This document shows, in pieces, positions 1 to 64,000 of a stretch of DNA of 64,000 nucleotides. The position numbers and the translations under genes were made by a program. The notes under the pieces are model-generated. The model was not told where the DNA came from, ran no database searches, and worked only from the letters and a program-made list of their open reading frames with translations. Origin of the DNA: an uncultured Candidatus Saccharibacteria bacterium. GTDB taxonomy: Bacteria; Patescibacteriota; Minisyncoccia; Phycocordibacterales; GWA1-40-21. Location of the stretch: positions 19,222-83,221 of the forward strand of contig CAZLRP010000002.1 of NCBI GenBank assembly GCA_964562105.1, in the 5' to 3' direction. The stretch's first letter is position 1, and the number at the start of each line of letters is the position of its first letter.

Positions 1-1853
1 TCACTCGCAAAATCCCAAATTGATAATCCGTTTTCAACTTCCTTTTTCGCCTGTTCTTCCGTAAGCCAAATAGGCTCAATTGTTTTTTCGGAAACTATTA
101 CATTAATTTCATTTTTAGAAGCTAAGCATTTTTGCGCTATCAAAACAGCTTCGTTTGCATCTGCCGGAAAATATACATTTATAAAATCGTGGTGTTTTTG
201 CAAGACGCTATCTATAAAACCCGGGTTTTGGTGTGAAAATCCATTATGTTCCTGCCTCCATCCTGTAGAGGTTAAAATATAATTTAAGGAAGGAATATCC
301 CCGCGCCATTCTGTCTGTCGTGCCACTTTCAAGAACTTGCTGTATTGATCTGCCATGCTTCCTACTATAGGGATAAAAGCTTCATAGGAGGCAAAAACAG
401 CGAATCTTCCCGTCAAGATATATCCTTGGGTAAGCCCTTGTAGAGAATTTTCCGAAAGCATTTCTATAACCCTGCCATCACGTGACATATCCCTATCCCA
501 TGATTCTATCTTTCCTACGAAAGCTCTTGTGGTCTGAGTAAACATATCCTGCAATCTGTTTGAGTAAGTTTCATCGGGAGAAAACAATCTGAAATTTCTT
601 TTTTCTTTATTTAACCTTACAACTTCGGCAAAATATTCACCGATTTTTTTCATCGCGCCTGCGCAGACTTTTCCCGGACCTTCTATTTTTGTTTCAAATT
701 GATTTACCTCCGGCAAAATCAGATCGCGTGAATGATCCCCTTTTTTAATGCCAAAAGCTATCTGGTTGTCACCCATCCTTAAGCCTTCCCTTGGAACATT
801 TTCCAAAATATCTTGAGAAAAACCTCTTTGAGAGTCAAAAAGTTTTTCAAACTTGTATGACTTAAACCATTTTTCAACAGCTTTTAATTGGCTTTTATCC
901 GTTTTTACTTCTTTTCCAACGACTTGATGAGAGAGACAATTCCCTTCTATTTTTTCTCCCTTTCCTTCTATTTTGAAACCTTTTAAATATTTTATACCCG
1001 TCCAACCTTTTGGAGTTTTCAAAATAATCATCGGAAATCTTAAATAGTCTTCAAGTTTTCTGTTTGGATTTTCTCTGGCTTCTTTTTGGATAGCTGTTAT
1101 AGAAGCATACGCAACATCTAAAGCTTTTACCATTTTTTCATACACCTTATCGTTATGCCCTTCAACAATAATCGGCTCGTAGCCATAACCTTTGAATAAA
1201 GATTTTAGATCTGAATTTTTCATTCTTCCAAAAATGGTGGGGCCGGAAATTTTGTATCCGTTCAAATGGAATATCGGCAAAACTGCTCCGTTTTTTGCAG
1301 GATCAATAAATTTATTTAGATGCCATGCAGTCGCCGATGAAGCCGTTTCATTTTCTCCATCTCCGACAAGACAAGCAACAATAAGGTCTGGATTATCTAA
1401 AACTGCTCCGTATGATGTAGAAAGTGAATATCCAAGCTCCCCGCCTTCAAGAATAACACCTGGAGTTGCGGGACTTGCATGACTTGGAAAACCGTAGGGC
1501 CAGCTGAAATTTTTTGTGACATAAGCTATGCCTGCCTCATCTCTTTGTGCTTCTTTGTAATATTTAGCCAAAGTTCCCTCCAAAAATAAATTGGATTGAA
1601 TTGCAGGAAAACCGTGCCCAGGACCCAATACGAACATCATGTTTGCATTCGTCTTTTTAATTAAATTGTTCAGGCAAGCGTATGTAAAATTTATGCCCGG
1701 GCATGTTCCCCAATGACCCAAAAGCCTTGTCTTTATATCATCAAAGATTAATTTATCTTTTAATAAAAAATTACTCTGTAAATATATTTGGCCTGCGGAT
1801 AGATAATTTGTCGCACGAACATACTTTTTGATATTTTCAATTTCTTGTGACAT
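1..1853 (-). CDS. xfp: Phosphoketolase (xylulose-5-P/fructose-6-P phosphoketolase), N-terminal ~617 aa; C-terminus lies beyond window start
   Basis: Reverse translation from ATG (cat at 1851-1853) gives MSQEIENIKKYVRATNYLSAGQIYLQSNFLL...TRLLGHWGTCPGINF...VLGPGHG...LVGDGENETASSATAWH. These are the typical phosphoketolase N-terminal TPP-enzyme motifs. The ORF is open to the window edge, so it is absent from the ORF track. Confidence 0.85.
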   Translation of the reverse strand, partial: MSQEIENIKKYVRATNYLSAGQIYLQSNFLLKDKLIFDDIKTRLLGHWGTCPGINFTYACLNNLIKKTNANMMFVLGPGHGFPAIQSNLFLEGTLAKYYKEAQRDEAGIAYVTKNFSWPYGFPSHASPATPGVILEGGELGYSLSTSYGAVLDNPDLIVACLVGDGENETASSATAWHLNKFIDPAKNGAVLPIFHLNGYKISGPTIFGRMKNSDLKSLFKGYGYEPIIVEGHNDKVYEKMVKALDVAYASITAIQKEARENPNRKLEDYLRFPMIILKTPKGWTGIKYLKGFKIEGKGEKIEGNCLSHQVVGKEVKTDKSQLKAVEKWFKSYKFEKLFDSQRGFSQDILENVPREGLRMGDNQIAFGIKKGDHSRDLILPEVNQFETKIEGPGKVCAGAMKKIGEYFAEVVRLNKEKRNFRLFSPDETYSNRLQDMFTQTTRAFVGKIESWDRDMSRDGRVIEMLSENSLQGLTQGYILTGRFAVFASYEAFIPIVGSMADQYSKFLKVARQTEWRGDIPSLNYILTSTGWRQEHNGFSHQNPGFIDSVLQKHHDFINVYFPADANEAVLIAQKCLASKNEINVIVSEKTIEPIWLTEEQAKKEVENGLSIWDFAS

Positions 1854-1968
1854 ATTCAATATTATAACAAATAATTAATAAAATTTATTTAAAACTAGTA
1901 TTGATATAATATCATATATTATTGAATATTTCTTCCAATAAAAAGTCTGGTGATGCCAGTTTATAAAT

Positions 1969-2274
1969 ATGATACAATACAAGCGTGCAAACAAAAGGTC
2001 TCAATATATTAGTCAAAAAAACAATTTTATAAAAATGAAAGAAAATAGAAAAGATGATGATGTAGTAGATAATGCTATATCTGAGGCTGTAAAAAGTTTT
2101 TCTTCGCTGAAAGAAAAAAGTAAGAAGATTATGGACAAAGTTAAAAAAGAATGGGAAGAAAGCGAACCTGACAGAAAAATGATGAAAGAAGATATTAAGA
2201 AAGGAAGTAAAATACTACTTGATAAATCAATCAAACTCAAAAAAGATATTGAAAAGAAATTGGACTCAATTTAA
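1969..2274 (+). CDS. Small Lys/Glu-rich hypothetical protein (101 aa; true start may be internal Met)
   Basis: ORF followed by a perfect 16-bp-stem hairpin. No recognisable domain. Confidence 0.3.
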   Translation: MIQYKRANKRSQYISQKNNFIKMKENRKDDDVVDNAISEAVKSFSSLKEKSKKIMDKVKKEWEESEPDRKMMKEDIKKGSKILLDKSIKLKKDIEKKLDSI

Positions 2275-2325
2275 ATAAACATAAAAAAATACTATACTTT
2301 CTGCTTTTATTTATTATTTTAAAAA

Positions 2326-2361
2326 CAACCCTCATTCGCAACTAATTGCGAATGAGGGTTG
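2326..2361. terminator. Bidirectional intrinsic terminator hairpin (caaccctcattcgcaa-ctaa-ttgcgaatgagggttg)
   Basis: Perfect 16-bp inverted repeat between convergent ORFs 1969..2274(+) and 2370..2966(-), with A/T flanks. Confidence 0.55.
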
Positions 2362-2369
2362 AGATTTAT

Positions 2370-2966
2370 TTAACAAAATATTTCAGCAAAATGATAAGGT
2401 ACTACTTCACGAACACCTGCGTTTTTATTGCAATAGTCGCCGTCCTTTAAAACTATTACGACTTTGCCTTCATGAAATCCAACGACAGGAACTCGTCCGT
2501 CAGATGCGCAATATGTTCCAGAACATATTGTCTGAGTTTTGATATCAAGATGTTCGCCACCAGTTTCTAGAAAATATTCAAGCTCTTGGACCATTCTCCC
2601 AATAAGACTGATTCCGCGAACTCCTTCTTCTCCAAGCATTCTGGCGGATTTGCCTCTGTGAATTTTATCAACTTCTTTTGTTTTACGGATCCATTTGGCA
2701 TAAGTGCCGTAATCTGGATTTCTGTAACTTATCAACCTACACGGACTAATCATATTGAGACACGGAAAATGATTACTACAGATTTCCAAAATATTAGCAT
2801 AAGTCAGACCACCATAAGTAAATAACAGTTTATCAAAATCCTCCTGCCCTGGTTTTTTGGTGGGAAGTACTATTTTTTCTATAGAACTATCAGAACTTCT
2901 CGGATACCATACTGGCCTAATTACTGGTTGCAGAACACCTAGCGAGCTACTTACATTATTTAACAT
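2370..2966 (-). CDS. Hypothetical protein, 198 aa, several Cys (CSGTYCASDG...DGDYC); no family recognised
   Basis: Long ORF in a coding-dense region. No motif I can assign. Confidence 0.45.
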   Translation of the reverse strand: MLNNVSSSLGVLQPVIRPVWYPRSSDSSIEKIVLPTKKPGQEDFDKLLFTYGGLTYANILEICSNHFPCLNMISPCRLISYRNPDYGTYAKWIRKTKEVDKIHRGKSARMLGEEGVRGISLIGRMVQELEYFLETGGEHLDIKTQTICSGTYCASDGRVPVVGFHEGKVVIVLKDGDYCNKNAGVREVVPYHFAEIFC

Positions 2967-3148
2967 AATGACTCCTTTTTTAGTTTACCCTCATGGACGG
3001 CAAACCGATTTAGTTCAAAAAACTTCTGCTGGCGATTGTATAACTAATAGTGCATAAAAGTCAACAGTAAAAATGAGGGTTTGGCTTCTATTTTTAACTA
3101 AAATTCTTTTAAGAATTGCATTCTTTAAGCTTTACCTGAAGAATTGAA

Positions 3149-4819
3149 TTACAGATTTCTCTTCACAAAAAGCCTTACAATTCTTAATTCTTCGTAAGTA
3201 TAAGCGAGCCCCAGTTTATTTTTTATCGGTGAAAGCAAAAAATCGCGATTTTCTCCATAAAGTTCACGAAAAGCCATCCAGATTTTTTTGTACTTCCCTG
3301 TTGGGACTTCTTTTTTTAAATGATTTATATCAAAGGTCGGATCTTCTGTAATAATTTTTTCTATATGGTCTAAAATCGTTCCTATTTTTACTCCTTTGAT
3401 TTCTAAAATTTCTTTGAGTCCCATTCCTTGTATAAGCATATTTTTTGTTTCTTGCATCGGTGAGATTCTGTTCTTTTTCTTCTTATCAATCTTAGTTCCT
3501 TCTGGTGGAGCTACTTTTTTCAAAAATTCTTCCTGTTTTTGTTTTACTTCCTTATCTGATAGTAAATAAAACCACTGCTTATCAGAATCAGACATTTCCT
3601 TCAAATCTTCATCAAAAATCATTATATCTTCCCTCACCTGTAGTGCATTTTTATTTATTCCAAGGAGACGAAGGCCTTCAAGCGTGCGAACACGAGAAAG
3701 CGCAACATATCCCATTCCTTTTTCAAAAGATTTTGAAAGGTCCACTTCAACAGCATCCAAGCTCATACCTTGGCTTTTGTGCACTGTGATAGCCCAAGCT
3801 AGACGGAGAGGATATTGTGTAATCGTCGCTTTAATTTTTCCTTCTTCTTCAATAACCCAATTTACTTTTTCCGGAGTGATTATCTTCCCTGAAGTAAGCA
3901 TAATTTTCGGTCCATAATTTGAACATTCAATCACTTTTCCGAGAGTTCCATTTGCATATCCTTCTTCAAAATTATTTTTTACAAACATCACTCTGGCACC
4001 TTTTTTTAGGCGCAAAATTTCCGGTGCAAGACAACTTTTCTTCAACGCTTCCACGAGAGCCTTTCTTCCTTTATCTTCCATCTGATATGTAAAAATCTGG
4101 CCAAAAAGTTTATTAAGCTCACTGTCATTTATAGTATCCACATTTATATTATGGGTGTGGAGCTTCGTTGGTTCAATTCCCTCTTTTAAACAAGCGTTGT
4201 TTCTTGAATTTAAACAAAACAAAGATTCTTCAGAAAGATTATTTCCGCGAATTCCATTCAAAATTTTTATAAACTTATCTTCTTTGTGTCTATATTGCTC
4301 TTCCAAATAGCATATTTTTAAATCTAGTTTTTTCCAAGTTTCTGATTTATAGGAAAAATGAGATTCTTTTTCGCCCATTCTTGAAACTGGCGGAAGCTGA
4401 AAAAAATCTCCACAAAGTATCACCTGCATTCCACCGAATGGAAGCTGATTTCTTTTTAAATGTCTTGCAATTCTTTCTATCAAATCTAGCCGAAAATGAT
4501 GTAGCATTGAAACCTCATCAATAATCAAAACATCAGTATTTGCAAATCTGTCATGTAAATATTTTTTGCTTTCTAAATCCTCAAGATCGTATTCTGAAAG
4601 CTCATCGCGAATTCCAAGTCCGCTCCAAGAATGAATTGTCGTTCCACCCATATGTGTTGCGGCAATCCCGGTGCTAGCCGTAATACCAACTTCAACTCCT
4701 TTATTTTTAAGAAATTTTATATATTCGTTTAGAAGATGTGTTTTTCCGCTTCCCGCCGCTCCGGTAATGTAGCAGTTGTATCCCATCTTCAATATGTCCA
4801 GCGCATCCTTTTGGGTCAT
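3149..4819 (-). CDS. PIF1/RecD-like ATP-dependent DNA helicase with C-terminal HTH-like extension
   Basis: Walker A (ITGAAGSGKTHLL), Walker B (VLIIDEVSM), QLPPV motif and a C-terminal UvrD_C_2-like segment (LRLAWAITVHKSQGMSLD). Confidence 0.8.
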   Translation of the reverse strand: MTQKDALDILKMGYNCYITGAAGSGKTHLLNEYIKFLKNKGVEVGITASTGIAATHMGGTTIHSWSGLGIRDELSEYDLEDLESKKYLHDRFANTDVLIIDEVSMLHHFRLDLIERIARHLKRNQLPFGGMQVILCGDFFQLPPVSRMGEKESHFSYKSETWKKLDLKICYLEEQYRHKEDKFIKILNGIRGNNLSEESLFCLNSRNNACLKEGIEPTKLHTHNINVDTINDSELNKLFGQIFTYQMEDKGRKALVEALKKSCLAPEILRLKKGARVMFVKNNFEEGYANGTLGKVIECSNYGPKIMLTSGKIITPEKVNWVIEEEGKIKATITQYPLRLAWAITVHKSQGMSLDAVEVDLSKSFEKGMGYVALSRVRTLEGLRLLGINKNALQVREDIMIFDEDLKEMSDSDKQWFYLLSDKEVKQKQEEFLKKVAPPEGTKIDKKKKNRISPMQETKNMLIQGMGLKEILEIKGVKIGTILDHIEKIITEDPTFDINHLKKEVPTGKYKKIWMAFRELYGENRDFLLSPIKNKLGLAYTYEELRIVRLFVKRNL

Positions 4820-4842
4820 AGTGAAAATGATTATATCATTTT

Positions 4843-5529
4843 CTACTTACTTTTTCTCCACTCATCAATCAATTTATGATTTCCTGACAACAGAACTTTT
4901 GGAACACGATATTTTTTACCTTTATATTCCAAAACTTCAGGTCTTGTATAAATCTCACCGCTTGAAATTCTTCCTTCTTCAAGCGAAGCTTTGTTCCCAA
5001 GCACACCATCTATCTGTCTTGAAACACAATCCATGATAATCATTGCTGGAAGTTCGCCACCTGTGAGGACAAAATTTCCTACGGAAATTTTGTCCGTTTT
5101 GAATATTTTATTCACTCTTTCATCAATTCCTTCATATCTTCCGGAAATAATTATAATATCGGAATACTTTTTTGCAGATTCTTTTGCATAAGTGGTATCA
5201 AATTGTTTTCCTCTTGGACTTAAAAATATAATTTTGTATTTTGACTTTCCACTTTTAACTTTCAACTTTATAACTCTTAAGGCTTTTTCCAAAGCTTTAA
5301 GCACCGGTTCTGCTTGCATTACCATTCCTGGACCTCCACCATAAGGAATATCATCTACTCTTTTGTATGGCTTGTCTTTTTCTTTTTGCACTTTTGTAAC
5401 TTTTGCAAAATCACGTGGATTATAAAAAACTACCTTGATTTTCTTTTCTTTTATCGCGCGTGCCAAAATAGACTCATTTAAATATGAGCTGAAAGCCTCC
5501 GGAAATAATGTGATTATGTGAAATGTCAT
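4843..5529 (-). CDS. trmD: tRNA (guanine37-N1)-methyltransferase TrmD
   Basis: MTFHIITLFPEAF...DIPYGGGPGMVM...IISGRYEGIDERV. Start taken at the MTFHII Met; the ORF track extends to 5550. Confidence 0.9.
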   Translation of the reverse strand: MTFHIITLFPEAFSSYLNESILARAIKEKKIKVVFYNPRDFAKVTKVQKEKDKPYKRVDDIPYGGGPGMVMQAEPVLKALEKALRVIKLKVKSGKSKYKIIFLSPRGKQFDTTYAKESAKKYSDIIIISGRYEGIDERVNKIFKTDKISVGNFVLTGGELPAMIIMDCVSRQIDGVLGNKASLEEGRISSGEIYTRPEVLEYKGKKYRVPKVLLSGNHKLIDEWRKSK

Positions 5530-5578
5530 CGCCACAATAAAATACAACATAATTGATAAAATTACAAATCACAAACCT

Positions 5579-5693
5579 CAATTCAGCGATAGCGTAATTA
5601 CACACTCCAATCTTTACCGTTTGTACTTTTTTGTCAAAAAGGTCTTAGTGTCCTAATGCACCCACTACCCCAATTACGCTATCGCTGAATTGG
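5579..5693. repeat. Perfect 21-bp inverted repeat (CAATTCAGCGATAGCGTAATT / AATTACGCTATCGCTGAATTG) separated by 73 bp
   Basis: Arms at 5579-5599 and 5673-5693 are exact reverse complements. They lie between the trmD start and ORF 5698. Confidence 0.7.
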
Positions 5694-5697
5694 TTTA

Positions 5698-6102
5698 TTG
5701 TGTATACTATATGAAATGAAAAAGATGAGAGATATAAAATACAAAGGTATTAGTGTTGGCGCTTTTGGTTTACCTAGACTAAACTCATTTTCAAAGCCTC
5801 CTGTACAAAAACCAACAAAAAGAATCTTTCATGCCACCTTTCTGTCAATTTTCGAAAAAGATGCAACGAAGAATTTGATAGTTATTTATGATATTCCGGA
5901 AGAAAAGAAAAAAGAAAGAGACTGGTTTCGTCGCCATTTAAAAAAATTTAATTATGTCATGATTCAAAGAAGTGTTTGGGTTGGTCCTTCTCCCCTACCA
6001 AAAGATTTTCTTAATTATGTAAAATCAATCGGCTTAAAAGATAAACTAAAAACTTTTAAATTAGCAAAACCTTATTCAGAAAATAGTAACAATATAGATT
6101 AA
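5698..6102 (+). CDS. Small Cas2/VapD-like protein, hypothetical (134 aa as ORF). The Cas2-like beta1-alpha1 segment starts about residue 55; an alternative TTG start would give ~80 aa.
   Basis: Segment LIVIYDIPEEKKKERDWFRRHLKKFNYVMIQRSVWVG matches the Cas2/VapD N-terminal pattern: hydrophobic strand, YD(V/I)-P, R..L...G...Q.SV(F/W). No CRISPR array nearby. Confidence 0.4.
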   Translation: MCILYEMKKMRDIKYKGISVGAFGLPRLNSFSKPPVQKPTKRIFHATFLSIFEKDATKNLIVIYDIPEEKKKERDWFRRHLKKFNYVMIQRSVWVGPSPLPKDFLNYVKSIGLKDKLKTFKLAKPYSENSNNID

Positions 6103-6106
6103 ATTT

Positions 6107-6126
6107 TATTTACGCTATAGCGTAAA
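6107..6126. promoter_or_regulatory. Perfect 20-bp palindrome ATTTACGCTATAGCGTAAAT sharing the TTACGCTAT core with the upstream IR arms
   Basis: Located 5 bp after the stop of ORF 5698..6102. A zero-spacer palindrome suggests a dimeric protein-binding site rather than a terminator. Confidence 0.45.
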
Positions 6127-6229
6127 TGAAACGATTATCTCACCAAATTTTCTTCTAGGTTTACATTAATAAAAGTTATGCTAATCTAATAAACGGAAGA
6201 TTTAACAAATCGATTTAAGGGGGTGTATT

Positions 6230-6511
6230 ATGGAAGAGAAAATGGAGAAAAAAGACGTAGACGCTCTTGCTATTCTTTTGGAAAAAGTGGGATATGATAA
6301 TCCTGAAAAACTCATAGAAAAAGAGCTTATTCCGCTCGCAATCAAAGAAAGCTGGTCTTTACGCAAAGCCCTGAACAAATATGCAGATGCATATTTAGGC
6401 GAAAAGACAAATTGGCACCAGCTTCGTATAGCCCTGAATCACATCAGTTCTGCAGACTTAAACGTATTGGCTATCAATGAAGTCGTTATTAAAAAACCAC
6501 CCTGGTTATAA
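6230..6511 (+). CDS. Hypothetical protein, 93 aa
   Basis: Strong SD (AAGGGGGTG) 7 nt upstream of the ATG, followed by two terminator hairpins. Confidence 0.5.
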   Translation: MEEKMEKKDVDALAILLEKVGYDNPEKLIEKELIPLAIKESWSLRKALNKYADAYLGEKTNWHQLRIALNHISSADLNVLAINEVVIKKPPWL

Positions 6512-6526
6512 GGGTGGTTTTTTTAA
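6491..6526 (+). terminator. Intrinsic terminator (ccaccctggttataagggtgg + T-run)
   Basis: Hairpin overlapping the stop of ORF 6230..6511, followed by TTTTTTT. Confidence 0.6.
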
Positions 6527-6537
6527 TTATTAAATAC

Positions 6538-6575
6538 AAAAGGCGCGACCTTCGGTCGCGCCTTTTGATTTTTTA
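6538..6575. terminator. Bidirectional intrinsic terminator (ggcgcgacc-ttcg-ggtcgcgcc flanked by A- and T-runs)
   Basis: GC-rich 9-bp stem with A-run on the left and T-run on the right. It sits between convergent genes. Confidence 0.7.
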
Positions 6576-6577
6576 TT

Positions 6578-6904
6578 TTATAACTTCAAATCTGCCATCG
6601 CCTCATCTACAGTTTTTGTAGAAGGCTCTTTTGAAAGAGTCGTCATTCTTGGCGCGCTTCCTTCAGGCTCTTCAATTTTCAAGTTTACTCTTGAATTGTT
6701 TTTCATTCCTACAACTCTTAATAGAGTTCTTATTGCTTTTGCTGTGTTGCCCGATCTCCCTATAACTTTGCCCATATCGGCATTATCCACAACAAGGGTC
6801 ATCAATACGCCCATTTCATCCACTGTTCTGGTAATTTTTACTTTTTCTGGAACATCAACTAAAGCCTTAACAACGAGTTCAAGAAATTTTGTATCGTTCT
6901 CCAT
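6578..6904 (-). CDS. KH-domain RNA-binding protein (YlqC/UPF0109 family)
   Basis: VDEMGVLMTLVVDNADMGKVIGRSGNTAKAIRTLL, a KH GxxG motif. Classic position downstream of rpsP. Start taken at the MENDTKF Met. Confidence 0.75.
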   Translation of the reverse strand: MENDTKFLELVVKALVDVPEKVKITRTVDEMGVLMTLVVDNADMGKVIGRSGNTAKAIRTLLRVVGMKNNSRVNLKIEEPEGSAPRMTTLSKEPSTKTVDEAMADLKL

Positions 6905-7017
6905 TGTGTTTAATTTCTGATTCTGATATTTACAGCAGTTCGACCGGTAATTTATAAAATACTGCCTGCACATATATTATCACAAGTAAAAAACTCTGCA
7001 ATTATTTTAACAACAAA

Positions 7018-7047
7018 AATCTGCCTGTTTTCACAGGCAGATTTTAG
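7018..7047 (-). terminator. Hairpin (aaatctgcctg-ttttca-caggcagattt) just downstream of rpsP
   Basis: Perfect 11-bp stem with A/T flanks. Possible attenuator between rpsP and the KH gene. Confidence 0.5.
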
Positions 7048-7054
7048 AAGATCT

Positions 7055-7486
7055 TTATATTTCAGCTTTTATTTCTTCTTTTGGCAATTCCGTTGGAACA
7101 GGTTCCGAAGCTATTACTGGAGTTTCTGTTGGAGTTGGCTCCGCCTTCGAAGCTTTTGCAGTGGCTTCAGTTTTCACCGCATCTTCTTTTGCTTTTTTTG
7201 CGTTTATAATTTTATTTTTGGGAAGTACATTTATTTTCTTTCCGGTGACAATTTTTTGGTCAACAAGAAAATTGTGAACTGTATCTGAAACTTGAGCACC
7301 TTTTGAAATCCAGTATTTTACTTTTTCTGCATCTACATGATTATTGCCTTTTCCTTTCCTTGCATCATAAGAACCCAAAACTTCAACGGCTTTCCCGCTT
7401 TTTGGTCCGAACTTCGAGTCTGTAAGCACGATACGAAAAGTTGGTTCATGAACTCTTCCTACCCTTTGTAATCTAATTATTAACAT
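7055..7486 (-). CDS. rpsP: 30S ribosomal protein S16 with Lys/Ala/Glu-rich C-terminal tail
   Basis: MLIIRLQRVGRVHEPTFRIVLTD...YWISKGAQVSDTV matches bS16. Confidence 0.9.
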   Translation of the reverse strand: MLIIRLQRVGRVHEPTFRIVLTDSKFGPKSGKAVEVLGSYDARKGKGNNHVDAEKVKYWISKGAQVSDTVHNFLVDQKIVTGKKINVLPKNKIINAKKAKEDAVKTEATAKASKAEPTPTETPVIASEPVPTELPKEEIKAEI

Positions 7487-7531
7487 AGACGCCATAGTAA
7501 CAAAATATTTCAAAAAAGCAAGGCTTATGCT

Positions 7532-9604
7532 ATGCTTATTTCACAAATGAAAAAGAATAACAAATTCTGGAAAGAGAGAAGAAAAGACAACCGAAAGACT
7601 GAACACTCTGGCAAATTAAGGATTCTAAGTGGTAAAATCAAAGCCATCCGAGGACATACAGCCTATTTTATATCTGATATAAATAATATTTCAGTCGAAA
7701 TTTCTACAAGACAGATAAATACTGCAATGGCTGGAGATAAGGTTGAAATTAAGTTATTTAAAAAAAATAAAGCTGGGGTCCACGAAGGTGAAGTGGTAAA
7801 AATTCTAAGTCGCGCAAAAAATTATTTTGTCGGAACTATTGAATTGTCTGCCAAAGGTGTACTTGTGATTCCAGATGATAGAAGAATTAAAATTTCAGTA
7901 AAAATTACCCCGGAAAAAGCCATCGATTTAAAAAACAAGGATAAGGTTAGGGTAAAAATAATAAAATGGGTAGAAGCCCCTGCGTTTTCCGAAGGAGAGA
8001 TTGTAACTGTTTTAGGCAAAAAAGGAGATAATTCCACCGAGATGAATTCTATTGCGATAGATAAAGGTTTTGATATAGATTTTCCCGCGCAGGTTTTACA
8101 GGAATCCAAAAATATTTTCAATCAAAGCGCAAAAATTTCTTCCGAAGAAATCGCAAAGAGAAAAGATTTGAGAAATACGCTTACCTTTACGATTGACCCA
8201 AAAACTGCAAAAGATTTTGACGATGCAATTTCCTTTAAAAAACTCTCGAATGGAAATTTTGAAATTGGGGTTCATATCGCCGATGTATCTCACTACGTCA
8301 CAGAAAAAAGCGAGCTAGACAAAGAAGCTTATAAGCGAGGATGTTCCGTGTATCTTCCCGATAGAACGATCCCTATGCTTCCCTTTGAGCTTTCTGATAA
8401 CCTCTGCAGTTTGAGCGAAGGAGATGAAAAACTCGCCTTTTCAGCTATTTTTGAAATTAATCCTCATGCAAAAGTACTTTCAAAATGGTTTGAAAAATCT
8501 GTCATAAAATCTGCAAAAAGATTCACTTATGAAAGTGCCCAAGAAATTTTGAATGCAAAAACAGGTCAGCACTTTGAAGAGCTTAATACATTAAATAAAA
8601 TTGCAAAACTTTTGAGACGTGAAAAATTCCAAAAAGGCGCGATAGATTTTGAACAGGAAGAAATAGCTTTTGAACTAGACGAGGCTGGAAAACCTATAAA
8701 AATTTACAAAAAACAAAGACTTGATACTCACAAACTAGTTGAAGAATACATGCTTCTTGCAAACAAAGAAGTTGCTGAATATGTCTATAAATTTGAGAAA
8801 AAGTCCGGTAAACTGTTCCCTCTTCCGTATCGTATTCACGATTTTCCAGACAAAGATAGAATTTCCGAGCTCGCAGTTTTTGTAAAAGCTTTGGGACATG
8901 AGCTTATTATCGGAAAAACAGGAAGCATTACAGGAAAAGATATGCAGGCACTTTTTGCTCAAGTAGAAGGAAAAGCTGAAGAATCACTTGTAAAAACTGC
9001 TGCGATTCGCTCAATGTCAAAAGCAATCTACTCAACAAAAAATATCGGACATTTCGGACTGGCCTTTGAATATTACGCACACTTCACCTCGCCTATCAGA
9101 AGATATCCTGATCTTTTGGTTCACAGGATTTTGCAAAAAATACTTAGCAAAGACCGCAGTCAAATAAAAAGCCAATTTGACGGGGCAAGAAATATCGCCC
9201 ACGAAAAGTCTGCTGACCTCGTGGCAAGAGAAATAAATCTGGTATTTTACGAGAAAGCTTGTTCACACAGTACAGATCAAGAAATAAAAGCTTCCGAAGC
9301 AGAACGTGACGGAAGAAAATACAAACAAATAGAATATATGCAAGATAAAGTTGGAAAAACTTTTGACGGTATTATTACCGGCGTCACTGAATGGGGTATT
9401 TATGCGGAAGATTCGCAAACTAGAGCGGAGGGTATGATAAAGCTTTCTTCACTCGGAGATGACTTCTATAAACTTGATGCAAAAACTTATTCTGTAATCG
9501 GAGAAAAAACAAAACAAGTTTATTCGCTTGGACAAAAAGTAAAAATTAAACTAGTTTCTGCAGATTTAGACAAAAAGCAGATGGATTATGAAATAATTAG
9601 CTAA
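7532..9604 (+). CDS. rnr: Ribonuclease R (RNB-family 3'-5' exoribonuclease with C-terminal S1 domain)
   Basis: Cold-shock/OB N-terminus, RNB motifs (HFGLAFEYYAHFTSPIRRYPDLLVHR) and a C-terminal S1-like domain. Confidence 0.9.
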   Translation: MLISQMKKNNKFWKERRKDNRKTEHSGKLRILSGKIKAIRGHTAYFISDINNISVEISTRQINTAMAGDKVEIKLFKKNKAGVHEGEVVKILSRAKNYFVGTIELSAKGVLVIPDDRRIKISVKITPEKAIDLKNKDKVRVKIIKWVEAPAFSEGEIVTVLGKKGDNSTEMNSIAIDKGFDIDFPAQVLQESKNIFNQSAKISSEEIAKRKDLRNTLTFTIDPKTAKDFDDAISFKKLSNGNFEIGVHIADVSHYVTEKSELDKEAYKRGCSVYLPDRTIPMLPFELSDNLCSLSEGDEKLAFSAIFEINPHAKVLSKWFEKSVIKSAKRFTYESAQEILNAKTGQHFEELNTLNKIAKLLRREKFQKGAIDFEQEEIAFELDEAGKPIKIYKKQRLDTHKLVEEYMLLANKEVAEYVYKFEKKSGKLFPLPYRIHDFPDKDRISELAVFVKALGHELIIGKTGSITGKDMQALFAQVEGKAEESLVKTAAIRSMSKAIYSTKNIGHFGLAFEYYAHFTSPIRRYPDLLVHRILQKILSKDRSQIKSQFDGARNIAHEKSADLVAREINLVFYEKACSHSTDQEIKASEAERDGRKYKQIEYMQDKVGKTFDGIITGVTEWGIYAEDSQTRAEGMIKLSSLGDDFYKLDAKTYSVIGEKTKQVYSLGQKVKIKLVSADLDKKQMDYEIIS

Positions 9605-10093
9605 TTATTTCTCAAATTCTTGTAATAATTTAATATATTCTTGTTGTCTTTCTTTTATAACCCAATTCTCTCCTAGTAGATTAATTTTATTTTCATTTAT
9701 AATCCATTTACACATACCACAAAAAAATCCTTTTGGAGTTGCAATAAAAAGCCAGGGACAATTCCATCTATCTAAAAGTTTCTGCGCATGCGCTTTGATA
9801 TCATCCATATCTAGTAACTGTCGATATTTTACTTCCACGAGATAAAGTTCAGGTTTATTTTTTGATTTTAAATCTTCAGAGATTAAAACAAAATCTGGTG
9901 CTTCTGAAATGTTTTCAATAATATGTTTAATTTCCGTAAAATGATGTTGATATTGAGCAAGCATTGGCATTGTATATTCGTAGCCAAATGGAATAACTGT
10001 ATATCGTTTTTCATCTCGAATCATCTGTTCAAAAATAACTTCTGCTATTTTCCCTTTTATTAATTCTTTTGAAAATTTGATTTCTTTTTCCAT
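9605..10093 (-). CDS. Hypothetical PD-(D/E)xK nuclease-fold-like protein (about 163 aa from Met at 10093)
   Basis: PDFVLISED ... ELYLVEVKYRQ resembles the D...(D/E)xK restriction-endonuclease-like motif. The gene overlaps the 3' end of smc on the same strand. Confidence 0.45.
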   Translation of the reverse strand: MEKEIKFSKELIKGKIAEVIFEQMIRDEKRYTVIPFGYEYTMPMLAQYQHHFTEIKHIIENISEAPDFVLISEDLKSKNKPELYLVEVKYRQLLDMDDIKAHAQKLLDRWNCPWLFIATPKGFFCGMCKWIINENKINLLGENWVIKERQQEYIKLLQEFEK

Positions 10094-10103
10094 GTTATTT
10101 AAT

Positions 10104-12392
10104 TTATTTCGCCACCTCGACCGCCTCCTCAAACTGAATAGAAAGTAATCTTGAAACTCCATCTGAACCCATTGTCACTCCATAAATTACACCCGCACGA
10201 GACATTGTTTCTCTATTATGAGTAATAAGAATAAGCTGAGAGTATTTTGAAAGTTCGGTTATCATATCTCCATATTTTTTAGAATTGGCTTCATCAAGAG
10301 CCGCATCCGTCTCATCAAGAATAATAAATGGTGGCGGATTGACCTGAGAAATTGCAAAAAGAAGCGCGATGGATGTAAGAGCTCTTTCTCCACCAGAGAG
10401 CATCATCAAGCCCTTTATTTTTTTCTTCGGCAGATTTACTTCAATTTCCAAACCCTCTTCGGTTTCTTCCTCTTCTTCTTCGACTAATTCTTCACCGTCG
10501 GATTCTACAGGTAAATCCGTATCAAGTTTTTTTCTCTTCTTTTCTTTAACAACCGAAAGTGTGGCTGAACCTCCTCCAAACATTGCAGTAAAAAATTGCT
10601 GGAATTGAGTATTTATTTTAGCAACTCCAGTTTTAAATTCTGTTGTAAGCTTTTCTTCCAATTCTTTGATTAAATTCTTCAAAGATTCTGATGAATTGAT
10701 AAGGTCTACAAGTTCTTTTTCAAGGAAAGTGTCTCTTTCGGTAGTTTCTTTGTATTCTTTTACAACATCATCTCCACCAGAAACTCCGGCATCTTCTAGA
10801 CGAATTTTTATCTTTTCCATTGCGCGCTTTTTATCTTCCTGTACTTGTCTTCCTTCTTTGACAATCTGTTCCAAAGAAAGCGCTGAGCCGTCTGCATTTG
10901 TAGGCCAAAAATCTTTGTATCTAAGCGCGGAAATTCCTACTAAAATAGAAGCCTCTTGAAGTTCCCTGTTAAGCTCATCTTCGTCATGTTTCAATCTTGA
11001 TTCCCTATTTTCAAGTCCGTTTAACTTACCTCTTATTTCATTTTGTTCAGCAACAATTCTAAACAAAGATTTTTCGGCATCTCTGTTTGAATCCTTTTCT
11101 TTTTCAATATCGTTCTTCAAGAAGGAATATTGCTCAGAGAGTTCTGTTTCAATATTATTTGCTTCTTTTAATTTTTCTTCATGGCCCTTTTTCTCTGATT
11201 CAAGTTTTTTAATTTCTTCTTCCAAATCTGTGATAGCTTGTTTATCTTCATTTTCTTTGTTTCTTTCAATAAAATCACGAAGAATTTTTTTAATTGAAGA
11301 AAAAATTTCTTTTATTTTTGAAAAATCATGGCTTTCATTTACTCCATCAATTTCCAAATCTATTTGTTTAGAGATATTTTCAACAGCCGATAAATCCACT
11401 GTTTTTAAAGACTTTGCGGAATTTGCTTCGTGCTGTTTTTTAATCATCCTTTCTAGGGATGAAATCTCTCCTTCAATACGCCCAATACTCCTCATCAGAT
11501 TATCTTTTTGATTACGAGTTTCTTTGAGTTTTCCTTCTACTTTGATAACTTCCTCGCTTCTTGAGTCTTTAGAAGATGATTTCTCTAAAACTTGTTTTGC
11601 CTCGGCAAGTTCCCTTTCTAATTTGTGTGACATTTCAAGCAAAGGCTTTTTTTCGCTAGAAATGCTTTGTTTTTCATATTTAATATATTCTTCCTCACGC
11701 CTGAAATAATCGTGATACATTTTTGTAAGATCCTCCTTCATCTCAAACATCTTTTCTATCTTTTCCACTTGTTTTTTCAAAAACTTGATATGAGGAGCAA
11801 TCTCTCTTCTCAGGGATTCTACTTGCTTTATATTTTCTTCTGTCTTTTCAAGTTTGCGAACACTTTCATCTTTTTTGTTTTGATAAATCTTCAAACCTAA
11901 AGCATCTTCAATCATTTCTCTTCTCTCGCGAATGTTTGAATTTAAAACTTTATCGGCTTCTCCTTGAGAAATGATTTGATGGCCAGAAGCGCCGATATGC
12001 GCAGAAGAGAGCAGTTCAACAATATCTTTCAAACGAACAACGCTTCCATTTATAGAATATTCGCTTGAAGAGTCTCTATTCACGACACGTTCAATAGCAA
12101 CTTCGTCAAAGTCTATATTTAAAATCCTTTGGATATTATTGAAAACTAATTTAACAGAAGCACGATTTGAACGCGACGCATCTTTTCCTCCGTTAAAAAT
12201 AAGGTCTTCGGCTCTTTTACCTCTCAAAGATTTGATGGATTGCTCTCCCAAGACAAAGCTGAATGCTTCTGCAACATTTGATTTTCCTGAGCCGTTTGGC
12301 CCTACAATAGCAGAAATAGGAACATTAAAATCCAATACGGACTTTTTCCCGAATGATTTGAATCCCGATATTTCTATTGATTTTAGATACAT
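10104..12392 (-). CDS. smc: Chromosome segregation protein SMC, unusually short (762 aa), no recognisable hinge; acidic insert before the signature motif
   Basis: N-terminus MYLKSIEISGFKSFGKK...IVGPNGSGKSNVAEAFSFVLGEQS. C-terminus LSGGERALTSIALLFAIS...FIILDETDAALDEAN...ILITHNRETM. Conserved rnc-smc neighbourhood. Confidence 0.8.
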   Translation of the reverse strand: MYLKSIEISGFKSFGKKSVLDFNVPISAIVGPNGSGKSNVAEAFSFVLGEQSIKSLRGKRAEDLIFNGGKDASRSNRASVKLVFNNIQRILNIDFDEVAIERVVNRDSSSEYSINGSVVRLKDIVELLSSAHIGASGHQIISQGEADKVLNSNIRERREMIEDALGLKIYQNKKDESVRKLEKTEENIKQVESLRREIAPHIKFLKKQVEKIEKMFEMKEDLTKMYHDYFRREEEYIKYEKQSISSEKKPLLEMSHKLERELAEAKQVLEKSSSKDSRSEEVIKVEGKLKETRNQKDNLMRSIGRIEGEISSLERMIKKQHEANSAKSLKTVDLSAVENISKQIDLEIDGVNESHDFSKIKEIFSSIKKILRDFIERNKENEDKQAITDLEEEIKKLESEKKGHEEKLKEANNIETELSEQYSFLKNDIEKEKDSNRDAEKSLFRIVAEQNEIRGKLNGLENRESRLKHDEDELNRELQEASILVGISALRYKDFWPTNADGSALSLEQIVKEGRQVQEDKKRAMEKIKIRLEDAGVSGGDDVVKEYKETTERDTFLEKELVDLINSSESLKNLIKELEEKLTTEFKTGVAKINTQFQQFFTAMFGGGSATLSVVKEKKRKKLDTDLPVESDGEELVEEEEEETEEGLEIEVNLPKKKIKGLMMLSGGERALTSIALLFAISQVNPPPFIILDETDAALDEANSKKYGDMITELSKYSQLILITHNRETMSRAGVIYGVTMGSDGVSRLLSIQFEEAVEVAK

Positions 12393-12459
12393 TGAACCTA
12401 TATTATCAGATTATTTGATAAAAAAAAGACCGGCAAAAATAGCTTTATTTTTGAGAAAG

Positions 12460-12789
12460 CTATTTTTGTTCCTGTAAAGATTTGAGATTCCTTATGAATG
12501 ATTCTATTTCTCCATCTTCGGTATCAAAATATTTATAGTTTGACAGATCAAAAGTATCTTCAGAAGAAAGTAAAACCCCTCCTAAAAAATAATCTTTTAA
12601 TTTCAGACCGGCATTTTCAAATTCTTTTTTGAAATCATTTATTGAGGTTGCAACTTCATAAGCATCATTTGAATCAACAAAAAATTTGGGCAGAGATGAC
12701 ATAATATCCAAAAGTTCGGCAAATTTTTGTTGTCGTTCATTTTGTTCTTGCTGTTCTGCCGATGAAAAATCTTCTTTAAATTCTTCCAT
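12460..12789 (-). CDS. Acidic hypothetical protein, 109 aa
   Basis: ORF between rnc and smc on the same strand. An A/T-rich hairpin lies at 12421-12453, downstream. Confidence 0.45.
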   Translation of the reverse strand: MEEFKEDFSSAEQQEQNERQQKFAELLDIMSSLPKFFVDSNDAYEVATSINDFKKEFENAGLKLKDYFLGGVLLSSEDTFDLSNYKYFDTEDGEIESFIRNLKSLQEQK

Positions 12790-12795
12790 AAAAAA

Positions 12796-13497
12796 TTAAT
12801 TTGCTGACCAATCTTTGGCAGAAAGTGCGTTGTTTGCGGCAACTTGTTCTGCTTCTTGTTTTGATTTACCTTCACCTTCCGCAACTTTAGTTTTATCCAG
12901 ATATACGCCTACTGTAAACTTTTTATCGTGATCCGGGCCTTCTTCTTTTAATGTTTTATAAAGCGGCGTTATACCTTCATAATCCTGCGCCTGTTCTTGA
13001 AATTTGCTTTTTGCATCAAGCCATGTTTTTTCTTCAATTATTTTTTCTATCAGATTAAAGATGTTGTTTGAGATAAAATATTTTGCTACATCATATCCCT
13101 GATCCAAAAAAATCGCTCCGATCAAAGCCTCTATCGCATTTGCTAAAATAATCTGCCTTGCCCGTCCAACATCTTTAGCTTCGCCTTTTGAAAGCAATAA
13201 AAAATCATTCATATTTATTTTCCCCGCAGCATCCGAAAGAGTGTTCGCGTTGACAAGCGCAGATCTATAGGCAGTAAGCTCGCCTTCATTGCTGTCGGGA
13301 TATTTTACATAAAGATACTCGGTAACGATAAGTTCAAGCACGGCATCTCCTAAAAATTCCAATCTTTCGTTGTGAACCAACTCTGAATCTTTGTGTTCAT
13401 TCAAATAAGACCTGTGCGTAAAGGCTTGTTTTAATATATTTTTATCTTTAAAGATAATTCCTATTTTTTTTTCGAAGTTTGAAAAATCGGGTTTCAT
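12796..13497 (-). CDS. rnc: Ribonuclease III
   Basis: HRSY...NERLEFLGDAVLELIVTEYLY signature plus a C-terminal dsRBD (KSKFQEQAQ...GEGKSKQEAEQVAANNAL). Confidence 0.9.
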   Translation of the reverse strand: MKPDFSNFEKKIGIIFKDKNILKQAFTHRSYLNEHKDSELVHNERLEFLGDAVLELIVTEYLYVKYPDSNEGELTAYRSALVNANTLSDAAGKINMNDFLLLSKGEAKDVGRARQIILANAIEALIGAIFLDQGYDVAKYFISNNIFNLIEKIIEEKTWLDAKSKFQEQAQDYEGITPLYKTLKEEGPDHDKKFTVGVYLDKTKVAEGEGKSKQEAEQVAANNALSAKDWSAN

Positions 13498-13518
13498 AAA
13501 TTATGATTTATTATTTTT

Positions 13519-13655
13519 ATCCGCACACTAATTCTATCATCGTTGCATCGTGTTCTTAATATCAGTAAATATTATGTTGTTTATTAAGTAAGTTTAATTT
13601 TATATAACTAATCTCTCTGCGCAACAAAAACACAATGATAGAGTTAGTGTGCGGA
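13519..13655. repeat. Family-A palindromic element copy 1 (about 137 bp; termini CCGCACAC...GTGTGCGG with 35-nt arm complementarity)
   Basis: Left arm tccgcacactaattctatcatcgttgcatcgtgtt and right arm gcaacaaaaacacaatgatagagttagtgtgcgga. The right 35 nt are identical to the copy at 52862-53000. The element overlaps the last 4 codons and stop of the nusB-Nudix gene and ends 22 nt before the rnc start codon. Confidence 0.7.
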
Positions 13656-14543
13656 CTTGCTACTTATTATTGTTATAGCTTTTGTGATGATCGGCAATAT
13701 ATCATTATAAAAATTAAGGTTTTGAATTTCTTGAAGCTTGAACCATTTGGCATCATCAAGGCCTCCGCTGTCTCCGCGTTTTAATTCTGTTCTCTCGGCT
13801 TTTGCAAGAAAATATATCACCTGTTTTCTTATTTTTCCTTCTTCGGGATGATTTGCCACATATTCATTTTTTAAAAGTTCATCTTCAATCGTGATATCAA
13901 TACCCATTTCTTCTTTTATTTCCCTCACCGCTCCTATTTTTGGATCTTCGCCTGCATCTATCTTTCCTTTTGAAAGAGTCCACTTCCCAAAAACATCGTG
14001 AACGAGAGCAAAATAAATATTTCCGTCTTCAACACTATAGACCACAGCTCCCGCGAGTTGTTTTATCGGCATTTGCTCAAACGGAACATCTTTATGTTTT
14101 TTAGAAACTTCGTCTTTGCCTGGCTCTCCAAGCTCTTTGTATATAGTGCCCAAAACTCCATTTATAAAGCCTCCGCTCTTTTCTCCGCTGTAAGTTTTTG
14201 CAAGCTCAATAGCTTCGTTAATTGCAACTTTTGCCGGAACTTCTTTTCTATCAGAGAACAACAGCTCATAAAGCCCCAGACGCAAAATATTTCTGTCGGC
14301 GATAGAAATTTTTTCTATCGGCCAGTCAGGCGCAGCTTTTACAATAATACTGTCCAAATCCGTTTTTTTATCAATTATTCCTTTCAAAAGATTTTCGGAA
14401 AAATTTTTTTCTGCATTTCCCTCTCCAAATTCTTTATTATTTCTTTCTAGAGATAATAAAGCTTCTTCTCTTGAAGAATTTCTAAAATCCCACTCAAAAG
14501 CGGATTGAAATACTATTGATCTTGCAAGGTGCCTGCTAAACAT
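13644..14543 (-). CDS. nusB: NusB (antitermination factor)-Nudix hydrolase fusion protein
   Basis: N-terminal half is NusB-like (ARSIVFQSAFEWDF...VAINEAIELAKTYSGEKSGGFINGVLG). C-terminal half has a Nudix box (GKWTLSKGKIDAGEDPKIGAVREIKEEMG). Confidence 0.75.
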   Translation of the reverse strand: MFSRHLARSIVFQSAFEWDFRNSSREEALLSLERNNKEFGEGNAEKNFSENLLKGIIDKKTDLDSIIVKAAPDWPIEKISIADRNILRLGLYELLFSDRKEVPAKVAINEAIELAKTYSGEKSGGFINGVLGTIYKELGEPGKDEVSKKHKDVPFEQMPIKQLAGAVVYSVEDGNIYFALVHDVFGKWTLSKGKIDAGEDPKIGAVREIKEEMGIDITIEDELLKNEYVANHPEEGKIRKQVIYFLAKAERTELKRGDSGGLDDAKWFKLQEIQNLNFYNDILPIITKAITIISSKSAH

Positions 14544-14744
14544 ATGATTTCTTTGAACTTTTTAATCCGTCTCAGACGGATATGGCTTATTTATCACTGC
14601 ACGTATTCTATCTCAAAGCTAAAAAAAAGAAAAGGCTTCGCAGTAAAAAATATTATTGCAAAAACTTTTTTAATAAAACAAAGAAGTTTCCGTTGATTTA
14701 AAATATTTCTCAAGATATTATTATCCCCATTTCAGCAATAAAAT

Positions 14745-14775
14745 AAAAAATACCCTTTTGGGTATTTTTTTATTG
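14745..14775 (-). terminator. Intrinsic terminator downstream of rpmF (aaaaaataccc-tttt-gggtattttttt)
   Basis: Hairpin plus T-run just 3' of the rpmF stop. Confidence 0.55.
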
Positions 14776-14776
14776 C

Positions 14777-14986
14777 CTATGCTTTTTTCTCAGATTTTTT
14801 AGAGGTTTTTGATTTTTTTGTCTTTTTTTCAAGGTTTATCACAACTCTCCCTCTGTATTTTCCGCAATTTGAACATGCCTGATGCCTCATCACAGGATTA
14901 TTGCAATCTGGGCACTTTGTAAGTGCAATCCCCTTCAAAGCATGATGTGATCTCGTGCTTCCTCTCTGGGATCTATTATGTCTCAT
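14777..14986 (-). CDS. rpmF: 50S ribosomal protein L32
   Basis: MRHNRSQRGSTRSHHAL...CPDCNNPVMRHQACSNCGKYRGRVVI, a bL32 zinc-ribbon pattern. Start taken at the internal Met of the 73-aa ORF. Confidence 0.8.
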   Translation of the reverse strand: MRHNRSQRGSTRSHHALKGIALTKCPDCNNPVMRHQACSNCGKYRGRVVINLEKKTKKSKTSKKSEKKA

Positions 14987-15039
14987 TCTATTTACCATAG
15001 TGAAAAAGAGTATAGCTTATTTTCTTAAAAAAGAAAAGC

Positions 15040-15078
15040 CCGTGAGATTTTTTTCGTAAAATCTCACGGGCCTTAAAA
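15040..15078 (-). terminator. Terminator hairpin (gcccgtgagatttt...aaaatctcacgggc)
   Basis: 14-bp stem followed by a T-run on the minus strand, 3' of gene 15082..15516. Confidence 0.55.
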
Positions 15079-15081
15079 AAT

Positions 15082-15516
15082 TTAGATTCTGAATGTTTTA
15101 TCAACCCGTGACATATCGTCAACAGCTTTGATAAATGCTTTCTGGTAGTTCATAAAGAGTTTTGCTAAAAATTCTTTAGGAGCCCATAAACAGATTTTCA
15201 ACGTTTCTTCGTTTGTTCTTTTTACAATTATTTCTTCACCGGGGACTATTTTTCCGGAGATTTCAGTAACCAAAAAAAATACTTTATTATTCTCTCCGTC
15301 TTCCCGATAAACTTCTCGAAATTTTATAGGGGTTAATTTTTTGTTTGTATTTCCCAAAAATTCTCGTACAAGTGTTTGATCAAACCTTTCTGGATATTTT
15401 CCATATCCTCCCAAAGGCTTCACCTTATCGGGGTCTCTAATATCAGTAGCTCCCAGTATATACCATGCGCCTCCTATCCTAATGATACAAAATGCCACAC
15501 AATACCAACTTTTCAT
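15082..15516 (-). CDS. Nudix-fold paralog with a degenerate Nudix box (likely catalytically inactive)
   Basis: WYILGATDIRDPDKVKPLGGYGKY...VREFLGNTN aligns with the neighbour's WKVLGATDSRFPNDAKIPGGTNKD...KREFYEETG, but the REx2EE glutamates are lost. Confidence 0.5.
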   Translation of the reverse strand: MKSWYCVAFCIIRIGGAWYILGATDIRDPDKVKPLGGYGKYPERFDQTLVREFLGNTNKKLTPIKFREVYREDGENNKVFFLVTEISGKIVPGEEIIVKRTNEETLKICLWAPKEFLAKLFMNYQKAFIKAVDDMSRVDKTFRI

Positions 15517-15657
15517 TTTGTCCTCCAGTCATTGATGTTTTACTTCTATTTGTAGTTTTATCATATTGATACAATACGTCAAGCAATTTAAATAATAAGA
15601 AAACCCTAAAAACTCCACTCGCGTAAAATTTTTAGGGTTTTAAAAATAGCTTAAAAA

Positions 15658-16182
15658 CTAGAACTTCATCACGGAAAATCTATCATACATCTCTAGATTA
15701 TCTTGACGAAACTTTTCATCGGAGTTCGCCATCGCAAGAAAAGCTTTAACAAAACCATTTCTGTGATTGATAAGAAGTGCTTTCTCAAAATCCTGAAGAG
15801 TCCACCAACGAACTTTTATCTTGTCTTTATCGTCGGTAAATTCCCTGATGAAATCAAACGGAAAATTTCCTGTAGCATTTTTCACCAAATAAAAATACCT
15901 GGTGTGTATGGTTCCTTTGACTCTACCAGGAATCTTTACGAAATGGGCTTGAAGACATTCACCGTTTGTCCTAAACCCAGTTTCCTCATAAAACTCGCGT
16001 TTTAAGGTATCGCCCGGTGTTTCTTCAATCAATTCCTTCGTCTCATCATCTTTATTCGTACCCCCTGGAATTTTAGCATCGTTTGGGAAACGAGAATCCG
16101 TGGCACCGAGAACTTTCCACCGGTTATCTTTCGTATCAAAACTGAAATAAACTCCTGCCGAAAAATGATCGCTGGTATTCAC
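15658..16182 (-). CDS. Nudix hydrolase
   Basis: Nudix box IPGGTNKDDETKELIEETPGDTLKREFYEETGF. Confidence 0.75.
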   Translation of the reverse strand: MNTSDHFSAGVYFSFDTKDNRWKVLGATDSRFPNDAKIPGGTNKDDETKELIEETPGDTLKREFYEETGFRTNGECLQAHFVKIPGRVKGTIHTRYFYLVKNATGNFPFDFIREFTDDKDKIKVRWWTLQDFEKALLINHRNGFVKAFLAMANSDEKFRQDNLEMYDRFSVMKF

Positions 16183-16371
16183 TTTTCCCTCCTAGGGAAA
16201 CAAAATTTAAAAAAGACCTTAATTAATTGGTCTACCGCTAATAGTACACTTTTATTTCAATTTGTCAAGTTTAATGACTATTCGTTTTAACGGCTAAAAA
16301 TGAAATTTGTAAAAAGAGAATCCGCGCAAGCTTTATATTAGCCTGCGCGGATTTATAACTCGTACTCTAAA

Positions 16372-16737
16372 TCAATAAGGACTATTACCACTCCATTTAT
16401 ACACATGAATAAACCCGTCGGGATCTTTCCATACCATATTCAATATTGATTTAGCTTTAATGGTAATAGAATATCTTGTCGCCAAACATGTCTCCATACC
16501 GTATTTCGGATCATCCACCGACATTTCTCTTTCACCAAGAGATTCTAAATGTAAATCTTTAGTATTACTAATGAGAAATCTTTCTTTCATCAACTTGGTA
16601 ATATAGCGATCCAGGTTTTTTTCTTTAGGAAAATTTACTATGGGAGGAACTTTTAATCCGGTCATTTTCTTTTCTTCCATCAAAAAACCATAGGAAGCAA
16701 CGTCGCTTGTAATGTACAGTACGATTTTTTTCTTCAT
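16372..16737 (-). CDS. Hypothetical protein (about 122 aa from the MKKKIVLY Met)
   Basis: ORF with a downstream 10-bp-stem hairpin (aatccgcgca...tgcgcggatt) at 16330-16365. Confidence 0.4.
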   Translation of the reverse strand: MKKKIVLYITSDVASYGFLMEEKKMTGLKVPPIVNFPKEKNLDRYITKLMKERFLISNTKDLHLESLGEREMSVDDPKYGMETCLATRYSITIKAKSILNMVWKDPDGFIHVYKWSGNSPY

Positions 16738-16808
16738 ATTAATCCCCTTTTTGCTCAATTTAATGAGTGTTTTTTGATTCAAATTACTATCTCTCTACAT
16801 TATAGCAC

Positions 16809-17468
16809 TTATAAAATATTTGTCAATAGATTTTTACAAAAATATTTCCTATGTTCAAAACAAAGACCATGTTTTTTTATGGAGTCACAATGTCTTTTCG
16901 TACCATACCCCTTGTGTATTTCAAAAGAATATTTTGGATATTTTTTCGCAAGTCTGCACATCAGAGCGTCTCTTGAAACTTTTGCAATAATTGAAGCAAA
17001 AGCTATCGCTCTTTCTTTTTCATCGCCTTTTATGATAGTTTTTTGGTTTTTGTATTTTTCCGGAGCTTTTAGTCCCCCGTCAAGTAATACCAGGCATTCT
17101 TTCGGTTTTAGTTTGAGTTTTTCTAAAGATTTTTTTAAGCAATTTTTAATCGCTTTGCTTATTCCAAATTTATCAATTTTTTGAGCGCTTTCATAACTTA
17201 CACAATAATCGATAGTTTTTTCTTTCTTAATCATTCTTAATTTTTCAAAAATTTCTTCTCTTTTTTCTGGAGTCAATTTTTTTGAATCTTTTATCCTGCC
17301 AAAGTTTTTTGTATTAAAATTCAATGGCATTTTGAAAGCACAAACTGCCACCGGGCCTGCAAGAGGCCCTCTACCCACTTCATCTATTCCCACAACAAAT
17401 TTTATTTTGGAAGCCACCCCATAAGGATTTTTTACATATATTTTTTTACTTTTCAAATTTGATTTCAT
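16809..17468 (-). CDS. rnhB: Ribonuclease HII
   Basis: FVVGIDEVGRGPLAGPVAVCAF, the RNase HII catalytic motif. Confidence 0.85.
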   Translation of the reverse strand: MKSNLKSKKIYVKNPYGVASKIKFVVGIDEVGRGPLAGPVAVCAFKMPLNFNTKNFGRIKDSKKLTPEKREEIFEKLRMIKKEKTIDYCVSYESAQKIDKFGISKAIKNCLKKSLEKLKLKPKECLVLLDGGLKAPEKYKNQKTIIKGDEKERAIAFASIIAKVSRDALMCRLAKKYPKYSFEIHKGYGTKRHCDSIKKHGLCFEHRKYFCKNLLTNIL

Positions 17469-17570
17469 ATAAATTTTAATTCGCGCATTATGTATTATTT
17501 TCCATTGAAAATCCTAACGGGGCAAGACTTTTTATTTTTCATAAACTAAAGTATTATTAATAGTAACATT

Positions 17571-20500
17571 ATGCCTAAATTTATTCATTTACATACGCAC
17601 AGTCACTACAGTTTGCTTAACGCCCTGCCTAAATTAAAAGAGCTTATTCATACAGCAAAAGATTTAGATATGCCGGCTCTTGCTTTGACAGACGCAGGAA
17701 ATATGTACGGAGCAATTGAATTTTATCAGAATTGCAAAAAGAACGGGATTAAACCGATTATCGGAGTAGATTTTTATGTCGCTGCAAGAACTCGCACTGA
17801 CAAACAAGGAGGCGTAGATAATCGCCGAACTCGCCTAGTTCTTTTAGCAAAAAATGAAATCGGCTACAAAAATCTTATAAAACTTGTCACTGATTCTTAT
17901 TTTGAAGGATTTTATTATAAGCCAAGAATAGATCGCGAGCTCATAGAAAAATATTCTGATGATTTGGTCTGCATTATGCCACATTTTTCTGGAGAAACTT
18001 CCCACGCCTTAAAAAATGGAGACATTGAAAAAGCTGAAAATATTATAAATTGGTATAAAAAAGTTTATGGGAAAGAAAATTTTTTCTTGGAAGTAACACA
18101 TCATCCTGAAATAGAAGGACAGATTGAACTCAAAGAAAAAATTATAAAATTAGCAAAAGAAACGAACACTCAGATTGTAGCAGGACACGATGTTTATTAT
18201 CTTAAACCAGAAGATAAAATGGCCCGAGATACACTTGTCCAAGTAAATTCGCATTCGGACTTTTCAGACCGAGAGCAAAAAGAAAGCGCTGATGATTTTT
18301 CTTTTATCTCATCTGAAAAAGCAGAAGAATATTTTAAAGATATTCCGAAAGCTTTGGAAAACACGCTTAAGATTGCGGATATGTGTAATATTGAAATAAA
18401 GCTTGGTAAAGAAGCGTGGGTATTTCCAGACTTTGTAGTAGAAAGTGGCCTTACACACGATGAAGAATTAAAAAGGCTCACATATCTTGGCATAGATAAA
18501 AGAAATCTTTCGCATTCAAAAGAAGTTATAGATAGAGTTGAATACGAACTTAAAATCATCAAAGATAAGGGTTATTCAAAATATTTTCTTGTGGTATCCG
18601 ACTTGTTACGTTTTTCTGCAGAAAATGGAATCTATACGAACATCAGAGGTTCGGTCGCAGGATCAATCGTCACATATCTCACCGGCATTACAAAAGTAAA
18701 TCCGCTTGAATACAAACTTCCCTTCGAAAGATTCCTTAATCCTGAAAGACCTTCGGCACCCGATATTGATATGGACTTCGCCGACAACAGACGAGACGAC
18801 GTCATAAATTATACAAGACAAAAATATGGAAAAGATAATGTCGCACAAATTGGAACTTTCGGTACGATGATGGCTCGAGGTGCCGTCCGAGATGTTGCAA
18901 GAGCAATGGGCTTTCCGCTTCCCCTTGCCGATAAAATTGCCAAACTTGTGCCTTTGGGCGCGCAAGGTTTTCCGATGACCCTCAAAAAAGCACTTAGAGA
19001 TGTTCCGGAACTTAAAGAAATGTATGATAACAATAAAGATACAAAAACTATCATAGATATGGCAGAAAAAATTGAGGGATGTGCACGACATATTTCTGTT
19101 CACGCAGCCGGAGTTGTAATAGCACCAACAGCACTTACAAAGTATGTTCCGCTTCAATATGATCCTAAAGGCGAAGGGAAAATTATCACTCAATATGACA
19201 TGCACACCGTCGGTGAAGACGGCGTTGGACTTTTGAAATTTGATTTTCTTGGAATAAAAAATCTTTCAATACTTGCTGATGCCGTAGACAGAGTTAAAAA
19301 AATTGAAAATATAGATTTGGATATTGAAGCTATCCCACTTGATGATAAATTGACTTTTGAAATGCTTGCCCGTGGAGAAACCACCGGTCTTTTTCAGCTT
19401 AACGGCTCTGGAATGACAAAATATCTGAAAGATTTGAAACCAACAACTATCCATGATATCAACGCTATGGTTGCTCTTTATCGCCCAGGACCTATTGAAA
19501 TGATCCCCGAATATATAGACAGAAAACATCATCCTGAAAAAATAAAATATCTTGATCCGCGACTTAAAGAAATTCTTGATCAATCTTACGGGGTTATTAC
19601 ATATCAGGACGACGTCATGCTTACTGCTATAAAACTCGCGGGATATTCTTGGCTTGAAGCAGACAAACTTAGAAAAGCTATGGGTAAAAAAATCCCCGCA
19701 GAAATGCAAGCTCAGAAAGAAAAACTCTTAAAAGGTTTTGTTGAACACGGACTCACTGAGAAAAAAGCAGACACTCTTTGGAAACTCATTGAACCTTTTG
19801 CCGCTTACGGATTCAACAAAGCTCACGCTGCAAGTTATGGAAGAGTTTCTTATCAAACCGCTTATATGAAAGCAAACTTCCCCGCAATTTACATGTCTTC
19901 CGTGCTTACAGCAGATTCAGGGGATGTAGAAAAAATCGGCGAATTTATAACAGACTGCAAAAAAATGGGGATTCCAGTATTACCTCCATCCGTCAATGAA
20001 AGCTTCAGCGATTTCACTGTTGTAAAAACTCCTAGTGTAAGTCCACACGGAACTGGGCCAGATAGAGATAAAATTCGTTTTGGTCTTACAACAATTAAAA
20101 ATTTCGGTGAAGGAATTTCAAAAACCATTATTCACGAAAGAAAAGCAAAAGGTAAATTTAAATCTCTTTCAGATTTTCTTGAAAGAATTCAGACTAAAGA
20201 TATGAATAAGAGATCTCTTGAAGCTCTTATAAAAACCGGTGCACTTGATGACCTGCCTGCGCAGTCAGGATTTGCAGATAGAGGTGTCATGCTCGCAAAT
20301 ATGGAAAATCTTTTGAGATACAATAAAGAAGTAAGTAAACGAGACCAAAATCAGGATTCCCTTTTTGGAATTTTTGATGGTAATAACACACCAGATGACA
20401 CAAAAAAATATGAGGCCTTTACTCTTGAATCCGCAGAAAAAGCTACAATGAAAGACAAGCTCGCTTGGGAAAAAGACTTGCTCGGACTTTATATTTCTGG

Positions 20501-20843
20501 TCATCCTCTTGATAAATACAGAGCCACTTTGGAAAAACAGCCGATAAACATAAAAAGAATTATAGAAGAAACAGAAACTGTCAAAAAAGAAATTGATGGT
20601 GGCAAACCAATCGGTGGAATCATAGAAGAGGTTCGAGAAATTATGACAAAAAATAATGAGCCCATGGCTTTCATCAAAATTGCTGATTTCACCGGTTCAA
20701 TTGACGCTGTGGTCTTCCCAAGAACTTATTCACAATTTAAATCCGCCATCGCTCCCGATAAATGTATCGCAGCAATATGCAAAGTTTCAGAAAGAAATGG
20801 AGAAATAAGTTTGATTATTGAGAGGTTAAAGGTTTTGGAATAG
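17571..20843 (+). CDS. dnaE: DNA polymerase III alpha subunit
   Basis: PHP domain FIHLHTHSHYSLLNALPK, polymerase core, OB-fold C-terminus. 1090 aa. Confidence 0.9.
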   Translation: MPKFIHLHTHSHYSLLNALPKLKELIHTAKDLDMPALALTDAGNMYGAIEFYQNCKKNGIKPIIGVDFYVAARTRTDKQGGVDNRRTRLVLLAKNEIGYKNLIKLVTDSYFEGFYYKPRIDRELIEKYSDDLVCIMPHFSGETSHALKNGDIEKAENIINWYKKVYGKENFFLEVTHHPEIEGQIELKEKIIKLAKETNTQIVAGHDVYYLKPEDKMARDTLVQVNSHSDFSDREQKESADDFSFISSEKAEEYFKDIPKALENTLKIADMCNIEIKLGKEAWVFPDFVVESGLTHDEELKRLTYLGIDKRNLSHSKEVIDRVEYELKIIKDKGYSKYFLVVSDLLRFSAENGIYTNIRGSVAGSIVTYLTGITKVNPLEYKLPFERFLNPERPSAPDIDMDFADNRRDDVINYTRQKYGKDNVAQIGTFGTMMARGAVRDVARAMGFPLPLADKIAKLVPLGAQGFPMTLKKALRDVPELKEMYDNNKDTKTIIDMAEKIEGCARHISVHAAGVVIAPTALTKYVPLQYDPKGEGKIITQYDMHTVGEDGVGLLKFDFLGIKNLSILADAVDRVKKIENIDLDIEAIPLDDKLTFEMLARGETTGLFQLNGSGMTKYLKDLKPTTIHDINAMVALYRPGPIEMIPEYIDRKHHPEKIKYLDPRLKEILDQSYGVITYQDDVMLTAIKLAGYSWLEADKLRKAMGKKIPAEMQAQKEKLLKGFVEHGLTEKKADTLWKLIEPFAAYGFNKAHAASYGRVSYQTAYMKANFPAIYMSSVLTADSGDVEKIGEFITDCKKMGIPVLPPSVNESFSDFTVVKTPSVSPHGTGPDRDKIRFGLTTIKNFGEGISKTIIHERKAKGKFKSLSDFLERIQTKDMNKRSLEALIKTGALDDLPAQSGFADRGVMLANMENLLRYNKEVSKRDQNQDSLFGIFDGNNTPDDTKKYEAFTLESAEKATMKDKLAWEKDLLGLYISGHPLDKYRATLEKQPINIKRIIEETETVKKEIDGGKPIGGIIEEVREIMTKNNEPMAFIKIADFTGSIDAVVFPRTYSQFKSAIAPDKCIAAICKVSERNGEISLIIERLKVLE

Positions 20844-20846
20844 TAT

Positions 20847-20875
20847 TTGACTTATAAAACTCAATTGACTATCAT
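20847..20875 (+). promoter_or_regulatory. Sigma70-like promoter TTGACT-17-TATCAT for the thrS leader
   Basis: TTGACT at 20847-20852 and TATCAT at 20870-20875, 17-bp spacer. Confidence 0.5.
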
Positions 20876-20881
20876 AGACAC

Positions 20882-21042
20882 ATAGAAATTGGTGGCTACC
20901 AACCACAATTATGACGATTTCTATATTAAAAGAGAACTCTGCTTCGCATGAAGCTACGCAGGGCAAGAAATCGGGTGGAACCGCGAGTAGAATCGCCCCG
21001 ACAAAAAACGATAACTCGTTTTTTGTCGGGGCTGTTTTATTT
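20882..21042 (+). ncRNA. T-box riboswitch leader (tRNA-Thr-responsive by context) with terminator/antiterminator
   Basis: Conserved T-box sequence AAATCGGGTGGAACCGCGAG at 20968-20987. Immediately followed by a terminator (ccccgacaaaaaacga...tcgttttttgtcgggg + T-run, 20996-21042). Stem-I-like helix ATAGAAAT/ATTTCTAT (20882-20924) with ACC-A and ACG-A candidate specifiers. Upstream of thrS. Confidence 0.7.
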
Positions 21043-21079
21043 AAACATACGAATATACAAATATTACTAATGGTACAAA

Positions 21080-21158
21080 TGGCTACAAATAATTAATTCG
21101 TTTCGAATTTATTCGTAGCCATTCGTATCATTCGCATAATTCGTTAATTCGTAATAAC
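21080..21158 (+). promoter_or_regulatory. ATTCGTA heptamer direct-repeat array (motif copy A) in the thrS 5' region
   Basis: attcgtt..attcgtagcc attcgtatc attcgcata attcgtta attcgtaa with about 9-10 bp spacing, plus a flanking near-IR ATGGCTACAAATAA / TTATTCGTAGCCAT. Homologous to 29404-29449 and 36193-36250. Confidence 0.55.
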
Positions 21159-21169
21159 ATCATAAAAAT

Positions 21170-22960
21170 ATGGAAAACGAAAAATTACACAGAATGAGAC
21201 ACTCGCTCGCCCACATACTTGGCGCAGCTGTTATCGAATTGTATCCTGATGTAAAAATAGCAACAGGTCCAGCAATTGAAAACGGTTTTTATTATGATTT
21301 TGATTTTTCCGCACCGATTACAGACAAAGACCTTGGAAAAATTGAGCAAAAAATACGTGAACTTTCAAAAAAAATAAAATCTTTTGATAAAGCAGAAATT
21401 TCGGAGAATGATGCAAAGAAACTTTTCGCAGACAATCCATATAAACTTGAGCTTATAGATGAATATGCAAAAGACGGAAAAACTCTTACTGCTTATACTT
21501 CGGGAGATTTTACAGACCTTTGCGCAGGCCCTCACGTAGAAAGTATGGATGAAATTAAAAATAGCGCTTGGAAACTTGAAAGGCTTGCCGGAGCATATTG
21601 GAAAGGAGATGAAAACAATAAAATGCTTACAAGAATTTACGGCTTAGCATTTCCAACAAAAGAAGAACTTGATGCATACGAAAAACAACAAGAAGAAGCT
21701 AAGAAAAGAGATCATAGAAAGCTTGGAAAAGATTTAGATCTTTTTCACATGGATGAAAAAGTTGGGCTCGGTCTCCCTTTATGGCATCCAAAAGGAGCTA
21801 TGCTATGGAGAATCATTGAAGATTTTTGGTATCAGGAGCATCTCAAAAATGACTACGATTTAGTAAGAAGCCCGCATATAGGTAAAAAAGAATTATGGGA
21901 AACATCAGGTCATTGGGGTTTTTATAATTCAAGCATGTATCCTCCGCTTGAAGCAGGACAAACATTGAAAGAAAAACAGGAAGGTAAAAAAATTGAACAT
22001 TCTGAGGAATACTTACTTAAACCAATGAATTGTCCTTTTCATGTTCAGATATATAAAAACAGTCCAAAATCCTACAGAGAATTCCCTTTCAGATGGGCAG
22101 AATGTGGAACGGTTTACAGATTTGAGAAAAAAGGTGAACTTTCCGGACTAACTAGAGTAAGAGGATTCACACAAGACGACGCACACATACTTTGTAGAAA
22201 AGATCAGGTTGAAGATGAATTAAAAAGAGTCATTGATTTTATTTTATTTATTTATAAATCTTTTGGTTTTGATATTAGTTCAGTAAAGGTATTTCTTTCT
22301 TTGAGAGATCCAAATAATAAAGAAAAATATGCCGGTAATGATGAAGGTTGGGATTTTACTGAAGAAGTTTTAAGAAAAGTTGCCATAGAGAAAAAACTTG
22401 ATTTTGCAGAAGAAAAAGGAGAAGCGGCATTTTATGGACCAAAACTTGATTTTAAAGTCAAAGATGCTCTAGGAAGATTGTGGCAATGTTCCACACTACA
22501 ATTTGATTTTAATTTGCCTGAAAGATTTGATCTAACATTCATGAATTCAAAAAGCGAACAAGAAAGACCATACATGCTTCATAGAGCTCTCTTTGGAAGC
22601 TTTGAAAGATTTATAGGACTACTCATTGAACATTATTCTGGTGCATTCCCTCTCTGGCTCGCACCCGTGCAAATAAAAATAGTTCCGATAAGAGAAAATC
22701 ATAACGAGCATGCAGAAAAAATTTCTAAGGAACTAAAAGATGCTGGGTTCAGAGTAGATTGCGATACAAAAGAAGGAAATATGGGAGGAAAAGTTCGCGA
22801 TGCAAAAAATAATAAAATTCCTTATACGATAATCATCGGAGACAAAGATATTGAAGCTAAAAAAATATCAGTGGAATCAAGAGATAAAGGACAGCTCGGT
22901 CAGATGGATTTGAAAGATTTTATTGAAAAGATTGAAAAAGAAAAGGAAAACAGAGAGTAA
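21170..22960 (+). CDS. thrS: Threonyl-tRNA synthetase (lacks N-terminal TGS domain)
   Basis: HSLAHILGAAV editing-domain start, class-II core (FRWAECGTVYRFE, GFTQDDAHI), C-terminal anticodon-binding domain. Confidence 0.9.
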   Translation: MENEKLHRMRHSLAHILGAAVIELYPDVKIATGPAIENGFYYDFDFSAPITDKDLGKIEQKIRELSKKIKSFDKAEISENDAKKLFADNPYKLELIDEYAKDGKTLTAYTSGDFTDLCAGPHVESMDEIKNSAWKLERLAGAYWKGDENNKMLTRIYGLAFPTKEELDAYEKQQEEAKKRDHRKLGKDLDLFHMDEKVGLGLPLWHPKGAMLWRIIEDFWYQEHLKNDYDLVRSPHIGKKELWETSGHWGFYNSSMYPPLEAGQTLKEKQEGKKIEHSEEYLLKPMNCPFHVQIYKNSPKSYREFPFRWAECGTVYRFEKKGELSGLTRVRGFTQDDAHILCRKDQVEDELKRVIDFILFIYKSFGFDISSVKVFLSLRDPNNKEKYAGNDEGWDFTEEVLRKVAIEKKLDFAEEKGEAAFYGPKLDFKVKDALGRLWQCSTLQFDFNLPERFDLTFMNSKSEQERPYMLHRALFGSFERFIGLLIEHYSGAFPLWLAPVQIKIVPIRENHNEHAEKISKELKDAGFRVDCDTKEGNMGGKVRDAKNNKIPYTIIIGDKDIEAKKISVESRDKGQLGQMDLKDFIEKIEKEKENRE

Positions 22961-23008
22961 AAAAGGCGGTTCTGCGCAGCTTTATGCGAAGCAGAACCGC
23001 CTTTTTTA
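22961..23008. terminator. Intrinsic terminator ggcggttctgcgcagctttatgcgaagcagaaccgcc (near-identical copy at 24858-24894)
   Basis: 11-bp GC-rich stem flanked by A-run and T-run, after the thrS stop. Confidence 0.7.
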
Positions 23009-23016
23009 TTACTTTT

Positions 23017-23664
23017 TTAATTGTTAGTCAAACTTTTTTTAGCTACAAATTCAGACTTCACAACATATCTGTCGGTGTTATCGGATTTCGTACTAAAATT
23101 ATTACATGTAGAGATGGTCAGTATCTTACTTTTAGTATTGAACTCAACCATTGCTTTATCAGCGCTTTCCACTGATACAGACAAAACTTTATATACATAT
23201 TCATACTTATCCGAAAAAACATGGACTAAATCTCCTTGTTTCAAATTCTGCAATCCATTAAATGTTTTATATGCTTGATTATTAACAAGCTTGATTCCCG
23301 TGCTATGACCAAAAAGAAAAATATTTCCGCTCCCTCCTAAAAGTCCGGAGCCTGGATATCTTACTGCGCCTTTCAAAAGATAATCATTGAGTACTTCTAT
23401 ACTTGTAGTAGCGGGATTATAGATTTGAGAATCTACACCAATAGCGGGAATTTTTATATTAAGAGGCAATTCTCCAATTTGATTGCCTTTAAAATCTTGT
23501 CCTGGCTCTCTACCAAAAATTGATTTTAGTTGTTCTGGCACTAAATTAAAAAAATATAACGTGGAAAAAGTAAGAATTAATATAATAAAAAGATTAACAA
23601 AAAAATAGCCTTTGTTTTTTGAGATTAACTCTATAATTCCCTGCTTTTGCTGTTTATTGTCCAT
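23017..23664 (-). CDS. Sortase family transpeptidase
   Basis: N-terminal signal-anchor, LFGHS (His), LTISTC (Cys), conserved Arg region. Confidence 0.7.
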   Translation of the reverse strand: MDNKQQKQGIIELISKNKGYFFVNLFIILILTFSTLYFFNLVPEQLKSIFGREPGQDFKGNQIGELPLNIKIPAIGVDSQIYNPATTSIEVLNDYLLKGAVRYPGSGLLGGSGNIFLFGHSTGIKLVNNQAYKTFNGLQNLKQGDLVHVFSDKYEYVYKVLSVSVESADKAMVEFNTKSKILTISTCNNFSTKSDNTDRYVVKSEFVAKKSLTNN

Positions 23665-23772
23665 TAATGTTAAATTAAACTTCTATTGTTAGGATTATGT
23701 TAGCATCTTGACACTGAAAGTCAAGTGGTGTACAGTAGTAGCGAACTAATTTAGCGAATTAATAATAAAACT

Positions 23773-24813
23773 ATGAATAATAAAGAAACAGAAAACAGAA
23801 AAACATTATACGAAAAAGCCGAAGAAGCATTCGGTACTGCTCTGATGTCAGCGGGAATCGTTCTTGTTGTATTATTTTTGCTTTGGATTCCTCTTAAGCT
23901 TATTCCGGCTATATATAGCCGTGGTACAAACTACGTGTCCACTTCCCTATCATCTTTATTTATTTCTGGAGATGCAACTTCAACTCAGCAAAATATAACA
24001 AATACAAATACGCCTGTAAAAACAAACAGCAATCCAACTGTAAATACAAGCGTAACATCAAATACAAAAACGACTTATTCTAATATTCAAGTACAAAAAA
24101 CTTACTATGGCAAACCAGATCTGCAAATTACTCTCATAGGTACAGGTATTATAGATCCAGCATCTGGACAATTTACTTTGACAAATTATGCAGGATTTAA
24201 CGATGAAATCGCCATAAGATTTGAAGTAAAAAATATAGGAACAAATATTTCTGGTCCATGGAAACTTAGAATTAATACCCCTTCAAGAACAACTCCTTAT
24301 TATGATTCTGCCTATCAAACTTCTATAAAACCAGGAGACAGAATTATTTTTACAACAAGTTTCAATAGCCCTACAGCTACAGGCATTAATACAGCTTATA
24401 TTACAGCCGACCCATTAAATGTGGTTAATGAAATTTCTGAAAGCAATAATCAGATCACAGTTCCCATCAAAATTGAAGGTACTTCATATAGTTACAACAA
24501 TAATTACAACTACGGAAGCTATGTTGCAACACCAAATCTTCCTTACGGTACTTTATTTACATGGACAAATATAAATGCAAATTGTTATGCCAATCCTCAA
24601 ACATCATATCCGGGTAGTCCAATAACATGGTACGCCACGGCTTCGGGAGGAAACGGATATTTCACATACTCTTGGAGCGGGTCAGATTCATTGAACGGAA
24701 ATCAAAGCGCTGTTTCAAAAATATATTATTATTCAGGGACAAGAACAGCGAGAGTTACAGTAACTTCAAATGGCCAATCGGTAACGACACAATGCAGTGC
24801 GTACATTTACTAA
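23773..24813 (+). CDS. Secreted/membrane-anchored Thr/Asn-rich protein with CARDB-like segment
   Basis: N-terminal TM, low-complexity T/N/S region, ADPLNVVNEISESNNQ. No LPXTG seen. Confidence 0.55.
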   Translation: MNNKETENRKTLYEKAEEAFGTALMSAGIVLVVLFLLWIPLKLIPAIYSRGTNYVSTSLSSLFISGDATSTQQNITNTNTPVKTNSNPTVNTSVTSNTKTTYSNIQVQKTYYGKPDLQITLIGTGIIDPASGQFTLTNYAGFNDEIAIRFEVKNIGTNISGPWKLRINTPSRTTPYYDSAYQTSIKPGDRIIFTTSFNSPTATGINTAYITADPLNVVNEISESNNQITVPIKIEGTSYSYNNNYNYGSYVATPNLPYGTLFTWTNINANCYANPQTSYPGSPITWYATASGGNGYFTYSWSGSDSLNGNQSAVSKIYYYSGTRTARVTVTSNGQSVTTQCSAYIY

Positions 24814-24852
24814 AAATAGAAGGTAGAATATAGGATATAGAAAATATAAATA

Positions 24853-24900
24853 CAAAAGGCGGTTCTGCGTAGCTTTATGCGAAGCAGAACCGCCTTTTGT
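24853..24900. terminator. Intrinsic terminator ggcggttctgcgtagctttatgcgaagcagaaccgcc (1-nt variant of the 22965-23001 hairpin)
   Basis: Between convergent genes 23773..24813(+) and gyrB(-). Confidence 0.7.
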
Positions 24901-24942
24901 ATTTTGCATTGAATTTCCTATCTTCTACCTTTTACATTCTGT

Positions 24943-27024
24943 TTATATGTCTATATTCGCCAATTTTGCATTTGACTGTATAAAAGCTTTTCTTGATGGG
25001 ACATCTGTTCCCATAAGCATATCAAAAATTTTATCTGCTTCTTGTGCATCATCAATGGTAACTCTCTTCATCATCCTCCTTGCAGGGTCCATCGTTGTTT
25101 CCCAAAGTTCATCTGCATTCATTTCTCCCAAACCTTTATACCTTTGAACTGAAACTTTTGGACCTCTTTTATTTTCAACCTCCGTATTTTCAGCAACTTC
25201 CTCTTCTACAGATTCAACTTCAGCTACCTCAGTATCAGAAATTTTTGACTTTTTAAAAAATGTTTCTTTTTCTTCCTCTGTATAAAAATAATGAACTTCT
25301 TTTCCTACCTTAACTTTGTAAAGTGGTGGCTGAGCAATACAAATATGTCCGCCGTCAATCAACGGTTTAAAATATCTATAGAACAAAGTCAGAAGAAGAG
25401 TCGTGATGTGCGCTCCATCAACATCTGCATCAGTTGCAATAATTATTTTATGATATCTTAATTTTTCAATATCAAATGTATCACCTATCGCAGCACCAAG
25501 TGCAACAACAAGATTTTTAATTTGTTCGGAATCAAGCATTTTATCAAGTCTTGCTCTTTCAACATTCAAAATTTTTCCTCTGAGCGGAAGAATAGCTTGT
25601 ATTTTTCTATCACGTCCCATTTTTGCCGTACCGCCTGCAGAATCTCCCTCCACAATAATCAACTCTGATTCCGAAGCGTCCTTACTCTGACAATCCGCGA
25701 GCTTTCCTGGAAGTGTCATTCCTTCAAGTGCTCCTTTCCTAAGAATAGAATCCTTTGCAGCCTTAGCTGCTTTTCTGGCCTTAAGAGCCAAAATTACCTT
25801 AGAAATTATCGCTCTGGCATCATCTGGGTTTTCCTCAAGAAACATACCAAAAGCCTCTCCAAAGACCTCTTCTACAGCACCGCGGGCCTCTACAGAACCG
25901 AGTTTTGCTTTAGTTTGTCCTTCAAATTGTATTTCGCGAATTTTTACAGAAATAACAGCAGTCAAACCTTCAAGCACATCATCTCCGGTAAAATTATCCT
26001 CGCTTTCTTTTGTGAGATTATTCTTTCTAGCATAATTATTTAATGATCTCGTGAGAGAGGTTTTGAAACCTGTGATATGTGTTCCTCCTTCCGGAGTTTC
26101 AATATCATTGGCGAATGCCATAATTCTAGAAGAAATATCATCTACATATTGCAAAGAAATTTCCACCGACTCAACTCCTGTTGCTTTTTTCTCAATATAA
26201 AAAACATTTTTGTGTATTGGCTTTTGAAATTGATTGTAAAACTTAACAAGAGATAAAAGACCTCCCTCAAAACAAAACGATTGAGATGGGGCTTCTATTC
26301 CATATTCTGAAAAATAAAATATTTCCTTATCACCAAATTTTTCCGTAACTTCTCTTGCATCAATAGCGGTAATTTTTAAACTTTTTACAAGATATGCTTG
26401 TTGTCTCATATGAGAAACAACTCTATTAAAATCAAAAACTATTCCTTCTTTAAAAATTTCTGGATCCGGTTCAAAATTTACCACAGTCCCGTGATTGCTT
26501 GTTTTTCCAATTTTCTTAACAGAAGACTTTACTTTTCCTCTAGCATATTCTTGCATGTATGCAGTACCTTCTTTATGCACAATTACTTTCATATAAGTAG
26601 AAAGTGCATTCACAACTGAAGCTCCCACTCCGTGAAGTCCTCCGGAAACTTTGTATCCGGTGCCTTCTCCTCCAAACTTTCCTCCTGCATGAAGTACGGT
26701 CATAATCGTTTCAAGCGCAGAAACTTTTGTTTGTTTGTGAATATCAATAGGAATGCCTCTTCCGTTATCCGTAACTCTTACTCTGTTTCCTGGCAACAAA
26801 ACTACTTCAATACGGTCAGCAAAACCGCCCATAGCTTCATCGCGGGCATTATCAAAAATTTCAGTAATAAGATGCTGTAATCCATCGGGCCCCGTTGTCC
26901 CAATATACATCCCAGGACGCCTTCTAACCGGCTCTAAACCCTCAAGGACTTGAATGGAACTGGCATCATATTTAGCCTCTTTTTTGCTGTTTTTTACCTC
27001 TTTTTCGTCTTTATTTTTTGCCAT
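24943..27024 (-). CDS. gyrB: DNA gyrase subunit B
   Basis: GHKL ATPase N-terminus (LEGLEPVRRRPGMYIGTTG...ITEIFDNARDE), Toprim (EGDSAGG). Confidence 0.9.
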   Translation of the reverse strand: MAKNKDEKEVKNSKKEAKYDASSIQVLEGLEPVRRRPGMYIGTTGPDGLQHLITEIFDNARDEAMGGFADRIEVVLLPGNRVRVTDNGRGIPIDIHKQTKVSALETIMTVLHAGGKFGGEGTGYKVSGGLHGVGASVVNALSTYMKVIVHKEGTAYMQEYARGKVKSSVKKIGKTSNHGTVVNFEPDPEIFKEGIVFDFNRVVSHMRQQAYLVKSLKITAIDAREVTEKFGDKEIFYFSEYGIEAPSQSFCFEGGLLSLVKFYNQFQKPIHKNVFYIEKKATGVESVEISLQYVDDISSRIMAFANDIETPEGGTHITGFKTSLTRSLNNYARKNNLTKESEDNFTGDDVLEGLTAVISVKIREIQFEGQTKAKLGSVEARGAVEEVFGEAFGMFLEENPDDARAIISKVILALKARKAAKAAKDSILRKGALEGMTLPGKLADCQSKDASESELIIVEGDSAGGTAKMGRDRKIQAILPLRGKILNVERARLDKMLDSEQIKNLVVALGAAIGDTFDIEKLRYHKIIIATDADVDGAHITTLLLTLFYRYFKPLIDGGHICIAQPPLYKVKVGKEVHYFYTEEEKETFFKKSKISDTEVAEVESVEEEVAENTEVENKRGPKVSVQRYKGLGEMNADELWETTMDPARRMMKRVTIDDAQEADKIFDMLMGTDVPSRKAFIQSNAKLANIDI

Positions 27025-27184
27025 AAATTAAAAATAGCTGTTAGCTTTTTATACCTAAATTATAGCAAATTTTCATGATAAAAGGAAGCCAAAAATGAGC
27101 ATTTTATCCTCTTGTATATTTGGTTATTTGTGTTATTCTAGCTATCGGATTAGTACAAAAAAAACTTTTGAGGGAGGTGGAAAT

Positions 27185-27361
27185 ATGACAAAATCAGAGG
27201 AACTTTCCAAAATTCTTGATGAGATTGTCACAAAAGCAAAAAAACAAGGAGTGGAGAGAGACGATATCGCGCAAGAAACAATCGAACTGATTGCCAAAGG
27301 ATGTCAGATTCCTGTGGAAGAAGTTCATACGCACCTCGATCAAAAGTGGAATTTAAAATAA
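27185..27361 (+). CDS. Small hypothetical protein (58 aa)
   Basis: SD GGAGGTG 6 nt upstream of the ATG at 27185. Downstream hairpin with T-run at 27366-27400. Confidence 0.4.
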   Translation: MTKSEELSKILDEIVTKAKKQGVERDDIAQETIELIAKGCQIPVEEVHTHLDQKWNLK

Positions 27362-27410
27362 TGATAAAAAAGCACCAATTTTTATTCTTGGTGCTTTTTA
27401 TTTTTATTTA

Positions 27411-29378
27411 CTACCTGACCTGCCAACCATCATTCGCATTCATTTTTTCAGTGATTTTTGCCATAATAACATTTACTTCGTCATCAGTAAGAGTTCTATC
27501 ATAAGATTGAAAAACAATTCTGTATGCATACGACGTCTTTTTTGTTCCGTCTTCAAAAGTTTTGGTAAATACGTCAAACAATCTGTTCTTTATCATAAGT
27601 TCGCCAGCTTCCTTGTTTATTATTTCCAAAACATTTTCCGCTTTTGTCTCTTCTGGAGTAAATACAGCAATATCGCGTATCATAAATGGAAACTGGGAAA
27701 TTTTCTTATATTTTTTATTTTTATCGCCGATTTCTGAAAAATCGTATTCTGTCATGTCGGGGAACTTTTCAAGCATTTTCTCAAAATTAAATTCGGCGAT
27801 ATTCTCTTCTTGATTTATCTTTATTAATTTTGTATTTAATTTCTTTTCAATTACAACAATTACATCATTTATAACATCCTGCTCCTTTGGTTTTTTTAAA
27901 CCTATCGGATTTTTGACACCAATTACAAAATTACTTTCTTCCCCACTATTTTTAAATACGTGTCCGAATTCAAAAATTTTTATCTGTGGCATATCCACAA
28001 GCTCAGAATATCTTGAATTAAAATCTAAACTTTCTTTTAAACCGTCTGTGAGATTTGTCCTTAAAAACTTTTTTTCCGGAGACATTGGATTAGAAAGCTC
28101 AATCTCGCCTTTTTCCACAAAAGTGTAATTTATCACCTCCGAAAAACCCTCTTCATAAAGAATTCTTCTGATTTTTTCTTTATATGTAAAACCTTTGTCT
28201 ATTTTTACTTTCTCTGTATTTTTAGGAACAGGGATATCTTTTATTTTTTCGTAGCCATAAACTCTACCAATTTCCTCGGCCAAATCTTCTTTGATTCTCA
28301 AATCCAATCTTTCATCCGGAACTACAATTACAAACTCGTCACCTTCTTTTTTCCACTCAAATCCAAATCTGTTAAATATGTCTTCTATATCAGAATCTTT
28401 TATTAGAACACCTATTATTAAACTAGCTTCTTCCGCTCTAATTCCGAGTTTGATCTTTTCTGCCTTAGTTGGATAATTATCTACAACTTCTCCAACTTTT
28501 GTATCTTTTGTGCCAGCAATCTCTACAATAAGTTTTGTAAGAATATCCATTGCTTCACCACAAAGTTCTTGAGTCAGGTCGTTTTCATATCTCTTTGAAG
28601 CATCTGTCTGAATCTTTATTTTTTGCGCAGTTTTTCTTATTAAAACTGGATTAAAACTCGCTGATTCAAGAATTATATTTTTTGTATTTGTTTCAAGCTC
28701 GGCATAATTTCCTCCTTTTATTCCAGCAATAGCCAAAGGATTTTCTCCATCGGTAATAAGCAAAACACTTTCATCCAGATCTACTTCTTTTTTATCAAGC
28801 GTCGTAATTTTTTCTCCGTTCTTAGCATTTTTAACTACAATCTGTATTAATCCGCGTTCATCTGCGTTTTTGTTATCCGCATTCATCTGCGTTAATTTGT
28901 CCACGTCAAAGGCATGCATCGGCTGACCGATTTCCAACATCACAAAATTTGTCGCATCAACAATATTATTTATTGACCTTTGTCCTAACGTTTCGAGTTT
29001 TTCCTTAAGCCATGCTGGAGATGGGCCAACTTTTATATTTTCAACAACTCTTCCGATATATCTTCTGCATAAATTCGCATTTTCAATTATAACTCTCAAA
29101 TCTTTTGAGGTTTTTGAGACTGAAAAATCTTTAAAAACTTTTGAGCATAAATTCGGTTTGATTCCGGTCAGAACTCCGATTTCACGAGCAATTCCTCGAT
29201 GACAAAGACAACTGTGATTATTATTTGGAAGAGTTTTTGCATCAATCACAGTGTCATCGCCAATTTTTTCCAAGCTTTCAATCTCCATAGTGTGCATGGT
29301 CAAAATCTCCTCTATTTTTTGTGGAGCCGGTGCTTTGCCGTCAAAATATTCATTTAGCCATTTGTATGAAACTTTCAT
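27411..29378 (-). CDS. pheT: Phenylalanyl-tRNA synthetase beta subunit
   Basis: MKVSYKWLNEYF N-terminus, B3/4 and B5 regions. 655 aa. Confidence 0.85.
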   Translation of the reverse strand: MKVSYKWLNEYFDGKAPAPQKIEEILTMHTMEIESLEKIGDDTVIDAKTLPNNNHSCLCHRGIAREIGVLTGIKPNLCSKVFKDFSVSKTSKDLRVIIENANLCRRYIGRVVENIKVGPSPAWLKEKLETLGQRSINNIVDATNFVMLEIGQPMHAFDVDKLTQMNADNKNADERGLIQIVVKNAKNGEKITTLDKKEVDLDESVLLITDGENPLAIAGIKGGNYAELETNTKNIILESASFNPVLIRKTAQKIKIQTDASKRYENDLTQELCGEAMDILTKLIVEIAGTKDTKVGEVVDNYPTKAEKIKLGIRAEEASLIIGVLIKDSDIEDIFNRFGFEWKKEGDEFVIVVPDERLDLRIKEDLAEEIGRVYGYEKIKDIPVPKNTEKVKIDKGFTYKEKIRRILYEEGFSEVINYTFVEKGEIELSNPMSPEKKFLRTNLTDGLKESLDFNSRYSELVDMPQIKIFEFGHVFKNSGEESNFVIGVKNPIGLKKPKEQDVINDVIVVIEKKLNTKLIKINQEENIAEFNFEKMLEKFPDMTEYDFSEIGDKNKKYKKISQFPFMIRDIAVFTPEETKAENVLEIINKEAGELMIKNRLFDVFTKTFEDGTKKTSYAYRIVFQSYDRTLTDDEVNVIMAKITEKMNANDGWQVR

Positions 29379-29403
29379 GATTGATCTGGTATTTAAATTT
29401 AAT

Positions 29404-29449
29404 TATTTGTAGCCATTTGTATCATTCGAATAATTTGTATATTCGTATG
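29404..29449 (+). promoter_or_regulatory. ATTCGTA/ATTTGTA heptamer array (motif copy B) between pheS and pheT
   Basis: ttatttgtagccatttgtatcattcgaataatttgtatattcgtatg. Same order and orientation on the + strand as copy A. Confidence 0.5.
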
Positions 29450-29456
29450 TTCATCT

Positions 29457-30221
29457 TCAAAATTGATTTACCAACCTCAAATCCCCTGAGTAAAACAGTC
29501 TGATATCATCTATCCCGTATTTCATCATTGCCAATCGTTCCACAGAACCACCGAAGGCAAAACCTGTCCATTCATCCGGATTTATTCCAACATTTTTCAA
29601 AACTTTCGGATGCACAATTCCCGCTCCCATTACTTCCACCCAGCCGGTTCCTTTGCATACTGGGCAACCAGCCTCTCCCCCGTTGCATTTAAAACAAGAA
29701 ATATCTATTTCCGCCCCAGGCTCAACAAACGGAAAATAACTTGGCCTGAATCTGACATTAATATCTTTTTCAAAAAATTTATCAAAAAAAACGTTTACGA
29801 CAGACTTAAGGTTTGCCAAAGAAACATTTTTATCTACATACAAACCTTCAAATTGTTGGAACTGCATTTCATGCGTAGCATCAGTCGCTTCTTTTCTATA
29901 AACTTTACCTGGACAAATTATTCTAAAAGGAAGTTTTTTATTTTCTTCCATAAAATGAACTTGCATCGGGCTTGTGTGCGTTCGCAATAATTTATTTTCC
30001 ACACCAGGCGAATTTTTATTCGGTTTGACCCAAAAAGTATCCTGCATATCTCTTGCTGGGTGATCCTTAGGAACATTTAGAGCATCGAAGTTGTAATATT
30101 CCGTTTCCAATTCTGGTCCATCAGTAAGAGTGAATCCCATTTCAAAAAAAATCTTATTGATGTCGTTTATCACTCGGGTAATCGGATGAACATGTACGGT
30201 TTTTTTGTCCAAATTTTGCAT
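29457..30221 (-). CDS. pheS: Phenylalanyl-tRNA synthetase alpha subunit
   Basis: Class-II motifs ...FRPSYFPFVEPGAE...GFAFGGSVERLAMMKYGIDDIRLF. Confidence 0.9.
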   Translation of the reverse strand: MQNLDKKTVHVHPITRVINDINKIFFEMGFTLTDGPELETEYYNFDALNVPKDHPARDMQDTFWVKPNKNSPGVENKLLRTHTSPMQVHFMEENKKLPFRIICPGKVYRKEATDATHEMQFQQFEGLYVDKNVSLANLKSVVNVFFDKFFEKDINVRFRPSYFPFVEPGAEIDISCFKCNGGEAGCPVCKGTGWVEVMGAGIVHPKVLKNVGINPDEWTGFAFGGSVERLAMMKYGIDDIRLFYSGDLRLVNQF

Positions 30222-30268
30222 AACCCCAATTATACAGAATTTTTACCTTTTTGCATCATATATGTTGT

Positions 30269-30339
30269 GCCATTCCCGTGAAAACGGAAATCTAGATTGA
30301 ATTAAATTAATTTTGGATTCCCGTTTTCACGGGAATGGC
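30269..30339. repeat. Family-B REP-like palindromic element copy 1 (GCCATTCCCG...CGGGAATGGC)
   Basis: Outer IR plus two internal ATTCCCG-loop-CGGGAAT hairpins and the shared core AATCTAGATTGAATTAAATTAATTTTGGATTCCC. Confidence 0.7.
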
Positions 30340-30345
30340 AGATGT

Positions 30346-30375
30346 GAAGAGCGGCGCCGAAGGCGCCGCTCTTTT
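30346..30375. terminator. GC-rich hairpin agagcggcgcc-gaa-ggcgccgctct + T-run
   Basis: 11-bp stem. Intergenic between pheS and the GT2 gene. Confidence 0.5.
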
Positions 30376-30472
30376 AAATTCTTAAATTAACTATTTTTAT
30401 ACCACATTTTCACTTTTTTCTTCGTACAAAATCCATATTTAAAGCTTTTTTTATATAATAAAAAGTGCTATA

Positions 30473-31711
30473 TTGATGTTTATGATTTCGAATTATATCG
30501 TATATATAGCTTTATTCTTTTCCCTGTATTTCGAGGTTTTTGTGATGATAACCTATATTGAAAAAAGGAAAATCATAAAAACCGAATATCAAAAAATAAA
30601 TCCAAAAAAATGGCTCTCCGTCAATATTATCGTGCCTTGCTTTAATGAAAGCACCACAGTAATTGCAACCATAAATTCTCTGCTAAGTCTGGATTATCCT
30701 AAAGATAAATTAAAAATAATAGCCGTAGATGACGGAAGCACGGACAATACTTTTGAAGTATTACAAATTTTTAAAGACAATCCTCAAGTGCAAATTCATC
30801 ACAAAGAAAACGGCGGGAAATACACGGCATTGAATTTTGGCATTGAAAATAGCAAGTCCGATCTTTTGGGTTGTCTTGACGCCGATTCGTTCGTAGACAA
30901 AGATGCTTTGAAAAATATGCTTCCATATTTTGAAAATGAAAGAATAATGGCTGTCGTTCCGTCCATAAAAACATTTGAGTCGAAAAATCTCGTGCAAAAG
31001 ATGCAAATTACCGAATATGGTTGGGGTATTTTTATTAGAAAAATATTCTCATATTTAAATGCGCTTCATGTTACCCCAGGACCTTTCACTATTTTTCGCA
31101 GAAAAGTCTTCAAAAATATAGGAAAATATAGACATGCTCATCACACCGAAGATCTAGAAATGGCACTCCGAATGCAAAAAAACAATTATAAGATAGTAAA
31201 TAGCCACAGATCTATTGTTTATACCGTAACTCCGAATACCATTAAAACTTTATATAAACAAAGGCGCAGATGGACATATGGCTTTTTGAAAAACGTTATA
31301 GACTACAAAACTATGTTTTTTAAAAAAGAATATGGAAATCTTGGGTTCTTCGTTTTACCTCTCTCGGTAATATCCGTTTTCACTAGCATTTATTTAGCTA
31401 CAAATTTTGTAATAGCAAATGCAAATAAACTTTTTGAACAAATAACAAAAATTAAGATGGTGGGCATCACTTTTACCAAGTTTAATTTTGATTGGTTTTA
31501 CTTTAATACAAGCTTGTCGTCTATAATAGCCATAATTATCGTACTGACAAGCATTGCCATAATTTTAATATCAATAAAGTTATCAGAGGGAAAAATAAAA
31601 ATAAAATCCGGGTTCTTTTATTTTATATTCTTATATCCATTTATTGCTCCGCTATGGCTCGCAAGTGCAGTATTTAATACTCTTTTTTCAAAAACAATAA
31701 CATGGAGATAA
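30473..31711 (+). CDS. Family-2 glycosyltransferase (membrane, cellulose/chitin-synthase-like)
   Basis: IIVPCFNESTTV...IIAVDDGSTDNT, DAD-like (DADS), QRRRW-like motif (QRRRWTYG), flanking TM helices. Confidence 0.8.
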   Translation: MMFMISNYIVYIALFFSLYFEVFVMITYIEKRKIIKTEYQKINPKKWLSVNIIVPCFNESTTVIATINSLLSLDYPKDKLKIIAVDDGSTDNTFEVLQIFKDNPQVQIHHKENGGKYTALNFGIENSKSDLLGCLDADSFVDKDALKNMLPYFENERIMAVVPSIKTFESKNLVQKMQITEYGWGIFIRKIFSYLNALHVTPGPFTIFRRKVFKNIGKYRHAHHTEDLEMALRMQKNNYKIVNSHRSIVYTVTPNTIKTLYKQRRRWTYGFLKNVIDYKTMFFKKEYGNLGFFVLPLSVISVFTSIYLATNFVIANANKLFEQITKIKMVGITFTKFNFDWFYFNTSLSSIIAIIIVLTSIAIILISIKLSEGKIKIKSGFFYFIFLYPFIAPLWLASAVFNTLFSKTITWR

Positions 31712-32415
31712 AAAACGACAGGGAAAAAACGGACTGGCTTAAATATTTTTATACTTTTGTTATTACCGCTTTGATTTTTGTTACGGCAATATACATAAGC
31801 AACTACTTCAGCAATAAAAAATTGGGTCAACTAAAAACAATGGAAGATAAGATATCTCTGGATATACTTTCTTCGGAAATACAGTTCTCCCTGCTATCCG
31901 AATCATCGTGCCAAGATATTGATGACAATACTCTTTCTAGGGAAGTCAGCCAACTTGGAGATAAGCTTTCTTATACCGAGGGAAAAATCGGTTCAGATAA
32001 TCCAGATTTCATAAATTTAAAAACGTATTATTCTTTGCTTGAAATAAAAGATTATCTTTTAATGAAAAAAATTAGCGATAAATGCAAAGATAAGCCGGTT
32101 TTTATACTCTACTTTTACTCAAATGATAAGAATTCTTGTCCAGATTGTCAAAAAGAAGGGTATGTGCTGACAAAACTGCACGAAATGTATCCATTAATCA
32201 GAATATATTCATTTGATTATGATTTTAATATATCAACGATAGAAACTTTAAAATCAATATATAAGATAGAGAATAGGCTTCCTGCAATGTATATAAATGG
32301 AAAAATTCAATACGGATTAAAAAACATTGATGAAATAAAAAAGATTATACCTGAGACAAAGGTTTGGGATAAAGAAGCTGCGGCAAGCAGTACGTCAAAT
32401 GGACCAGGAAATTAA
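31702..32415 (+). CDS. Membrane-anchored hypothetical protein (overlaps the GT2 gene by 10 nt; probable operon partner)
   Basis: N-terminal TM. No recognised catalytic motif. Confidence 0.5.
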   Translation: MEIKNDREKTDWLKYFYTFVITALIFVTAIYISNYFSNKKLGQLKTMEDKISLDILSSEIQFSLLSESSCQDIDDNTLSREVSQLGDKLSYTEGKIGSDNPDFINLKTYYSLLEIKDYLLMKKISDKCKDKPVFILYFYSNDKNSCPDCQKEGYVLTKLHEMYPLIRIYSFDYDFNISTIETLKSIYKIENRLPAMYINGKIQYGLKNIDEIKKIIPETKVWDKEAAASSTSNGPGN

Positions 32416-32514
32416 ATTTTTTAAAAAACAGATAGATTTTTCTAAAAAATACTGGTTTTTTCTGTAATAATGTGTATAATATCCGCTAGTTGAGTATAAA
32501 CACCCTTTAATTAC

Positions 32515-32587
32515 GCCACCTTAGCTCAGTTGGTAGAGCAACGCTTTTGTAAAGCGAAGGTCCCCAGTTCAAGTCTGGGAGGTGGCT
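32515..32587 (+). tRNA. tRNA-Thr (anticodon TGT)
   Basis: Cloverleaf: acceptor GCCACCT/AGGTGGC, D-arm GCTC-AGTTGGTA-GAGC, anticodon loop TTTGTAA, T-arm CCCAG-TTCAAGT-CTGGG. No encoded CCA. Confidence 0.85.
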
Positions 32588-32736
32588 CAATAAAAAAAAT
32601 CCCTTATCAGGTTTTTTATTGAGTTACCTCAGAAAGCAAACTGCTTTGCTTTCGTCCAGACTTGAAAGACTTTTCCGTATCGAATGAAATGAAAATGGAA
32701 AAGTACCTGGCTACGTGGTAGCCAAGTCTGGGAGGT

Positions 32737-32755
32737 GGCTCCAAAAACAAAAACC
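32737..32755 (+). repeat. 19-bp direct repeat of the tRNA-Thr 3' end (CAAGTCTGGGAGGTGGCTC)
   Basis: Identical to 32570-32588. Lies about 150 bp downstream of the tRNA. An inverted partial copy (tccagacttgaaag) also occurs between. Confidence 0.7.
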
Positions 32756-32777
32756 ACTTATTTTTAAGTGGTTTTAA

Positions 32778-33158
32778 TTATGATAAATTCTTTTTTCTTA
32801 AAGAATTTTTGTAGTCTGTAACATTTTTAAGAAAAAAAGATACTGAATTTTTATTCATCTGGTTAGGTTTTTGCGGACTTAAAAAAAATGTGGGCTGTTT
32901 GCTATCAAACCTTCTTTTTAAATAAATTACTTCTTTTTTTATAAAGTTGACAATAGCTACCGTTAACCTGTGAAAATTTTTAAATTTTATCTTGGAAAAG
33001 ATATTTCTGCTTTTGCTGACTATTTTATGGCAATGTTCATCATTTTTACAAACTATATTTGAGATAACTTCATGGTGTTCAAAAGATATGCCAAAATACT
33101 TCATCGTAAACATTAGAATCAGAAAAAGTAATGATGTATAAAATAAAGTTATAGACAT
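32778..33158 (-). CDS. Hypothetical protein (126 aa); weak
   Basis: ORF only. Hydrophobic N-terminus. Confidence 0.25.
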   Translation of the reverse strand: MSITLFYTSLLFLILMFTMKYFGISFEHHEVISNIVCKNDEHCHKIVSKSRNIFSKIKFKNFHRLTVAIVNFIKKEVIYLKRRFDSKQPTFFLSPQKPNQMNKNSVSFFLKNVTDYKNSLRKKNLS

Positions 33159-33255
33159 AATTTAAAAAGTTGTAGCTTATTAGCCTTTTAGCTTATACTG
33201 AGACACACATGTAATTATATTCCCCAAGAAGATAAAAAGCTACAAGCCAATTCTC

Positions 33256-33843
33256 CTACTTAGTTGTACTGAAACGAACAAATCTGGCTATTTCTATCTT
33301 TTCGCCAAACTTTTGTATGGCATTCTGAATAAGCGTATTTATAGTGATGCTTGGATCTTTTATAAAATCCTGTTCTATCAATATTCTTTCTTTGAAAAAT
33401 GCATCGAGTTTGCCATTTAATATTTTTTCCCTCATAGCCTCTGGTTTATCTTTAACTTCATCAAGAAAAGCATTCGAGACTTTTGTTTTTTCAGCTTCAG
33501 ATACGTCTTCTTTTTTGATATAAGCAGGATCAGTAGCCGCTATCTGCATGGCAATATCATATGCCAGCTTTTGAAAATCTTCGTGTTTAGACACAAAATC
33601 TGATTCGGAACAAAGCTCTACCAAAACCCCAACTGAGCCTATTCCGTGAACATAAGACACTATTCTGCTTGATTTTAAAACTCTATCTGCTTTTTTGGCG
33701 GCTGTTTCTGCTCCTTTTTTTTGAAGATACACCATAGCCTTGCTCATATCACCGCTAGCATCTTCAAGAGCTTTCTTGCACTGCATTATTGATATTCCAG
33801 TTTTCTCGCGAAGTTCTTTTACTAATTCCATTGATATATCCAT
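33256..33843 (-). CDS. tsf: Elongation factor Ts (short form)
   Basis: ELVKELREKTGISIMQCKKAL, a UBA-like N-terminus; the start may be the MELVK Met. Adjacent to rpsB. Confidence 0.9.
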   Translation of the reverse strand: MDISMELVKELREKTGISIMQCKKALEDASGDMSKAMVYLQKKGAETAAKKADRVLKSSRIVSYVHGIGSVGVLVELCSESDFVSKHEDFQKLAYDIAMQIAATDPAYIKKEDVSEAEKTKVSNAFLDEVKDKPEAMREKILNGKLDAFFKERILIEQDFIKDPSITINTLIQNAIQKFGEKIEIARFVRFSTTK

Positions 33844-33920
33844 AAATAATAAGTTTAAAAGTTGAAAGTTATAAAGTTAACACAAAAAAATAAAATCAAA
33901 CAAATACGGGAGCAATTATA

Positions 33921-34679
33921 CTACACTTTTTCTGACTTTCCAGCTTTGTATGATTTTACTATTTCTGACACGAAAAATGCGACACTTGAAATAGATGCGT
34001 CATTAGCAACTATCGGGAAATCAATAATTTTAATATTGCAATCTGTATTGGCAAGCGCAATTACTGGAATTCCAGCTTTTTTAGCTTCAGCTACCGCAAT
34101 AAATTCTTTTTTGGGATCAATTACAAATAAAGCCTTTGGAGCGTCTTTCATTATTACTATGCCTGAAAACATTTCTTCTAGATTAGCTATTTCTCTATCA
34201 ATAAGTAGTCGTTCCTTTTTTGTATATTTTGATAACTCCCCTTTTTCTTTTTGTTTTTGCAAATCTTCAAATTTAGCAATCCTTTTTTTAATTTCTGCAA
34301 AGTTTGTAATAGCGCCTCCTATCCATCTTCCATCTACATATGGCATATTAATAGATTCTGCGCCAATTTTTAAGGCGGTTCTTGCTTCGTTTTTTCCTCC
34401 AACAAAAAGTATTTGTTTTCCCGATTTGGCAAGATCCGAGACAAATTTTTTGGCTTTCTCAAGCTGTTCATTTGTCTTTTCCAGATCTATTATCTCCACT
34501 TTGTTTTTTGTTCCAAAAATAAAAGGCGATGTTGAGGCGTCTCTTCTAGATTTTTGATAACCAAAATGAGCGCCTGCTTTGAACATAGCGTCAATCGTAT
34601 CGTTGTTTTTTGGTTGCACTAAAGCTGTTGAATGTGCCGAAGTCTGACTTGTTAAATGTGTTTTTTTTTCTTCTACCAT
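33921..34679 (-). CDS. rpsB: 30S ribosomal protein S2
   Basis: AGAHFGYQKSRRDASTSPFIFG...ILFVGGKNEA. Confidence 0.9.
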   Translation of the reverse strand: MVEEKKTHLTSQTSAHSTALVQPKNNDTIDAMFKAGAHFGYQKSRRDASTSPFIFGTKNKVEIIDLEKTNEQLEKAKKFVSDLAKSGKQILFVGGKNEARTALKIGAESINMPYVDGRWIGGAITNFAEIKKRIAKFEDLQKQKEKGELSKYTKKERLLIDREIANLEEMFSGIVIMKDAPKALFVIDPKKEFIAVAEAKKAGIPVIALANTDCNIKIIDFPIVANDASISSVAFFVSEIVKSYKAGKSEKV

Positions 34680-34869
34680 AGTTTTCCGAGTATATCAGAA
34701 TATAAAAAAATATCAAGATAGTTTGATATTGTAGTTGCTATGGTTTTTAAAAAACGGTTGAATTTTCGCTCTGCGAAAATTCAACCGTTTTTGTATTAAG
34801 TAATCTATAATATTACAACAACTAAAACATCACTATGGATATCCCTTCGTATCATTGTTAATTTCTGCG

Positions 34870-35880
34870 TCAGTCTGCGTCTTGTCCGCTATTGTCTGCA
34901 TCAGCATCTTGAGGCTTGCAGTTATTTTTTACTATGTAATCCACGATATCAACCATTCCATCTCCCGCGAATATATTTTCTATATTATACCAGGAATGTT
35001 TTACTCTATGATCTGTGACTCTATCCTGTAAAATATTGTAGGTTCTAATTTTTTCTGATCTATCAGCAGTTCCTATTTGATCCTTTCTTTCTCCGGCAAA
35101 TTTCTTGGCATCTTCTTCTTCTTTTTTCAATTCAATTTTTGCAATAAGAATAGACATGGCTTTATCTTTATTTTTTGCCTGACTTCTTTCCGCAGTTGAA
35201 CGAACATCAATCCCCGTCGGAATGTGAACTATCCTTACGGCAGTTTCAACTTTATTTACATTCTGACCCCCAGCTCCACCGGATCTAGAAAATTCCACAA
35301 GCAAATCTGATGGTTTTATTTCTATTTTCGATTTTTTTCTTATAGGCAAAACTGCCACTGTAGCGGTAGAGGTATGAACCCTTCCGGATTTTTCAGTTTC
35401 TGGAACTCTTTGGACTCTATGTACGCCTGTCTCAAACCTTAATTCCTTATAAACTTCTTTCCCTTTAATTTCAATTGATACTTCTTTATAACCCCCCAAA
35501 GATGATCTTGACTCATTTACAAAAGAGAAAGACCATCCTTTAAGTTCAGAAAATCTTTTATATATTTTTGCCAAATCTTCCGCAAAAATCGCCGCTTCCT
35601 CACCTCCCACTCCTGCTCGGATTTCCATAACTGCTTCATTTGGAAATTCATCCGCCTTTTCATCAACGGCGGTAATATTTTTCATTTGCTCCAAGAGATT
35701 TTCTTTTTGAGAAGCTATGCTTTTCATCTCTTCATCTGCCAAAGAAAACATGGCGGGATCTTTTTCAGCCATTTTTTTTATGGATTCTTCTTCATTTTCC
35801 AAACGAATATACTCTTCGGCTAAAAAAGTCGTTTTTTTATTTTTTCTAAATTCTTCTATTAATTCTTGATTTGGATTCAT
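34870..35880 (-). CDS. prfA: Peptide chain release factor 1
   Basis: GGQ motif (SGGAGGQNVNKVETAVRIVHIPTG) and RF1-type tripeptide region (RVQRVPETE). Start taken at the MNPNQ Met. Confidence 0.85.
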   Translation of the reverse strand: MNPNQELIEEFRKNKKTTFLAEEYIRLENEEESIKKMAEKDPAMFSLADEEMKSIASQKENLLEQMKNITAVDEKADEFPNEAVMEIRAGVGGEEAAIFAEDLAKIYKRFSELKGWSFSFVNESRSSLGGYKEVSIEIKGKEVYKELRFETGVHRVQRVPETEKSGRVHTSTATVAVLPIRKKSKIEIKPSDLLVEFSRSGGAGGQNVNKVETAVRIVHIPTGIDVRSTAERSQAKNKDKAMSILIAKIELKKEEEDAKKFAGERKDQIGTADRSEKIRTYNILQDRVTDHRVKHSWYNIENIFAGDGMVDIVDYIVKNNCKPQDADADNSGQDAD

Positions 35881-35951
35881 AATATAATGATAATATTTTA
35901 ACACACAATAATAAAACCGCACTTTAAAGCACGGCTTCATTATAAAAACAA

Positions 35952-36191
35952 CTATTTACCCGTTTTATTTTTTTTAATTTTTTTAACAGACGCTTTTGTT
36001 GCTCTGGCCTTGAATTTTTCCACTCTGCCTGCTGTATCTAAAACTTTTTCATTTCCGGTATAAAATGGGTGACAATTGCCACAAATTTCCACACTAATAG
36101 TCTCTTTGGTTGAACCAAAGTCATACGTCGCTCCGCAAGCGCAAACTGTTTTCGCTTTATTAAAATATTTTGGGTGTATATCTTTTTTCAT
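35952..36191 (-). CDS. rpmE: 50S ribosomal protein L31
   Basis: MKKDIHPKY...CACG...[10 protein letters not shown]. Confidence 0.9.
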
Positions 36192-36192
36192 G

Positions 36193-36250
36193 TTACGAAT
36201 TATTATACTAATATACGAATTTATGCGAATGATACGAATGGCTACAAATA
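36193..36250 (-). promoter_or_regulatory. ATTCGTA heptamer array (motif copy C) abutting the rpmE start codon
   Basis: Reverse complement reads tttgtagccattcgtatcattcgcataaattcgtatattagtataataattcgtaac-ATG, nearly identical to copy A upstream of thrS. Confidence 0.55.
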
Positions 36251-36371
36251 TACACCATACGAACTATTCAGATGCAAGAATAGTACATTATTTTATAAAA
36301 AATACAAGAGCGGTTTTGGCTTCGCCAAAACCGCTCTTGTATTTTTTATTTTTCCTAAAAACTAGGACCTA

Positions 36372-37742
36372 CTATAGACTTAGAGTCTCAATATCCTTCT
36401 CAAACTGCAAGGCCCTTGTTAAAACCGATGCTCCGTAACCATAACGCATAGAATTTGAAAGTTTCGTGCCCTTTAAACTTAAGCCCCCATAATATTTTGC
36501 TGCAGAACACGACCAAAGATCATTTCTTTTTGTAAAGGCGGTTTTGCATCGATCCTGATTATCTTTGAGTAAAACTGCGGAAGCGGTAAAAGCAGCCAAA
36601 TTATTAAAAGGCGAAGGGTATGATACGCCTATAATATTGGAAACTCTAGTTGATATACTATCCCATGTAAGTGGCATAAATTGAGCGGGACCCATGGCAC
36701 CGCCGTAATTTCCGTCCCTACATATCGGGCAAGATATAGGAGTGGTATTAGCGTTCAAACCAAGATTATTCATTATTTCCAAGAAATATGGCTTTTGAGT
36801 TTCGGACATAACTGTTTTACCAGTTAAACACAGTGACGCCTGATTATATGTGCATTTGCCGATATTTTTTCCGATAGTATTATCTACGGCAGATTCCTGA
36901 AAAAGTACTGCAAGAATTAAAGCGGAATTTACGCCTATCGTGCTTTCATAAGGTTGAATAATTTTAAGCGCATTACCAAAAGATATTTCCTCACCGCTTG
37001 CGGTTTTGTACAGTCTATTTCTTATTTGATTTTTTAATTTTTCTTTCTCAGCAATAAGTTTCTGGTATTCCGTTTCCTTATTTTTTGTTATTGATAAAAG
37101 AGTTTGTTGTTCTGTCTTATAACTTTCGGTTGTTTTTTTCGCTTGCTCTTGTTCGTATTTCAATTTTGATTCTTGTGTTTGTTTCGTCTCCAAATCTTTT
37201 TTTTCTGTTTCGGACGTCTTTTTTATACCGGTAAGCTCTTGTATGAGCTCCTGAAGTTTTTCGTTTATAGTGGCATAATTATCCGTGTCTATAAAAAAAT
37301 TGGACAAATCTTTGCTGGACAAGAGCACATCAACAATCGATGTATCGTCCATAGCATAACTTTCCCTTATCATCTTTCCGATAGATTTTTTTATATCCTC
37401 CATTCTATCTGATAATTGACCTATGTATTTGGTTTTTGTAACGATATTATCACCTAATTGCTTAATTTTTGCGTTTTTTGCCTTTATTTCCAATTGTATT
37501 TTTGTTATTTTATAGTTTAAATCAGCTATACCCTGTTGTAATTGTGAAGAATACTGTTTTGTACTATTGAATTTATTATTTAAATCAGCAAGGTCGGCAT
37601 CACATTGAGCCGAAATAGCCTGTAATTCCTGGTCAGTCTTGCCATCTAAATTTGAATCACAAGCAACAGCCCAAGCTATTGCGGGAGATAAAAATAATAC
37701 AAAAGAAATAAATGCCAAAATTTTGTTTTTGTAATAACTCAC
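36372..37742 (-). CDS. Secreted coiled-coil protein with C-terminal lytic transglycosylase (SLT)-like domain
   Basis: Signal peptide, long coiled coil, ILAVLFQESAVD (SLT catalytic Glu context). Confidence 0.55.
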   Translation of the reverse strand: MSYYKNKILAFISFVLFLSPAIAWAVACDSNLDGKTDQELQAISAQCDADLADLNNKFNSTKQYSSQLQQGIADLNYKITKIQLEIKAKNAKIKQLGDNIVTKTKYIGQLSDRMEDIKKSIGKMIRESYAMDDTSIVDVLLSSKDLSNFFIDTDNYATINEKLQELIQELTGIKKTSETEKKDLETKQTQESKLKYEQEQAKKTTESYKTEQQTLLSITKNKETEYQKLIAEKEKLKNQIRNRLYKTASGEEISFGNALKIIQPYESTIGVNSALILAVLFQESAVDNTIGKNIGKCTYNQASLCLTGKTVMSETQKPYFLEIMNNLGLNANTTPISCPICRDGNYGGAMGPAQFMPLTWDSISTRVSNIIGVSYPSPFNNLAAFTASAVLLKDNQDRCKTAFTKRNDLWSCSAAKYYGGLSLKGTKLSNSMRYGYGASVLTRALQFEKDIETLSL

Positions 37743-37785
37743 AGTTATATTTTACTACATTTTATGGAGAAAAAACAGACATAAA

Positions 37786-37832
37786 TAATACAAACTAAAA
37801 AGGATTTTGCTTCGCGAAATCCTTTTTAGTTT
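37786..37832. other. Perfect 18-bp-stem hairpin (acaaactaaaaaggattt-tgcttcgcg-aaatcctttttagtttgt)
   Basis: Intergenic between gene 36372..37742 and rplY. Flanked further out by the imperfect IR cccccacaccattt / aaatggtgaggggg. Confidence 0.5.
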
Positions 37833-37970
37833 GTATTATTTCTTTTCTTCCCCCACACCATTTTCAAAGAATAAATATTATTATTTAATATTAAGATTTA
37901 TATGAAAAATATATTTTTGTCTTTATTATTCACATGTAAAAATGGTGAGGGGGCTGCGACAAAAAATTAA

Positions 37971-37994
37971 AAAATGCCCGAAAGGGCATTTTTT
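37971..37994 (-). terminator. Terminator aaaatgccc-gaaa-gggcatttt overlapping the rplY stop
   Basis: 9-bp stem with T-runs on both sides. Confidence 0.6.
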
Positions 37995-38682
37995 AATTTT
38001 TTGTCTCCGCTTTCTTTGGGGTTGCTTCTGGAGTTGCGGCTGCACCTTCTTCTCCCACTTCGCCTTCTTTAGCTTCCTTACCTTTCTTTTCTACTTCAAT
38101 TGCAGAAAGATCTACTGGAGCCACTTCTACAACTTCTTCTTTTGGTTCATATACTGAAGCAACTACATCTTCCGGCTTAACTTTTAACAAAACTCCTTCA
38201 GGAAGTTTTATTTTATCAGCTGTAATAACACTATCAAATGTTGCTAAGCTTGAAATATCTACTTCCAGCTTGTGAGGCAAATCTTTTGGCAAAGCTTCAA
38301 TTTCAACTTCGTGCATAACTTTTACGAGAATTCCTCCAAGATCTTTTACAGCCGGAGCAACTCCGATAAATTCAAGTGGAATTTTTATTTCAAGTTTCTT
38401 TCCTTTTTCAATAGCATAAAAATCAGCATGTCTTGGTTTGTCTGTAACAGGATCCAAATCCACATCTTTTATCAAAACATCAACATCAATGTCTTTCCCA
38501 TCAAGGTGTAATATTGTTGATTCTCCGGCTTCTTTTAGTGTTTTTTCAAAAATTGCATAAGGAAGCTGAATTGGAGTTGAAACTTCTTTTTTCCCATAAA
38601 AAACAGCCGGCATTTTTCCCGCTTTTCTGATTTCTGATAAGCTTTCTTTTAGACTTCTTTTTTCTACAGCTAATGTAATCAT
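37993..38682 (-). CDS. rplY: 50S ribosomal protein L25 / general stress protein Ctc, with acidic C-terminal extension
   Basis: ITLAVEKR...GKMPAVFYGK...ILHLDGKDIDVDVLIKDV. Confidence 0.8.
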   Translation of the reverse strand: MITLAVEKRSLKESLSEIRKAGKMPAVFYGKKEVSTPIQLPYAIFEKTLKEAGESTILHLDGKDIDVDVLIKDVDLDPVTDKPRHADFYAIEKGKKLEIKIPLEFIGVAPAVKDLGGILVKVMHEVEIEALPKDLPHKLEVDISSLATFDSVITADKIKLPEGVLLKVKPEDVVASVYEPKEEVVEVAPVDLSAIEVEKKGKEAKEGEVGEEGAAATPEATPKKAETKN

Positions 38683-38736
38683 AGAAACAACATTATACAT
38701 AAAATAAGCTTGTTAGCAAGCCAAATACATACTATT

Positions 38737-39324
38737 TCAGAAATGAATTATTGACTTTTTATATTTTGTCCAGAGATAAAACAAAATTAACAATTGAATT
38801 CCTGCCATCAAAAACATTGGCAAAGCGATTGTTTGTGGAAAAATTGCTGAATCAACAAAGCCAGATTGAAGATAAATAATAGATCCAAAAGGAAATATAG
38901 AAACTATTAAAGGGAGGAGGATCAATGGTATTGCAAAAAATAGCCAAACAGCATCAGGCAAAGATAAAGATTGAAAAAAATGTGGCGTGGATAAGTAAGC
39001 AAATATAGATAAAGCACATAAAATTACGAGTAATGTCCAAATTGCAAATACATAAAGATCTGACCTGCTTATTTTCTTTAATTTTGAAAAATTAATTAGA
39101 ATTTTCGCTATTACTACATATATTCCTACTTTAACAGAAAAGGGTAATATTTTGTCAACCAGAGAATAGCCAATGGGATCTCGGTTACAATACAGATGAA
39201 TTACTAAAAAAATATCAAAAATACTTGCGAGAAAGAAAATCCATATAAAAATAGTAAGAAACTTGGGTGATTTTACTTCATTTATTGTTGTTTGAATATT
39301 ATCACTGTTTAAGTTTTGATCCAT
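38737..39324 (-). CDS. Integral membrane hypothetical protein (about 6 TM)
   Basis: Hydrophobic helices throughout. Confidence 0.5.
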   Translation of the reverse strand: MDQNLNSDNIQTTINEVKSPKFLTIFIWIFFLASIFDIFLVIHLYCNRDPIGYSLVDKILPFSVKVGIYVVIAKILINFSKLKKISRSDLYVFAIWTLLVILCALSIFAYLSTPHFFQSLSLPDAVWLFFAIPLILLPLIVSIFPFGSIIYLQSGFVDSAIFPQTIALPMFLMAGIQLLILFYLWTKYKKSIIHF

Positions 39325-39447
39325 ATATGTTTATCTTTTATTAACTTATAAAATTAAAAATTCTCAGTTTTTCTTCTATCACTTTTTCCGACAAATCAAT
39401 TGCTGTAACATTTATGCCTTTTTCGGCAATCTATTTTATTTAACAGT

Positions 39448-40443
39448 TTAATATTTACCAATACGTGCCAAACTGTTTGACTTTGCAGCAGATAGAAGTA
39501 ATTCTTGTGCAGTTGTAATATCAGATGAATTTTTTGCCCAACTCATAAGGGCTTTGTTTTGTATTGCTCTTCCGTAAGAAAATGTAAGTGGCCATGGCAG
39601 TGGTGCATATTTATACATGGCATTTAAATTGAGAGACGCTTGTTCATCATCTTGTCCCCCTGACAGAAAAACGATACCACCAATCTCTTTTGGTACGTGT
39701 TCAATAAGACATTTTATTGTCATACCTGCAACATCTTGAGCTAGTGATTGAACAGTCGAATCCTTTCCAGAAATAACCATACTTGTTTTTAAAATCATAC
39801 CAGGGATAAAAATATTTTTTTCTTTAAGAGTTTTAAATATAATATCAAGATTTCGCGCAGTAACCTCAAGACATTTATTTATTGTATGATCACCATCCAT
39901 CAATATTTCTGGCTCAACAATAGGCACAATTCCTACACTCTGACAAAAATGTGCGTACTCGGCAAAAATGCGAGCATTTTCTTGCATGCATTCTTCACTA
40001 GGTGTTTCTGTACTTATATTATATATTGCACGCCACTTAGCGAATGTAGCACCCATCTTCTTATATTCATCTAAACGATCGGGAAGACCAATGAGTCCTT
40101 CAGTAATTTTATCTCCATCATGAGGTGGAAAATCTTTTGTACCCATATCTACTTTTATACCTATATCTATACCCTTTTCTTGTAAGACTGATGTAAAATT
40201 TTTTCCATCAATAGTTTTTTGACGTATTGTTTCGTCAAAAAAAATATAACCGGAAATATAATTTTCAATATCTGGTGCAGTTACAAGTAATTCGCGATAT
40301 TTCCTACGATTTTCCTCTGAGGGAATAATGCCAAGTTTTAGAAAACGTTTATTACATGTCGGTATACTTTCATCTATAGCAAGAATACCTTTAGGTGAAA
40401 GCATTAGGCGTGATATTGTTTCCGTTAAGTTTTTTGTATCCAT
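39448..40443 (-). CDS. fba: Class I fructose-bisphosphate aldolase
   Basis: KGILAIDES...; class-I FBA Schiff-base family architecture. Confidence 0.75.
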   Translation of the reverse strand: MDTKNLTETISRLMLSPKGILAIDESIPTCNKRFLKLGIIPSEENRRKYRELLVTAPDIENYISGYIFFDETIRQKTIDGKNFTSVLQEKGIDIGIKVDMGTKDFPPHDGDKITEGLIGLPDRLDEYKKMGATFAKWRAIYNISTETPSEECMQENARIFAEYAHFCQSVGIVPIVEPEILMDGDHTINKCLEVTARNLDIIFKTLKEKNIFIPGMILKTSMVISGKDSTVQSLAQDVAGMTIKCLIEHVPKEIGGIVFLSGGQDDEQASLNLNAMYKYAPLPWPLTFSYGRAIQNKALMSWAKNSSDITTAQELLLSAAKSNSLARIGKY

Positions 40444-40445
40444 AT

Positions 40446-40591
40446 TATTTACCCGAGAAAATTTTTGCCAATAAAAATTGTTTGTTTGACTTAATAACTT
40501 ACATCTATTATATCACATGACATAACAAAATTTGTACGTAGTAGAAACAACTAATTTTTAACAAACATTGGCAAAAACTTTAACGGGTGAA
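40446..40591 (-). repeat. Family-C TIR cassette copy (reverse orientation) abutting the fba start codon
   Basis: Ends atttacccgagaaaatttttgccaa (40446-) and ttggcaaaaactttaacgggtgaac (-40591). In gene sense the proximal end reads ...gcaaaaattttctcgggtaaataat-ATG. Confidence 0.65.
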
Positions 40592-40609
40592 CAAGTTTTA
40601 GAAATTTAA

Positions 40610-40642
40610 AAAAGCGGGTTTTGGGCAAAGCCCAAAACCCGC
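40610..40642 (-). terminator. Terminator agcgggttttgggc-aaa-gcccaaaacccgct
   Basis: 14-bp stem 3' of the DUF1653 gene. Confidence 0.55.
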
Positions 40643-40648
40643 TCCAAT

Positions 40649-40873
40649 TCATTTTTCTACAAATTCAAACCTTGCTTTTTTTGTTCCATCTGGAGCTATC
40701 ACTTCCCCAGTAAACATTTTCAGAGGCCTTGCCCAAAGTTTAGAAGTTTTATTATCATACATGGCTTCATAAAAAACCAAATCCTCCGGAGTTTCAGAAT
40801 GTTTTCCCTCACCGATTACTTTATAAAGATTTCCTGTTTTGTAATGTTTATAAATTCCCTGTTTTAATTTCAC
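40649..40873 (-). CDS. DUF1653-family small protein
   Basis: GIYKHYKTGNLYKVIG...EDLVFYEAMYDN. Confidence 0.55.
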   Translation of the reverse strand: MKLKQGIYKHYKTGNLYKVIGEGKHSETPEDLVFYEAMYDNKTSKLWARPLKMFTGEVIAPDGTKKARFEFVEK

Positions 40874-40885
40874 AATAAAGATAAA

Positions 40886-41293
40886 TTAATTTTTATAATA
40901 ATCTTCCTTGACTTCCTCTGGTTCTTGAAGAGAATTGTAGTCAATTAATATTTCTTCCCCTTCTTTTATATCCCGCGAGGCATAATAATCATAATCTTTG
41001 TTAAGAGCATTCGGAGTTTTAGAATGATTAAGATACCACCCGATTGGCATTCTCCCAAAATCTGCAGGACACATTAGTTTCTTCCCGAAATTAACACAAT
41101 AAGATTGAAATGGTTCGGGAATATCTTTAATATCAAAAAAACGCTCATTACTTCCTGTTTCTACTCCGGTTTTTTCATCTCCAAACAACCGCAAATATGT
41201 ATCTTTTGCGATATTATGTGTAGCAAAAACGCCAACGCCAAATTTTGAAGGTTTTAAAATAAAAGAAAATTCGTTTGTTGTGTTTTTATTCAT
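40886..41293 (-). CDS. SET-domain protein (putative protein-lysine methyltransferase), 135 aa
   Basis: GVGVFATHNIAKDTYL ... GWYLNHSKTPNA (NHSxxPN) ... GEEILIDY (ELxxDY-like). Confidence 0.6.
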   Translation of the reverse strand: MNKNTTNEFSFILKPSKFGVGVFATHNIAKDTYLRLFGDEKTGVETGSNERFFDIKDIPEPFQSYCVNFGKKLMCPADFGRMPIGWYLNHSKTPNALNKDYDYYASRDIKEGEEILIDYNSLQEPEEVKEDYYKN

Positions 41294-41305
41294 AATTTTT
41301 TAATT

Positions 41306-41376
41306 GTCATTCCCGTGCAGACGGGAATCCAGAATTAGTTTAATACAACCTAGATTCCCGCATCCGCGGGAATGAC
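41306..41376. repeat. Family-B REP-like element copy 2 (inverted core orientation), 12 bp upstream of the SET-gene start
   Basis: gtcattcccgtgcagacgggaatccagaattagtttaatacaacctagattcccgcatccgcgggaatgac. Confidence 0.7.
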
Positions 41377-41381
41377 ACACA

Positions 41382-42101
41382 CTAAATTCCTGACATTTCT
41401 TCCACCGCTTCTTTTATATTTTCGCTTTCATAAATCGCCGAGCCGGAGATAAGTTTGTTGGCTCCAGCTTCCACTAAATATTTGTAATTATCAAAACTGA
41501 CTCCCCCGTCTACGCTAATTGTGATATTCGGATATTTTTTTCTTAAATCGGAAATTTTTTCATATACTTCTTCATCAAACTCCTGACCTTGATATCCTAT
41601 TTTTTTAATTCCCATAAACTGGACAAAATCCGCAAGTGTTTTATCTTGCGCATTTGGTTCTAAAAATTCATTCAAAACTTCATTTGAAGTATCTATATTC
41701 AAAGCGATTCCTATTTCAACATTTATAAGAGAGTCTCCGGAATATCCATAAGTTTTTCTCAAATCTTTTACCAATTCCAAAATTTTTGGTGACGATTCAA
41801 TATGCAACACAAGTGCTTTTGCCCCAGCTTTTATCCATTTTTCTGCAGACTCTTCAGGATTTTTAATCATCAAATCTGCTTCAAAATCCATGTTCTGCCA
41901 AAATGGAAATCCTTCATCCTCTTCTGTAATTTTTTCAAAATGGTTTTCATAATCCCCTACATACGGCCAACTTTTTGAAGGAACAAATTTTCCATCACAA
42001 ATATCCACTTGCACCAATTTTACAACGCCTTTCACGGCAGACATCTTGCAATTAAGATCTTCGTATGATTCCGGTATTATTGCTGGAAGCACTTCTGTCA
42101 T
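41382..42101 (-). CDS. rpe: Ribulose-phosphate 3-epimerase family protein (with insertion)
   Basis: VQVDICDGKFVP and ISVDGGVS, the RPE signatures. Confidence 0.65.
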   Translation of the reverse strand: MTEVLPAIIPESYEDLNCKMSAVKGVVKLVQVDICDGKFVPSKSWPYVGDYENHFEKITEEDEGFPFWQNMDFEADLMIKNPEESAEKWIKAGAKALVLHIESSPKILELVKDLRKTYGYSGDSLINVEIGIALNIDTSNEVLNEFLEPNAQDKTLADFVQFMGIKKIGYQGQEFDEEVYEKISDLRKKYPNITISVDGGVSFDNYKYLVEAGANKLISGSAIYESENIKEAVEEMSGI

Positions 42102-42152
42102 AATTAATTTTAGAAAACTATTAGCGCTTAATTTTTTATTAAATTATTAAAA

Positions 42153-42854
42153 TTAGCGGGCACAATGAACATTACTACCCGGGTAACTTTTTCCACCATC
42201 GCCTACACTGCCACTCGTCATATAAACAAAGTAAGCAACATCACTATAAGTTTCCGCTGGATAAGTAGTTCCCGACCAATAGTAATCACCCAGAAAATTG
42301 GAATGGTCTTGACTATATTTAGCTACCAATTCATCCTTTGATGGGAGTCTCCAAGGTGCTCCATCCTTTGTCCCTCCGACAGATGAAAGACCGGCACAAG
42401 TTGTGCCTGCAGTGTACCAATCTGTATCATCGCCTGGCGTGTCAGTTGCATACCACTCCGTTGCTTGAGCCCCCACAAGAGTTCCAACAGAACTTGTTCC
42501 GTAAGAAGTGCCTGTAGCTACATTGCCTGGAATAAGGTTTGATGTGTTATAAGCTCCAGCTATTCCCATGATAGTAGTACCTGTTGTAATAGTACCAGAT
42601 GATAACGTTGGTATGGCGTTGTATATGTCAGACAGAGTATACATTGATGCTACAGGAGCTGATGTGGTGGATATGGAGTGAGTGGAAGTAGAGTATGTAT
42701 TCAGTATGATTTTGTTGTATATATCAGATAAAGTTACAAAGTTTGCTGTATCTGTGCTTACTGAAGGAGTAAGTGTACCGGCAAAGACTACTCCCCCAAT
42801 TACGAGAGTGGCTCCGAGGATATAGGAGAGAATGTGTTTGAGTTTAGGTTGCAT
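42153..42854 (-). CDS. Secreted Gly/Thr-rich protein with C-terminal DUF1566 (Lcl-like) domain
   Basis: Signal anchor. GAPWRLPSKDELVAKY...YYWSGTTY. Confidence 0.55.
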   Translation of the reverse strand: MQPKLKHILSYILGATLVIGGVVFAGTLTPSVSTDTANFVTLSDIYNKIILNTYSTSTHSISTTSAPVASMYTLSDIYNAIPTLSSGTITTGTTIMGIAGAYNTSNLIPGNVATGTSYGTSSVGTLVGAQATEWYATDTPGDDTDWYTAGTTCAGLSSVGGTKDGAPWRLPSKDELVAKYSQDHSNFLGDYYWSGTTYPAETYSDVAYFVYMTSGSVGDGGKSYPGSNVHCAR

Positions 42855-42967
42855 AATTAAAATAAAATTATTAATTTATACAGTTAATTATATCTTTTCT
42901 ATTTATGTATGGCAATGTTTTACAAGACAGAGTAAAAATTCACACGGAACAGGTATTCTGCTATACT

Positions 42968-43107
42968 TGACCCGTTAAAGTTTTTGCTGATGTGTTGAAA
43001 ATGAGAAGAAAAATAATTATCTTTTTTAAAGATAGTTTCTAGTAAAAATTTTATTTAATCGTTTAACATCAACACATTTTTGTCAGCAAAAATTTTCTCG
43101 GGTAAAT
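42968..43107 (+). repeat. Family-C TIR cassette copy abutting the asnB start codon
   Basis: Left end tgacccgttaaagtttttgctga and right end tcagcaaaaattttctcgggtaaat are mutual inverted repeats. Contains an internal palindrome atcttttttaaagat and a TTGTCA-17-TAAATT promoter-like pair at the proximal end. Confidence 0.65.
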
Positions 43108-43110
43108 TTT

Positions 43111-44970
43111 ATGTGTGGAATTGCCGGGACTGTGAGTCCCGAAATAAAAGAAAAAGATAGTGTTATACGAGAAATGATTTCTCGCATTTTTCATCGTGGA
43201 CCAGATGATGACGGTTTTTTTGTGGACGAGAATATTGCTTTGGGTATGCGCAGATTGTCTATAATAGATATTTCTACCGGTAAACAACCTATATGGTCGC
43301 AAGATAAAAAGAAAGTTATATTTTTTAATGGTGAAATTTATAATTATCTCGAACTCCGTAAAGAATTGATTTCAAAAGGCCATATTTTTGATACACATGG
43401 CGACACAGAAGTTATCTTGCACATGTATGAAGAATATGGAGAAAAAATGCTTACCCAGCTACGAGGTATGTTTGCATTTTGCATATATGACAAAGAAAGC
43501 AAAGCTGTTTTTCTGGCACGAGATTTTTTCGGAATAAAACCGCTTTATTATCTTAAAGATGCCGAAAAAATAGTTGCGTTCTCGTCTGAAATAAAAAGTT
43601 TTTTGTCTTACCCAGGATTCAAAACCGTGGTCAATGATTCAGCTGTCTACAATTATTTATCATTCCAATACAATCCACTTCCCGAAACTTTTTTCAAATC
43701 CGTTTATAAGCTTCCTCCTGCCCACTGCATGAAAATTGACTTAAAAAATGGAAGCGTGGAAATTAAAAAATATTGGTCATACGAAATTAAGCCAGATGAA
43801 AATTTGGAAGAGATTGAGACCACAAAAAAAATCCACGAAACTATACGAGATTCAGTAGAACATCACATGATTGCAGATGTTCCCGTCGGCTCTTTTCTTT
43901 CTGGCGGAATTGACAGTAGTATTATTGCCACGATGATGCAGGAAATCCGTGGAGGCAACCCCAGTCAAATAAAAAGCCAATTTGACGGGGCAAGAAAAAT
44001 TAAAACTTTTACAGTTGGTTTTGATACACTAACAGAAGGCGTAGAATCAAAAGAAACATCAGATTTTCTTGGCACAGATCATACAGAAATAAAAATCGGG
44101 CCTGAAGAATATTTTAATATTCTTCCAAAAGCCGTATATCACTTTGATGAGCCCGTCGCCGATCCTTCCGCTATTGGGCTTTATTTTGTAGCCCGTGAAG
44201 CAAAAAAACATGTCAAAGTTGTACTTTCTGGTGAGGGGGCTGATGAACTTTTCGGCGGATATAATATATATCTTGCACCTTTTGCTTACAAAAAAATATC
44301 TTGGATTCCTAAAAGCTTTTTGAAAATAATTTTAAAAATACCATTTGAATTTTTTGGAAAAAACTATATTCGCCGCGCGAGCGACTTGCTTTCAAACTGG
44401 TATGTAGGCAACGCTTCAATATTTAAAGATTTTGAGCGAGATTTGTTGTGGAAAAAACAAGTTGAACAAAAATATTCCCTTTCGCCATTTTATGAACATG
44501 TAAAAAATTTGAGTGATTCTACGCAAATGCAATATATTGATGTTTCTACTTGGCTCATTGGAGACATCCTGGCAAAAGCTGATAAAATGACAATGGCAAA
44601 TTCATTGGAGCTTCGCGTGCCTTTTTTGGATAAGAAAGTTTCAGATTTGGCCTCCACTTTGCCAGATAAATTTAAATGGCGTAAAGGCGTGACTAAATAC
44701 CTTTTGCGAGAGGCATTTAAGAATGTAATCCCCGAGAGCACCCGCAATAGAAAAAAGCTTGGTTTTCCAACACCAATTCGCGATTGGTTCACCGAAGACA
44801 GACAAGATTTATACCAGAAAATATACGACTGTAAATACATAAGAGAGCATATGAATGTTGAATATATTAAAAAAATTGTGGAAGATCATATAAATAAAAA
44901 AATCGATAACTCCAGAAAAATATATTTACTTTTAATGCTCGCTTTGTGGTTTGAGGTATTTGTTAAATAA
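43111..44970 (+). CDS. asnB: Asparagine synthase (glutamine-hydrolysing)
   Basis: MCGIAG N-terminal nucleophile, SGGIDSS PP-loop. Confidence 0.9.
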   Translation: MCGIAGTVSPEIKEKDSVIREMISRIFHRGPDDDGFFVDENIALGMRRLSIIDISTGKQPIWSQDKKKVIFFNGEIYNYLELRKELISKGHIFDTHGDTEVILHMYEEYGEKMLTQLRGMFAFCIYDKESKAVFLARDFFGIKPLYYLKDAEKIVAFSSEIKSFLSYPGFKTVVNDSAVYNYLSFQYNPLPETFFKSVYKLPPAHCMKIDLKNGSVEIKKYWSYEIKPDENLEEIETTKKIHETIRDSVEHHMIADVPVGSFLSGGIDSSIIATMMQEIRGGNPSQIKSQFDGARKIKTFTVGFDTLTEGVESKETSDFLGTDHTEIKIGPEEYFNILPKAVYHFDEPVADPSAIGLYFVAREAKKHVKVVLSGEGADELFGGYNIYLAPFAYKKISWIPKSFLKIILKIPFEFFGKNYIRRASDLLSNWYVGNASIFKDFERDLLWKKQVEQKYSLSPFYEHVKNLSDSTQMQYIDVSTWLIGDILAKADKMTMANSLELRVPFLDKKVSDLASTLPDKFKWRKGVTKYLLREAFKNVIPESTRNRKKLGFPTPIRDWFTEDRQDLYQKIYDCKYIREHMNVEYIKKIVEDHINKKIDNSRKIYLLLMLALWFEVFVK

Positions 44971-45610
44971 AATGGGAAATCAAAAAGCTTTAAAAAGAGA
45001 GGATGTTAAAAAAGTAAAAATTCTAGAAAACAACGAACCTTTGGTTGAAATTTTTGAAACTGAAAAAATTTCACTTTTATCCGAACACAAATTTTTATAT
45101 CCTTTTTTGAGAAAAACTACTTTGGAAAAATTAATAGAAGCGAGCCGAAATCTGCCAGATCAATATAAATTACTGGTAGTTACAGCGTACAGATCATTTG
45201 AAATGCAAAAAGAACTTCACCGTCAAAGATCTTGGCAGATGGCGAAAAAATATCCTTTTTTGATGATTTTTTGGTATAAAAAATGGCAAAGTTTTGTAAT
45301 GAAATATACAGCTCCTCCTGGCGGTTCCCCACATCAAAGTGGCGGAGCTGTTGATGTTACTTTGATAGATAAAAATGGAAATAGATTAGATATGGGAACA
45401 AGTTTAACTGATTTTGGAGAAAAAGTTCATACAAATTCAAATTTAATTACAAGCGAGCAAAAAACAAATAGAAAAATCCTATGTGAAGCTATGACTAAGG
45501 CAGATTTTACAAACTATCCGTTGGAATGGTGGCATTTCGATTATGGCGACAATATGTGGGCTGCTTATTCAGGCTTAGATAATTGTATGTACGGACCTTT
45601 AAATAAATGA
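44951..45610 (+). CDS. VanX/DdpX-family D-Ala-D-Ala dipeptidase (M15 peptidase)
   Basis: SPHQSGGAVDVTL and EWWHFDY motifs. Confidence 0.7.
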   Translation: MRYLLNKMGNQKALKREDVKKVKILENNEPLVEIFETEKISLLSEHKFLYPFLRKTTLEKLIEASRNLPDQYKLLVVTAYRSFEMQKELHRQRSWQMAKKYPFLMIFWYKKWQSFVMKYTAPPGGSPHQSGGAVDVTLIDKNGNRLDMGTSLTDFGEKVHTNSNLITSEQKTNRKILCEAMTKADFTNYPLEWWHFDYGDNMWAAYSGLDNCMYGPLNK

Positions 45611-45617
45611 TGGTATG

Positions 45618-45849
45618 TTTACCCGTTAAAGTTTTTACTAACGCATTTTTGTCTTTACAAATAAAGTTAAGTAGACTAGATTAAATAAAACATAATTATC
45701 TGAATAGTCTTGCTGTGTTTAAAATGACAAAAATGCAAAAAAGTTAGTTTTGAGTTAAGATATTACTTGTAATATAAATGTTTGATAAATTAAGTAAGTT
45801 AGATATAGTCACTACTAACTTTTTTATTAGTAAAAATTTTTTCGGGTAA
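45618..45849 (+). repeat. Family-C TIR cassette copy (about 232 bp) abutting and overlapping the mraY start codon
   Basis: Left end tttacccgttaaagtttttactaa and right end ttagtaaaaattttttcgggtaaat(g)ATG. Confidence 0.65.
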
Positions 45850-46899
45850 ATGATGATCAACGCTTTAAAAGTCGTAATTCCCTCTGTTTTAACATTCTTT
45901 TTGGGTATTTTAATAACGCCTTTTTTCACCAATTTTTTCTACAAATACAAAATGTGGAAGAAATCTTCACGAACAGAAGCCGGCACTACGGAAGAATTTG
46001 CAAAAGTACATAACACAAAAGGTGAGCTTTCCACTCCCCGAGTCGGTGGAGTAATTATATGGGTATCGGTATTGCTTACAATCGGCATAATATATCTGCT
46101 TTCAATTCTTTTTCCGACAGATCTGACTGAAAAATTAAATTTCCTCAGTCGCAACCAAACACTTGTGCCTCTTGTCGCATTTATATTTGCATCTTTAATT
46201 GGACTCGCAGATGACATGTTGCAAATAATGGGAAAAGGCAGTTATGCAAAAGACAGTTTAATCTACAGAAAAATAAAAATAATCGTTGTAACGCTTATCG
46301 GCTTGATTATCGGTTTTTGGTTTTATAATAAACTTGAAGTAAGTTCTATTTATATGCCTTTTCTTGGAGATATAAATCTTGGCTTGTGGTTTATTCCATT
46401 TTTCATTACAGTTATGTTAGCCACATTTTCAACTAGCGTTATTGATGGAATTGACGGACTTTCAGGAGGGGTGCTAACAAGCGCTTTTACCGCATATGCA
46501 ATTATAGCTTTTGCAAACAATCAGATAGATATAGCTGCTTTTTGTGCCGTCATTGCAGGTGGAACATTAGCCTTCCTTTGGTTTAATATTCCTCCGGCTA
46601 GATTTTATATGGGAGAAACGGGAATACTTGGTCTTACCATTGTACTTTCTGTAATTGCTTTTATGACTGATGCAGTCGTAGTTCTTCCTATCATCGCTTT
46701 ACCTTTGGTTTTGACATCCGCTTCGGTCATTATACAAATGATTTCTTATAAATATTATAAGCGCAGAGTTTTTCGCGTAGCTCCACTGCATCATCACCTT
46801 GAAGCAATCGGCTGGTCAAAAGAAAAAGTTGTGATGCGTTATTGGATAGTCAGTGCTGTTTTTGCAATAATCGGAGTGATTGTAGCTCTCGTAAGCTAA
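45850..46899 (+). CDS. mraY: Phospho-N-acetylmuramoyl-pentapeptide transferase
   Basis: 10-TM protein with LADDMLQ and VAPLHHHLE motifs. Confidence 0.85.
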   Translation: MMINALKVVIPSVLTFFLGILITPFFTNFFYKYKMWKKSSRTEAGTTEEFAKVHNTKGELSTPRVGGVIIWVSVLLTIGIIYLLSILFPTDLTEKLNFLSRNQTLVPLVAFIFASLIGLADDMLQIMGKGSYAKDSLIYRKIKIIVVTLIGLIIGFWFYNKLEVSSIYMPFLGDINLGLWFIPFFITVMLATFSTSVIDGIDGLSGGVLTSAFTAYAIIAFANNQIDIAAFCAVIAGGTLAFLWFNIPPARFYMGETGILGLTIVLSVIAFMTDAVVVLPIIALPLVLTSASVIIQMISYKYYKRRVFRVAPLHHHLEAIGWSKEKVVMRYWIVSAVFAIIGVIVALVS

Positions 46900-46902
46900 T
46901 AA

Positions 46903-47020
46903 TTTAGCTTGTAGCTTTTTAGAACAGTAGCTTCTTAGGAAATTCAAAGAGAGACGCGCTTTGTGCGTCACTTATTGAATTTTCCTAAAAAGCTAAGAAG
47001 CTACGGCCTACAAGCTAGTT
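46903..47020. other. Long imperfect palindrome / compound hairpin between mraY and rpiB
   Basis: Arms of about 50 bp with centre gacgc-gctttgt-gcgtc. Confidence 0.4.
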
Positions 47021-47021
47021 T

Positions 47022-47546
47022 CTACTTAAAATCAAAATTATTTTTAATTTCTCTTGAAATTTTTTCTATTTTCTTGATTCTACGAATATGTCTTTGTCCG
47101 TTTGAAAAATCGGTTTCAAGCCATATTTTAATCGCTTTTTTGGCTTGTCTTAGTTTTAAAAATCTAGCACCCAAAGAAAGAACATTTGAATCGTTATGAA
47201 GTCTCCCCAATTTTATTATTTTCCATTTAGAAAAAAAATGCGGATTCCCATAAAAAACTATTGCGCGAACATGGGGGAATCTATTCGCCACCATTGCCTC
47301 CCCTTGCCCTGAACCTCCAAGAATAATTCCAAGATTATGTTCTGGATTCAAAGCAACTGCTTTTGCAACAATTGAAATATGATCGGGATAATCGTCTCCT
47401 TCTTCATATCTGTAAGCTCCACAATCAATAATTTTATATCCCAGTTTCTCAATAAAAGGAATGAGTTTTTGTTTCAAAGAAAAACCAGCATGATCTGTGC
47501 CTATATATATTTTTGGCTTGTGACTTTTGTAACCAAGATTTTTCAT
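47022..47546 (-). CDS. rpiB: Ribose-5-phosphate isomerase B (RpiB/LacAB family) with C-terminal extension
   Basis: KIYIGTDHAGF...IIDCG. Confidence 0.8.
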   Translation of the reverse strand: MKNLGYKSHKPKIYIGTDHAGFSLKQKLIPFIEKLGYKIIDCGAYRYEEGDDYPDHISIVAKAVALNPEHNLGIILGGSGQGEAMVANRFPHVRAIVFYGNPHFFSKWKIIKLGRLHNDSNVLSLGARFLKLRQAKKAIKIWLETDFSNGQRHIRRIKKIEKISREIKNNFDFK

Positions 47547-47570
47547 AGAAACATTATAACATTATATTAC

Positions 47571-47652
47571 GTCATTGCGAGTGTAACGAAGCAATCCAGG
47601 TTTAATTTAAATTAATTCTGGATTGCCACGTCGCTTCGCTCCTCACAAAGAC
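47571..47652. repeat. Family-B REP-like element copy 3 (divergent ends, conserved core AATCCAGGTTTAATTTAAATTAATTCTGGATTGCC)
   Basis: 25 bp upstream of the rpiB start. Confidence 0.55.
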
Positions 47653-47664
47653 ATACGTATTGAT

Positions 47665-49083
47665 CTATTTCGTTGACAATATTTCCACTAAAACTTTTTT
47701 AATTACTTGGGGATTTGCAGAACCTTTCGTTTCTTTCATTATTTGTCCGACAAAAAACATCAGCGCCGCTTCTTTTCCTGCCTTATAATCAGCCACAACT
47801 TTCGGATTTTCTTTTATCAATTTTTCTGCAATTTCTTTTATTGCGCCTTCATCAGATTTTTGTATCAATCCTTCTTTATTGGCTATTTCTTCTGGATCAC
47901 CTCCCTTTTCATACATAATTTTTAAAATATCTTTTGCACCACGAGAAGATAAAACATTCTTTGCAATCATGCTAATAAGCGTTGAGAAATTACTTGGAGT
48001 TAGTTTACCAAATGTAAATTCGCTTCCAGAGGCTTTTGAAAGTCCTACCAAATCAGACGTAATATAATTTGATACAGTTTTTGCACCCAACGATCCAAAA
48101 TTTTTAATTACTGATTCAAAAAATTCAGATACTTTTATATTATTCGCGTAAAATTCAATGTCTGCATTTGAAAGTCCGAAGTCTTTTTCATACCTTGTTC
48201 TTTTATCCCAAGGCAATTCCGGAAGTTCTTCCTTAAGCTTTTTCAAGTCAAAAACTTCGGAAATCATCATTTTTGGCAAATCCGGGTCTGGAAAATATCT
48301 ATAATCGTGAGAATCTTCTTTTATTCTTTGCGAATATGTTTTTTGTTTGCTTTCGTCCCAACCACGAGTTTCCTGAACAACTTTTTCTCCTTTTTCCAAG
48401 GCATCAATCTGCCTTTGAATTTCATAAGCCAATGCCCTTTCCAGAGTTCTAAAAGAATTCAAATTTTTAATCTCAACTTTTGTTCCAAGCTTGTCGGTAT
48501 CGGAAACGGAAATGTTCGCCTCAACCCTCATTTCCCCTTTTTCCATATTTGCATCTCCTGCTCCCAAGTATTGCAAAAGTAACTGGAGTTCTTTTGCAAA
48601 ATCAGCGGCTTGTTTGCCAGAATGAATTACAGGTTCCGTAACAAGTTCCATAAGCGGAACTCCCGAACGGTTAAAATCTACAAGCGAAAAATCTCCTGCG
48701 TCGTGAGTGGATGAACCTGTATCCTCTTCAAGATGAATTCTTGTTAGCTTTACTCCATTTATGGAACCGCCTAAAACTAAAGGATATTTGTATTGAGAAA
48801 TTTGATAACCTTTTGGAATATCGGGATAAAAATAATTTTTTCTGTCCCATTCCGTAAAATCTGCAATTTTTGAGCCACAAGCCAAACCAACTTTCAAAAC
48901 ATGCTTGATGGCTTCTTTATTTAAAACGGGCAAAGTTCCCGGCTGTGCAGTACAAATGGAACAAATATTTGAATTCGGTTTTTCTTCATCTGGATCATTC
49001 TTGCAAGAACAAAACATCTTTGTTTTTGTTTTGAGTTCCGCGTGGATTTCAAGTCCGATTGTAGCCTTATATTTTTCGTTCAT
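47665..49083 (-). CDS. gatB: Asp-tRNA(Asn)/Glu-tRNA(Gln) amidotransferase subunit B
   Basis: ATIGLEIHAEL...FCSC. Confidence 0.9.
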   Translation of the reverse strand: MNEKYKATIGLEIHAELKTKTKMFCSCKNDPDEEKPNSNICSICTAQPGTLPVLNKEAIKHVLKVGLACGSKIADFTEWDRKNYFYPDIPKGYQISQYKYPLVLGGSINGVKLTRIHLEEDTGSSTHDAGDFSLVDFNRSGVPLMELVTEPVIHSGKQAADFAKELQLLLQYLGAGDANMEKGEMRVEANISVSDTDKLGTKVEIKNLNSFRTLERALAYEIQRQIDALEKGEKVVQETRGWDESKQKTYSQRIKEDSHDYRYFPDPDLPKMMISEVFDLKKLKEELPELPWDKRTRYEKDFGLSNADIEFYANNIKVSEFFESVIKNFGSLGAKTVSNYITSDLVGLSKASGSEFTFGKLTPSNFSTLISMIAKNVLSSRGAKDILKIMYEKGGDPEEIANKEGLIQKSDEGAIKEIAEKLIKENPKVVADYKAGKEAALMFFVGQIMKETKGSANPQVIKKVLVEILSTK

Positions 49084-49094
49084 ATTTGTTTTGT

Positions 49095-49162
49095 GTCATT
49101 CCCGTGTAAACGGGAATCTAGGTTGAATTTTAATAATGGATTCCCGCATTCGCGGGAATGAC
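49095..49162. repeat. Family-B REP-like element copy 4, 11 bp upstream of the gatB start codon
   Basis: gtcattcccgtgtaaacgggaatctaggttgaattttaataatggattcccgcattcgcgggaatgac. Confidence 0.7.
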
Positions 49163-49290
49163 AATACAAAAATACAAATAAATAATAGCATAAAAATTAT
49201 AAAATGAGCTTCATTTTTATCCTTGACAAAAGATTTATAATGAGGTACAATTCACAAGTAGCTAAATTTGTTCTTCAAAAGGAGAAAAAC

Positions 49291-49470
49291 ATGACAGATC
49301 AAATTTTTATAGCAATTTTTGTTCTTGTGAGTGCTTTTTCAGCTGGCAAATTTGTAGAAACACATTCGTCCTTTTGGCTTAGTGTATCAGTGGCTTGGGG
49401 ACTTTGGGTAATTTGTAACAGTATTTTAATAACAGGAAAAAACATTATCAAAGAAATTAAAGAAAAATAA
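49291..49470 (+). CDS. Small two-TM membrane peptide (59 aa)
   Basis: SD AAGGAG 8 nt upstream. Sequence MTDQIFIAIFVLVSAFSAGKF...WLSVSVAWGLWVICNSILITG. Followed by a terminator identical to the one after the next ORF. The ORF track gives a longer 88-aa form. Confidence 0.5.
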   Translation: MTDQIFIAIFVLVSAFSAGKFVETHSSFWLSVSVAWGLWVICNSILITGKNIIKEIKEK

Positions 49471-49488
49471 GTGAAAGAGGATGTAACG

Positions 49489-49522
49489 AGCGGTATCTTT
49501 TATGAGGAGATGCCGCTTTTTT
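49489..49522 (+). terminator. Intrinsic terminator agcggtatc-ttttatgaggag-atgccgct + T6 (identical copy at 50011-50046)
   Basis: 9-bp stem including one G-T pair, followed by a T-run. Confidence 0.65.
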
Positions 49523-49616
49523 AATTACATTTTTATCCATTTTTACAACTTGATAATACAATTATAATAATGTAGAGTTTTGCTAGATAGTTATATTTTA
49601 ACAAAGGAGGTATTTT

Positions 49617-49994
49617 ATGCCTATGATGTATTGTCCAATTTGTGGATATTTTTCATTTAATCCCAAGAAACAGAATCATCCCTTGCTAGGTGAACAACCT
49701 AACGACTGTCATGATCCTTGGAACCATTACACAGAAGAGCAAAGAAAAGAAATTAAAATGTTACCCGTAACTACAGAAAATTTATTTTGTGGTAAGTGCG
49801 ACAAGATATTTTCTGTCGGTTATGTGGAAAAGGTATTTTGTTCATCCGTCGCAGGAATTAAAGAGATAACTTGTCCACATTGTTTCGGGTATCCGCTTGC
49901 GCCAATAACAGAGTCTCATCTAAAAGCTGGTGAAAATGGTGGAGTAGTATTTCTTTCCGGCCTCGCACAAGAAACATTTGGAATTTCTCATTAA
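49617..49994 (+). CDS. Cys-rich zinc-ribbon protein (125 aa)
   Basis: SD AAGGAGG 6 nt upstream. CPICG...CGKCD...CPHC. Confidence 0.5.
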   Translation: MPMMYCPICGYFSFNPKKQNHPLLGEQPNDCHDPWNHYTEEQRKEIKMLPVTTENLFCGKCDKIFSVGYVEKVFCSSVAGIKEITCPHCFGYPLAPITESHLKAGENGGVVFLSGLAQETFGISH

Positions 49995-50010
49995 AAAGCA
50001 CGGGGAGATA

Positions 50011-50046
50011 AGCGGTATCTTTTATGAGGAGATGCCGCTTTTTTTA
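50011..50046 (+). terminator. Intrinsic terminator, exact duplicate of 49489-49522
   Basis: aagcggtatcttttatgaggagatgccgctttttttatt. Confidence 0.65.
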
Positions 50047-50055
50047 TTGTACACT

Positions 50056-50126
50056 GTCATTCCCGCGGAGGCGGGAATCTAGGTTGAATTAAATTAATTC
50101 TGGATTCCCGCCTGCACGGGAATGAC
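50056..50126. repeat. Family-B REP-like element copy 5 (most complete)
   Basis: gtcattcccgcggaggcgggaatctaggttgaattaaattaattctggattcccgcctgcacgggaatgac. Just 3' of the obg stop. Confidence 0.7.
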
Positions 50127-50133
50127 ACACGAT

Positions 50134-51147
50134 TTATTTTATAGCTCTTAGTATTTTAATCAGATTATCTTTCAGCCCTTTTATAGATTGGTCATCCAAA
50201 ACCGTCACAGTCAAAATGTTAGGATTTAACTTTGACATTTTTTTTATCGCTTGAGCTATTTTCTTATCTGCGTAAAGTCCGCGTGAAGTCCGCGTTTTTT
50301 CCGCGTCTTCCAGCAAATCTTTCTTTGTAAGGATTAGAACTTCTTTTTTTTCTGCGAGTTCTTCGCTGTAAACTTTGAGCTCATTTCTGATGACTTTGTA
50401 ATCTTTTACCAAATCTTCGCTATCAAGAGAAAGACAATGAAGCAAAGTTTTTGTCCTTTTTATATGTCTCAGAAATTTATGTCCAAGTCCCTTTCCTTCT
50501 GAAGCGCCTTCTATGAGTCCAGGAATGTCAGCCAAAATATAGCCATGCATATCTCCAAGCGAAGGTTCAAGCGTTGTAAATTGGTAAGCTCCGATTTTTG
50601 ATTTTGAATTGGTAAGGACATTTATCAAACTGGATTTTCCTGCATTTGGAAGCCCGATAAGCCCCGCATCAGCTACAAGTTCAACTTCAATGGAAAAATC
50701 CGCTTCTTCCGCAGATTTTCCGTCAGTTTGGTTTTCCGGAGATCTATTTACGGCATTTTTAAAATATTCGTTTCCAAGACCTCCCTTTCCGCCATTTAGT
50801 ATTTTTATTTTCTCGTCATCAGTAACCAGATTGAATTTTTCTCTTGTTTCAAGATTGGTAACGACAGAACCGATAGGTACATCTATTATCAAATCCGCGC
50901 CATTTTTTCCATGCATGCTTTTTTTCATTCCGTCTTCTCCTTTTTCTGCAATAAATTCTTTTGTATTTTTATATCTTGCAAGCACAGCAATATCGCGAAT
51001 GGCGCGTAAATATACATCGCCACCTTTTCCTCCATTTCCACCTGCAGGACCTGCTCTATCAATTCCCTTCTCGTGCCTCCAACGCACAACTCCGTTTCCT
51101 CCGTACCCGGCAGATATATGTATTTTTAATTCATCTATAAAAGCCAT
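50134..51147 (-). CDS. obg: GTPase Obg
   Basis: Obg fold FIDELKIHISAGYGGNG..., G-domain GLPNAGKSSL. Confidence 0.9.
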   Translation of the reverse strand: MAFIDELKIHISAGYGGNGVVRWRHEKGIDRAGPAGGNGGKGGDVYLRAIRDIAVLARYKNTKEFIAEKGEDGMKKSMHGKNGADLIIDVPIGSVVTNLETREKFNLVTDDEKIKILNGGKGGLGNEYFKNAVNRSPENQTDGKSAEEADFSIEVELVADAGLIGLPNAGKSSLINVLTNSKSKIGAYQFTTLEPSLGDMHGYILADIPGLIEGASEGKGLGHKFLRHIKRTKTLLHCLSLDSEDLVKDYKVIRNELKVYSEELAEKKEVLILTKKDLLEDAEKTRTSRGLYADKKIAQAIKKMSKLNPNILTVTVLDDQSIKGLKDNLIKILRAIK

Positions 51148-51176
51148 AATTAGTTATAAAGTTAAAAGTTATAATG

Positions 51177-51521
51177 TTATAAAGTTTTAATAAAACCAGA
51201 TAATAATCTTGAGATATCCAAGGATAGATCGTTCAATCCTGTATATTCTTTATTATCTATATATTTCAAATCTTTAGCTAATGAAAGCATGGATCTTACT
51301 TCCGCACAAGAACCTTTCGCTATATAAAAAAACTGAATAATTTCTTTATTACTTTTTCTCTCAAATCCTTCGGCGATATTATTCATAATTGAAACCCCAG
51401 CTCTTTGTATTTGATCTTTAAATGAGTAATCTTTAGAAAACTTAAAAATACAATGGACTTGCAAAGTCAAAACTTTCGCTTTTTGCCAAGCTATAATATC
51501 TTCAAATTTCTCTATCTTCAT
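51177..51521 (-). CDS. Four-helix-bundle protein (23S rRNA IVS-protein family)
   Basis: FEDIIAWQKA...QIQRAGVSIMNNIAEGFERKSNKE...IAKGSCAEV. Confidence 0.65.
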   Translation of the reverse strand: MKIEKFEDIIAWQKAKVLTLQVHCIFKFSKDYSFKDQIQRAGVSIMNNIAEGFERKSNKEIIQFFYIAKGSCAEVRSMLSLAKDLKYIDNKEYTGLNDLSLDISRLLSGFIKTL

Positions 51522-51543
51522 TTGTATTTAAACTTTATAACTT

Positions 51544-52455
51544 TCAACTTTGTACTTTATAACTTGCAAGCGCGAGCTTCGCGAGCGCGATTGCTCCCTC
51601 TTTTGACTTTGCCACGGCGACGAATCTGTCATTATGACAAAAAATTGCGCCTGAAACTCCTGTTATTTTTTCCAAATCTCCGTCTCTTTTTCCAGACCAA
51701 CTTTCTGGAAAATATATTCTTCTTTCAAATTTTGCATCAATTTTTACAACAGCTTCAACGCTCCAAGTCTTATTTGGTTTTGGAGATATTACAAAAAGCG
51801 GCTCAGAATAACTAACAACAGTTTTTTTCCATGAATAATTGTCATCTAAAATAATAATTCGCTTATCTTCAGTTTTTTTATATATGTCCCGAACAATTTC
51901 AATAGCAATATAATTATCTTTTGCACGTTTTATTTCTCTTAAAAGCATTTTTTTAACTTCTTTCACAGCAAATAAGAATGATTTTAAATGATCTCCCTTT
52001 TCTCTCCATGTAGGGTTAAGTGCATGCACATAATCAAAAAAAGAATATGGCGATATTTTTTCGAAAATATTTTTATATATTTCTACACCACTATCTTCAG
52101 CATCTACTGGTTGAATTATTTTTTCATCAATTTTATCTGCTATTTCTTGAGAGTCAGCTATTTTTTCTCCATACTCTTTCCATACTAGACCGCTAGTGGC
52201 ATAAGGAATGCCATTTCCCCTTTTTTTATTCCAACCTTCCTCATGATGATCAAACTTATTTGTTTTTGGATTATATTCTCCTCCGACATCCAGAACGAAA
52301 TCCATATCTGATAAAATTTTCTTATTTCTTGTCCTAAAAATTTTTAATGGTTTTTTTAAATATAAAGATAAAATCGCTACAGAAAATACATCGTCCGGGT
52401 GAAACCTTCCGTCATGAACCGCGACTTTTATTTTTTTACTTTTTCGTAATGTCAT
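51544..52455 (-). CDS. MYG1/UPF0160-family metal-dependent hydrolase
   Basis: VAVHDGRFHPDDVFSVAIL resembles the MYG1 GTHxGxFHxDE motif. Confidence 0.6.
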   Translation of the reverse strand: MTLRKSKKIKVAVHDGRFHPDDVFSVAILSLYLKKPLKIFRTRNKKILSDMDFVLDVGGEYNPKTNKFDHHEEGWNKKRGNGIPYATSGLVWKEYGEKIADSQEIADKIDEKIIQPVDAEDSGVEIYKNIFEKISPYSFFDYVHALNPTWREKGDHLKSFLFAVKEVKKMLLREIKRAKDNYIAIEIVRDIYKKTEDKRIIILDDNYSWKKTVVSYSEPLFVISPKPNKTWSVEAVVKIDAKFERRIYFPESWSGKRDGDLEKITGVSGAIFCHNDRFVAVAKSKEGAIALAKLALASYKVQS

Positions 52456-52852
52456 CTCTGATTTCTTCTATATCCTTTGAAATATGATCTATCTTAACCC
52501 TGACATTTGTGATTTCTTCTTCCTCTTTAGCTACCTCGGCTTCAGTTTTATCTGTTACTTTTTTTTCTTTTTTAATTCCAGAAATAATAACTCTTTCTCC
52601 AATAAGGTTTGATACAAAAAGACCTGTCATAAGTAAGATGAGCGAAGACCAAATTACTGTAACCGGTTCATAAAAAAACCAACCCAAAAAACCACCCCTT
52701 GCCATTAAAATATCGGCTGTATGCCATATTCCTCTCCATAAAAGAATAGTCCCCATCCCACCGACAAATGCGTATATTATTGATCTGTGGCTCAACCTTA
52801 TTCTTACTCTATCTTCAAGCTTGTCAAAATAACTTACTATCGATTTAAACAT
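52436..52852 (-). CDS. Small membrane protein with C-terminal coiled coil
   Basis: Two TM helices followed by a KE-rich helix. Confidence 0.4.
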   Translation of the reverse strand: MFKSIVSYFDKLEDRVRIRLSHRSIIYAFVGGMGTILLWRGIWHTADILMARGGFLGWFFYEPVTVIWSSLILLMTGLFVSNLIGERVIISGIKKEKKVTDKTEAEVAKEEEEITNVRVKIDHISKDIEEIRDDITKK

Positions 52853-52861
52853 ATGAATCTT

Positions 52862-53000
52862 GTCCGCACACCAACTCTATCATCGTTACATTGTGTTTAC
52901 AGTATCATTAAACGTCAACTTTTATTTACTAAGAAAATTTGCTTTTATTTTACAAATCTCCTTTAGCAACAAAAACACAATGATAGAGTTAGTGTGCGGA
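52862..53000. repeat. Family-A palindromic element copy 2 (about 139 bp)
   Basis: Left arm tccgcacaccaactctatcatcgttacattgtgtt; right 35 nt identical to copy 1. Ends about 10 nt before the start codon of gene 52436..52852. Confidence 0.7.
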
Positions 53001-53137
53001 TTAATTAAATTTAATAATGTAAGCATTATACACTAAAAACAATTAAAAAAAATGAGCTGTTTGTGAGTACACAACAGCCCAATGCAAAAGTATCAAAAGA
53101 TAGAAATATCGTTAAAAATCAACAGTTTTTATGATTC

Positions 53138-53431
53138 TTATAAGATAATTTTCTTTTTAAACGCTCTCCGTAATTTTATCTTTTTGTTTTTTATAGATTC
53201 AAGTTTTTTCTTATTAAATTTTTTATATTTGCAAACAGCATTAAGAACTTCTTCAATATCAGCAATTTCATCAATAGTTTCGTTATCTAAAAATTCTTTT
53301 ACTTCTTCAGTCAACTTATTTTTAAGTTTTTGCCAATATTCTTCATCACCAGCAATATGAAAACTGACTTTTTCACCTTTGCTTTTTATATATTCAGGAA
53401 TTTTGTCTCTTACTAATTTATTATATTTCAT
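53138..53431 (-). CDS. MazG-like nucleotide pyrophosphohydrolase (small, all-alpha)
   Basis: MKYNKLVRDKIPEYI ... EEVKEFLDNE...EIADIEEVLNAV. Confidence 0.55.
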   Translation of the reverse strand: MKYNKLVRDKIPEYIKSKGEKVSFHIAGDEEYWQKLKNKLTEEVKEFLDNETIDEIADIEEVLNAVCKYKKFNKKKLESIKNKKIKLRRAFKKKIIL

Positions 53432-53436
53432 AGATT

Positions 53437-53865
53437 TTATGCATCAAAATAAATTTTTTCCGTTTTATAACTCTCTACAGCAAATGCACAAGCTTCAAAT
53501 ATCGGCTCGGGTAATTTTTCTATATCATACCACTTCCACGGTTCCGATTTGTCAGGTTCTAACGTCTTTGGTTCCCCGCTTTCCCAATCGGCAATAAGTC
53601 CTATATGCACATAATGTTTGGGCGCATATTTTTTGAGATTCAATAAAAACTGAAAACGTATATTTTTAATATTAACCCCGCATTCTTCAGCAATTTCTCG
53701 CTTGGCACAATTTTCAAACGATTCCATATATTCAAGATGACCGCCAGGAGAAGCATATTCCCCTTCACCGTGCGACCCTTTTCTTTTTCCAAGCAAAACT
53801 TTTCCATTCTTAACAATCATTATGCCTATGCCAACTTTTGGTCTTTGCTCTTTATTATTTTCCAT
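53437..53865 (-). CDS. Nudix hydrolase
   Basis: GKRKGSHGEGEYASPGGHLEYMESFENCAKREIAEECGV, a Nudix box. Confidence 0.75.
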   Translation of the reverse strand: MENNKEQRPKVGIGIMIVKNGKVLLGKRKGSHGEGEYASPGGHLEYMESFENCAKREIAEECGVNIKNIRFQFLLNLKKYAPKHYVHIGLIADWESGEPKTLEPDKSEPWKWYDIEKLPEPIFEACAFAVESYKTEKIYFDA

Positions 53866-54379
53866 GACATTCTTTAAATCTTTTAGCACTACCACACGGA
53901 CACAAAGCATTATATATTTCAGTAAATTCTTTTATTAGCCATGAGCTAGATTGAACTTTCCCCCCTTTTCCAACACCAAAAACCATTCTGCACCCGATTT
54001 CTTCGCATACGGCAACCTCAGGAATATTACTTTTTACTCTATCTCCTCCATTTGCAAAAACATCCGGTTTAATTTTTCTAAGCTCCGTGCATATGCTCCT
54101 GTCGGCAGAATTTTTAGGGTGAGAGGTTACTACTACATCATCTACTCCTTTTATCGCCTTTATTATTTCTTTTCTCTCATGCTCCGACATAAATACATAT
54201 CCTTTCTTTTTTCTTAGCCAATTGTCATTATTCAAAATAACTATGAGTTTATCACCAAGTTTTTTTGCTTTTTGAATCATCCTTACATGTCCAATATGGA
54301 CAGGATCAAATCCCCCACTTACTGCAACAACTATTGATTTTTTCTTTCGTGTGTTTAAATTTTTAGATTTATTTGTCAT
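53855..54379 (-). CDS. Cytidylyl/adenylyltransferase-like protein (RfaE-II/HldE-like HxGH fold) with C-terminal SEC-C zinc motif
   Basis: VAVSGGFDPVHIGHVRMIQKAKKLGDKLIVILNND and a C-terminal CPCGSAKRFKECHGK. Confidence 0.65.
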   Translation of the reverse strand: MTNKSKNLNTRKKKSIVVAVSGGFDPVHIGHVRMIQKAKKLGDKLIVILNNDNWLRKKKGYVFMSEHERKEIIKAIKGVDDVVVTSHPKNSADRSICTELRKIKPDVFANGGDRVKSNIPEVAVCEEIGCRMVFGVGKGGKVQSSSWLIKEFTEIYNALCPCGSAKRFKECHGK

Positions 54380-54441
54380 GACAATATTTCAGTATCATTT
54401 TTGATTAAGAAATAATTATAAAAATAATTTCATATAATATT

Positions 54442-55062
54442 TCATATTTTTCTAACATCGTCTTTTATCATTTTGATAATTTCTGGAAATTTAGGCACAT
54501 CAAAATGTCCATTTTTACTTTTGTAGACAATAATATTAGCATTTTTTAACTTTTTTCTGTATTTATCGGCGTGAGAAACTGGAACAACATCATCATCTTT
54601 GGAGAACATCATGTATAAATTTTTACAATTCTTTTCGATTAAAGTTAAATCGCTCTTGAGCTTAAACCCTCCGACTAAATCTTCTGCACTCGAAGAGTTA
54701 TCAAAGGGGGCACAGATCAAATAAGTTGATAATGCTTTTTTGGATAATTTATTTTCAGACAAATATTTAGCTAGGAAAATTCCACCTAATGAACATCCAA
54801 TTAAAATGTCATTATTCTTAAGAAAAGGGATGTATTTTTCAAAATATATCTCCCACTCATCATACTTTGCATCTTCAGACAATGGCATTCTTGGCCTAAT
54901 AATTTTAAAGTTTTTACCCAATTCTTTCTCAAAATAATCAGCAGCCCAATTTACTCTCTTATCAACCGAAACTTTTTTGTTTTTTAAGTATTTTAAATAA
55001 TCCTTTTTGTTTTTAAAAGTCATTCCGCCGTGAACTATTAATATTTGTGTTTTCTTTTTCAT
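54442..55062 (-). CDS. Alpha/beta-hydrolase-fold serine esterase
   Basis: ILIVHGG ... GCSLGG nucleophile elbow ... C-terminal His region. Confidence 0.55.
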   Translation of the reverse strand: MKKKTQILIVHGGMTFKNKKDYLKYLKNKKVSVDKRVNWAADYFEKELGKNFKIIRPRMPLSEDAKYDEWEIYFEKYIPFLKNNDILIGCSLGGIFLAKYLSENKLSKKALSTYLICAPFDNSSSAEDLVGGFKLKSDLTLIEKNCKNLYMMFSKDDDVVPVSHADKYRKKLKNANIIVYKSKNGHFDVPKFPEIIKMIKDDVRKI

Positions 55063-55097
55063 ACTATTTTTACAAAATTTACAATTTTTCACTTCTA

Positions 55098-57611
55098 TTA
55101 CTCCTTGTGATGTGAAGCGTTTATCATTCCACATTGCTTATATTTGTAAATGTTACCAGTATTCGGATTTATCGCCCCGCAAGGACAAGGATCATTTCTT
55201 CCAACTTCATTTTTATTTTTTACTGAAGCCACTGCAGAATTATCGGATTTCCCTTCTCCTCCAGCCATTTTCATACCTTTTTGGGTTTCTTTAAGTTTTT
55301 CTTCTTCGGCTTGAAATGCTCCTGCGCCAATATGTGGTAATAGACTTATTACTTGAGCATTTATAGCTACCTGCATTTCTTTAAACAAACTTAAGCCCTC
55401 TCTTTTATATTCCACGAGAGGATCTCTTTGCCCATAGCCTCGGAGATTTACTGAACCGCGAAGATAATCCATCATTTCAAGATGATCCACCCAAAACATA
55501 TCTATCGCTTGAAGCATTATTATTCTCGCAATTCTATAAAATTCCTCTTCTCCCAAAACAGAAATTTTTTCCGCGATTATTTTTCTAGAATTTTCGTCTT
55601 CTGCAATTTCCGCCAATTTTTCTTTAACTGCTTCCATTCCGCCGTTTAAAATCTTTCTTCTTCGCTCATATACAGTGATTCTTTGGAAATTTAGGACGTC
55701 ATCATATTCCAAAACATGTTTTCTGGCGTCAAAATTAAAACCTTCTATTTTAGTCTGCGCGCTTTCAAGAGATCTCGTAACAAGAGAATTTTCTATTGGT
55801 TGGTCTTCAGGAATGCCAAATCTATTCATCATTCTTTTGACGCTATCATTTGCAAAAATTCTCATCAAAGAATCTTCGAGAGAAACAAAAAAACGAGTTT
55901 CTCCGGGATCACCTTGTCTTCCGGATCTTCCGCGAAGCTGATTGTCTATTCTTCTTGCGTCATGCCTTTCTGTTCCAAAAACCGCCAACCCTCCGAGAGA
56001 TTTTACTTTTTCATATTCTTCTTTATTAAATTGCGCCCCTCCAAGCTTGATGTCTACTCCTCTTCCGGCCATATTTGTAGCTACGGTAACAGTTCCAAAT
56101 TTTCCCGCTTCTGCAACAATTTCTCCTTCCTTCTCGTGATTTTTAGCATTCAAAACATTATGAGGAACTCCTTCTCTTTTTAAAAATTCAGAGAGCACTT
56201 CGTTTTTTTCAATTGAAACAGTACCAATAAGCACCGGTTGTCCAGCCTTATTTTTTTCTTTTACCATTTTAGCCAGTGCTTTAAATTTTCCTTGTTCCGT
56301 TTGAAAAATTAAATCGTTAAGATCTTTTCTTTTGCTTGGCACATTTGTAGGAACAGGAATAGTGTCCATGTGATATACTTTAAAAAATTCTTCTGATGAG
56401 GTAAGAGCGGTTCCCGTCATACCAGAAAGTTTTTTATACATCCTGAAATAATTTTGGTATGTGATGGAAGCATAAGTTCTGGATTCCTTTTGAATTTTTA
56501 CTCCTTCTTTTGATTCAATGGCCTGATGAAGACCTTCGGACCATCTTCTTCCGGGCTGAAGTCTTCCTGTGAATTCATCCACTATGATTATTTCCCCTTC
56601 TTTTACGACATAATCTTTATTTATTTCATAAAGGGCTTTTGCTCGAGTGGCAGTTTCCAAATGATGGACATATCTGATTCCTCCCTCTGTATAAATATTT
56701 TCTACATCGAGAGATTTTTCGGCTTTATTTATTCCAGCATCTGTAAGCTGTATCGCTTTATGTTTTTCATCAACTGTATAATCAACATCCTTCACAAATT
56801 CTCTGACAATTTTTGTAAAAACATCATAAAGACTTCCGGAATCTGCTGATGGGGCTGAAATGATAAGCGGGGTTCTGGCTTCATCTATAAGTATGGAGTC
56901 AACTTCATCAACAATCGCAAAATTGTATCCTCTCTGCCTGAGATCATCAACATTGTATTCAATGTTGTCTCTCAAATAATCAAAACCGAATTCGCTATTT
57001 GTTCCATAAGTAATATCAGCCTTATATGCCTCTCTTCTTGAACATGGTTTTAAAAATTCGTGAATAACTTTAAAAGAACCCAGTTCATCTCTCTCTTCGT
57101 CTTTTTCAACATGTGTTGGATCATATAAAAATGAAGCTTCGTGATTTAAAATTCCAACAGATAAACCTAGTGCATTATAAATCTGGCCCATCCATGTAGC
57201 ATCTCTTCTTGAAAGATAATCATTTACCGTAACGATATGAACGCCATCTCCGCTTATGGCATTCAGATAAGCAGGCAAAGTAGCGACAAGAGTTTTTCCC
57301 TCCCCCGTCTTCATTTCTGAAATATTTCCTCTATGTAAAATAATTCCGCCTACAAGCTGAACATCAAAATGCCTTTGACCGAGAGTTCTTTTTGAAGCCT
57401 CACGAACAACGGCAAAGGCTTCCGGCAAAATTGAATCCGTGCTTTCTCCTTTCTCTAATCTGGCTTTAAATTCTAATGTTTTATTTTTAAGTTGCTCATT
57501 GGTAAGCACCTTCAAACTAGCCTCAATAGAGCCAATATTCTTGACAATTGGTTCTAAAATCTTTATAAATTTGGAGTGTCTATTTCCAAAAATTTTGCTT
57601 AAAAATGACAT
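55098..57611 (-). CDS. secA: Preprotein translocase ATPase SecA
   Basis: DEAD motor, PPXD, C-terminal zinc-finger-like CPCG...C..H. Start taken at MSFLSKIFG. Confidence 0.9.
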   Translation of the reverse strand: MSFLSKIFGNRHSKFIKILEPIVKNIGSIEASLKVLTNEQLKNKTLEFKARLEKGESTDSILPEAFAVVREASKRTLGQRHFDVQLVGGIILHRGNISEMKTGEGKTLVATLPAYLNAISGDGVHIVTVNDYLSRRDATWMGQIYNALGLSVGILNHEASFLYDPTHVEKDEERDELGSFKVIHEFLKPCSRREAYKADITYGTNSEFGFDYLRDNIEYNVDDLRQRGYNFAIVDEVDSILIDEARTPLIISAPSADSGSLYDVFTKIVREFVKDVDYTVDEKHKAIQLTDAGINKAEKSLDVENIYTEGGIRYVHHLETATRAKALYEINKDYVVKEGEIIIVDEFTGRLQPGRRWSEGLHQAIESKEGVKIQKESRTYASITYQNYFRMYKKLSGMTGTALTSSEEFFKVYHMDTIPVPTNVPSKRKDLNDLIFQTEQGKFKALAKMVKEKNKAGQPVLIGTVSIEKNEVLSEFLKREGVPHNVLNAKNHEKEGEIVAEAGKFGTVTVATNMAGRGVDIKLGGAQFNKEEYEKVKSLGGLAVFGTERHDARRIDNQLRGRSGRQGDPGETRFFVSLEDSLMRIFANDSVKRMMNRFGIPEDQPIENSLVTRSLESAQTKIEGFNFDARKHVLEYDDVLNFQRITVYERRRKILNGGMEAVKEKLAEIAEDENSRKIIAEKISVLGEEEFYRIARIIMLQAIDMFWVDHLEMMDYLRGSVNLRGYGQRDPLVEYKREGLSLFKEMQVAINAQVISLLPHIGAGAFQAEEEKLKETQKGMKMAGGEGKSDNSAVASVKNKNEVGRNDPCPCGAINPNTGNIYKYKQCGMINASHHKE

Positions 57612-57769
57612 CCCGTACGAAATAGGACGCGGACAAAGATATCTCTCTGCCAACCTTCTACTTCAAAATTAACTAATAAAATTAACTCTTTTTACCCGGT
57701 TCCGAATTTCGCGTCCGCGATTTCGTACGGGACAATAAAATACATAATAGCATAAATTAAATAATATAA

Positions 57770-57800
57770 AACGGCGCGTCCAAAGGACGCGCCGTTTCAA
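57770..57800. terminator. Perfect 13-bp-stem hairpin aaacggcgcgtcc-aaa-ggacgcgccgttt
   Basis: GC-rich stem with A/T flanks in the long secA upstream intergenic region. Confidence 0.45.
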
Positions 57801-57958
57801 GAAAGTTAACGGAGATTGGTCTTCAAAGCTGTAACCTGCCTGCGCAAGCAGGTCAGCTAAGAAAAGCAAGTTGTGTTTAGTATTTGTGGTGACAAATTCA
57901 TATACCGTAAAGAAAATCTGACATTTTAAAACCGCCCTAAAGCGGTTTTAAAATTTTC

Positions 57959-58015
57959 TTATCTTCGCTTCTTTGATTTCTTTGCTTTCTTCTTTGCTTT
58001 CTTTTTCTTTGCCAT
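57959..58015 (-). CDS. Candidate micro-ORF encoding the poly-Lys peptide MAKKKKAKKKAKKSKKRR (18 aa); speculative
   Basis: ATG...TGA on the minus strand immediately followed by the hairpin aaaaccgctttagggcggtttt (57931-57952). No clear SD. Confidence 0.2.
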   Translation of the reverse strand: MAKKKKAKKKAKKSKKRR

Positions 58016-58313
58016 TTTTTTGTGTTCCGGATCAAGGAGACTCGTACAATGTAATCCGGAAAAATTATTTTGTTTCTAAATAGTAGTTTATCGACAAAAG
58101 TTTTAAAAAACTTTAAACCTACTGCTACCTATAATTTTACAACTAATTAAAATTAATACAATAGTTTTTGAGCTGTTGATAACTTTTTTTAAAAATATTT
58201 TTCTAAATATTTTTTACCTCGGCACTATTTTTAAAAATAATTTCAAATTTATAAGTCCATTCTTATTATTTACCTCACAAAAAGCATTTTATTCATTAAA
58301 TTACACGAAACAA

Positions 58314-58345
58314 AAAACGATTTCGCTTTGCGAAATCGTTTTTTG
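58314..58345. terminator. Hairpin aaaacgatttcgc-tttgcgaaatcgtttt
   Basis: Perfect stem with A/T flanks, 3' of gene 58408..60516. Confidence 0.5.
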
Positions 58346-58407
58346 TATTTTTATTTACCTGAAAACCTTGTAAAGAATTTTGACTTAAAAAAATAATACT
58401 TTTTATT

Positions 58408-60516
58408 TTAATCTCCATTCAAGATATTTTTTATAATCGTTTCTCCCTGCGTTTTAAAACTTGGATTTATATTTATTGCTTTTTGCACTTCAGCTATAGC
58501 AGAACCTTTGTCTCCTTTTTGCACAAAAATCTGCGCATTTATAAGATAAGCTCTAACAATGTTTTGGTCCGTGGTCGTAGCGCTTCCTATAAGCTGTAAT
58601 GCTTTAGATTCTTGATTATTTACGATAAGCGCAGCGGCGTAACTCATTCTTCCGTCAACATACTCCGGAACTAAATCATACGCGGTTTTAGCCATTTGAA
58701 GAGCTTCTGTTTTTTGTCCTAAGTAAGCATAACATCTCGCGAGTTCAAACATCATGGTTAATTTATTGGGAGAAAGTTCTACTGCTTTTTGAAGATAAGG
58801 CAAAGCTGTCTCATATTGACCCATATTTTCCAAAAAGATTCCCATAAAAAATTGATATCGCGCATCATTAGGAGTTTGTTTTAGTTGTTCCTGCATTTCT
58901 GCATAAGCAAGATCTGCAAATTCTTGCCTGATTTTTATATCTATACTGGTAGCAGACACGATAGACGGAACAACATTGATTAATTGTTCCCTTGCTTCCG
59001 AACTCCCGAAAGTATTTGCAGAAAAAACTTTCTTATAATAAGTTAAGGATGTTTCTGGGGACTGATTAAGAGATCCCAGAGCTTTTATAAGATTTTTATT
59101 CGCATTTATCGGCTTAATATTGCAATACCAAAGCATCGCTCCCAAGACTATAACAGCAATTGGGATAACGACATAGTTTGCAATATCGTCTGTTATTATT
59201 CTCTTATCGGTAGAGTCTTCTTTCGTATCTCTCGAATAAAGATATGCAAGAACCACATAAAAAAATATGTAGCTTATCAAATTATCAAACACAAAAAGGC
59301 TCTGTGCAAAATATGCCGCAAGCAATCCTACAATTAAACCAACTTCAGTAACTCCAAAACCATTTTTCTTTCTTTTAACAACAAATAAAGAAGAAATAAA
59401 AATTGAAAGATATGTTATAAGTCCAAGAGCTCCTCCTGCAACAAGCACATCTAAAGGAGTACTGTGTGCTCTGTCAAACCATTGTTCTTGATTATACATT
59501 CTATAATCATAATATTTATTAAACACATTATTGAATCCTTCGTTTCCCCAACCCAATATTGGTCTTTCTTGAAAACCTTTCAAAGCCATTGGCCATACAT
59601 ATTGTCTAGCCTGACCTTGTCCGTTGACGTCCTTCCATGAAATTGCCGCTAACCTGCTTAAAGTAACATTGTTTTTTACAAACTGAGTATTTTTTACCGC
59701 AAAGAATCCTCCTATAAGCAAAGCGATAACAACAAGTGTACCTATGGAGCATTTTTTTATTAATTTGTTTTTATTTTCAAATATAGCGATTATTGTTGCC
59801 GTTACTATCAAACCTCCAAGCAAGCCTAGTATTACCCCTCTAGTAGATGTTCTCCATATACCAAAAAAATAAATAAAAGTAGCTACAGAATATGCATAAG
59901 TAAGCCAATTACTAAAAATAGTTTCTACTGGTTTTGCCTCATTTTCACTTTTTGCTATGACATCTTTATATAGAAGAATTAAAGCAAAGAAAAAATTAAA
60001 CATAAAAAACACAGCGACATAAATGGGATTGCCAAGAGTCACTGAAACTCTGGATGTTCCCGTTTTATTCCATTCCTGTATAACAGGTATTATCATAATA
60101 ATACTTGTAATAACTGATGATCTGAAAAACCAAAGCCAGATTTTTTCTGTTTTCATTACAGAACCAAATACAAGCAAATACATAATTAAATGCAGGAGAG
60201 TAATAAAACCATCCATTCTTTCAAAATTGCTCCAAATCGCTTTTGCTGGATTTACGGCAAAAATATCGGCTATAGCCATGATTAGAACAAATGCTCCTAC
60301 AGAAACCGCTACCCAAGAAAACTTCGGCCTATATTTCGCATCTACAAAAGCCAAATAAACCCAAAGCGCAAAAATAATTTCTATTATTATTCTAAATACA
60401 AAATTTTTCCCTGTAATATACGGAAAGAACATACTTTGCGCCACAAAGAAAGGAATGAGAAGAATTGCCCAAAGACCCGTCATTATTGTCCATTTTAATA
60501 TACTATTTTTGTTCAT
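58408..60516 (-). CDS. O-antigen-ligase-like polytopic membrane protein with C-terminal TPR repeats
   Basis: About 12 TM helices in the N-terminal 450 aa. C-terminal TPR-like repeats (AYLGQKTEALQMAKTAYDLVPEY...). Confidence 0.65.
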   Translation of the reverse strand: MNKNSILKWTIMTGLWAILLIPFFVAQSMFFPYITGKNFVFRIIIEIIFALWVYLAFVDAKYRPKFSWVAVSVGAFVLIMAIADIFAVNPAKAIWSNFERMDGFITLLHLIMYLLVFGSVMKTEKIWLWFFRSSVITSIIMIIPVIQEWNKTGTSRVSVTLGNPIYVAVFFMFNFFFALILLYKDVIAKSENEAKPVETIFSNWLTYAYSVATFIYFFGIWRTSTRGVILGLLGGLIVTATIIAIFENKNKLIKKCSIGTLVVIALLIGGFFAVKNTQFVKNNVTLSRLAAISWKDVNGQGQARQYVWPMALKGFQERPILGWGNEGFNNVFNKYYDYRMYNQEQWFDRAHSTPLDVLVAGGALGLITYLSIFISSLFVVKRKKNGFGVTEVGLIVGLLAAYFAQSLFVFDNLISYIFFYVVLAYLYSRDTKEDSTDKRIITDDIANYVVIPIAVIVLGAMLWYCNIKPINANKNLIKALGSLNQSPETSLTYYKKVFSANTFGSSEAREQLINVVPSIVSATSIDIKIRQEFADLAYAEMQEQLKQTPNDARYQFFMGIFLENMGQYETALPYLQKAVELSPNKLTMMFELARCYAYLGQKTEALQMAKTAYDLVPEYVDGRMSYAAALIVNNQESKALQLIGSATTTDQNIVRAYLINAQIFVQKGDKGSAIAEVQKAININPSFKTQGETIIKNILNGD

Positions 60517-60625
60517 TGATTGATTTATATTAATTTTTAATACCTGCGATTATAGCATAAAAGACGATAAGTAACTATTTAATCGGCAGGTTTTATTTTT
60601 CATTTAAAAATGCTAGTATGAGGGA

Positions 60626-61666
60626 ATGAAAAAAATAAAAAAGGCCCTTATAACAGGAATTACAGGCCAAGATGGCTCTTATTTAGCTGAACTCTTACTA
60701 GAAAAAGGATACGATGTGCATGGAATAATCAGAAGAAGTTCATCTTTTAATACATCAAGAATAGACCATATCTACAAAGATCTTCATATTAAAGGAAATA
60801 AACTATTTTTACATTTTGGAGATCTTTCCGATTCAAGTAATATATCCAGGCTTATAGAAAAAATTAAACCGGACGAAATATATAACCTCGGCGCTCAAAG
60901 CCACGTAAGAGTAAGTTTTGATATACCGGAATATACGGCAGATGTTGTTGGACTTGGCGCTCTTAGAATCCTAGACGCCATAAAAGACACCAGGATAAAA
61001 ACAAAATTCTATCAAGCTTCTTCTTCCGAAATGTTTGGTGAAGTTGAAGAAATTCCACAAAAAGAAACTACCCCATTCCACCCCCGTTCGCCTTATGGCT
61101 GTGCGAAAGTTTTTGCTTATTGGATAACAAGAAATTACAGAGAAAGCTACGGAATATTTGCTTGCAATGGAATTCTTTTCAACCATGAGGGTCCGAGAAG
61201 AGGTTCAACTTTTGTAACCAAAAAAATTACCGAGGGTCTAGTTAAAATAAAACTAGGAAAACAGGACAGACTTTACCTTGGAAATCTTGAAGCAAAAAGA
61301 GATTGGGGTCATGCCAAAGATTATGTGGAAGGAATGTGGCTTATGATGCAAGCGAAAAAACCTGGAGATTATATTTTGGCAACAAATGAAACGCATAGTG
61401 TAAGAGAATTTATTGAAGAATCAGCCAAAGTGCTTGGTATGGATATAAAATGGACAGGTTCCGGAGTAAACGAAAAAGGAATTGATAAAAAAACCGGAAA
61501 AACAATCATAGAAATAGACCCTAAATATTTCAGGCCTGCGGAAGTAGATTTACTTCTCGGAGATAATTCCAAAGCCAAAAAAGAGCTTGGCTGGAAACCA
61601 AAAACGTCTTTTAAAGAATTGGTCAAATCGATGGTTGAATCGGACTTAAAAAAAGAAAGAAAGTAA
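60626..61666 (+). CDS. gmd: GDP-mannose 4,6-dehydratase
   Basis: [23 protein letters not shown]; SDR with catalytic Y..K. Confidence 0.9.
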
Positions 61667-61669
61667 ATT

Positions 61670-62152
61670 ATGAAAACCGAAAAAGATTTGGCTCCTAGAA
61701 AAATATACAAAATATTGATGAAAAATGGTCCAATTAGTTGTGTAGATGTGGTTTTTTTAAACAAGAAAAAAGATAAGATTCTTCTTTTTAAAAGGAATAA
61801 CGATCCGGTAAAAGGAATATATTATACGACAGGCGGACGTTTACTTAAGGAGGAGACACTCCTTGAATGCGCTGTGAGACAAGCAAAGCGTGAGGCTGGT
61901 CTTATTATTAATCCCAAAAAAGTTACTTTCGCAGGAATTATACAAGAGAATAATGAAAGTTCAATTTTTAAAGGAATATCATACCATGGCGTTGTTATTT
62001 TTTATGGTTACATTTTGAAAAATAAAAATGTAAAAATAAAACTGGATGAACAGCACAGTGATTGCAAATGGTTTAGCATCAAAGATAAAAGTATACATCC
62101 AAAAGTCAGGGAAAGAATAAAACAGGTATTATTAGCTTTTAATAAAAAATGA
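61670..62152 (+). CDS. gmm: GDP-mannose mannosyl hydrolase-like Nudix protein
   Basis: Nudix box [24 protein letters not shown]. Located between gmd and fcl. Confidence 0.7.
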
Positions 62153-62153
62153 T

Positions 62154-63101
62154 ATGCCCAAAAAAACGGATTTAAAAAATAAGAAAATATTGGTCACAGG
62201 GGGAGCCGGATTCCTCGGTTCGTTTGTTGTGGAAAAACTTTTGGCAGAAGGAATACCAGCAAAAAATATTTTTGTGCCAAGGTCATGTGACTATGATTTG
62301 AAGAAACTGGAACATGCCCAAAAGGTTTTGGAAGATATGCATGTTGTTATACATCTTGCAGCCAAAGTCGGCGGGATCGGCTTCAATCGAGAGCATCCGG
62401 GACAACTTTATTATGACAATTTAATCATGGGCGCCCAACTTATGGAAGAAGCCAGAAAACAAAAAATAGAAAAATTTGTTGCCATTGGTACAATATGTGC
62501 TTATCCAAAATTCACCCCTACTCCATTCAAAGAAGAAGATTTGTGGATTGGATATCCTGAAGAAACAAATGCTCCGTATGGCCTTGCTAAAAAAATGATG
62601 CTTGTGCAGTCTCAAGCGTATAGGAATGAGTATGGTTTTAATTCAATATACTTATTGCCGGTAAACCTATACGGGCCAAGAGATAATTTTAATCCGAACT
62701 CAAGCCATGTAATCCCCGCTCTTATTAAAAAAGTCATAGAAGCAAAAGAAAAAAATGCTCCATATGTAGAAGTTTGGGGCACAGGAAAAGCAACAAGAGA
62801 ATTTTTATACGTGGAAGACGCGGCAGAAGCGATTGTATTGGCTACAAAAAAATATGATGGGCATGAACCAGTTAATATTGGTTCTGGAATGGAAATTTCC
62901 ATAAAAAATCTAATCAAAATAATCTGCGAAATAGTCGGTTATAAAGGGAAAATAAAATGGGATATAACCAAGCCAGACGGTCAGCCAAAACGAAAACTAC
63001 ATGTGGGACGAGCAAAAAAAGAATTCGGCTTCAAAGCAAAAACAAATTTTAAAAAAGGCTTGAAAAAAACTATTGAGTGGTATCTGGCAAATAGAAAATA
63101 A
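62154..63101 (+). CDS. fcl: GDP-L-fucose synthase (GDP-4-keto-6-deoxymannose 3,5-epimerase/4-reductase)
   Basis: [12 protein letters not shown]; SDR. Confidence 0.9.
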
Positions 63102-63123
63102 AAATTCCGTTTATTTCATTTCA

Positions 63124-63780
63124 TTAGGTTTGACCTGAGGTTCCATTTAATAATGCTGTTAATTGTTTAATATTGTTCAGATAAGGTATTTGTCCTCTTC
63201 TTGCGGCTTCCCCATCTTTGTCATCCCTATCGCCTATCACTAAACATTCTTCAGGTAATAACTCCATTTTTTCACAAGCTAAAATTAAACCCTTAGGATT
63301 TGGTTTGAAAGCATTTACTTCTGGATCTGTAGAACAAATTTTTACATCGGCGGTCAAACCCAAAGCAACAAGTTTTTGATCTATCGGATAATCTGAAACA
63401 ACAGCAATTTTTAAATTAATTTTTCTTAATAACTTAAATATATTTAATACATTGGAATACCTGCATATTTTCATATAACGTATGGGTCTATTTAAAATCC
63501 ACTTTTCAATGATAGAGCGAACTTCTTCTGTAGGAAGGTTTAAATAATCAGCAGTTATTTGATACTGTGTTTTCTCCAATTCAAGAGAACTGTCTGCTTC
63601 ATACCTTTTTTTACGAAAATAATAAATGATTCTCAAATCATTTATTCTAAGCGGATGAATCAAATAATACGTGAAGATATCAAAAAACATGCAAATATGC
63701 ATCTTCAATTGACTGTAAAGAGTTCCATCAAGATCAAAGATTATTCCTTTTATATCTTTTACATTTATTTGATGGTTCAT
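63124..63780 (-). CDS. HAD-superfamily hydrolase
   Basis: IIFDLDGTLY (DxDxT) and a C-terminal GDRDDKDGEAARRG motif IV. Confidence 0.7.
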   Translation of the reverse strand: MNHQINVKDIKGIIFDLDGTLYSQLKMHICMFFDIFTYYLIHPLRINDLRIIYYFRKKRYEADSSLELEKTQYQITADYLNLPTEEVRSIIEKWILNRPIRYMKICRYSNVLNIFKLLRKINLKIAVVSDYPIDQKLVALGLTADVKICSTDPEVNAFKPNPKGLILACEKMELLPEECLVIGDRDDKDGEAARRGQIPYLNNIKQLTALLNGTSGQT

Positions 63781-63785
63781 AAAAA

Positions 63786-64000
63786 TTAATTTAAAAACCA
63801 GTGGAAAATTGGAAAATCAACCAATAACAAAAAAATGACAACACAGATAACAAAAGTAAGATAAAACATAAAATTTTTCTCCTTGAATAACTCCTCTGGT
63901 CTTTGTGCAACAGAATTTTCATTCATTCCGATTTTTAAATACCATGTAAAAAGAAGCGCAAAAAGCGGAAAACTGACCACAAAACCAATTCTATGCTTGA
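63786..64000 (-). CDS. 3' end of a membrane-protein gene continuing beyond the window end
   Basis: Hydrophobic ORF running to the window edge. Confidence 0.3.
   Translation of the reverse strand, partial: KHRIGFVVSFPLFALLFTWYLKIGMNENSVAQRPEELFKEKNFMFYLTFVICVVIFLLLVDFPIFHWFLN

Follow-up and report, generated by a model that had tools for sequence, protein, structure and literature searches.

The Correia elements (NEMIS) of Neisseria have a 26-bp inverted repeat, a TA duplication and an IHF site, and their cleavage by RNase III has been reported. The Rickettsia palindromic elements (RPEs) are palindromic selfish repeats whose insertions, some of them in frame inside genes, fall where the damage is smallest; we know of no enzyme that they encode, and of no preference among them for the slot between promoter and ATG. 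The proteins of free-standing GIY-YIG homing genes (Seg, I-TevI) are 200-250 aa long, with a separate DNA-binding domain and a single homing site, and in E. coli and Bacillus the UPF0213 proteins are products of chromosomal genes present in single copy. To our knowledge, the transposase chemistries of prokaryotes are those of the DDE, DEDD, HUH, serine, tyrosine, and Cas1 enzymes.

The repeat family described here, family C, was analyzed in a 64-kb stretch of DNA (the window), in which it stands before three genes. The copies, their landmarks, and one possible remnant are as follows.

42968-43107, + strand: family-C copy before asnB, 140 nt, ORF-less and MITE-like (left arm 42968-42992, right arm 43083-43107)
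43103-43105, + strand: relic stop codon TAA of the asnB-side copy; the asnB ATG is at 43111
45619-45851, + strand: 233-nt family-C copy before the mraY-like gene, derived from the nuclease gene by deletion
45847-45849, + strand: TAA of the mraY-side copy; the host ATG is at 45850
40447-40590, - strand: family-C copy before fba, 144 nt, ORF-less; the fba ATG is at 40443-40441
35953-35976, - strand: possible degenerate family-C right end (AAAATAAAACGGGTAAAT), a weak candidate from a motif match with 3 mismatches

The left 16-mer ACCCGTTAAAGTTTTT and the right 20-mer AAAAATTTTYTCGGGTAAAT are exact in all three copies. When up to 3 mismatches are allowed, the left motif has 7 matches in the window (0.35 expected) and the right motif 5 (0.26 expected), numbers equaled in none of 100 shuffles for either motif. 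Each copy lies in the sense of the adjacent gene and ends 0-3 nt before an ATG: for asnB and fba, the ATG is 3 nt past the terminal TAAAT, and for mraY it overlaps TAAAT (TAA-ATG). Two claims of an earlier, sequence-only reading of this DNA, that three loci share inverted-repeat ends and that these ends abut start codons in gene-sense orientation, are thereby borne out. The interiors of the three copies differ in both length and sequence, and the genes that follow encode, according to Pfam, an asparagine synthase, a GT4/MraY-type transferase, and a class-I aldolase. The gene behind the remnant at 35953-35976 has an ortholog (L012) that bears a 233-nt copy. We consider it likely that the window cassettes are non-autonomous, MITE-like derivatives of a tiny nuclease-encoding mobile element of Paceibacteria-type Patescibacteria.

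The sequence-only reading had proposed a search of other genomes with the terminal repeat, and this proved productive. The right-end 20-mer AAAAATTTTYTCGGGTAAAT was scanned against 185,579 species genomes, and the figures given here are those among the matches listed. Matches occur in at least 110 stretches, nearly all from Patescibacteria/Paceibacterota MAGs, and the same ends recur more than 100 times across about 15 Patescibacteria/Paceibacteria MAGs, with at least 15 copies on one 733-kb contig and at least 18 in another MAG. The left motif is found upstream in 108 of 121 right-end matches; it is absent from the few matches in unrelated phyla. By our estimate, about 8 matches would be expected by chance. 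No viral contig matches the 20-mer. The copies fall into discrete size classes of ∼134-146 nt (the majority), 165-185 nt (∼166), 213-244 nt, and exactly 301 nt (9 copies). ORF-less copies outnumber intact ones about tenfold; intact copies precede at least 8 different genes, and some single genomes hold at least two.

The position of these copies relative to host genes is highly regular. In 84 of the 122 matches listed, the final AT of the element and the next G form the ATG of a long ORF, and among two-ended copies the host ATG is formed in this way in 82 of 108 (76%). An open, ATG-initiated frame in the same orientation begins no more than 40 nt away in 101 of these 108 copies. At the other end, 39 of 105 copies have at least five of the six TATAAT positions matched at register 0 (the left boundary), with a perfect match in 20, as compared with 1-7 copies at other offsets from 1 to 24; a −10 box at the left boundary indicates that the element fills the stretch separating the −10 box from the start codon. 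By alignment, then, family C occupies promoter-to-ATG slots in gene sense. The 95 genes downstream belong to cell wall, pilus, replication, RNA decay, and glycolysis functions (e.g., MurJ, ComM, TrmD, PilB/C, HolB, MurG, MraY, FtsW, RNase J, Clp, Adk, and RuvA) and form no regulon. A second palindrome family, family A, parallels family C in that it comprises 73-nt copies and one 360-nt copy with a 94-aa GIY-YIG ORF. No description of such an element was found in full-text searches of the literature outside subscription journals.

The full-length element (301-303 bp) is almost entirely a single gene which, translated in the frame of the terminal TAA, encodes an 89-aa GIY-YIG nuclease (predicted protein MQYVYVLQSKK..YTGCTKDL..RL.LHN..YYEAY..NREKYMKTQYGRNYIKKVLSNFFISKNFLG, followed by the stop). 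The protein matches the Pfam family PF01541 (GIY-YIG) above the cut-off (E = 5e-14), and is annotated by NCBI as 'GIY-YIG nuclease family protein' (236 clusters). The conserved catalytic residues are present (Y, Y-x-G, R, H-N, and E), with Y16, G18, R26, H30, N31, E50, and others being invariant. Across 11 intact copies from different loci and MAGs, the median pN is 0.09 and the median pS 0.53, with a dN/dS of 0.10. An AlphaFold2 model of the protein has a pLDDT of 89. The best phmmer match is UPF0213 protein BH0048 (1ZG2), at a modest E-value of 2.4e-4, and the Foldseek matches are 1ZG2 and then Slx1 (probability 1.0, TM 0.59-0.65), with I-TevI behind (TM 0.47). By sequence and predicted fold, the encoded protein is therefore assigned to the UPF0213/Slx1 type of GIY-YIG domain rather than to UvrC or I-TevI. 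The catalytic domain spans residues 2-73 and is followed by a 16-aa tail, and no obvious DNA-binding module is contained in the 89 aa. No intact nuclease gene occurs within the 64-kb window.

In the full-length element, the repeats are parts of the nuclease gene. The tail (..NFFISKNFLG) is found in this family alone and doubles as the right repeat, which reads ATT AGT AAA AAT TTT CTC GGG TAA as codons, with the host ATG directly after the TAA. The ORF starts about 33 nt inside the left end, at the junction of GCATT and ATGCAATAT, and the nuclease 5′ UTR (ATT[C/A]ACCCGTTAAAGTTTTTRCYRA) is the left repeat, which forms an imperfect inverted repeat of the last 12 codons plus the stop (TYRGYAAAAATTTTCTCGGGTAAAT). 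The conservation of the end proximal to the host gene is thus explained by its coding for the nuclease C-terminus (..ISKNFLG) and the TAA stop in full-length copies. This end was the one in which the sequence-only reading had placed a sigma70-like promoter (TTGTCA-17-TAAATT at asnB), as part of a promoter/leader cassette; in an adaptive form of that reading, the cassette gives near-leaderless mRNAs and spreads by its usefulness. The match is at chance level, being 9/12, with 25 such matches in the region compared with 20.4 ± 4.7 after shuffling, and with a −10 box at TAAATT, transcription would begin past the asnB ATG, whose position is set by the Met-Cys-Gly start of the protein. Geometry and the chance-level match together lead us to reject a promoter in the proximal arm.

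The two ends pair with each other. ATT[C/A]ACCCGTTAAAGTTTTT and the next five nucleotides pair with five nucleotides plus AAAAATTTTCTCGGGTAAAT, and the only interruptions are one 2x2 mismatch and one G.T. The outermost helix, P1, is formed by ATTnACCCG and CGGGTAAAT; next inward is the 2x2 mismatch, of pyrimidines, and inside it AAAGUUUUU pairs with AAAAAUUUU, with one invariant G.U. Just inside the TTTTT/AAAAA stretch lies P2b, a 5-bp helix whose left strand takes the forms GCCAA, GCTGA, ACTAA, GTTGA, GTCGA, and GCGAA; of its 525 cells, 495 are Watson-Crick (six pair types), 13 are G.T, 9 are A.C, and 8 are other, a G.T to A.C ratio (13:9) that does not separate constraint at the RNA level from constraint at the DNA level. 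Compensatory variants of the ends also occur outside the search pattern (ATCCG/CGGAT and CTCTT/AAGAG). Long copies have an extra hairpin that holds the nuclease ATG (GCATTATGCAATAT/ATATTGCATAATGC) and a second helix (AAAAAAGTTAY/RTAACTTTTTT) that covaries even within the ORF. In the 140-nt class, the 8-mer Y′ of the right arm has its complement in the left arm of its own copy in 93% of cases, compared with 30% for other copies, and the 7-mer X′ in 72% compared with 17%; the resulting helices X:X′ and Y:Y′ cross and are mutually exclusive in 46 of the 47 copies in which both are possible. In the intact copy L052, the outer mismatch is inverted relative to the ORF. A hammerhead-like CUGAUGA in the left arm was considered and rejected, as its bases covary as a stem (GCTGA, GCCAA, ACTAA), and so was an integron attC site (GTTRRRY), for which the inverse core is absent.

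Such pairing could also be the signature of a structured cis-regulatory RNA leader (riboswitch-like, a thermosensor, an RNase III site, or a 5′ stabilizer) that controls translation of the downstream gene. The predicted folds of the window copies are very stable, as the sequence-only reading anticipated when it noted that the internal palindromy permits a large RNA structure: a hairpin of −42.6 kcal/mol (z −7.4) for the asnB-side copy, a three-way junction (z −7.9) for the mraY-side copy, and a long hairpin (z −6.8) for the fba-side copy. The helices covary, two crossing helices both being supported in the 140-nt class, and transcription is predicted to begin at the left end, hence the whole hairpin would be transcribed. 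However, Rfam matches nothing in the window except a tRNA (32515-32587), with the cassettes unmatched at the gathering score, and this together with the 95 diverse downstream genes, which share no common pathway, leads us to reject a riboswitch or regulon. Apical sequence and length are not conserved, the full-length form is protein-coding, the same genes lack the element in close relatives, and G.T pairs are not in excess of A.C (13 vs. 9). We regard an RNA leader as a highly improbable explanation of the family; a side effect at the RNA level, such as RNase III cleavage, would be secondary.

The short copies can be related to the full-length element to differing degrees. The 213-244-nt class retains both the 5′ and the 3′ end, along with a block from the middle (..TGCAAAAAAGTTA, codons HNAKKV), and has a common deletion of about 68 nt. 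The mraY-side copy of the window is a member of this class: its nuclease ATG is gone (GCATTTTTG), as are ∼68 nt by deletion, whereas ..NFFISKNFFG is kept with its stop as a relic of the C-terminus. The L074 and L012 copies have the identical deletion, and in L081 and L104 the copy at the orthologous mraY position is intact, in place of the 233-nt derivative. The 140-nt class has about 27 left-end and about 46 right-end nucleotides in common with intact copies, and its common descent with the intact element is established by alignment for the ends alone. Searching the window copies with an nhmmer profile of intact elements detects the ends (both ends in the asnB-side copy) and does not detect the interiors. 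In the frame of the terminal TAA, 12-23 codons are open in the window copies, and the similarity of their interiors to the nuclease ORF is marginal (z 2.1-2.6), being equaled in 4-12 of 300 shuffles. As in MITEs, the short copies are below 600 bp, have no complete ORF, have terminal inverted repeats, are dispersed and polymorphic, and have a longer enzyme-encoding relative with identical ends (301-303 bp, encoding the putative mobilizing nuclease). One short subfamily has a conserved 27-codon uORF with the same TAA end; the copies are related, and the open frame is not unlikely by chance. Translational coupling is possibly the reason for retention of this uORF.

Evidence for recent movement comes from nearly identical copies at different loci of a single genome. 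The L083 and L104 copies of contig JAVHRR010000033.1 are identical at 300 of 301 positions, and the L086 and L030 copies of contig CAWCTC010000001.1 at 300 of 303. The flanks of both pairs match at 11-16 of 50 positions, approximately as for unrelated AT-rich sequence, and identity stops exactly at the inverted repeats, beginning at (A)AT|T[A/C]A(C/T)CCG and ending at CGG(G/A)TAAA(T). Two pairs of 99-100% identity with unrelated flanks point to recent movement of the element, and, along with the diversity of downstream genes, they uphold the earlier suggestion of a mobile or duplicated cassette placed before unrelated housekeeping genes. Family C can accordingly be described, from its sequence, as an apparently selfish nuclease gene bounded by inverted repeats, with ORF-less derivatives, that has recently moved. 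An ordinary multi-copy host family of GIY-YIG genes, first in many operons and accompanied by pseudogenes, would not require mobility; the protein is annotated as a normal gene, and its UPF0213 relatives elsewhere are, as mentioned above, ordinary chromosomal genes in single copy. We judge this extremely improbable, given the sharp unit boundaries set by the inverted repeats, the near-identical copies with unrelated flanks that contradict it, the presence or absence of the unit between close relatives at precise promoter-to-ATG junctions, and the roughly ten ORF-less copies for each intact one.

The following expression signals lie near the cassettes of the window.

42959-42967, + strand: extended −10 box TGcTATACT (TGCTATACT), abutting the left end of the asnB-side copy (TTCACA-17-TATACT plus TG, 10/12)
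40507-40517, - strand: extended −10 box TGTGATATAAT inside the fba-side copy, in its apical part; as a promoter it would give a leader of ∼57 nt
40611-40645, - strand: strong terminator just upstream of the fba-side copy

Loci lacking the element, which the sequence-only reading had proposed for comparison, were found for both asnB and fba. Family C is absent at asnB in all 17 relatives examined. The empty site reads TGCTATACT-gaattt-ATGTGTGG, and in the closest relative (L112, 83% aa identity) it is caagtattcTGCTATACT-gaattt-ATGTGTGGAATT, compared with the filled site of the window, caggtattcTGCTATACT-(140-nt element)-ttt-ATGTGTGGAATT; a further empty site (L125) is TGATATACT-gaaaac-ATG. L123 and L124 excepted, all asnB relatives examined show a −10 box and then, directly after a short spacer that is mostly 6 nt long, the ATG. 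The slot in L123 holds another palindrome family (GGGTATACT-aaa, the palindrome from TCCGCACAC to GTGTGCGGA, and taa-ATG), and that in L124 holds an element beginning CCCACACTAAG, with TATAC duplicated on either side. The fba ortholog in L104 (80% identity) directly follows rpe with no element. Conversely, seven other genes in the window are without the element, and their orthologs (76-88% aa identity) in other MAGs have it; for example, L083 reads CTGTATAAT-(301-nt element)-ATGCAAAAT, as compared with CTGTATAAT-tggggtt-ATGCAAAAT at 30221 on the − strand of the window. At filled sites, the spacer of the empty orthologous sites is partly or wholly gone, which indicates that the event was not a simple insertion. 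The dinucleotide AT is present on both flanks in 64 of 117 copies; being self-complementary, however, it may belong to the repeat as its tip. Among copies with a right dinucleotide other than AT, the left one matches in 1 of 9 cases, and no TNA or AT target duplication is demonstrable among the copies.

These sites also bear on whether the unit is a free-standing homing endonuclease gene that spreads from allele to allele by double-strand-break repair, its many loci being due to rare illegitimate events and to gene conversion between copies, and its short copies being immobile products of decay in place. The GIY-YIG fold is classically one of homing endonucleases, each orthologous locus has the unit or lacks it, with no visible target-site duplication, and the host spacer is replaced rather than split, as expected with co-conversion of flanks. 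Copies are also kept at orthologous loci across MAGs (murG and mraY), where the size class differs from MAG to MAG, which fits conversion between copies. On the other hand, an 89-aa protein has no DNA-binding domain with which to recognize a long homing site, at least 15-18 loci are occupied per ∼0.7-Mb genome, and 99-100% identical copies stand at unrelated loci of one genome with identity ending at the inverted repeats. Furthermore, deletion-derivative subfamilies with one common deletion precede different genes, and short-copy subfamilies recur across loci; together with the near-identical copies, this indicates that ORF-less copies multiply too. Homing is, in our assessment, an unlikely account of the family, though the least improbable of the alternatives to a mobile element with MITE-like derivatives.

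The first genes of transcription units in the window are mostly without a Shine-Dalgarno sequence and have TGnTATAAT 6-8 nt before the ATG, an arrangement that implies leaderless mRNAs. Since the asnB relatives have the same box, 6 nt, and then ATG, the TGCTATACT box at 42959-42967 is a credible candidate for the ancestral, leaderless asnB promoter, from which transcription is predicted to start at ∼42974, giving a leader of ∼137 nt. The strong terminator upstream of the fba-side copy implies that fba needs its own promoter, and fba is probably transcribed from the internal TGTGATATAAT box, a motif that recurs, at one position of the alignment, in at least 10 members of the fba-side subfamily. 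The mraY-like gene may depend on read-through or on a weak TGgTATGTT box. The 237- and 301-nt classes contain TTGCAC-17-TATATT. The AUG, which lacks a Shine-Dalgarno sequence and stands 3-11 nt past the hairpin, could possibly be translated as a result of RNase III processing or breathing of the hairpin.

What remains of the earlier proposal of a promoter/leader cassette is therefore that some copies carry or abut promoters; the promoter in the proximal end does not stand. As an explanation for the whole family, an adaptive cassette would be consistent with the gene-sense position directly before start codons, which is very consistent, with the strong internal −10 boxes of some copies (TGTGATATAAT and TTGCAC-17-TATATT), and with retention at the orthologous murG and mraY loci, which would also fit a benefit to the host. 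Yet the proximal arm is coding sequence and stop codon in full-length copies, and the empty asnB sites already have a perfect extended −10 box, 6 nt, and the ATG, so that the host gains no promoter from the element. Purifying selection on the nuclease ORF and near-identical copies with unrelated flanks argue, moreover, for a selfish element, and we find the adaptive reading quite improbable.

Under the preferred reading of a mobile nuclease-encoding element with MITE-like derivatives, the host promoter would transcribe the nuclease gene in full-length copies, and the host ORF would be translated right after the nuclease stop (UAA-AUG), a junction that suggests termination-reinitiation. An Slx1-like, structure-specific nuclease would recognize the paired ends and cut at the base of the hairpin or cruciform. 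The short copies, including the three of the window, would have moved, or may still move, with the nuclease supplied in trans, and the window relics would now serve as the 5′ leaders of asnB, the mraY-like gene, and fba. At asnB, the ancestral box would still drive expression, and a formerly leaderless mRNA would have gained a hairpin leader of ∼137 nt. A bolder version, which we offer tentatively and consider doubtful, is that the 303-bp unit represents a new enzymatic class of autonomous transposable element, and approximately the smallest autonomous one known. Its 89-aa nuclease would read the hairpin or cruciform of the element's ends rather than a sequence, and the unit would insert where open promoter complexes have melted the DNA; no fewer than three unrelated palindrome families (A, B, C, and the L124 type) would then share one niche and would repeatedly have given leaderless genes long leaders. 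Insertion into open promoter complexes, if it occurs, would explain the −10 box at the left end, the ATG at the right end, and the orientation with transcription.

A multi-copy unit with inverted repeats and a single gene, for a GIY-YIG nuclease, would extend the list of transposases, or else show homing endonucleases acting like transposons. Much of the palindromic DNA between genes in these Patescibacteria genomes is explained by the family, as are many of the small genes that bear the annotation 'GIY-YIG nuclease family protein'. The family also provides a natural experiment in translation initiation, in which leaderless genes (such as asnB, with TGnTATACT, 6 nt, and ATG throughout the clade) tolerate a 140-300-nt hairpin or a whole upstream ORF placed between transcription start and AUG. 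In addition, the repeats can seed mis-annotation (spurious small ORFs and wrong starts) and mis-assembly of MAGs.

Among described systems, the Correia/NEMIS elements resemble family C in being non-coding units of 100-250 bp with inverted repeats of ∼25 bp and dozens of copies per genome, in having discrete size classes produced by internal deletion, in lying next to genes with presence or absence among strains, and in being co-transcribed as long hairpins (predicted for family C), with promoters provided by some copies. The ends of family C are, however, unrelated to theirs in sequence and show no visible TA or other duplication, its parent is a 303-bp GIY-YIG unit rather than an IS with a DDE transposase, and it is far more position-specific, running from −10 box to ATG and always in gene sense. 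The RPEs resemble the palindromic repeats described here in their reduced host genome and in sparing gene function, in-frame insertion within genes included; in the window, a sister palindrome family is inserted in frame inside asnB at 43959-43990.

The free-standing GIY-YIG homing genes (T4 seg, I-TevI) are, like family C, selfish and have a GIY-YIG nuclease as their sole product; both kinds of gene stand between the genes of their hosts, draw on expression signals of the host or of their immediate neighborhood, and have a patchy distribution among relatives. Family C has the GIY-YIG catalytic domain of these genes and lacks their separate DNA-binding domain and single insertion site; it differs from Seg and I-TevI in its 89-aa protein, its inverted-repeat ends, its many loci per genome, and its abundant ORF-less derivatives. 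The UPF0213/YhbQ/Slx1 branch provides the best match to the family-C protein in both sequence and structure, but UPF0213 proteins have no known tie to inverted repeats or mobility, and Slx1 requires Slx4 and has a RING domain. The IS200/IS605 elements, REP/RAYT systems, and PATEs share with family C a very small size, a small single-domain nuclease, hairpin-forming ends, an orientation that is strictly kept, and numerous palindromic derivatives without an ORF; they also lack target duplication, of which none is demonstrable in family C. The enzyme in those systems is an HUH/Y1 transposase, whereas that of family C is a GIY-YIG nuclease, no HUH gene having been noticed in the course of the analysis, and the orientation of those systems follows replication, whereas that of family C follows transcription, as illustrated by the copies before asnB (+) and fba (−), which lie 2.5 kb apart.

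Most first genes in the window have no Shine-Dalgarno sequence and instead carry TGnTATAAT 6-8 nt 5' of the ATG, as in the following gene starts:

30221, reverse strand
47546, reverse strand
6102, forward strand
12392, reverse strand
1853, reverse strand

This layout suggests that the mRNAs of first genes here are typically leaderless; GGAG-type Shine-Dalgarno sequences occur mainly at internal operon genes. Relatives of asnB, the asparagine synthase gene (63-83% amino acid identity), retain the -10 box (mostly GGTATACT), followed by a short, mostly 6-nt spacer and the ATG.

Elements of more than one kind occupy this slot between -10 box and ATG. A third palindromic family (ends TCCGCACACTAAY...RTTAGTGTGCGGA, ∼136-168 nt) was found at:

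13520-13655, window
52863-53000, window
5' of asnB in L123, a locus on another MAG contig, within the 6-nt spacer between -10 box and ATG

At 13497 (reverse strand) the third family fills the slot in the window; in the L071 ortholog that slot is occupied by family C, the inverted-repeat element whose full-length form carries a GIY-YIG nuclease gene. No ORF-bearing copy of the third family was found among the window and the compared loci. In the compared locus L124, a further palindromic element (∼1320-1500, 5' of asnB; ends CCCACACTAAG...CTTAGTGTCGGGG) splits the -10 box itself, and the TATAC on either side looks like a 5-bp target duplication.

Several family C copies in the compared loci are unusually arranged:

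L052:3371-3673
L065:4930-5294
L013:1031-1209

One intact copy has its outer repeat mismatch exchanged between the ends, so that its interior is inverted relative to the tips; in addition, pairs of family C copies form tandem or nested arrays, with 4 nt common at the junction (CGGGTGAACCCG). Some contigs that hold family C together with Paceibacteria gene orthologs bear other phylum labels, probably because the records are mis-binned or loosely classified; these are L039 (JAGVNG010000033.1), labelled Nanoarchaeota, and the CAYPMZ and CAYZNH MAGs, labelled Saccharibacteria.

Repeats also lie within genes. A 32-nt palindrome, CC(C/G)CAGTCAAATAAAAAGCCAATTTGACGGGG, is in frame in two protein-coding genes of the window, encoding ..SQIKSQFDGA..:

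43959-43990, inside asnB
9154-9185, inside a 690-aa ORF (7532-9604)

This looks like RPE-style in-frame insertion. A separate 85-aa GIY-YIG gene (L016:1004-1243) has this 32-nt repeat at its ends.

Near-identical, GC-rich terminator-like hairpins (94-97% identity) recur at different gene ends, and the intergenic regions hold two more short recurrent motifs:

22958-23010 and 24851-24903; 49489-49526 and 50011-50048, hairpins
5231-5288, 33844-33896, 51139-51174, 51521-51565; 21044-21139, 29399-29451, 36218-36266, 15475-15512, AACTTTATAACTTTCAACTTT-type and GTAGCCATTTGTATCATTCG-type repeats

The second palindrome family (family A; ends TGTCATTCCCGYG...CGYGGGAATGACA, mostly 73 nt) comprises 21 unique copies across the window and compared loci, with window copies at:

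30268-30340
41305-41377
49094-49163
50055-50127

A 360-nt copy (L019:2016-2375) holds a 94-aa GIY-YIG ORF between its two hairpin ends, and this organization, short copies plus one GIY-YIG-bearing copy, parallels that of family C. The ATTCCC-N8-GGGAAT core resembles the dRS3 repeats of Neisseria.

Follow-up and report, generated by a model that had tools for sequence, protein, structure and literature searches.

The 36-nt repeat within asnB of the window (the whole 64,000-nt stretch of DNA that was analysed) is probably one copy of a dispersed family of tiny, GC-clamped single hairpins, here called E1, which would be selfish or neutral in the manner of REPs or GC clusters and translated as a tolerated loop. 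The repeat, CAGTCAAATAAAAAGCCAATTTGACGGGGCAAGAAA, occurs as two exact copies in the window, at 9157-9192 (+) and 43962-43997 (+), with no further match when up to three mismatches are allowed. It was matched in 0 of 100 dinucleotide-preserving shuffles, the chance expectation being none. A covariance model made from 96 E1 members found the same two window copies and no others, and with filters off (covariance model R1) no diverged or decayed E1 copies were detected in the window. A first-pass annotation had reported the same 36 nt in asnB and rnr and had placed the element in frame. Both observations hold: the repeat is exact, and its copies lie within intact ORFs in one common reading frame, with the shared peptide (R/P)SQIKSQFDGAR. 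The AsnB ORF also reads IATMMQEIRGGNPSQIKSQFDGARKIKTFTVGF, as that annotation stated. Its description of the rnr copy as the counterpart of the asnB copy is right in that the element is the same; however, the two are not a private pair: the family, from which about 100 copies were retrieved, extends over many genes and species.

The E1 of asnB has the structure CCCCAGTCAAAT-AAAAAGCCA-ATTTGACGGGG-CAAG, that is, a GC-clamped hairpin with one bulged A, followed by a CARG tail (Table 1). The palindrome has an 11-bp stem and a 9-nt loop, and folds as DNA at -9.1 kcal/mol (z -4.8), with none of 200 shuffles folding equally well. The boundaries first assigned to the element, 43962-43997, enclose an exact repeat, but the conserved unit lies 3 nt further 5' in both genes. 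The 36-mer within those boundaries folds weakly (z -1.4), because the CCC of the stem lies outside it. The extra shared AAA, 3' of the E1 copies, belongs to the A-rich flank and is outside the unit. The GC content of E1 is 47%, versus 34% for the window. Its asnB translation is (N)PSQIKSQFDGA(R), at about residues 283-295 of the AsnB-family protein.

Table 1. Positions of the E1 and E2 hairpins, their parts and their host genes in the window.
Feature	Position	Strand	Remarks
E1, asnB copy	43959..43994	+	36 nt, CCCC-A-GTCAAAT / AAAAAGCCA / ATTTGAC-GGGG / CAAG
Exact repeat common to asnB and rnr	43962..43997	+	E1 shifted 3 nt 3'
E1 hairpin 5' arm, CCCCAGTCAAAT	43959..43970	+	Bulged A at 43963
E1 loop, AAAAAGCCA	43971..43979	+	Most variable part of E1 (family profile)
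E1 hairpin 3' arm, ATTTGACGGGG	43980..43990	+	From the fold
E1 3' tail, CAAG	43991..43994	+	Family consensus C-A/G-A/G-G
AsnB-family glutamine-hydrolysing amidotransferase	43111..44970	+	619 aa; host ORF of the asnB E1
RNase R	7532..9604	+	690 aa; host of the sister E1; Pfam RNB, OB_RNB, CSD2, S1
E1, rnr copy	9154..9189	+	CCGC replaces CCCC; translated RSQIKSQFDGAR
E2, in-frame hairpin insert in rnr	9199..9228	+	30 nt, CCACGA-AAAGTCTGCTGACC-TCGTGG-CAAG; HEKSADLVAR

Relative to close orthologues, E1 is a discrete 36-nt insertion in both asnB and rnr. In asnB, the window has GGA GGC AA(36 nt)A AAA, versus GGA GAC AA/A AAA at the empty site (slash) of L101, which is 83% identical. In rnr, the window has GA(36 nt)A AAT, versus GA/A AAT in the empty L102 and L002. 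The reverse arrangement, with the site empty in the window and filled elsewhere, is seen for SecA (L051, 87% amino acid identity), RNase HII (L092 and L094) and a Wzy-like gene (L011). E1 inserts between an A and the next base, a single A being the only constant flank, and no target-site duplication is visible in the filled/empty pairs of asnB, rnr and secA, where one A is ambiguous at most.

A species with 77% AsnB identity carries E1 at the identical codon. Between the asnB genes of the window and L001, which are 73.5% identical overall and have 52% identical codons at conserved residues, E1 is the longest identical run of DNA (38 nt). The asnB and rnr carriers of E1 are non-sister lineages: a split uniting only the two carriers appears in 0 of 100 NJ bootstraps for asnB and in 3 of 100 for rnr, and every carrier of either gene has closer relatives with an empty site. 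Recurrence at the identical codon in polyphyletic carriers would require an insertion hot spot, precise excision or recombination.

Scans of public collections, which required the E1 stem sequence, returned 7 matches in 6 Patescibacteria MAGs plus 91 metagenome stretches, giving 98 unique copies. The range of E1 is AT-rich Patescibacteria, mainly Paceibacteria, and it is common to different species or classes. Long sense ORFs contain 40 of the copies and long antisense ORFs 8, with the remaining 50 in short or no ORFs. The coding copies represent about 35 distinct sites, 28 sense versus 7 antisense (P 2e-8, tested against an expectation of 1/3 derived from the open frames). Hosts verified with Pfam are GatA, RecJ, RF2, RNase HI, ComEC, LigA, ArgRS, NAD kinase, ComM, SecA, TopA, Mur ligase, UvrB, TatD, TsaE, Wzy, PolA, SpoU and RNase HII; one ComEC gene has two copies. 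Density is 2 per 64 kb in the window and reaches 3 in 8 kb of L008. Intergenic copies can form spacer-less tandem arrays with a 36-nt period, as in L054, where they are arranged head-to-tail.

In the family profile of 94 copies, conservation runs from the A preceding CCCC through the CARG tail, and the outer flanks are unrelated. The tail after GGGG is C in 68/94, A in 68/94, A in 64/94 and G in 66/94 copies, and the loop has 40 variants, of which AAAAAGCCA is the commonest (n=21). A common frame is read in 36 of the 40 sense copies, and in L009 the frame is restored by a +1/-1 indel pair. Antisense copies use both open antisense frames, giving the peptides PVKLxxxLTG and LPRQIxFLFDWG.

Both window copies are inside essential-type genes. 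Homologues of the asnB ORF carry the Pfam domains GATase_7 and Asn_synthase, and the ORF's best relative among solved structures is E. coli AsnB (1CT9). Gene order around asnB (ribulose-phosphate epimerase, asnB, GT4, RpiB, GatB) is conserved in L001 and L101, and the genes flanking asnB are housekeeping only. About 105 of 120 AsnB homologues have IRG-x-K-KIKTF at the place of the insert, and the remainder have other, seemingly unrelated loop inserts; loop variants are seen in P0026, P0032, P0041, P0088 and P0056, the last of which (RPTADVAST, L103) has no obvious hairpin in its DNA. Compared with the IRG-x-K-KIKTF homologues, the window protein has exactly 12 additional residues at this place. 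The rnr E1 is missing from 118 of 120 RNase R homologues.

The AlphaFold model of the window AsnB has a mean pLDDT of 87, with values below 50 for insert residues 283-294, which make up the longer of only two low-confidence segments. The insert is placed in a loop of the synthetase domain, between helix 267-281, which follows the SGGxDSS PP-loop, and strand 298-304. As modelled, it should be a floppy surface loop. The proposal that the element adds about 12 residues relative to typical AsnB spacing is accurate in length and holds for close Paceibacteria relatives, but not for E. coli AsnB, in which the loop is equally long (1CT9 comparison). Likewise, the insert that had been assigned to an AsnB linker, with structural modelling suggested as a check, is a loop in the model; however, it follows the PP-loop helix and is not inter-domain.

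E1 would be a selfish or neutral sequence, its copying or movement taking place in trans. By analogy with REP/RAYT, single-strand transposition of the IS200/IS605 type and yeast mitochondrial GC clusters, a putative structure-specific enzyme may act on the folded hairpin. With a length of 36 nt and a single stop-free sense frame, the unit would survive within genes only where it inserts after a second codon position. Copies that survive would then add the hydrophilic peptide PSQIKSQFDGAR to the protein and be retained in tolerant surface loops, and the asnB copy would have no dedicated function for AsnB. Translation of E1 is supported by frame-keeping. That no decayed copies were detected in the window is unexpected for selfish DNA of some age, unless such copies decay quickly within protein loops. 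No longer element with E1 ends was found in 565 kb of loci. A phmmer search for Y1/RAYT transposases, using IS608 TnpA and E. coli RAYT queries of limited power, gave 0 matches among 1778 ORFs of the window and 100 loci.

The strong sense bias of the coding sites could reflect selection acting on the mRNA instead of simple tolerance. It is among the observations consistent with the hairpin being a functional RNA or ssDNA cis-element (a site bound or processed by a host factor, for instance) that is kept by selection wherever it lands, with the peptide as a by-product. Conserved stems and tail around a variable loop point the same way, as do loop variants that lengthen the stem, with a GAAA tetraloop (CCGAAAGG) or with CTTGCAAG, and a few compensatory or wobble changes (AAAT/ATTT to AAAC/GTTT in L066, L079 and L098, and the CCCTGTTAAAT/ATTTAACAGGG variants). 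E1 is also identical between species despite diverged flanking codons. However, the conservation of the stem was imposed by the search pattern and is not usable as evidence, and with the stem sequence fixed in this way the hairpin gains next to no support from covariation. Placement relative to genes is inconsistent (mid-CDS, upstream of uvrB, antisense within CDS, tandem arrays), most orthologues lack E1, and no Rfam family was matched: with Rfam 15, only tRNAs reached the gathering score in the window plus 18 loci, and the L054 array gave nothing credible at E up to 10. A selected cis-element is considered unlikely. A spread without dedicated mobility, by short-patch recombination or gene conversion among competent Patescibacteria or by template switching between copies, would fit the polyphyletic distribution at an identical nucleotide position in asnB and rnr, as well as the 100% identity of the two window copies; the ComEC gene with two E1 copies indicates that uptake machinery exists in these organisms. 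This route is rather improbable, as the flanks of different host genes share no guiding homology, the flanks of the carrier asnB genes are about 73% identical with identity ending at the E1 edges, and a first insertion event is still required at each of more than 30 unrelated sites.

It is very unlikely that PSQIKSQFDGAR is a selected protein module, that is, a short linear motif that many enzymes have acquired. The frame shared by most sense copies would agree with such a role, as would a hydrophilic, loop-compatible peptide that is predicted to lie in an exposed, low-confidence loop. However, roughly half of the copies do not lie in long ORFs, the 7 antisense sites give unrelated peptides, the middle of the peptide simply follows the loop (IKSQ, MTIQ, IEKK, IGFT), spacer-less arrays occur between genes, and E1 is missing from most orthologues. 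Still harder to credit is that the 36 nt are left untranslated through ribosome bypass or mRNA removal. Precedents for bypass or removal are the byp elements of Magnusiomyces mitochondria and the T4 gene 60 gap, and a short, mobile-looking hairpin within essential genes could be seen as analogous. Against this, all coding copies are stop-free with a length that is a multiple of 3, the frameshifted L009 copy has a compensating indel, no take-off/landing codon pair is present, and there is no stop codon at the 5' edge. Chance similarity, or an artefact of assembly or contamination, can be dismissed almost entirely: this reading is refuted by the shuffles and by the independent presence of E1 in JGI, ENA and NCBI assemblies, always in frame and in intact conserved genes.

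No description of E1-type elements in CPR/Patescibacteria was found in the literature searched. Rickettsia palindromic elements are about 100-150 bp long and are found in frame in unrelated housekeeping genes, where they are translated and compatible with the protein fold, as well as between genes (PMC10969869). E1 is likewise palindromic, in frame in many unrelated housekeeping genes, translated and also intergenic. However, at 36 nt it is about a quarter of their size, forms a single short hairpin and has no sequence in common with them, and its hosts are Patescibacteria rather than Alphaproteobacteria (Rickettsiales). Translated in-frame palindromic repeats, known mainly from Rickettsia, are thus now seen in another very large bacterial radiation. 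The Rickettsia case is extended by a 12-codon element, clean empty/filled alleles in more than 20 core genes, and related hairpin families at the same kind of site.

REPs are imperfect, bulged palindromes of ~35 nt (range about 20-40 nt) with a 5' GTAG that are extragenic, number tens to hundreds per genome and are associated with a RAYT gene (a Y1 HUH transposase), which they usually flank. E1 resembles REP/BIME sequences as a dispersed, imperfect bulged palindrome of ~35 nt with a conserved tetranucleotide by the stem, sometimes beside other hairpins. Read on the other strand, it is 5'-CTTG plus a hairpin, compared to 5'-GTAG plus a hairpin in REPs. Unlike REPs, it has no GTAG, the stem being followed instead by a conserved CARG, which on the opposite strand is a 5' CYTG; it also has a low density, and 48 of 98 copies are within long ORFs, many of them in frame. 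Yeast mitochondrial GC clusters such as GC42 are ~40-nt hairpins, single or tandem, that are GC-richer than their AT-rich genome (PMC4478555). Their substitutions are concentrated in the loops, and they have a short target motif (PMC4478555). They also have an AG target duplication and are mostly intergenic. E1 shares the ~40-nt GC-richer hairpin, the single and tandem occurrence, the loop-centred variation and the short target motif. It differs in being bacterial, without target duplication and largely in coding sequence.

IS200/IS605-type elements and their non-autonomous derivatives (PATEs) have two different subterminal hairpins, are at least 100 nt long and target the 3' side of a fixed tetra- or pentanucleotide. 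Seamless presence/absence, no target duplication, ends defined by a hairpin and a short motif at the hairpin edge are shared by E1, which differs in having one hairpin and a constant flank of a single A. As in MITEs, the arms of E1 are terminal inverted repeats, though they make up nearly the whole element; MITEs are about 50-500 bp, however, while E1 is 36 nt, lacks a target-site duplication and has no parent IS with the same ends in the 565 kb of loci. A CRISPR repeat, typically 36 nt long, was rejected, the window copies being 34.8 kb apart and in genes, and the L054 arrays having no spacers. DNA uptake signals (USS/DUS) occur at about 1 per kb and arise by substitution, in contrast to 2 per 64 kb and insertion relative to orthologues for E1, and were also rejected. 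E1 had no match in the phage and plasmid collections IMG/VR, INPHARED and PLSDB, which argues against an origin from a phage or plasmid att site or a protospacer.

E2, the second hairpin of rnr, has the same CC...GG-CAAG architecture as E1 but a different sequence. It is missing from 118 of 120 RNase R homologues, is present in P0148, is identical over 32 nt of DNA in L002, and has a third copy in L010 beside an antisense E1; E2 had no match in IMG/VR. In L011, a 33-nt hairpin insert of the CC...GG design is found at the same kind of site as E1 and E2. A scan of the window for a hairpin plus GGCAAGA tail returned E1 (twice) and E2 and nothing else. It is possible, though less likely than not, that E1, E2 and other CC...GG hairpins are an active, previously undescribed class of ultra-small (30-39 nt) single-hairpin mobile elements of CPR, inserted and excised seamlessly by a putative structure-specific enzyme, hitting the same permissive codons repeatedly across lineages, and translated. 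If so, E1-type hairpins would be the smallest known in-frame mobile elements and would provide a steady supply of new surface loops to reduced CPR proteomes. As a short defined unit with many natural filled/empty pairs, E1 is a tractable system, in which hairpin movement, precise excision and the contribution to lineage-specific loop insertions of CPR can be addressed. E1-type inserts can also be a source of error in the alignment, phylogeny and gene calling of CPR MAGs.

A third-family candidate, CCCAATAGCAA...TTGCTATAGGG-CAAG (39 nt; L019, L075 and L085), was dropped as not clearly within a gene. The 58% similarity over the 33 nt upstream of both window copies is treated as a repeat-extension artefact, as other E1 copies are without it. 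Hairpins of the form GGATTCCC...GGGAATGAC adjoin E1 in L050, L086 and L091, and this hairpin family is also found in the window.

The window contains two copies, and no more, of the 36-mer CAGTCAAATAAAAAGCCAATTTGACGGGGCAAGAAA, at 9157-9192 (+) and 43962-43997 (+); allowing up to three mismatches adds no other match, and 100 shuffles gave none. One reading frame is common to both copies, giving GGNPSQIKSQFDGARK in the AsnB-family protein and KDRSQIKSQFDGARN in RNase R (rnr), as described in the first-pass annotation, which reported the asnB copy as an in-frame repeat of the rnr element. Its claim that AsnB gains about 12 residues is also borne out, since the window reads IRGGNPSQIKSQFDGARKIKTF where about 105 of 120 aligned homologues read IRG-x-K-KIKTF. 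Of the 120 RNase R homologues aligned, 118 are without the 12 residues. The first-pass observation is genuine and accurately described. The closest homologues of both proteins are named as Patescibacteria, class Paceibacteria, and the GC content of the window is 34%.

The limits of the insertion were set by codon-level comparison to the nearest retrievable orthologues, in locus L101 for asnB and loci L102 and L002 for rnr. The window asnB has CGT GGA GGC AA[C CCC AGT ... GCA AG]A AAA ATT, against CGC GGA GAC AAA AAA ATT in L101, and the window rnr has AAA GA[C CGC AGT ... GCA AG]A AAT ATC, against AGA GAA AAT ATT in L102 and CAT GAA AAT GTG in L002. Because of these comparisons of filled and empty sites, the most parsimonious unit, E1, is 36 nt long, lying between A and A after a second codon position, and no target sequence is duplicated. 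The A-rich flanks leave an uncertainty of ±1 nt in the register. The first-pass annotation had the right element; its 36-mer is displaced by 3 nt from this unit. E1 consists of CCCC-(A)-GTCAAAT, a 9-nt loop and ATTTGAC-GGGG, with a CAAG tail. The DNA fold of either strand has an energy of -9.1 kcal/mol (z -4.8, 0/200 shuffles as good); the truncated 36-mer folds poorly.

Repeats, inserts and associated genes in the window.
Feature	Position	Strand	Description
rnr host ORF	7532-9604	+	690 aa, RNase R; contains copy 1
E1, rnr copy	9154-9189	+	begins CCGC
E2	9199-9228	+	in rnr; 30 nt, CCACGAAAAGTCTGCTGACCTCGTGGCAAG; CCACGA-AAAGTCTGCTGACC-TCGTGG-CAAG; translated HEKSADLVAR
Downstream ORF	9605-10162	-	185 aa; directly downstream of rnr; no Pfam match
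asnB host ORF	43111-44970	+	619 aa; contains copy 2; homologues with GATase_7 and Asn_synthase domains
E1, asnB copy	43959-43994	+	CCCCAGTCAAATAAAAAGCCAATTTGACGGGGCAAG
VanX/M15-type gene	44951-45610	+	D-Ala-D-Ala dipeptidase; between asnB and GT4 glycosyltransferase; 20-nt overlap with asnB stop
13-residue insert	50269-50307	-	39 nt, DAEKTRTSRGLYA; in RF1-like gene 50134-51147; relative to 84%-identical orthologue in L001
Intergenic palindromic repeats	30268-30340, 41305-41377, 49084-49163, 50055-50127		two inverted hairpins, TGTCATTCCCG-N6-CGGGAATC ... GATTCCCG-N6-CGGGAATGACA
Intergenic element, 2 copies	13509-13655, 52852-53004		~147 nt; 79-84% identical
AT-rich repeats	21044-21139, 29399-29451, 36218-36266		contain TACGAATGGCTACAAATA
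Terminator-like GC hairpins	22958-23010, 24851-24903		near-identical; A/T runs both sides; 1.9 kb apart
Terminator-like GC hairpins	49489-49526, 50011-50048		near-identical; A/T runs both sides; 0.5 kb apart

E1 belongs to a dispersed family. A scan of 185,579 species-representative genomes for the pattern AGTCAAAT-N7-11-ATTTGACGGGGCAAGA located it 7 times, in 6 MAGs that are named Candidatus Paceibacterota, 'uncultured bacterium' or, in two cases, Saccharibacteria, and a stem-only scan of JGI metagenomes returned 91 stretches. There were zero matches to the E1 pattern in IMG/VR, INPHARED phages and PLSDB plasmids, and no matching family in Rfam; a covariance model of the family, run on the window, recovered just the rnr and asnB copies. 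The 98 unique copies are distributed among long ORFs in sense (40) or antisense (8) and short or no ORFs (50). The hosts are ordinary core genes. Pfam-confirmed sense hosts encode GatA, RecJ, RF2, RNase HI, LigA, ArgRS, NAD kinase, ComM, SecA, TopA, a Mur ligase, UvrB, TatD, TsaE, a Wzy-like protein and ComEC, the last with two copies within a single gene, and antisense hosts encode PolA, a SpoU methylase and RNase HII. In a profile of 94 copies, conservation runs from a single A before CCCC (80%) via the hairpin to a C-A/G-A/G-G tail, with unrelated flanks outside this block. The variable part is the loop (40 variants in the 94 copies).

The distribution of E1 is at odds with the gene trees. 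Besides the window, E1 in AsnB is carried by P0004 (locus L001), which is 77% identical to the window protein, and each of the two has nearer relatives (83-85%) with an empty site. An exclusive carrier split was seen in 0/100 (AsnB) and 3/100 (RNase R) neighbor-joining bootstraps. The window and L001 asnB genes are 73.5% identical in DNA, with identical codons at 52% of conserved residues, yet no stretch of the gene matches for longer than the element itself (38 nt). The window is in turn empty where others are filled, in SecA (L051, 87% amino acid identity), RNase HII (L092/L094) and the Wzy-like gene (L011). This pattern requires recurrent insertion into one permissive position, exact excision, or recombination in patches; a single old insertion inherited vertically does not account for it, as judged from distance trees rather than full reconciliation. 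In the AsnB homologues P0026, P0032, P0088, P0041 and P0056, different inserts occupy exactly the loop that has E1 in the window, including GENPSSRAKLTTEQG, which has the length of the E1 insert and also begins NPS, and RPNADVASALRMSDAEIAAT. These might be decayed E1 copies or different elements; the DNA of the P0056 insert has no obvious hairpin.

E1 is not the only in-frame hairpin insert. E2 lies 10 nt 3' of the rnr E1 copy. Of 120 RNase R homologues, 118 lack it; it is present at the same site in the 78%-identical orthologue in L002 (identity over 32 nt), and L010 has it in an unrelated gene, adjacent to an E1 in antisense orientation. The Wzy-like gene of L011 carries, besides E1, a 33-nt (~11 codons) in-frame hairpin, CCTGCCTGCCGCGACGAGCACGGCGCAGGTAGG, at GA|A, which folds as RNA at ~-21 kcal/mol with 6-nt flanks and is missing from the window orthologue (ORF 58408-60516). 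All three are placed after A at the second codon position, and E1 and E2 share the CAAG tail. Comparison of the three thus indicates several families of one design, 5'-CC...stem-loop-stem...GG. The in-frame insert in the RF1-like gene holds a direct repeat, CGCGGACTT(C/T)A, and is of a kind unlike E1.

Two of the three sense frames of E1 contain stop codons; 36 of the 40 sense copies are read in the third. In one LigA copy, an extra nucleotide ahead of the stem (+1) is offset by the loss of one in the loop (-1), so that the frame is restored. Antisense coding copies use both open antisense frames (PVKLxxxLTG and LPRQIxFLFDWG). Distinct coding sites number 28 sense and 7 antisense, against the one third in sense orientation expected from open frames alone (P 2e-8); a few of the 28 probably lie shortly before a start codon. 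The bias is compatible with selection for the hydrophilic peptide made in sense; a mechanism specific to one strand, or a role at the RNA level, would fit it too. An AlphaFold2 model of the window AsnB (45 aligned sequences, mean pLDDT 87) has only two segments with pLDDT <50, residues 53-56 and the E1 insert (283-294). Helix 267-281, next after the SGGIDSS PP-loop, precedes the insert and strand 298-304 comes after it, in agreement with the surface loop anticipated in the first-pass annotation. E. coli AsnB, the best solved relative (1CT9), has a loop of equal length at this position, which is reportedly disordered in that crystal structure. Most likely, the asnB copy is a tolerated passenger.

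E1 is a discrete hairpin unit, inserted seamlessly and recurrently, and is translated where it lies. It is probably selfish or neutral DNA, handled by a putative trans-acting enzyme that would recognise the folded hairpin and adjacent tetranucleotide. REP sequences consist of GTAG plus a palindrome and are cut by RAYT transposases, and the complementary strand of E1, 5'-CTTG plus a bulged palindrome, has the same layout. Seamless filled and empty alleles, as seen for E1, are typical of IS200/IS605-type single-strand transposition. A weak search found no such enzyme in the window, the asnB neighbourhood or 565 kb of carrier loci.

REPs are, with the 42-nt mobile GC clusters of yeast mitochondria, the closest physical parallels; however, E1 lacks GTAG and is not restricted to extragenic locations, so is not itself a REP. 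The yeast clusters are hairpins with variable loops, GC-richer than their AT-rich genome, found singly or in tandem arrays and moved by an unknown engine (PMC4478555). The closest functional parallel is the Rickettsia palindromic elements, which are likewise in frame, translated and fold-compatible; however, these are 100-150 bp (PMC10969869) rather than 36 nt, and unrelated in sequence. E1 has no target duplication, is too small for a MITE and has no parent IS in the loci covered; its copies lack the spacers of CRISPR repeats, and its low density and origin by insertion set it apart from uptake sequences. E1 is a new, very small form of in-frame palindromic repeat element. The literature searched contains no account of such elements in CPR bacteria, and on that basis they are previously unreported in this lineage. 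The interest lies in the family and its unexplained mobility, apparently site-recurrent and seamless.

Intergenic E1 copies also form spacer-less head-to-tail arrays with a 36-nt period (e.g. L054 4680-4790), and such intergenic arrays of E1-type hairpins, with a 35-36-nt period, are seen in L054 (4560-4790), L018 (~2063-2135) and L021 (~1139-1213). The L054 array loop, CCGAAAGGCA, lengthens the stem and is closed by a GAAA tetraloop. Some intergenic copies abut a hairpin repeat of another type, GGATTCCC...GGGAATGAC, which has members in the window too. The four palindromic repeats of the window are REPIN-like in layout, and their hairpin type directly abuts intergenic E1 in L050, L086 and L091. 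The ~147-nt element has terminal inverted repeats of ~26 nt, TCCGCACACTAAYTCTATCATYGT, and the look of a MITE. One pair of the AT-rich repeats forms 53-nt inverted repeats (91% complementary) bracketing 8.3 kb.

The VanX/M15-type gene is missing from L001 and L101, which are otherwise syntenic with the window. The slot downstream of rnr also differs among relatives, and on the contig of P0136, an E1 carrier, it holds a reverse transcriptase and bAvd, that is, a diversity-generating retroelement. P0172, a 755-aa RNase R relative, bears a GIY-YIG nuclease domain (PF01541), suggesting a homing-endonuclease-type insertion or fusion in the RNase R family.

Follow-up and report, generated by a model that had tools for sequence, protein, structure and literature searches.

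Two small Shine-Dalgarno-led gene cassettes and flanking hairpin repeat dimers at the variable obg-gatB junction of a Paceibacteria genome

The ultra-small genomes of CPR bacteria contain few classical mobile elements. In a Paceibacteria (Patescibacteria/CPR) genome, the 1,050-bp spacer between obg and gatB holds two small open reading frames on the plus strand, opposite to both flanking genes, and a palindromic repeat lies at either end of it. This layout raises the question whether the two genes belong together, and whether genes and repeats make up one unit. We analyzed the 64-kb stretch of DNA that contains the locus (termed the window) together with 80 related genomes. Overall, the best explanation is probably that two independent monocistronic cassettes occupy a lineage-specific filling of the junction, and that the repeat dimers settled there separately.

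Anatomy of the two cassettes

The features of the locus are listed in Table 1. Cassette 1 would consist of a near-consensus sigma-70 promoter, a Shine-Dalgarno (SD) sequence, a 59-codon ORF and an intrinsic terminator; cassette 2 would consist of a weaker promoter, its own SD, a 125-codon ORF and an identical copy of the terminator. Both promoters are predictions from consensus matches, which are barely enriched in this AT-rich region (8 sites versus 5.3 expected), so the promoter assignments for cassette 2 are weak. The earlier note on this DNA had assigned a TATAAT at 49236-49241 as the -10 box of the first gene. The hexamer is present, but just 7 nt separate it from the preceding TTGACA at 49223-49228, and the fitting -10 box is TACAAT at 49246-49251. 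A promoter of the same build is found in the corresponding cassettes of the two closest relatives, L003 and L005. GenBank-type annotation gives an 88-aa ORF from 49204 instead of the 59-aa ORF at 49291.

Table 1. Coordinates of features in the obg-gatB spacer and of the repeat dimers in the window
Feature	Position	Strand	Remarks
REP dimer	30268-30340		More degenerate; between pheS and a glycosyltransferase gene
REP dimer	41305-41377		Reverse orientation; fills the 88-nt spacer from rpe to a SET-domain gene
gatB (Asp/Glu-tRNA amidotransferase subunit B)	47665-49083	-	Pfam GatB_N 1.5e-106, GatB_Yqey 1.7e-41; right-hand anchor, conserved
REP dimer	49094-49163		Two CGTC-1/dRS3/NTS-type hairpins, 49094-49121 and 49136-49163; starts 11 nt upstream of gatB ATG
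11-mer CATTTTTATCC	49212-49222	+	Directly 5' of the cassette 1 -35 box; recurs at 49528-49538 before the second promoter
Cassette 1 promoter, TTGACA-17 nt-TACAAT	49223-49251	+	Predicted; 11/12 consensus matches, consensus match only
SD of 59-aa ORF, AAGGAG	49279-49284	+	6 nt 5' of ATG
59-aa ORF	49291-49470	+	Hydrophobic segments at about residues 4-18 and 27-47; Lys/Glu-rich tail; ORFan
Intrinsic terminator, copy 1	49489-49522	+	14-bp stem with 3 G-U pairs, 3-nt loop, U tract
Alternative cassette 2 promoter, TTTACA-18-AATAAT	49542-49571	+	Consensus match
Candidate cassette 2 promoter, TTGATA-17 nt-TAGAGT	49550-49578	+	9-10/12 consensus matches; weak
SD of zinc protein gene, AAGGAGG	49604-49610	+	6 nt 5' of first ATG
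125-aa protein gene, two predicted zinc sites	49617-49994	+	Rare family, invariant columns
Intrinsic terminator, copy 2	50011-50044	+	Identical to copy 1
REP dimer	50055-50127		Orientation as 49094-49163; ends 6 nt from obg stop codon
obg (GTPase)	50134-51147	-	Pfam GTP1_OBG 1.3e-45, MMR_HSR1 1.6e-23; left-hand anchor, conserved

As had been noted before, both ORFs carry a strong canonical SD (AAGGAG and AAGGAGG). Each SD stands 6 nt from the ATG. Only six stand-alone genes in the window bear an SD, and gatB has none upstream. Among the relatives, an SD precedes 12 of 1,024 ORFs, about 1% of genes. Since the lineage is nearly devoid of SD sequences, SD-led cassettes form a distinct gene class, which appears to be built for leadered, SD-dependent translation. 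A literature search on SD usage in Patescibacteria returned nothing relevant.

The earlier observation that one 34-nt terminator follows both ORFs proved correct: AGCGGTATCTTTTATGAGGAGATGCCGCTTTTTT occurs exactly twice in 64 kb, both times in this spacer, and has no match in shuffled sequences. On this 64-kb search it is not a common genome-wide terminator. Identity extends to 38 nt with one mismatch, giving direct repeats spaced 522 bp apart. In both copies a GC-containing stem-loop is directly followed by a U tract, as expected of Rho-independent terminators. On the plus strand the fold has an energy of -19 to -20 kcal/mol (z = -5) before a tract of T6-7; the minus strand folds at only -11 kcal/mol and has no U tract, so the terminator is unidirectional. 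An 11-mer just 5' of each promoter is also shared (2 copies in the window versus 0.2 expected), and the proposal of modular duplication is thereby borne out, in that the two genes have regulatory modules in duplicate. A duplication or recombination step of 522 bp (the unit 49527-50048) is the probable origin of the identical terminators, but they would also fit gene conversion, or a copying of the entire cassette after which the ORF was replaced. Because each gene has its own promoter and terminator, the two do not form an operon. As judged from the sequence, they are separate transcription units and not a co-inherited pair, with predicted plus-strand transcripts of roughly 49258-49522 and 49585-50044.

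The junction, its repeats and the question of mobility

The gene order obg then gatB, on the same strand, is found in 52 of the 80 relatives. In 24 of them no more than 60 nt separate the two genes; the rest have gaps of 75-4011 nt, the larger of which are occupied by unrelated cargo (genes for peroxiredoxin, PadR-like, toxin-antitoxin, IVP, ABC transporter, reverse transcriptase and small membrane proteins). A presence/absence check upheld the view that the interval is accessory, as it is missing or different in all 80 genomes sampled. The variability is seen between genera and species only (GatB 54-71% identical), not between strains. In L003 and L005, whose GatB proteins are 71% and 69% identical to the one studied here, a gene for a 53-aa hydrophobic peptide with two segments sits in the same place on the same strand, in each case behind a TTGACA promoter and an SD of the AGGAGG type and followed by a different terminator of its own. 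Neither repeats nor a zinc protein gene were found in these two cassettes. GC content, GC3 and synonymous codon usage of the spacer lie within the distribution of the genome and thus give no sign of recent foreign origin; a foreign source was rejected on these grounds. We read the spacer as a filling specific to this lineage, in a junction whose ancestral form was probably very short, and as a real yet fairly ordinary variable spot.

Both ends of the spacer are formed by true REP-type repeats, as the earlier note had recognized, but its numbering, which reached a fifth copy, does not hold: the window contains four dimers. Each dimer is 70-73 nt long and palindromic and all copies are intergenic. 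In the gatB-side dimer (49094-49163) the two hairpins are arranged tail to tail with their TGTC tags pointing outward, and the whole can fold as one long hairpin of -40 kcal/mol; the obg-side dimer folds at -46 to -51 kcal/mol. The motif ATTCCCG-N6-CGGGAAT occurs at 7 exact sites versus 0 expected, and the eighth half-site has one mismatch. In an alignment of the four dimers the eighth stem pair covaries (T-A versus C-G). By sequence the repeats belong to the published class CGTC-1/dRS3/NTS, also called Ssn-related motifs (SRM). The pattern is absent from IMG/VR, and a viral origin was rejected for this reason. An Rfam search of the spacer returned no known RNA beyond a sub-threshold match of WsnRNA46, a Wolbachia repeat-derived sRNA, to the obg-side dimer (E 8e-6, 34 bits versus a family threshold of 65). 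A terminator-like hairpin without a gene lies at 30347-30376, after the dimer at 30268-30340.

If the repeats delimited the cargo, the locus could be a mobile or exchangeable unit like the Neisseria NTS-gene-NTS loci or minimal mobile elements, in which the repeats would govern gain, loss and exchange of cargo during natural transformation, either through a cognate Ssn-type single-strand nuclease or through repeat-mediated homologous recombination. The two dimers, 84-85% identical, do lie on either side of the cargo as direct repeats, and the junction is a hotspot of variable cargo. Members of the same NTS/SRM class in Neisseria flank variable genes and are cut by SsnA (PMC11893778). The dimer family is also expanded here, with 4 copies per 64 kb versus 2 loci per 1.27 Mb of relatives. 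Yet REPs are missing from the cargo cassette that the closest relatives carry at this site, and homologues of the zinc protein gene reside elsewhere without REPs. Dimers of this kind also border housekeeping genes in metagenome contigs, among them nrdG and a ruvX-like gene. They are thus colonists of spacers and probably not the ends of a transposon, a role that we rejected both on this ground and because related cargo cassettes lack them. At orthologous spacers of close relatives (L092, L083) dimers are present or absent. No target-site duplication is visible, and a regular-expression search for the GIY-YIG motif (not an HMM) in six-frame translations of the window and of all fetched loci, including REP-bearing contigs, returned nothing credible. 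We therefore do not take the REP bracketing as the mark of a mobile unit, and consider this reading unlikely.

The loci of the zinc protein gene bear on a broader proposal. Its homologues lie after htpX, before infB, between the genes for PBP2 and IleS, and before rpmE. Their leader and SD are conserved (the leader TAGATAG..TTTAACAAAGGAGG is kept in L001 and L002) and their terminators differ; we found no accompanying peptide gene of the 59-aa type at these loci. The family thus repeatedly adjoins translation genes (gatB/obg, infB/rbfA, ileS, rpmE-rpsB-tsf). One could imagine that Paceibacteria, which would translate nearly all of their genes without an SD, keep a separate pool of SD-led orphan cassettes that land in hotspots such as obg-gatB. 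Each would be self-contained, with an orphan ORF set between a consensus promoter, leader and strong SD on one side and a strong terminator on the other. NTS-like dimers and an as yet unseen Ssn-type nuclease would control their exchange by natural transformation. The SD would then set the translation of these cassettes apart, for instance if the anti-SD were used selectively or conditionally, and the zinc family would be a ribosome- or translation-associated factor. We regard this proposal as speculative and improbable.

The two products and a proposed history

The 125-aa protein had been described as a single Cys4 zinc ribbon. The SD-led gene and its zinc-type cysteines stand, but the single site does not: seven cysteines (C6, C9, C31, C58, C61, C86 and C89) are invariant in the family alignment, and these positions imply two metal sites. 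Site 1 is predicted to comprise C6/C9 with C31 and possibly H21, and site 2 to comprise C58/C61 with C86/C89. The ITESHL and LSG motifs are also conserved (E-H-L and L-S-G invariant), and a lineage-specific insertion lies at about residues 67-84. The family is very rare, unannotated and under purifying selection: a search of 5.8e9 proteins gave 3 matches and one of 1.84e9 representatives gave 9, all of them singleton clusters, and dN/dS is 0.06-0.21. Nothing scored above threshold in Pfam, PHROGs, PADLOC or NCBIfam. The best Pfam score was 17 bits versus a cut-off of 27, with Zn_ribbon_3 and DZR at E ~1e-3. The AF2 model (pLDDT 65 with 3 sequences, 71 with 8) and the cysteine pattern suggest ribbon-like beta hairpins. 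A sequence-profile search of the PDB gave RPA12 as best match (E = 0.003), which we judged to be driven by the cysteine pattern. Foldseek comparison of the model against the PDB found generic zinc modules only (Sir2, RING; best E = 0.27). As no structural or family match is informative, the function we give is a generic one: the product is likely a cytoplasmic zinc-dependent factor that binds nucleic acid or protein.

The first gene fits its earlier description as SD-led and coding for 59 aa with two hydrophobic stretches; the product is probably a membrane hairpin peptide. It has no homologue but itself among 5.8e9 proteins and no family match in Pfam, PHROGs, PADLOC or NCBIfam. When scored against shuffles, the peptide is not significantly similar to its positional counterparts in L003, L005 and L038 (p = 0.05 to 0.9 for L003 and L005), and tblastn gave no matches below E = 0.4. 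The coding status of the ORF and its orthology with the L003 and L005 peptides are therefore judged from architecture; the relatives' cassette looks similar in build to cassette 1, with homology not demonstrable. Such a lack of similarity, both to any known protein and among the analogues, is what would be expected if cassette 1 were non-coding, either a small RNA of about 265 nt or a divergent regulatory unit that interferes with or insulates obg and gatB, with an incidental ORF. Against this, the AAGGAG stands at exactly 6 nt before the ATG of a 59-codon frame in a lineage with about 1% SD usage, and the L003 and L005 analogues keep an SD and a hydrophobic ORF of similar length (53 aa) despite sequence turnover. 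Codon usage of the ORF is typical of the genome, and no Rfam family matches. A non-coding cassette 1 is thus very improbable.

We give least credence to the idea, raised in the earlier note, of a toxin- or holin-like module with a partner, that is, a membrane-damaging peptide (type I toxin-antitoxin-like, or a class II holin or pinholin) paired with the zinc protein or an antisense RNA: the peptide is like small membrane toxins and holins in its size, its two hydrophobic segments and the charge of its C-terminal tail, and read-through from obg to gatB would be fully antisense to the peptide gene, past terminators that are weak on that strand, but no PADLOC, PHROGs, Pfam or NCBIfam family matches, no endolysin or phage genes lie nearby, a near-consensus promoter and strong SD with no visible repressor are unlikely for a toxin, and peptide and zinc protein, which have a promoter and terminator each, are not found together in other genomes.

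Based on these observations, we suggest the following history for two independent cassettes. A small-peptide cassette would already have been present at the obg-gatB site in the clade. The zinc cassette, with its own leader and SD, may then have been placed behind it by recombination or duplication at the terminator, an event that would have left the 38-nt direct repeats. REP dimers would have colonized the two remaining spacers independently, as they did elsewhere. Both products would be separate and probably strongly expressed small accessory proteins, not a pair of the toxin-antitoxin or holin type. Transcription would place one REP dimer in the 3' end of the obg message and the other in the leader of gatB, where the hairpins are probably RNA-stabilizing or processing structures. 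They may also be targets of an Ssn-type nuclease; if an Ssn homologue exists, the single-stranded DNA form of TGTCATTCCCGCGGAGGCGGGAATCTAG would be the putative cut substrate.

The locus leaves current concepts unchanged. It illustrates how CPR genomes vary, with short self-contained cassettes gathering at particular junctions of housekeeping genes, and it extends to a Patescibacterium the NTS/CGTC hairpin class recently tied to a site-specific single-strand nuclease. That core genes lack an SD whereas orphan cassettes are led by one provides a simple sequence handle for accessory, probably highly expressed small proteins, and a route to asking how the ribosomes of these organisms use the anti-SD.

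Comparison with known systems

The 59-aa peptide resembles small membrane proteins, type I toxins and class II holins in having fewer than 60 residues, two hydrophobic segments, a charged C-terminus and a stand-alone gene. Unlike type I toxins and holins, it has no family match, antitoxin RNA or lysis genes, and its expression signals look constitutive. Of a type I toxin-antitoxin system only the hydrophobic peptide is present, as neither an Rfam antitoxin RNA nor a convincing antisense promoter was found at the spacer. The neighbours are gatB, obg, an IVP gene, a DHH-family gene and rpiB, with no PHROG matches, which is not the setting of a lysis cassette. The zinc protein is like double zinc-ribbon proteins (Pfam DZR/Zn_ribbon; RPA12/TFIIS-type) in having two CxxC...CxxC-type sites within about 100-125 aa. 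Unlike these, it reaches no curated threshold, including the Pfam gathering thresholds of Zn_ribbon_3 and DZR, and its C-terminal ITESHL...LLSG motif has no counterpart.

dRS3/NTS and SRM repeats are targets of the GIY-YIG single-strand nuclease SsnA, and its cutting of the NTS that flank variable Neisseria genes modulates transformation (PMC11893778). The cognate ssnA is a single-domain GIY-YIG (cd10448) gene that is often repeat-flanked; the term Patescibacteria does not appear in the main text of that paper. Like these elements, the repeats described here are intergenic, multi-copy and often found on both sides of a gene, and contain the 20-bp palindrome ATTCCC-N8-GGGAAT that defines dRS3, with asymmetric flanks (an xGTC tag on one side, a C-Y-R-G tail on the other). 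The eight half-sites agree with the NTS consensus CGTCATTCCCGCGMAVGCGGGAATCYRG at 23-26 of 28 positions (24-25 in the gatB-side dimer, 26 in the obg-side dimer); with 2-5 mismatches where NTS allow at most one (PMC11893778), they are NTS-like and not canonical. The degenerate SRM pattern HGTCWYN(0-2)YYVSBRHN(0-5)WNVSBRGN(0-2)RNCYNB (definitions from PMC11893778 and PMC3733652) matches exactly in 4 of the 8 half-sites, compared with 0.02 in shuffles, and the matches include one or both halves of each flanking dimer (both halves of the gatB-side one). Unlike NTS, the repeats have a TGTC instead of a CGTC tag and are found solely as dimers, joined tail to tail in a fixed arrangement across a conserved AT-rich spacer of about 17 nt; the host is a Patescibacterium, and no ssnA was seen in 64 kb by motif regular expression. 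Descriptions of CGTC REPs come mostly from alpha-proteobacteria and Neisseria (Di Nocera et al. 2013, PMC3733652). All features of the CGTC-1 type given there are found: a CGTC/TGTC tag, an 8-bp stem starting with AT, a 4-nt loop, a short tail, dimers and an extragenic location. The copy density, 4 per 64 kb, is modest in comparison with CGTC-1 REPs. The CGTC-1 family includes Wolbachia repeats, whose WsnRNA46 model aligns to the whole dimer, below its gathering score.

Minimal mobile elements of Neisseria are variable cassettes between conserved genes. Unlike in these elements, the variation observed here is between genera and species instead of strains: across the 52 syntenic relatives, at inter-species distances only, the same conserved genes flank different whole-gene cassettes. 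As in those elements, the self-contained gene cassettes between the conserved obg and gatB differ from genome to genome, and the one studied here has repeats at its borders.

The obg-gatB junction and its two small genes

The 1,050-bp spacer between obg and gatB contains two small plus-strand ORFs, each with an AAGGAG(G) Shine-Dalgarno (SD) sequence 6 nt 5' of its ATG. This arrangement, claimed in an earlier note made from sequence alone, is confirmed by our reading of the sequence and by Pfam assignment of both flanking genes. The TATAAT that had been taken as the −10 box of the peptide cassette lies too near the TTGACA −35 box to be its partner; the table lists the best promoter match. Read-through from obg into gatB would run antisense to both small genes.

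Retrieval of related loci by GatB places the source in Paceibacteria (best GatB identity 71%). Among 80 related loci, 52 keep obg-gatB on one strand, often as part of a longer dhh-obg-gatB(-rpiB) run. Of these syntenic loci, 24 have a gap of no more than 60 nt (many 5–20 nt); in the other 28 it spans 75–4,011 nt and holds unrelated genes. Neither islet ORF is present at this site in any of the 80 loci. With the gap short or otherwise filled in relatives, the interval is a true accessory islet, as had been proposed, and of an ordinary kind. Both ORFs fall inside the genome's own distribution in GC content, GC3 and synonymous codon usage, with no sign of recent foreign origin.

Most relatives have a tight junction between the DHH-family gene and obg; in the window it holds a gene for a 23S-rRNA-intervening-sequence protein (IVP), with TTATAAC/AAGTTATAAAG-type repeats on either side. 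In one related locus it is the obg-gatB gap that an IVP homologue fills, so that small IVP genes seem to be a further kind of cargo at these hotspots.

Features of the window and of related loci (window positions unless an L-number, denoting a related-genome locus or metagenome contig, is given)
Feature	Position	Strand	Basis or context
gatB	47665-49083	−	Pfam
obg	50134-51147	−	Pfam
Peptide ORF, 59 aa	49291-49470	+	within 1,050-bp spacer
Zinc-protein ORF, 125 aa	49617-49994	+	within 1,050-bp spacer
TTGACA-17-TACAAT, peptide cassette	49223-49251	+	best promoter match, 11/12 consensus positions
IVP gene	51177-51521	−	repeats at 51148-51176, 51522-51570
IVP homologue	L017 8503-8847		obg-gatB gap
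Hairpin dimers, 70-73 nt	30268, 41305 (inverted), 49094, 50055		alignment
Zinc homologue	L001		after htpX
Zinc homologue	L002 129-458		before tRNA gene, infB-rbfA
Zinc homologue	L094-96 (L094 4926-5258)		between PBP2 and ileS, behind unrelated hydrophilic 85-aa ORF
Zinc homologue	L098 5001-5276		row of small ORFs before rpmE-rpsB-tsf
Other SD-led genes	2370-2966, 15082-15516, 15658-16182	−	SD at start
Sixth SD-led gene, small ORF	27185-27361	+
NUDIX-like pair	15082-16182	−	174 aa and 144 aa
NUDIX-like cassette	L092 1270-1838		single
AGCACCAA...TTGGTGCT terminator	27368-27400		behind 58-aa ORF
AGCACCAA...TTGGTGCT terminator	L002 ~485-520		behind zinc-gene homologue
AGCACCAA...TTGGTGCT terminator	L094 ~5275-5312		behind zinc-gene homologue
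Orphan hairpin AGAGCGGCGCCGAAGGCGCCGCTCTTTT	30347-30376	+	directly after dimer 1
Conserved leader	40444-40620	−
Conserved leader	42959-43110, 45800-45849	+
Second repeat family	29401-29451, 21105-21153, 21044-21094 (rc), 36210-36250 (rc); L084 384-434

Distribution of the peptide and zinc-protein cassettes

A search of 5.8 billion proteins found no homologue of the peptide beyond its own record, which is annotated as 88 aa. Family searches matched nothing either, and the toxin- or holin-like module suggested earlier gained no positive support. The two closest relatives (L003 and L005) have a similar cassette in the same position and orientation, with a TTGACA promoter, an AGGAGG-type SD and a 53-aa ORF with two hydrophobic segments; in alignment, their terminators are their own, unlike the window's. 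Because similarity of the window peptide to these peptides is not significant, we infer orthology among the three from position and architecture. The window cassette would express a small membrane hairpin peptide strongly and on its own.

The zinc protein has three matches, itself included, among 5.8 billion proteins and nine among 1.84 billion representatives; all of them fall in singleton clusters. The family dN/dS of 0.06–0.21 indicates a real gene under purifying selection. Positions C6, C9, C31, N55, F57, C58, C61, C86, C89, E99, H101, L102, L113, S114 and G115 are invariant in an alignment of eight sequences, a pattern that implies two metal sites and a conserved C-terminal ITESHL...LLSG motif. 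The AF2 model is of moderate confidence (pLDDT 71) and has no significant PDB neighbour in Foldseek. As relatives, neither RPA12, the best match in a profile search against the PDB (E = 0.003), nor the DZR/Zn_ribbon families in Pfam scans (~1e-3) reach significance. The product is probably a cytoplasmic zinc-dependent binding protein, which its cassette would express strongly and separately.

The zinc homologues keep a similar leader and SD, TAAATAGAACTTTAAYAAAGGAGG, and their terminators differ. None adjoins a similar peptide or carries REPs at the loci examined. Because their contexts differ and no similar peptide neighbours them, the two islet genes are not a co-inherited pair, and the earlier picture of a small hydrophobic peptide with a partner finds no support at these loci. 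The family repeatedly adjoins translation-related genes (ileS, infB-rbfA, rpmE-rpsB-tsf and gatB/obg), which could be chance in gene-poor CPR genomes or hint at a translation-associated role.

Terminators and SD-led cassettes

The same 34-nt sequence, AGCGGTATCTTTTATGAGGAGATGCCGCTTTTTT, lies 3' of each islet ORF, at 49489 and 50011, its only copies in the window; it is absent from all shuffles. When extended, the repeat is 38 nt with one mismatch, and the copy starts are 522 bp apart. In folding, the plus-strand RNA has three G-U pairs and a U tract and reaches −19 to −20 kcal/mol (z ~ −5), whereas the minus strand reaches only −11 kcal/mol and has no U tract; the terminators are therefore unidirectional and serve the plus-strand genes. 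The 11-mer CATTTTTATCC stands directly 5' of both −35 regions (two in the window versus 0.2 expected). In the window the zinc gene has lost the homologue-type terminator and instead carries an exact copy of the peptide gene's.

The simplest reading is that the copies arose by recombination or duplication at the terminator. In such an event the zinc cassette would have come to lie behind that of the peptide, with 38-nt direct repeats left around a 522-bp unit. The modular duplication proposed earlier agrees with the identity of the terminators and with the shared 11-mer; the 522-bp history is one that we infer, and gene conversion is a possible alternative origin of the identical copies.

The source genome is almost free of SD sequences: one stands at the start of only 5 of 55 window genes, the islet genes among them, and the small ORF at 27185-27361 is a sixth SD-led gene. 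In 80 relatives, only 12 of 1,024 ORFs of 120 aa or longer have a strong SD. By contrast, a strong SD leads both the L003 and the L005 peptide cassette and every zinc-gene homologue examined. All four other SD-led window genes have a private terminator and three have a TTGAC-type promoter. To call a gene "SD-bearing" is therefore informative here, since it singles out a separate class of cassettes that are self-contained and lineage-specific. The few SD-led genes of the window are all orphan or accessory units that stand alone, each with its own intrinsic terminator and most with a TTGAC-type promoter.

Tandem NUDIX-like cassettes, each with its own promoter, SD and terminator, number two in the window versus one in the close relative L092; the pair is a second example of cassette duplication in the source genome. 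Terminators with the stem AGCACCAA...TTGGTGCT and a T run recur 3' of unrelated small SD-led genes in different genomes. The orphan GC-rich, terminator-like hairpin after dimer 1 has no plus-strand gene upstream and may be the remnant of a lost cassette.

Two further elements recur. A leader with ACCCGTTAAAGTTTTTGC and, ~120 nt later, a complementary GCAAAAATTTTCTCGGGTAAAT lies directly 5' of the start codons of 39448-40443, 43111-44970 and, in part, mraY; it occurs three times in one metagenome contig (L086) and may be a structured 5' UTR common to cell-envelope genes. A second intergenic repeat family (~45 nt, ATTATTTGTAGCCATTCGTATCATTCGCATAATTCGTATATTCGTAT with internal ATTCGTAT sub-repeats) is 80–92% conserved in a metagenome relative.

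Distribution and class of the hairpin dimers

A metagenome scan found the dimer, a tail-to-tail pair of hairpins, in 11 contigs. In L085 nrdG, which lies between nrdD and uvrA, has a dimer on each side, and those of L090 lie between a ruvX-like gene, a hypothetical gene and a large surface-protein gene. L092, which shares ~79% nucleotide identity with the window over nusB-rpmF and rpoB (window 17571-20843), carries a dimer in its nusB/rpmF spacer, which is free of dimers in the window; L083 has one upstream of that same large gene at 17571-20843, again absent from the window. The dimer core is present in only two loci in 1.27 Mb from 80 related Paceibacteria. Because they are seen at housekeeping spacers and are present or absent between relatives, the dimers behave like ordinary REP/BIME-type colonists of intergenic spacers, expanded in the source lineage and polymorphic from one relative to another; this argues against repeats delimiting a mobile unit. 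Since the hairpins at the islet edges lie against the stop codon of obg and the start codon of gatB, they would act on both mRNAs.

The four window dimers (mean column identity 84%) consist of hairpins of the form TGTC-ATTCCCGY-N4-RCGGGAAT-CYRG, with tags outward and a conserved AT-rich spacer between halves; the eighth stem pair alternates between T-A and C-G. Neisseria dRS3 is ATTCCC-N8-GGGAAT and the longer NTS is CGTCATTCCCGCGMAVGCGGGAATCYRG (PMC11893778). The eight half-sites agree with the NTS consensus at 23–26 of 28 positions. Four of the eight match the degenerate Ssn-related motif (SRM) defined in the same study (PMC11893778), versus 0.02 expected. A motif regex run over the 64 kb of the window detected no GIY-YIG (Ssn-type) gene. 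The Rfam Wolbachia WsnRNA46 model spans the whole dimer at E = 8e-6, under the family threshold. The dimers also fit the CGTC-1 REP family (PMC3733652) in their TGTC variants, their dimer organisation, a 4-nt loop and an 8-bp stem that begins with AT. The earlier label "REP-like" is therefore correct and the class already known: the window repeats are a new host-lineage example of it.
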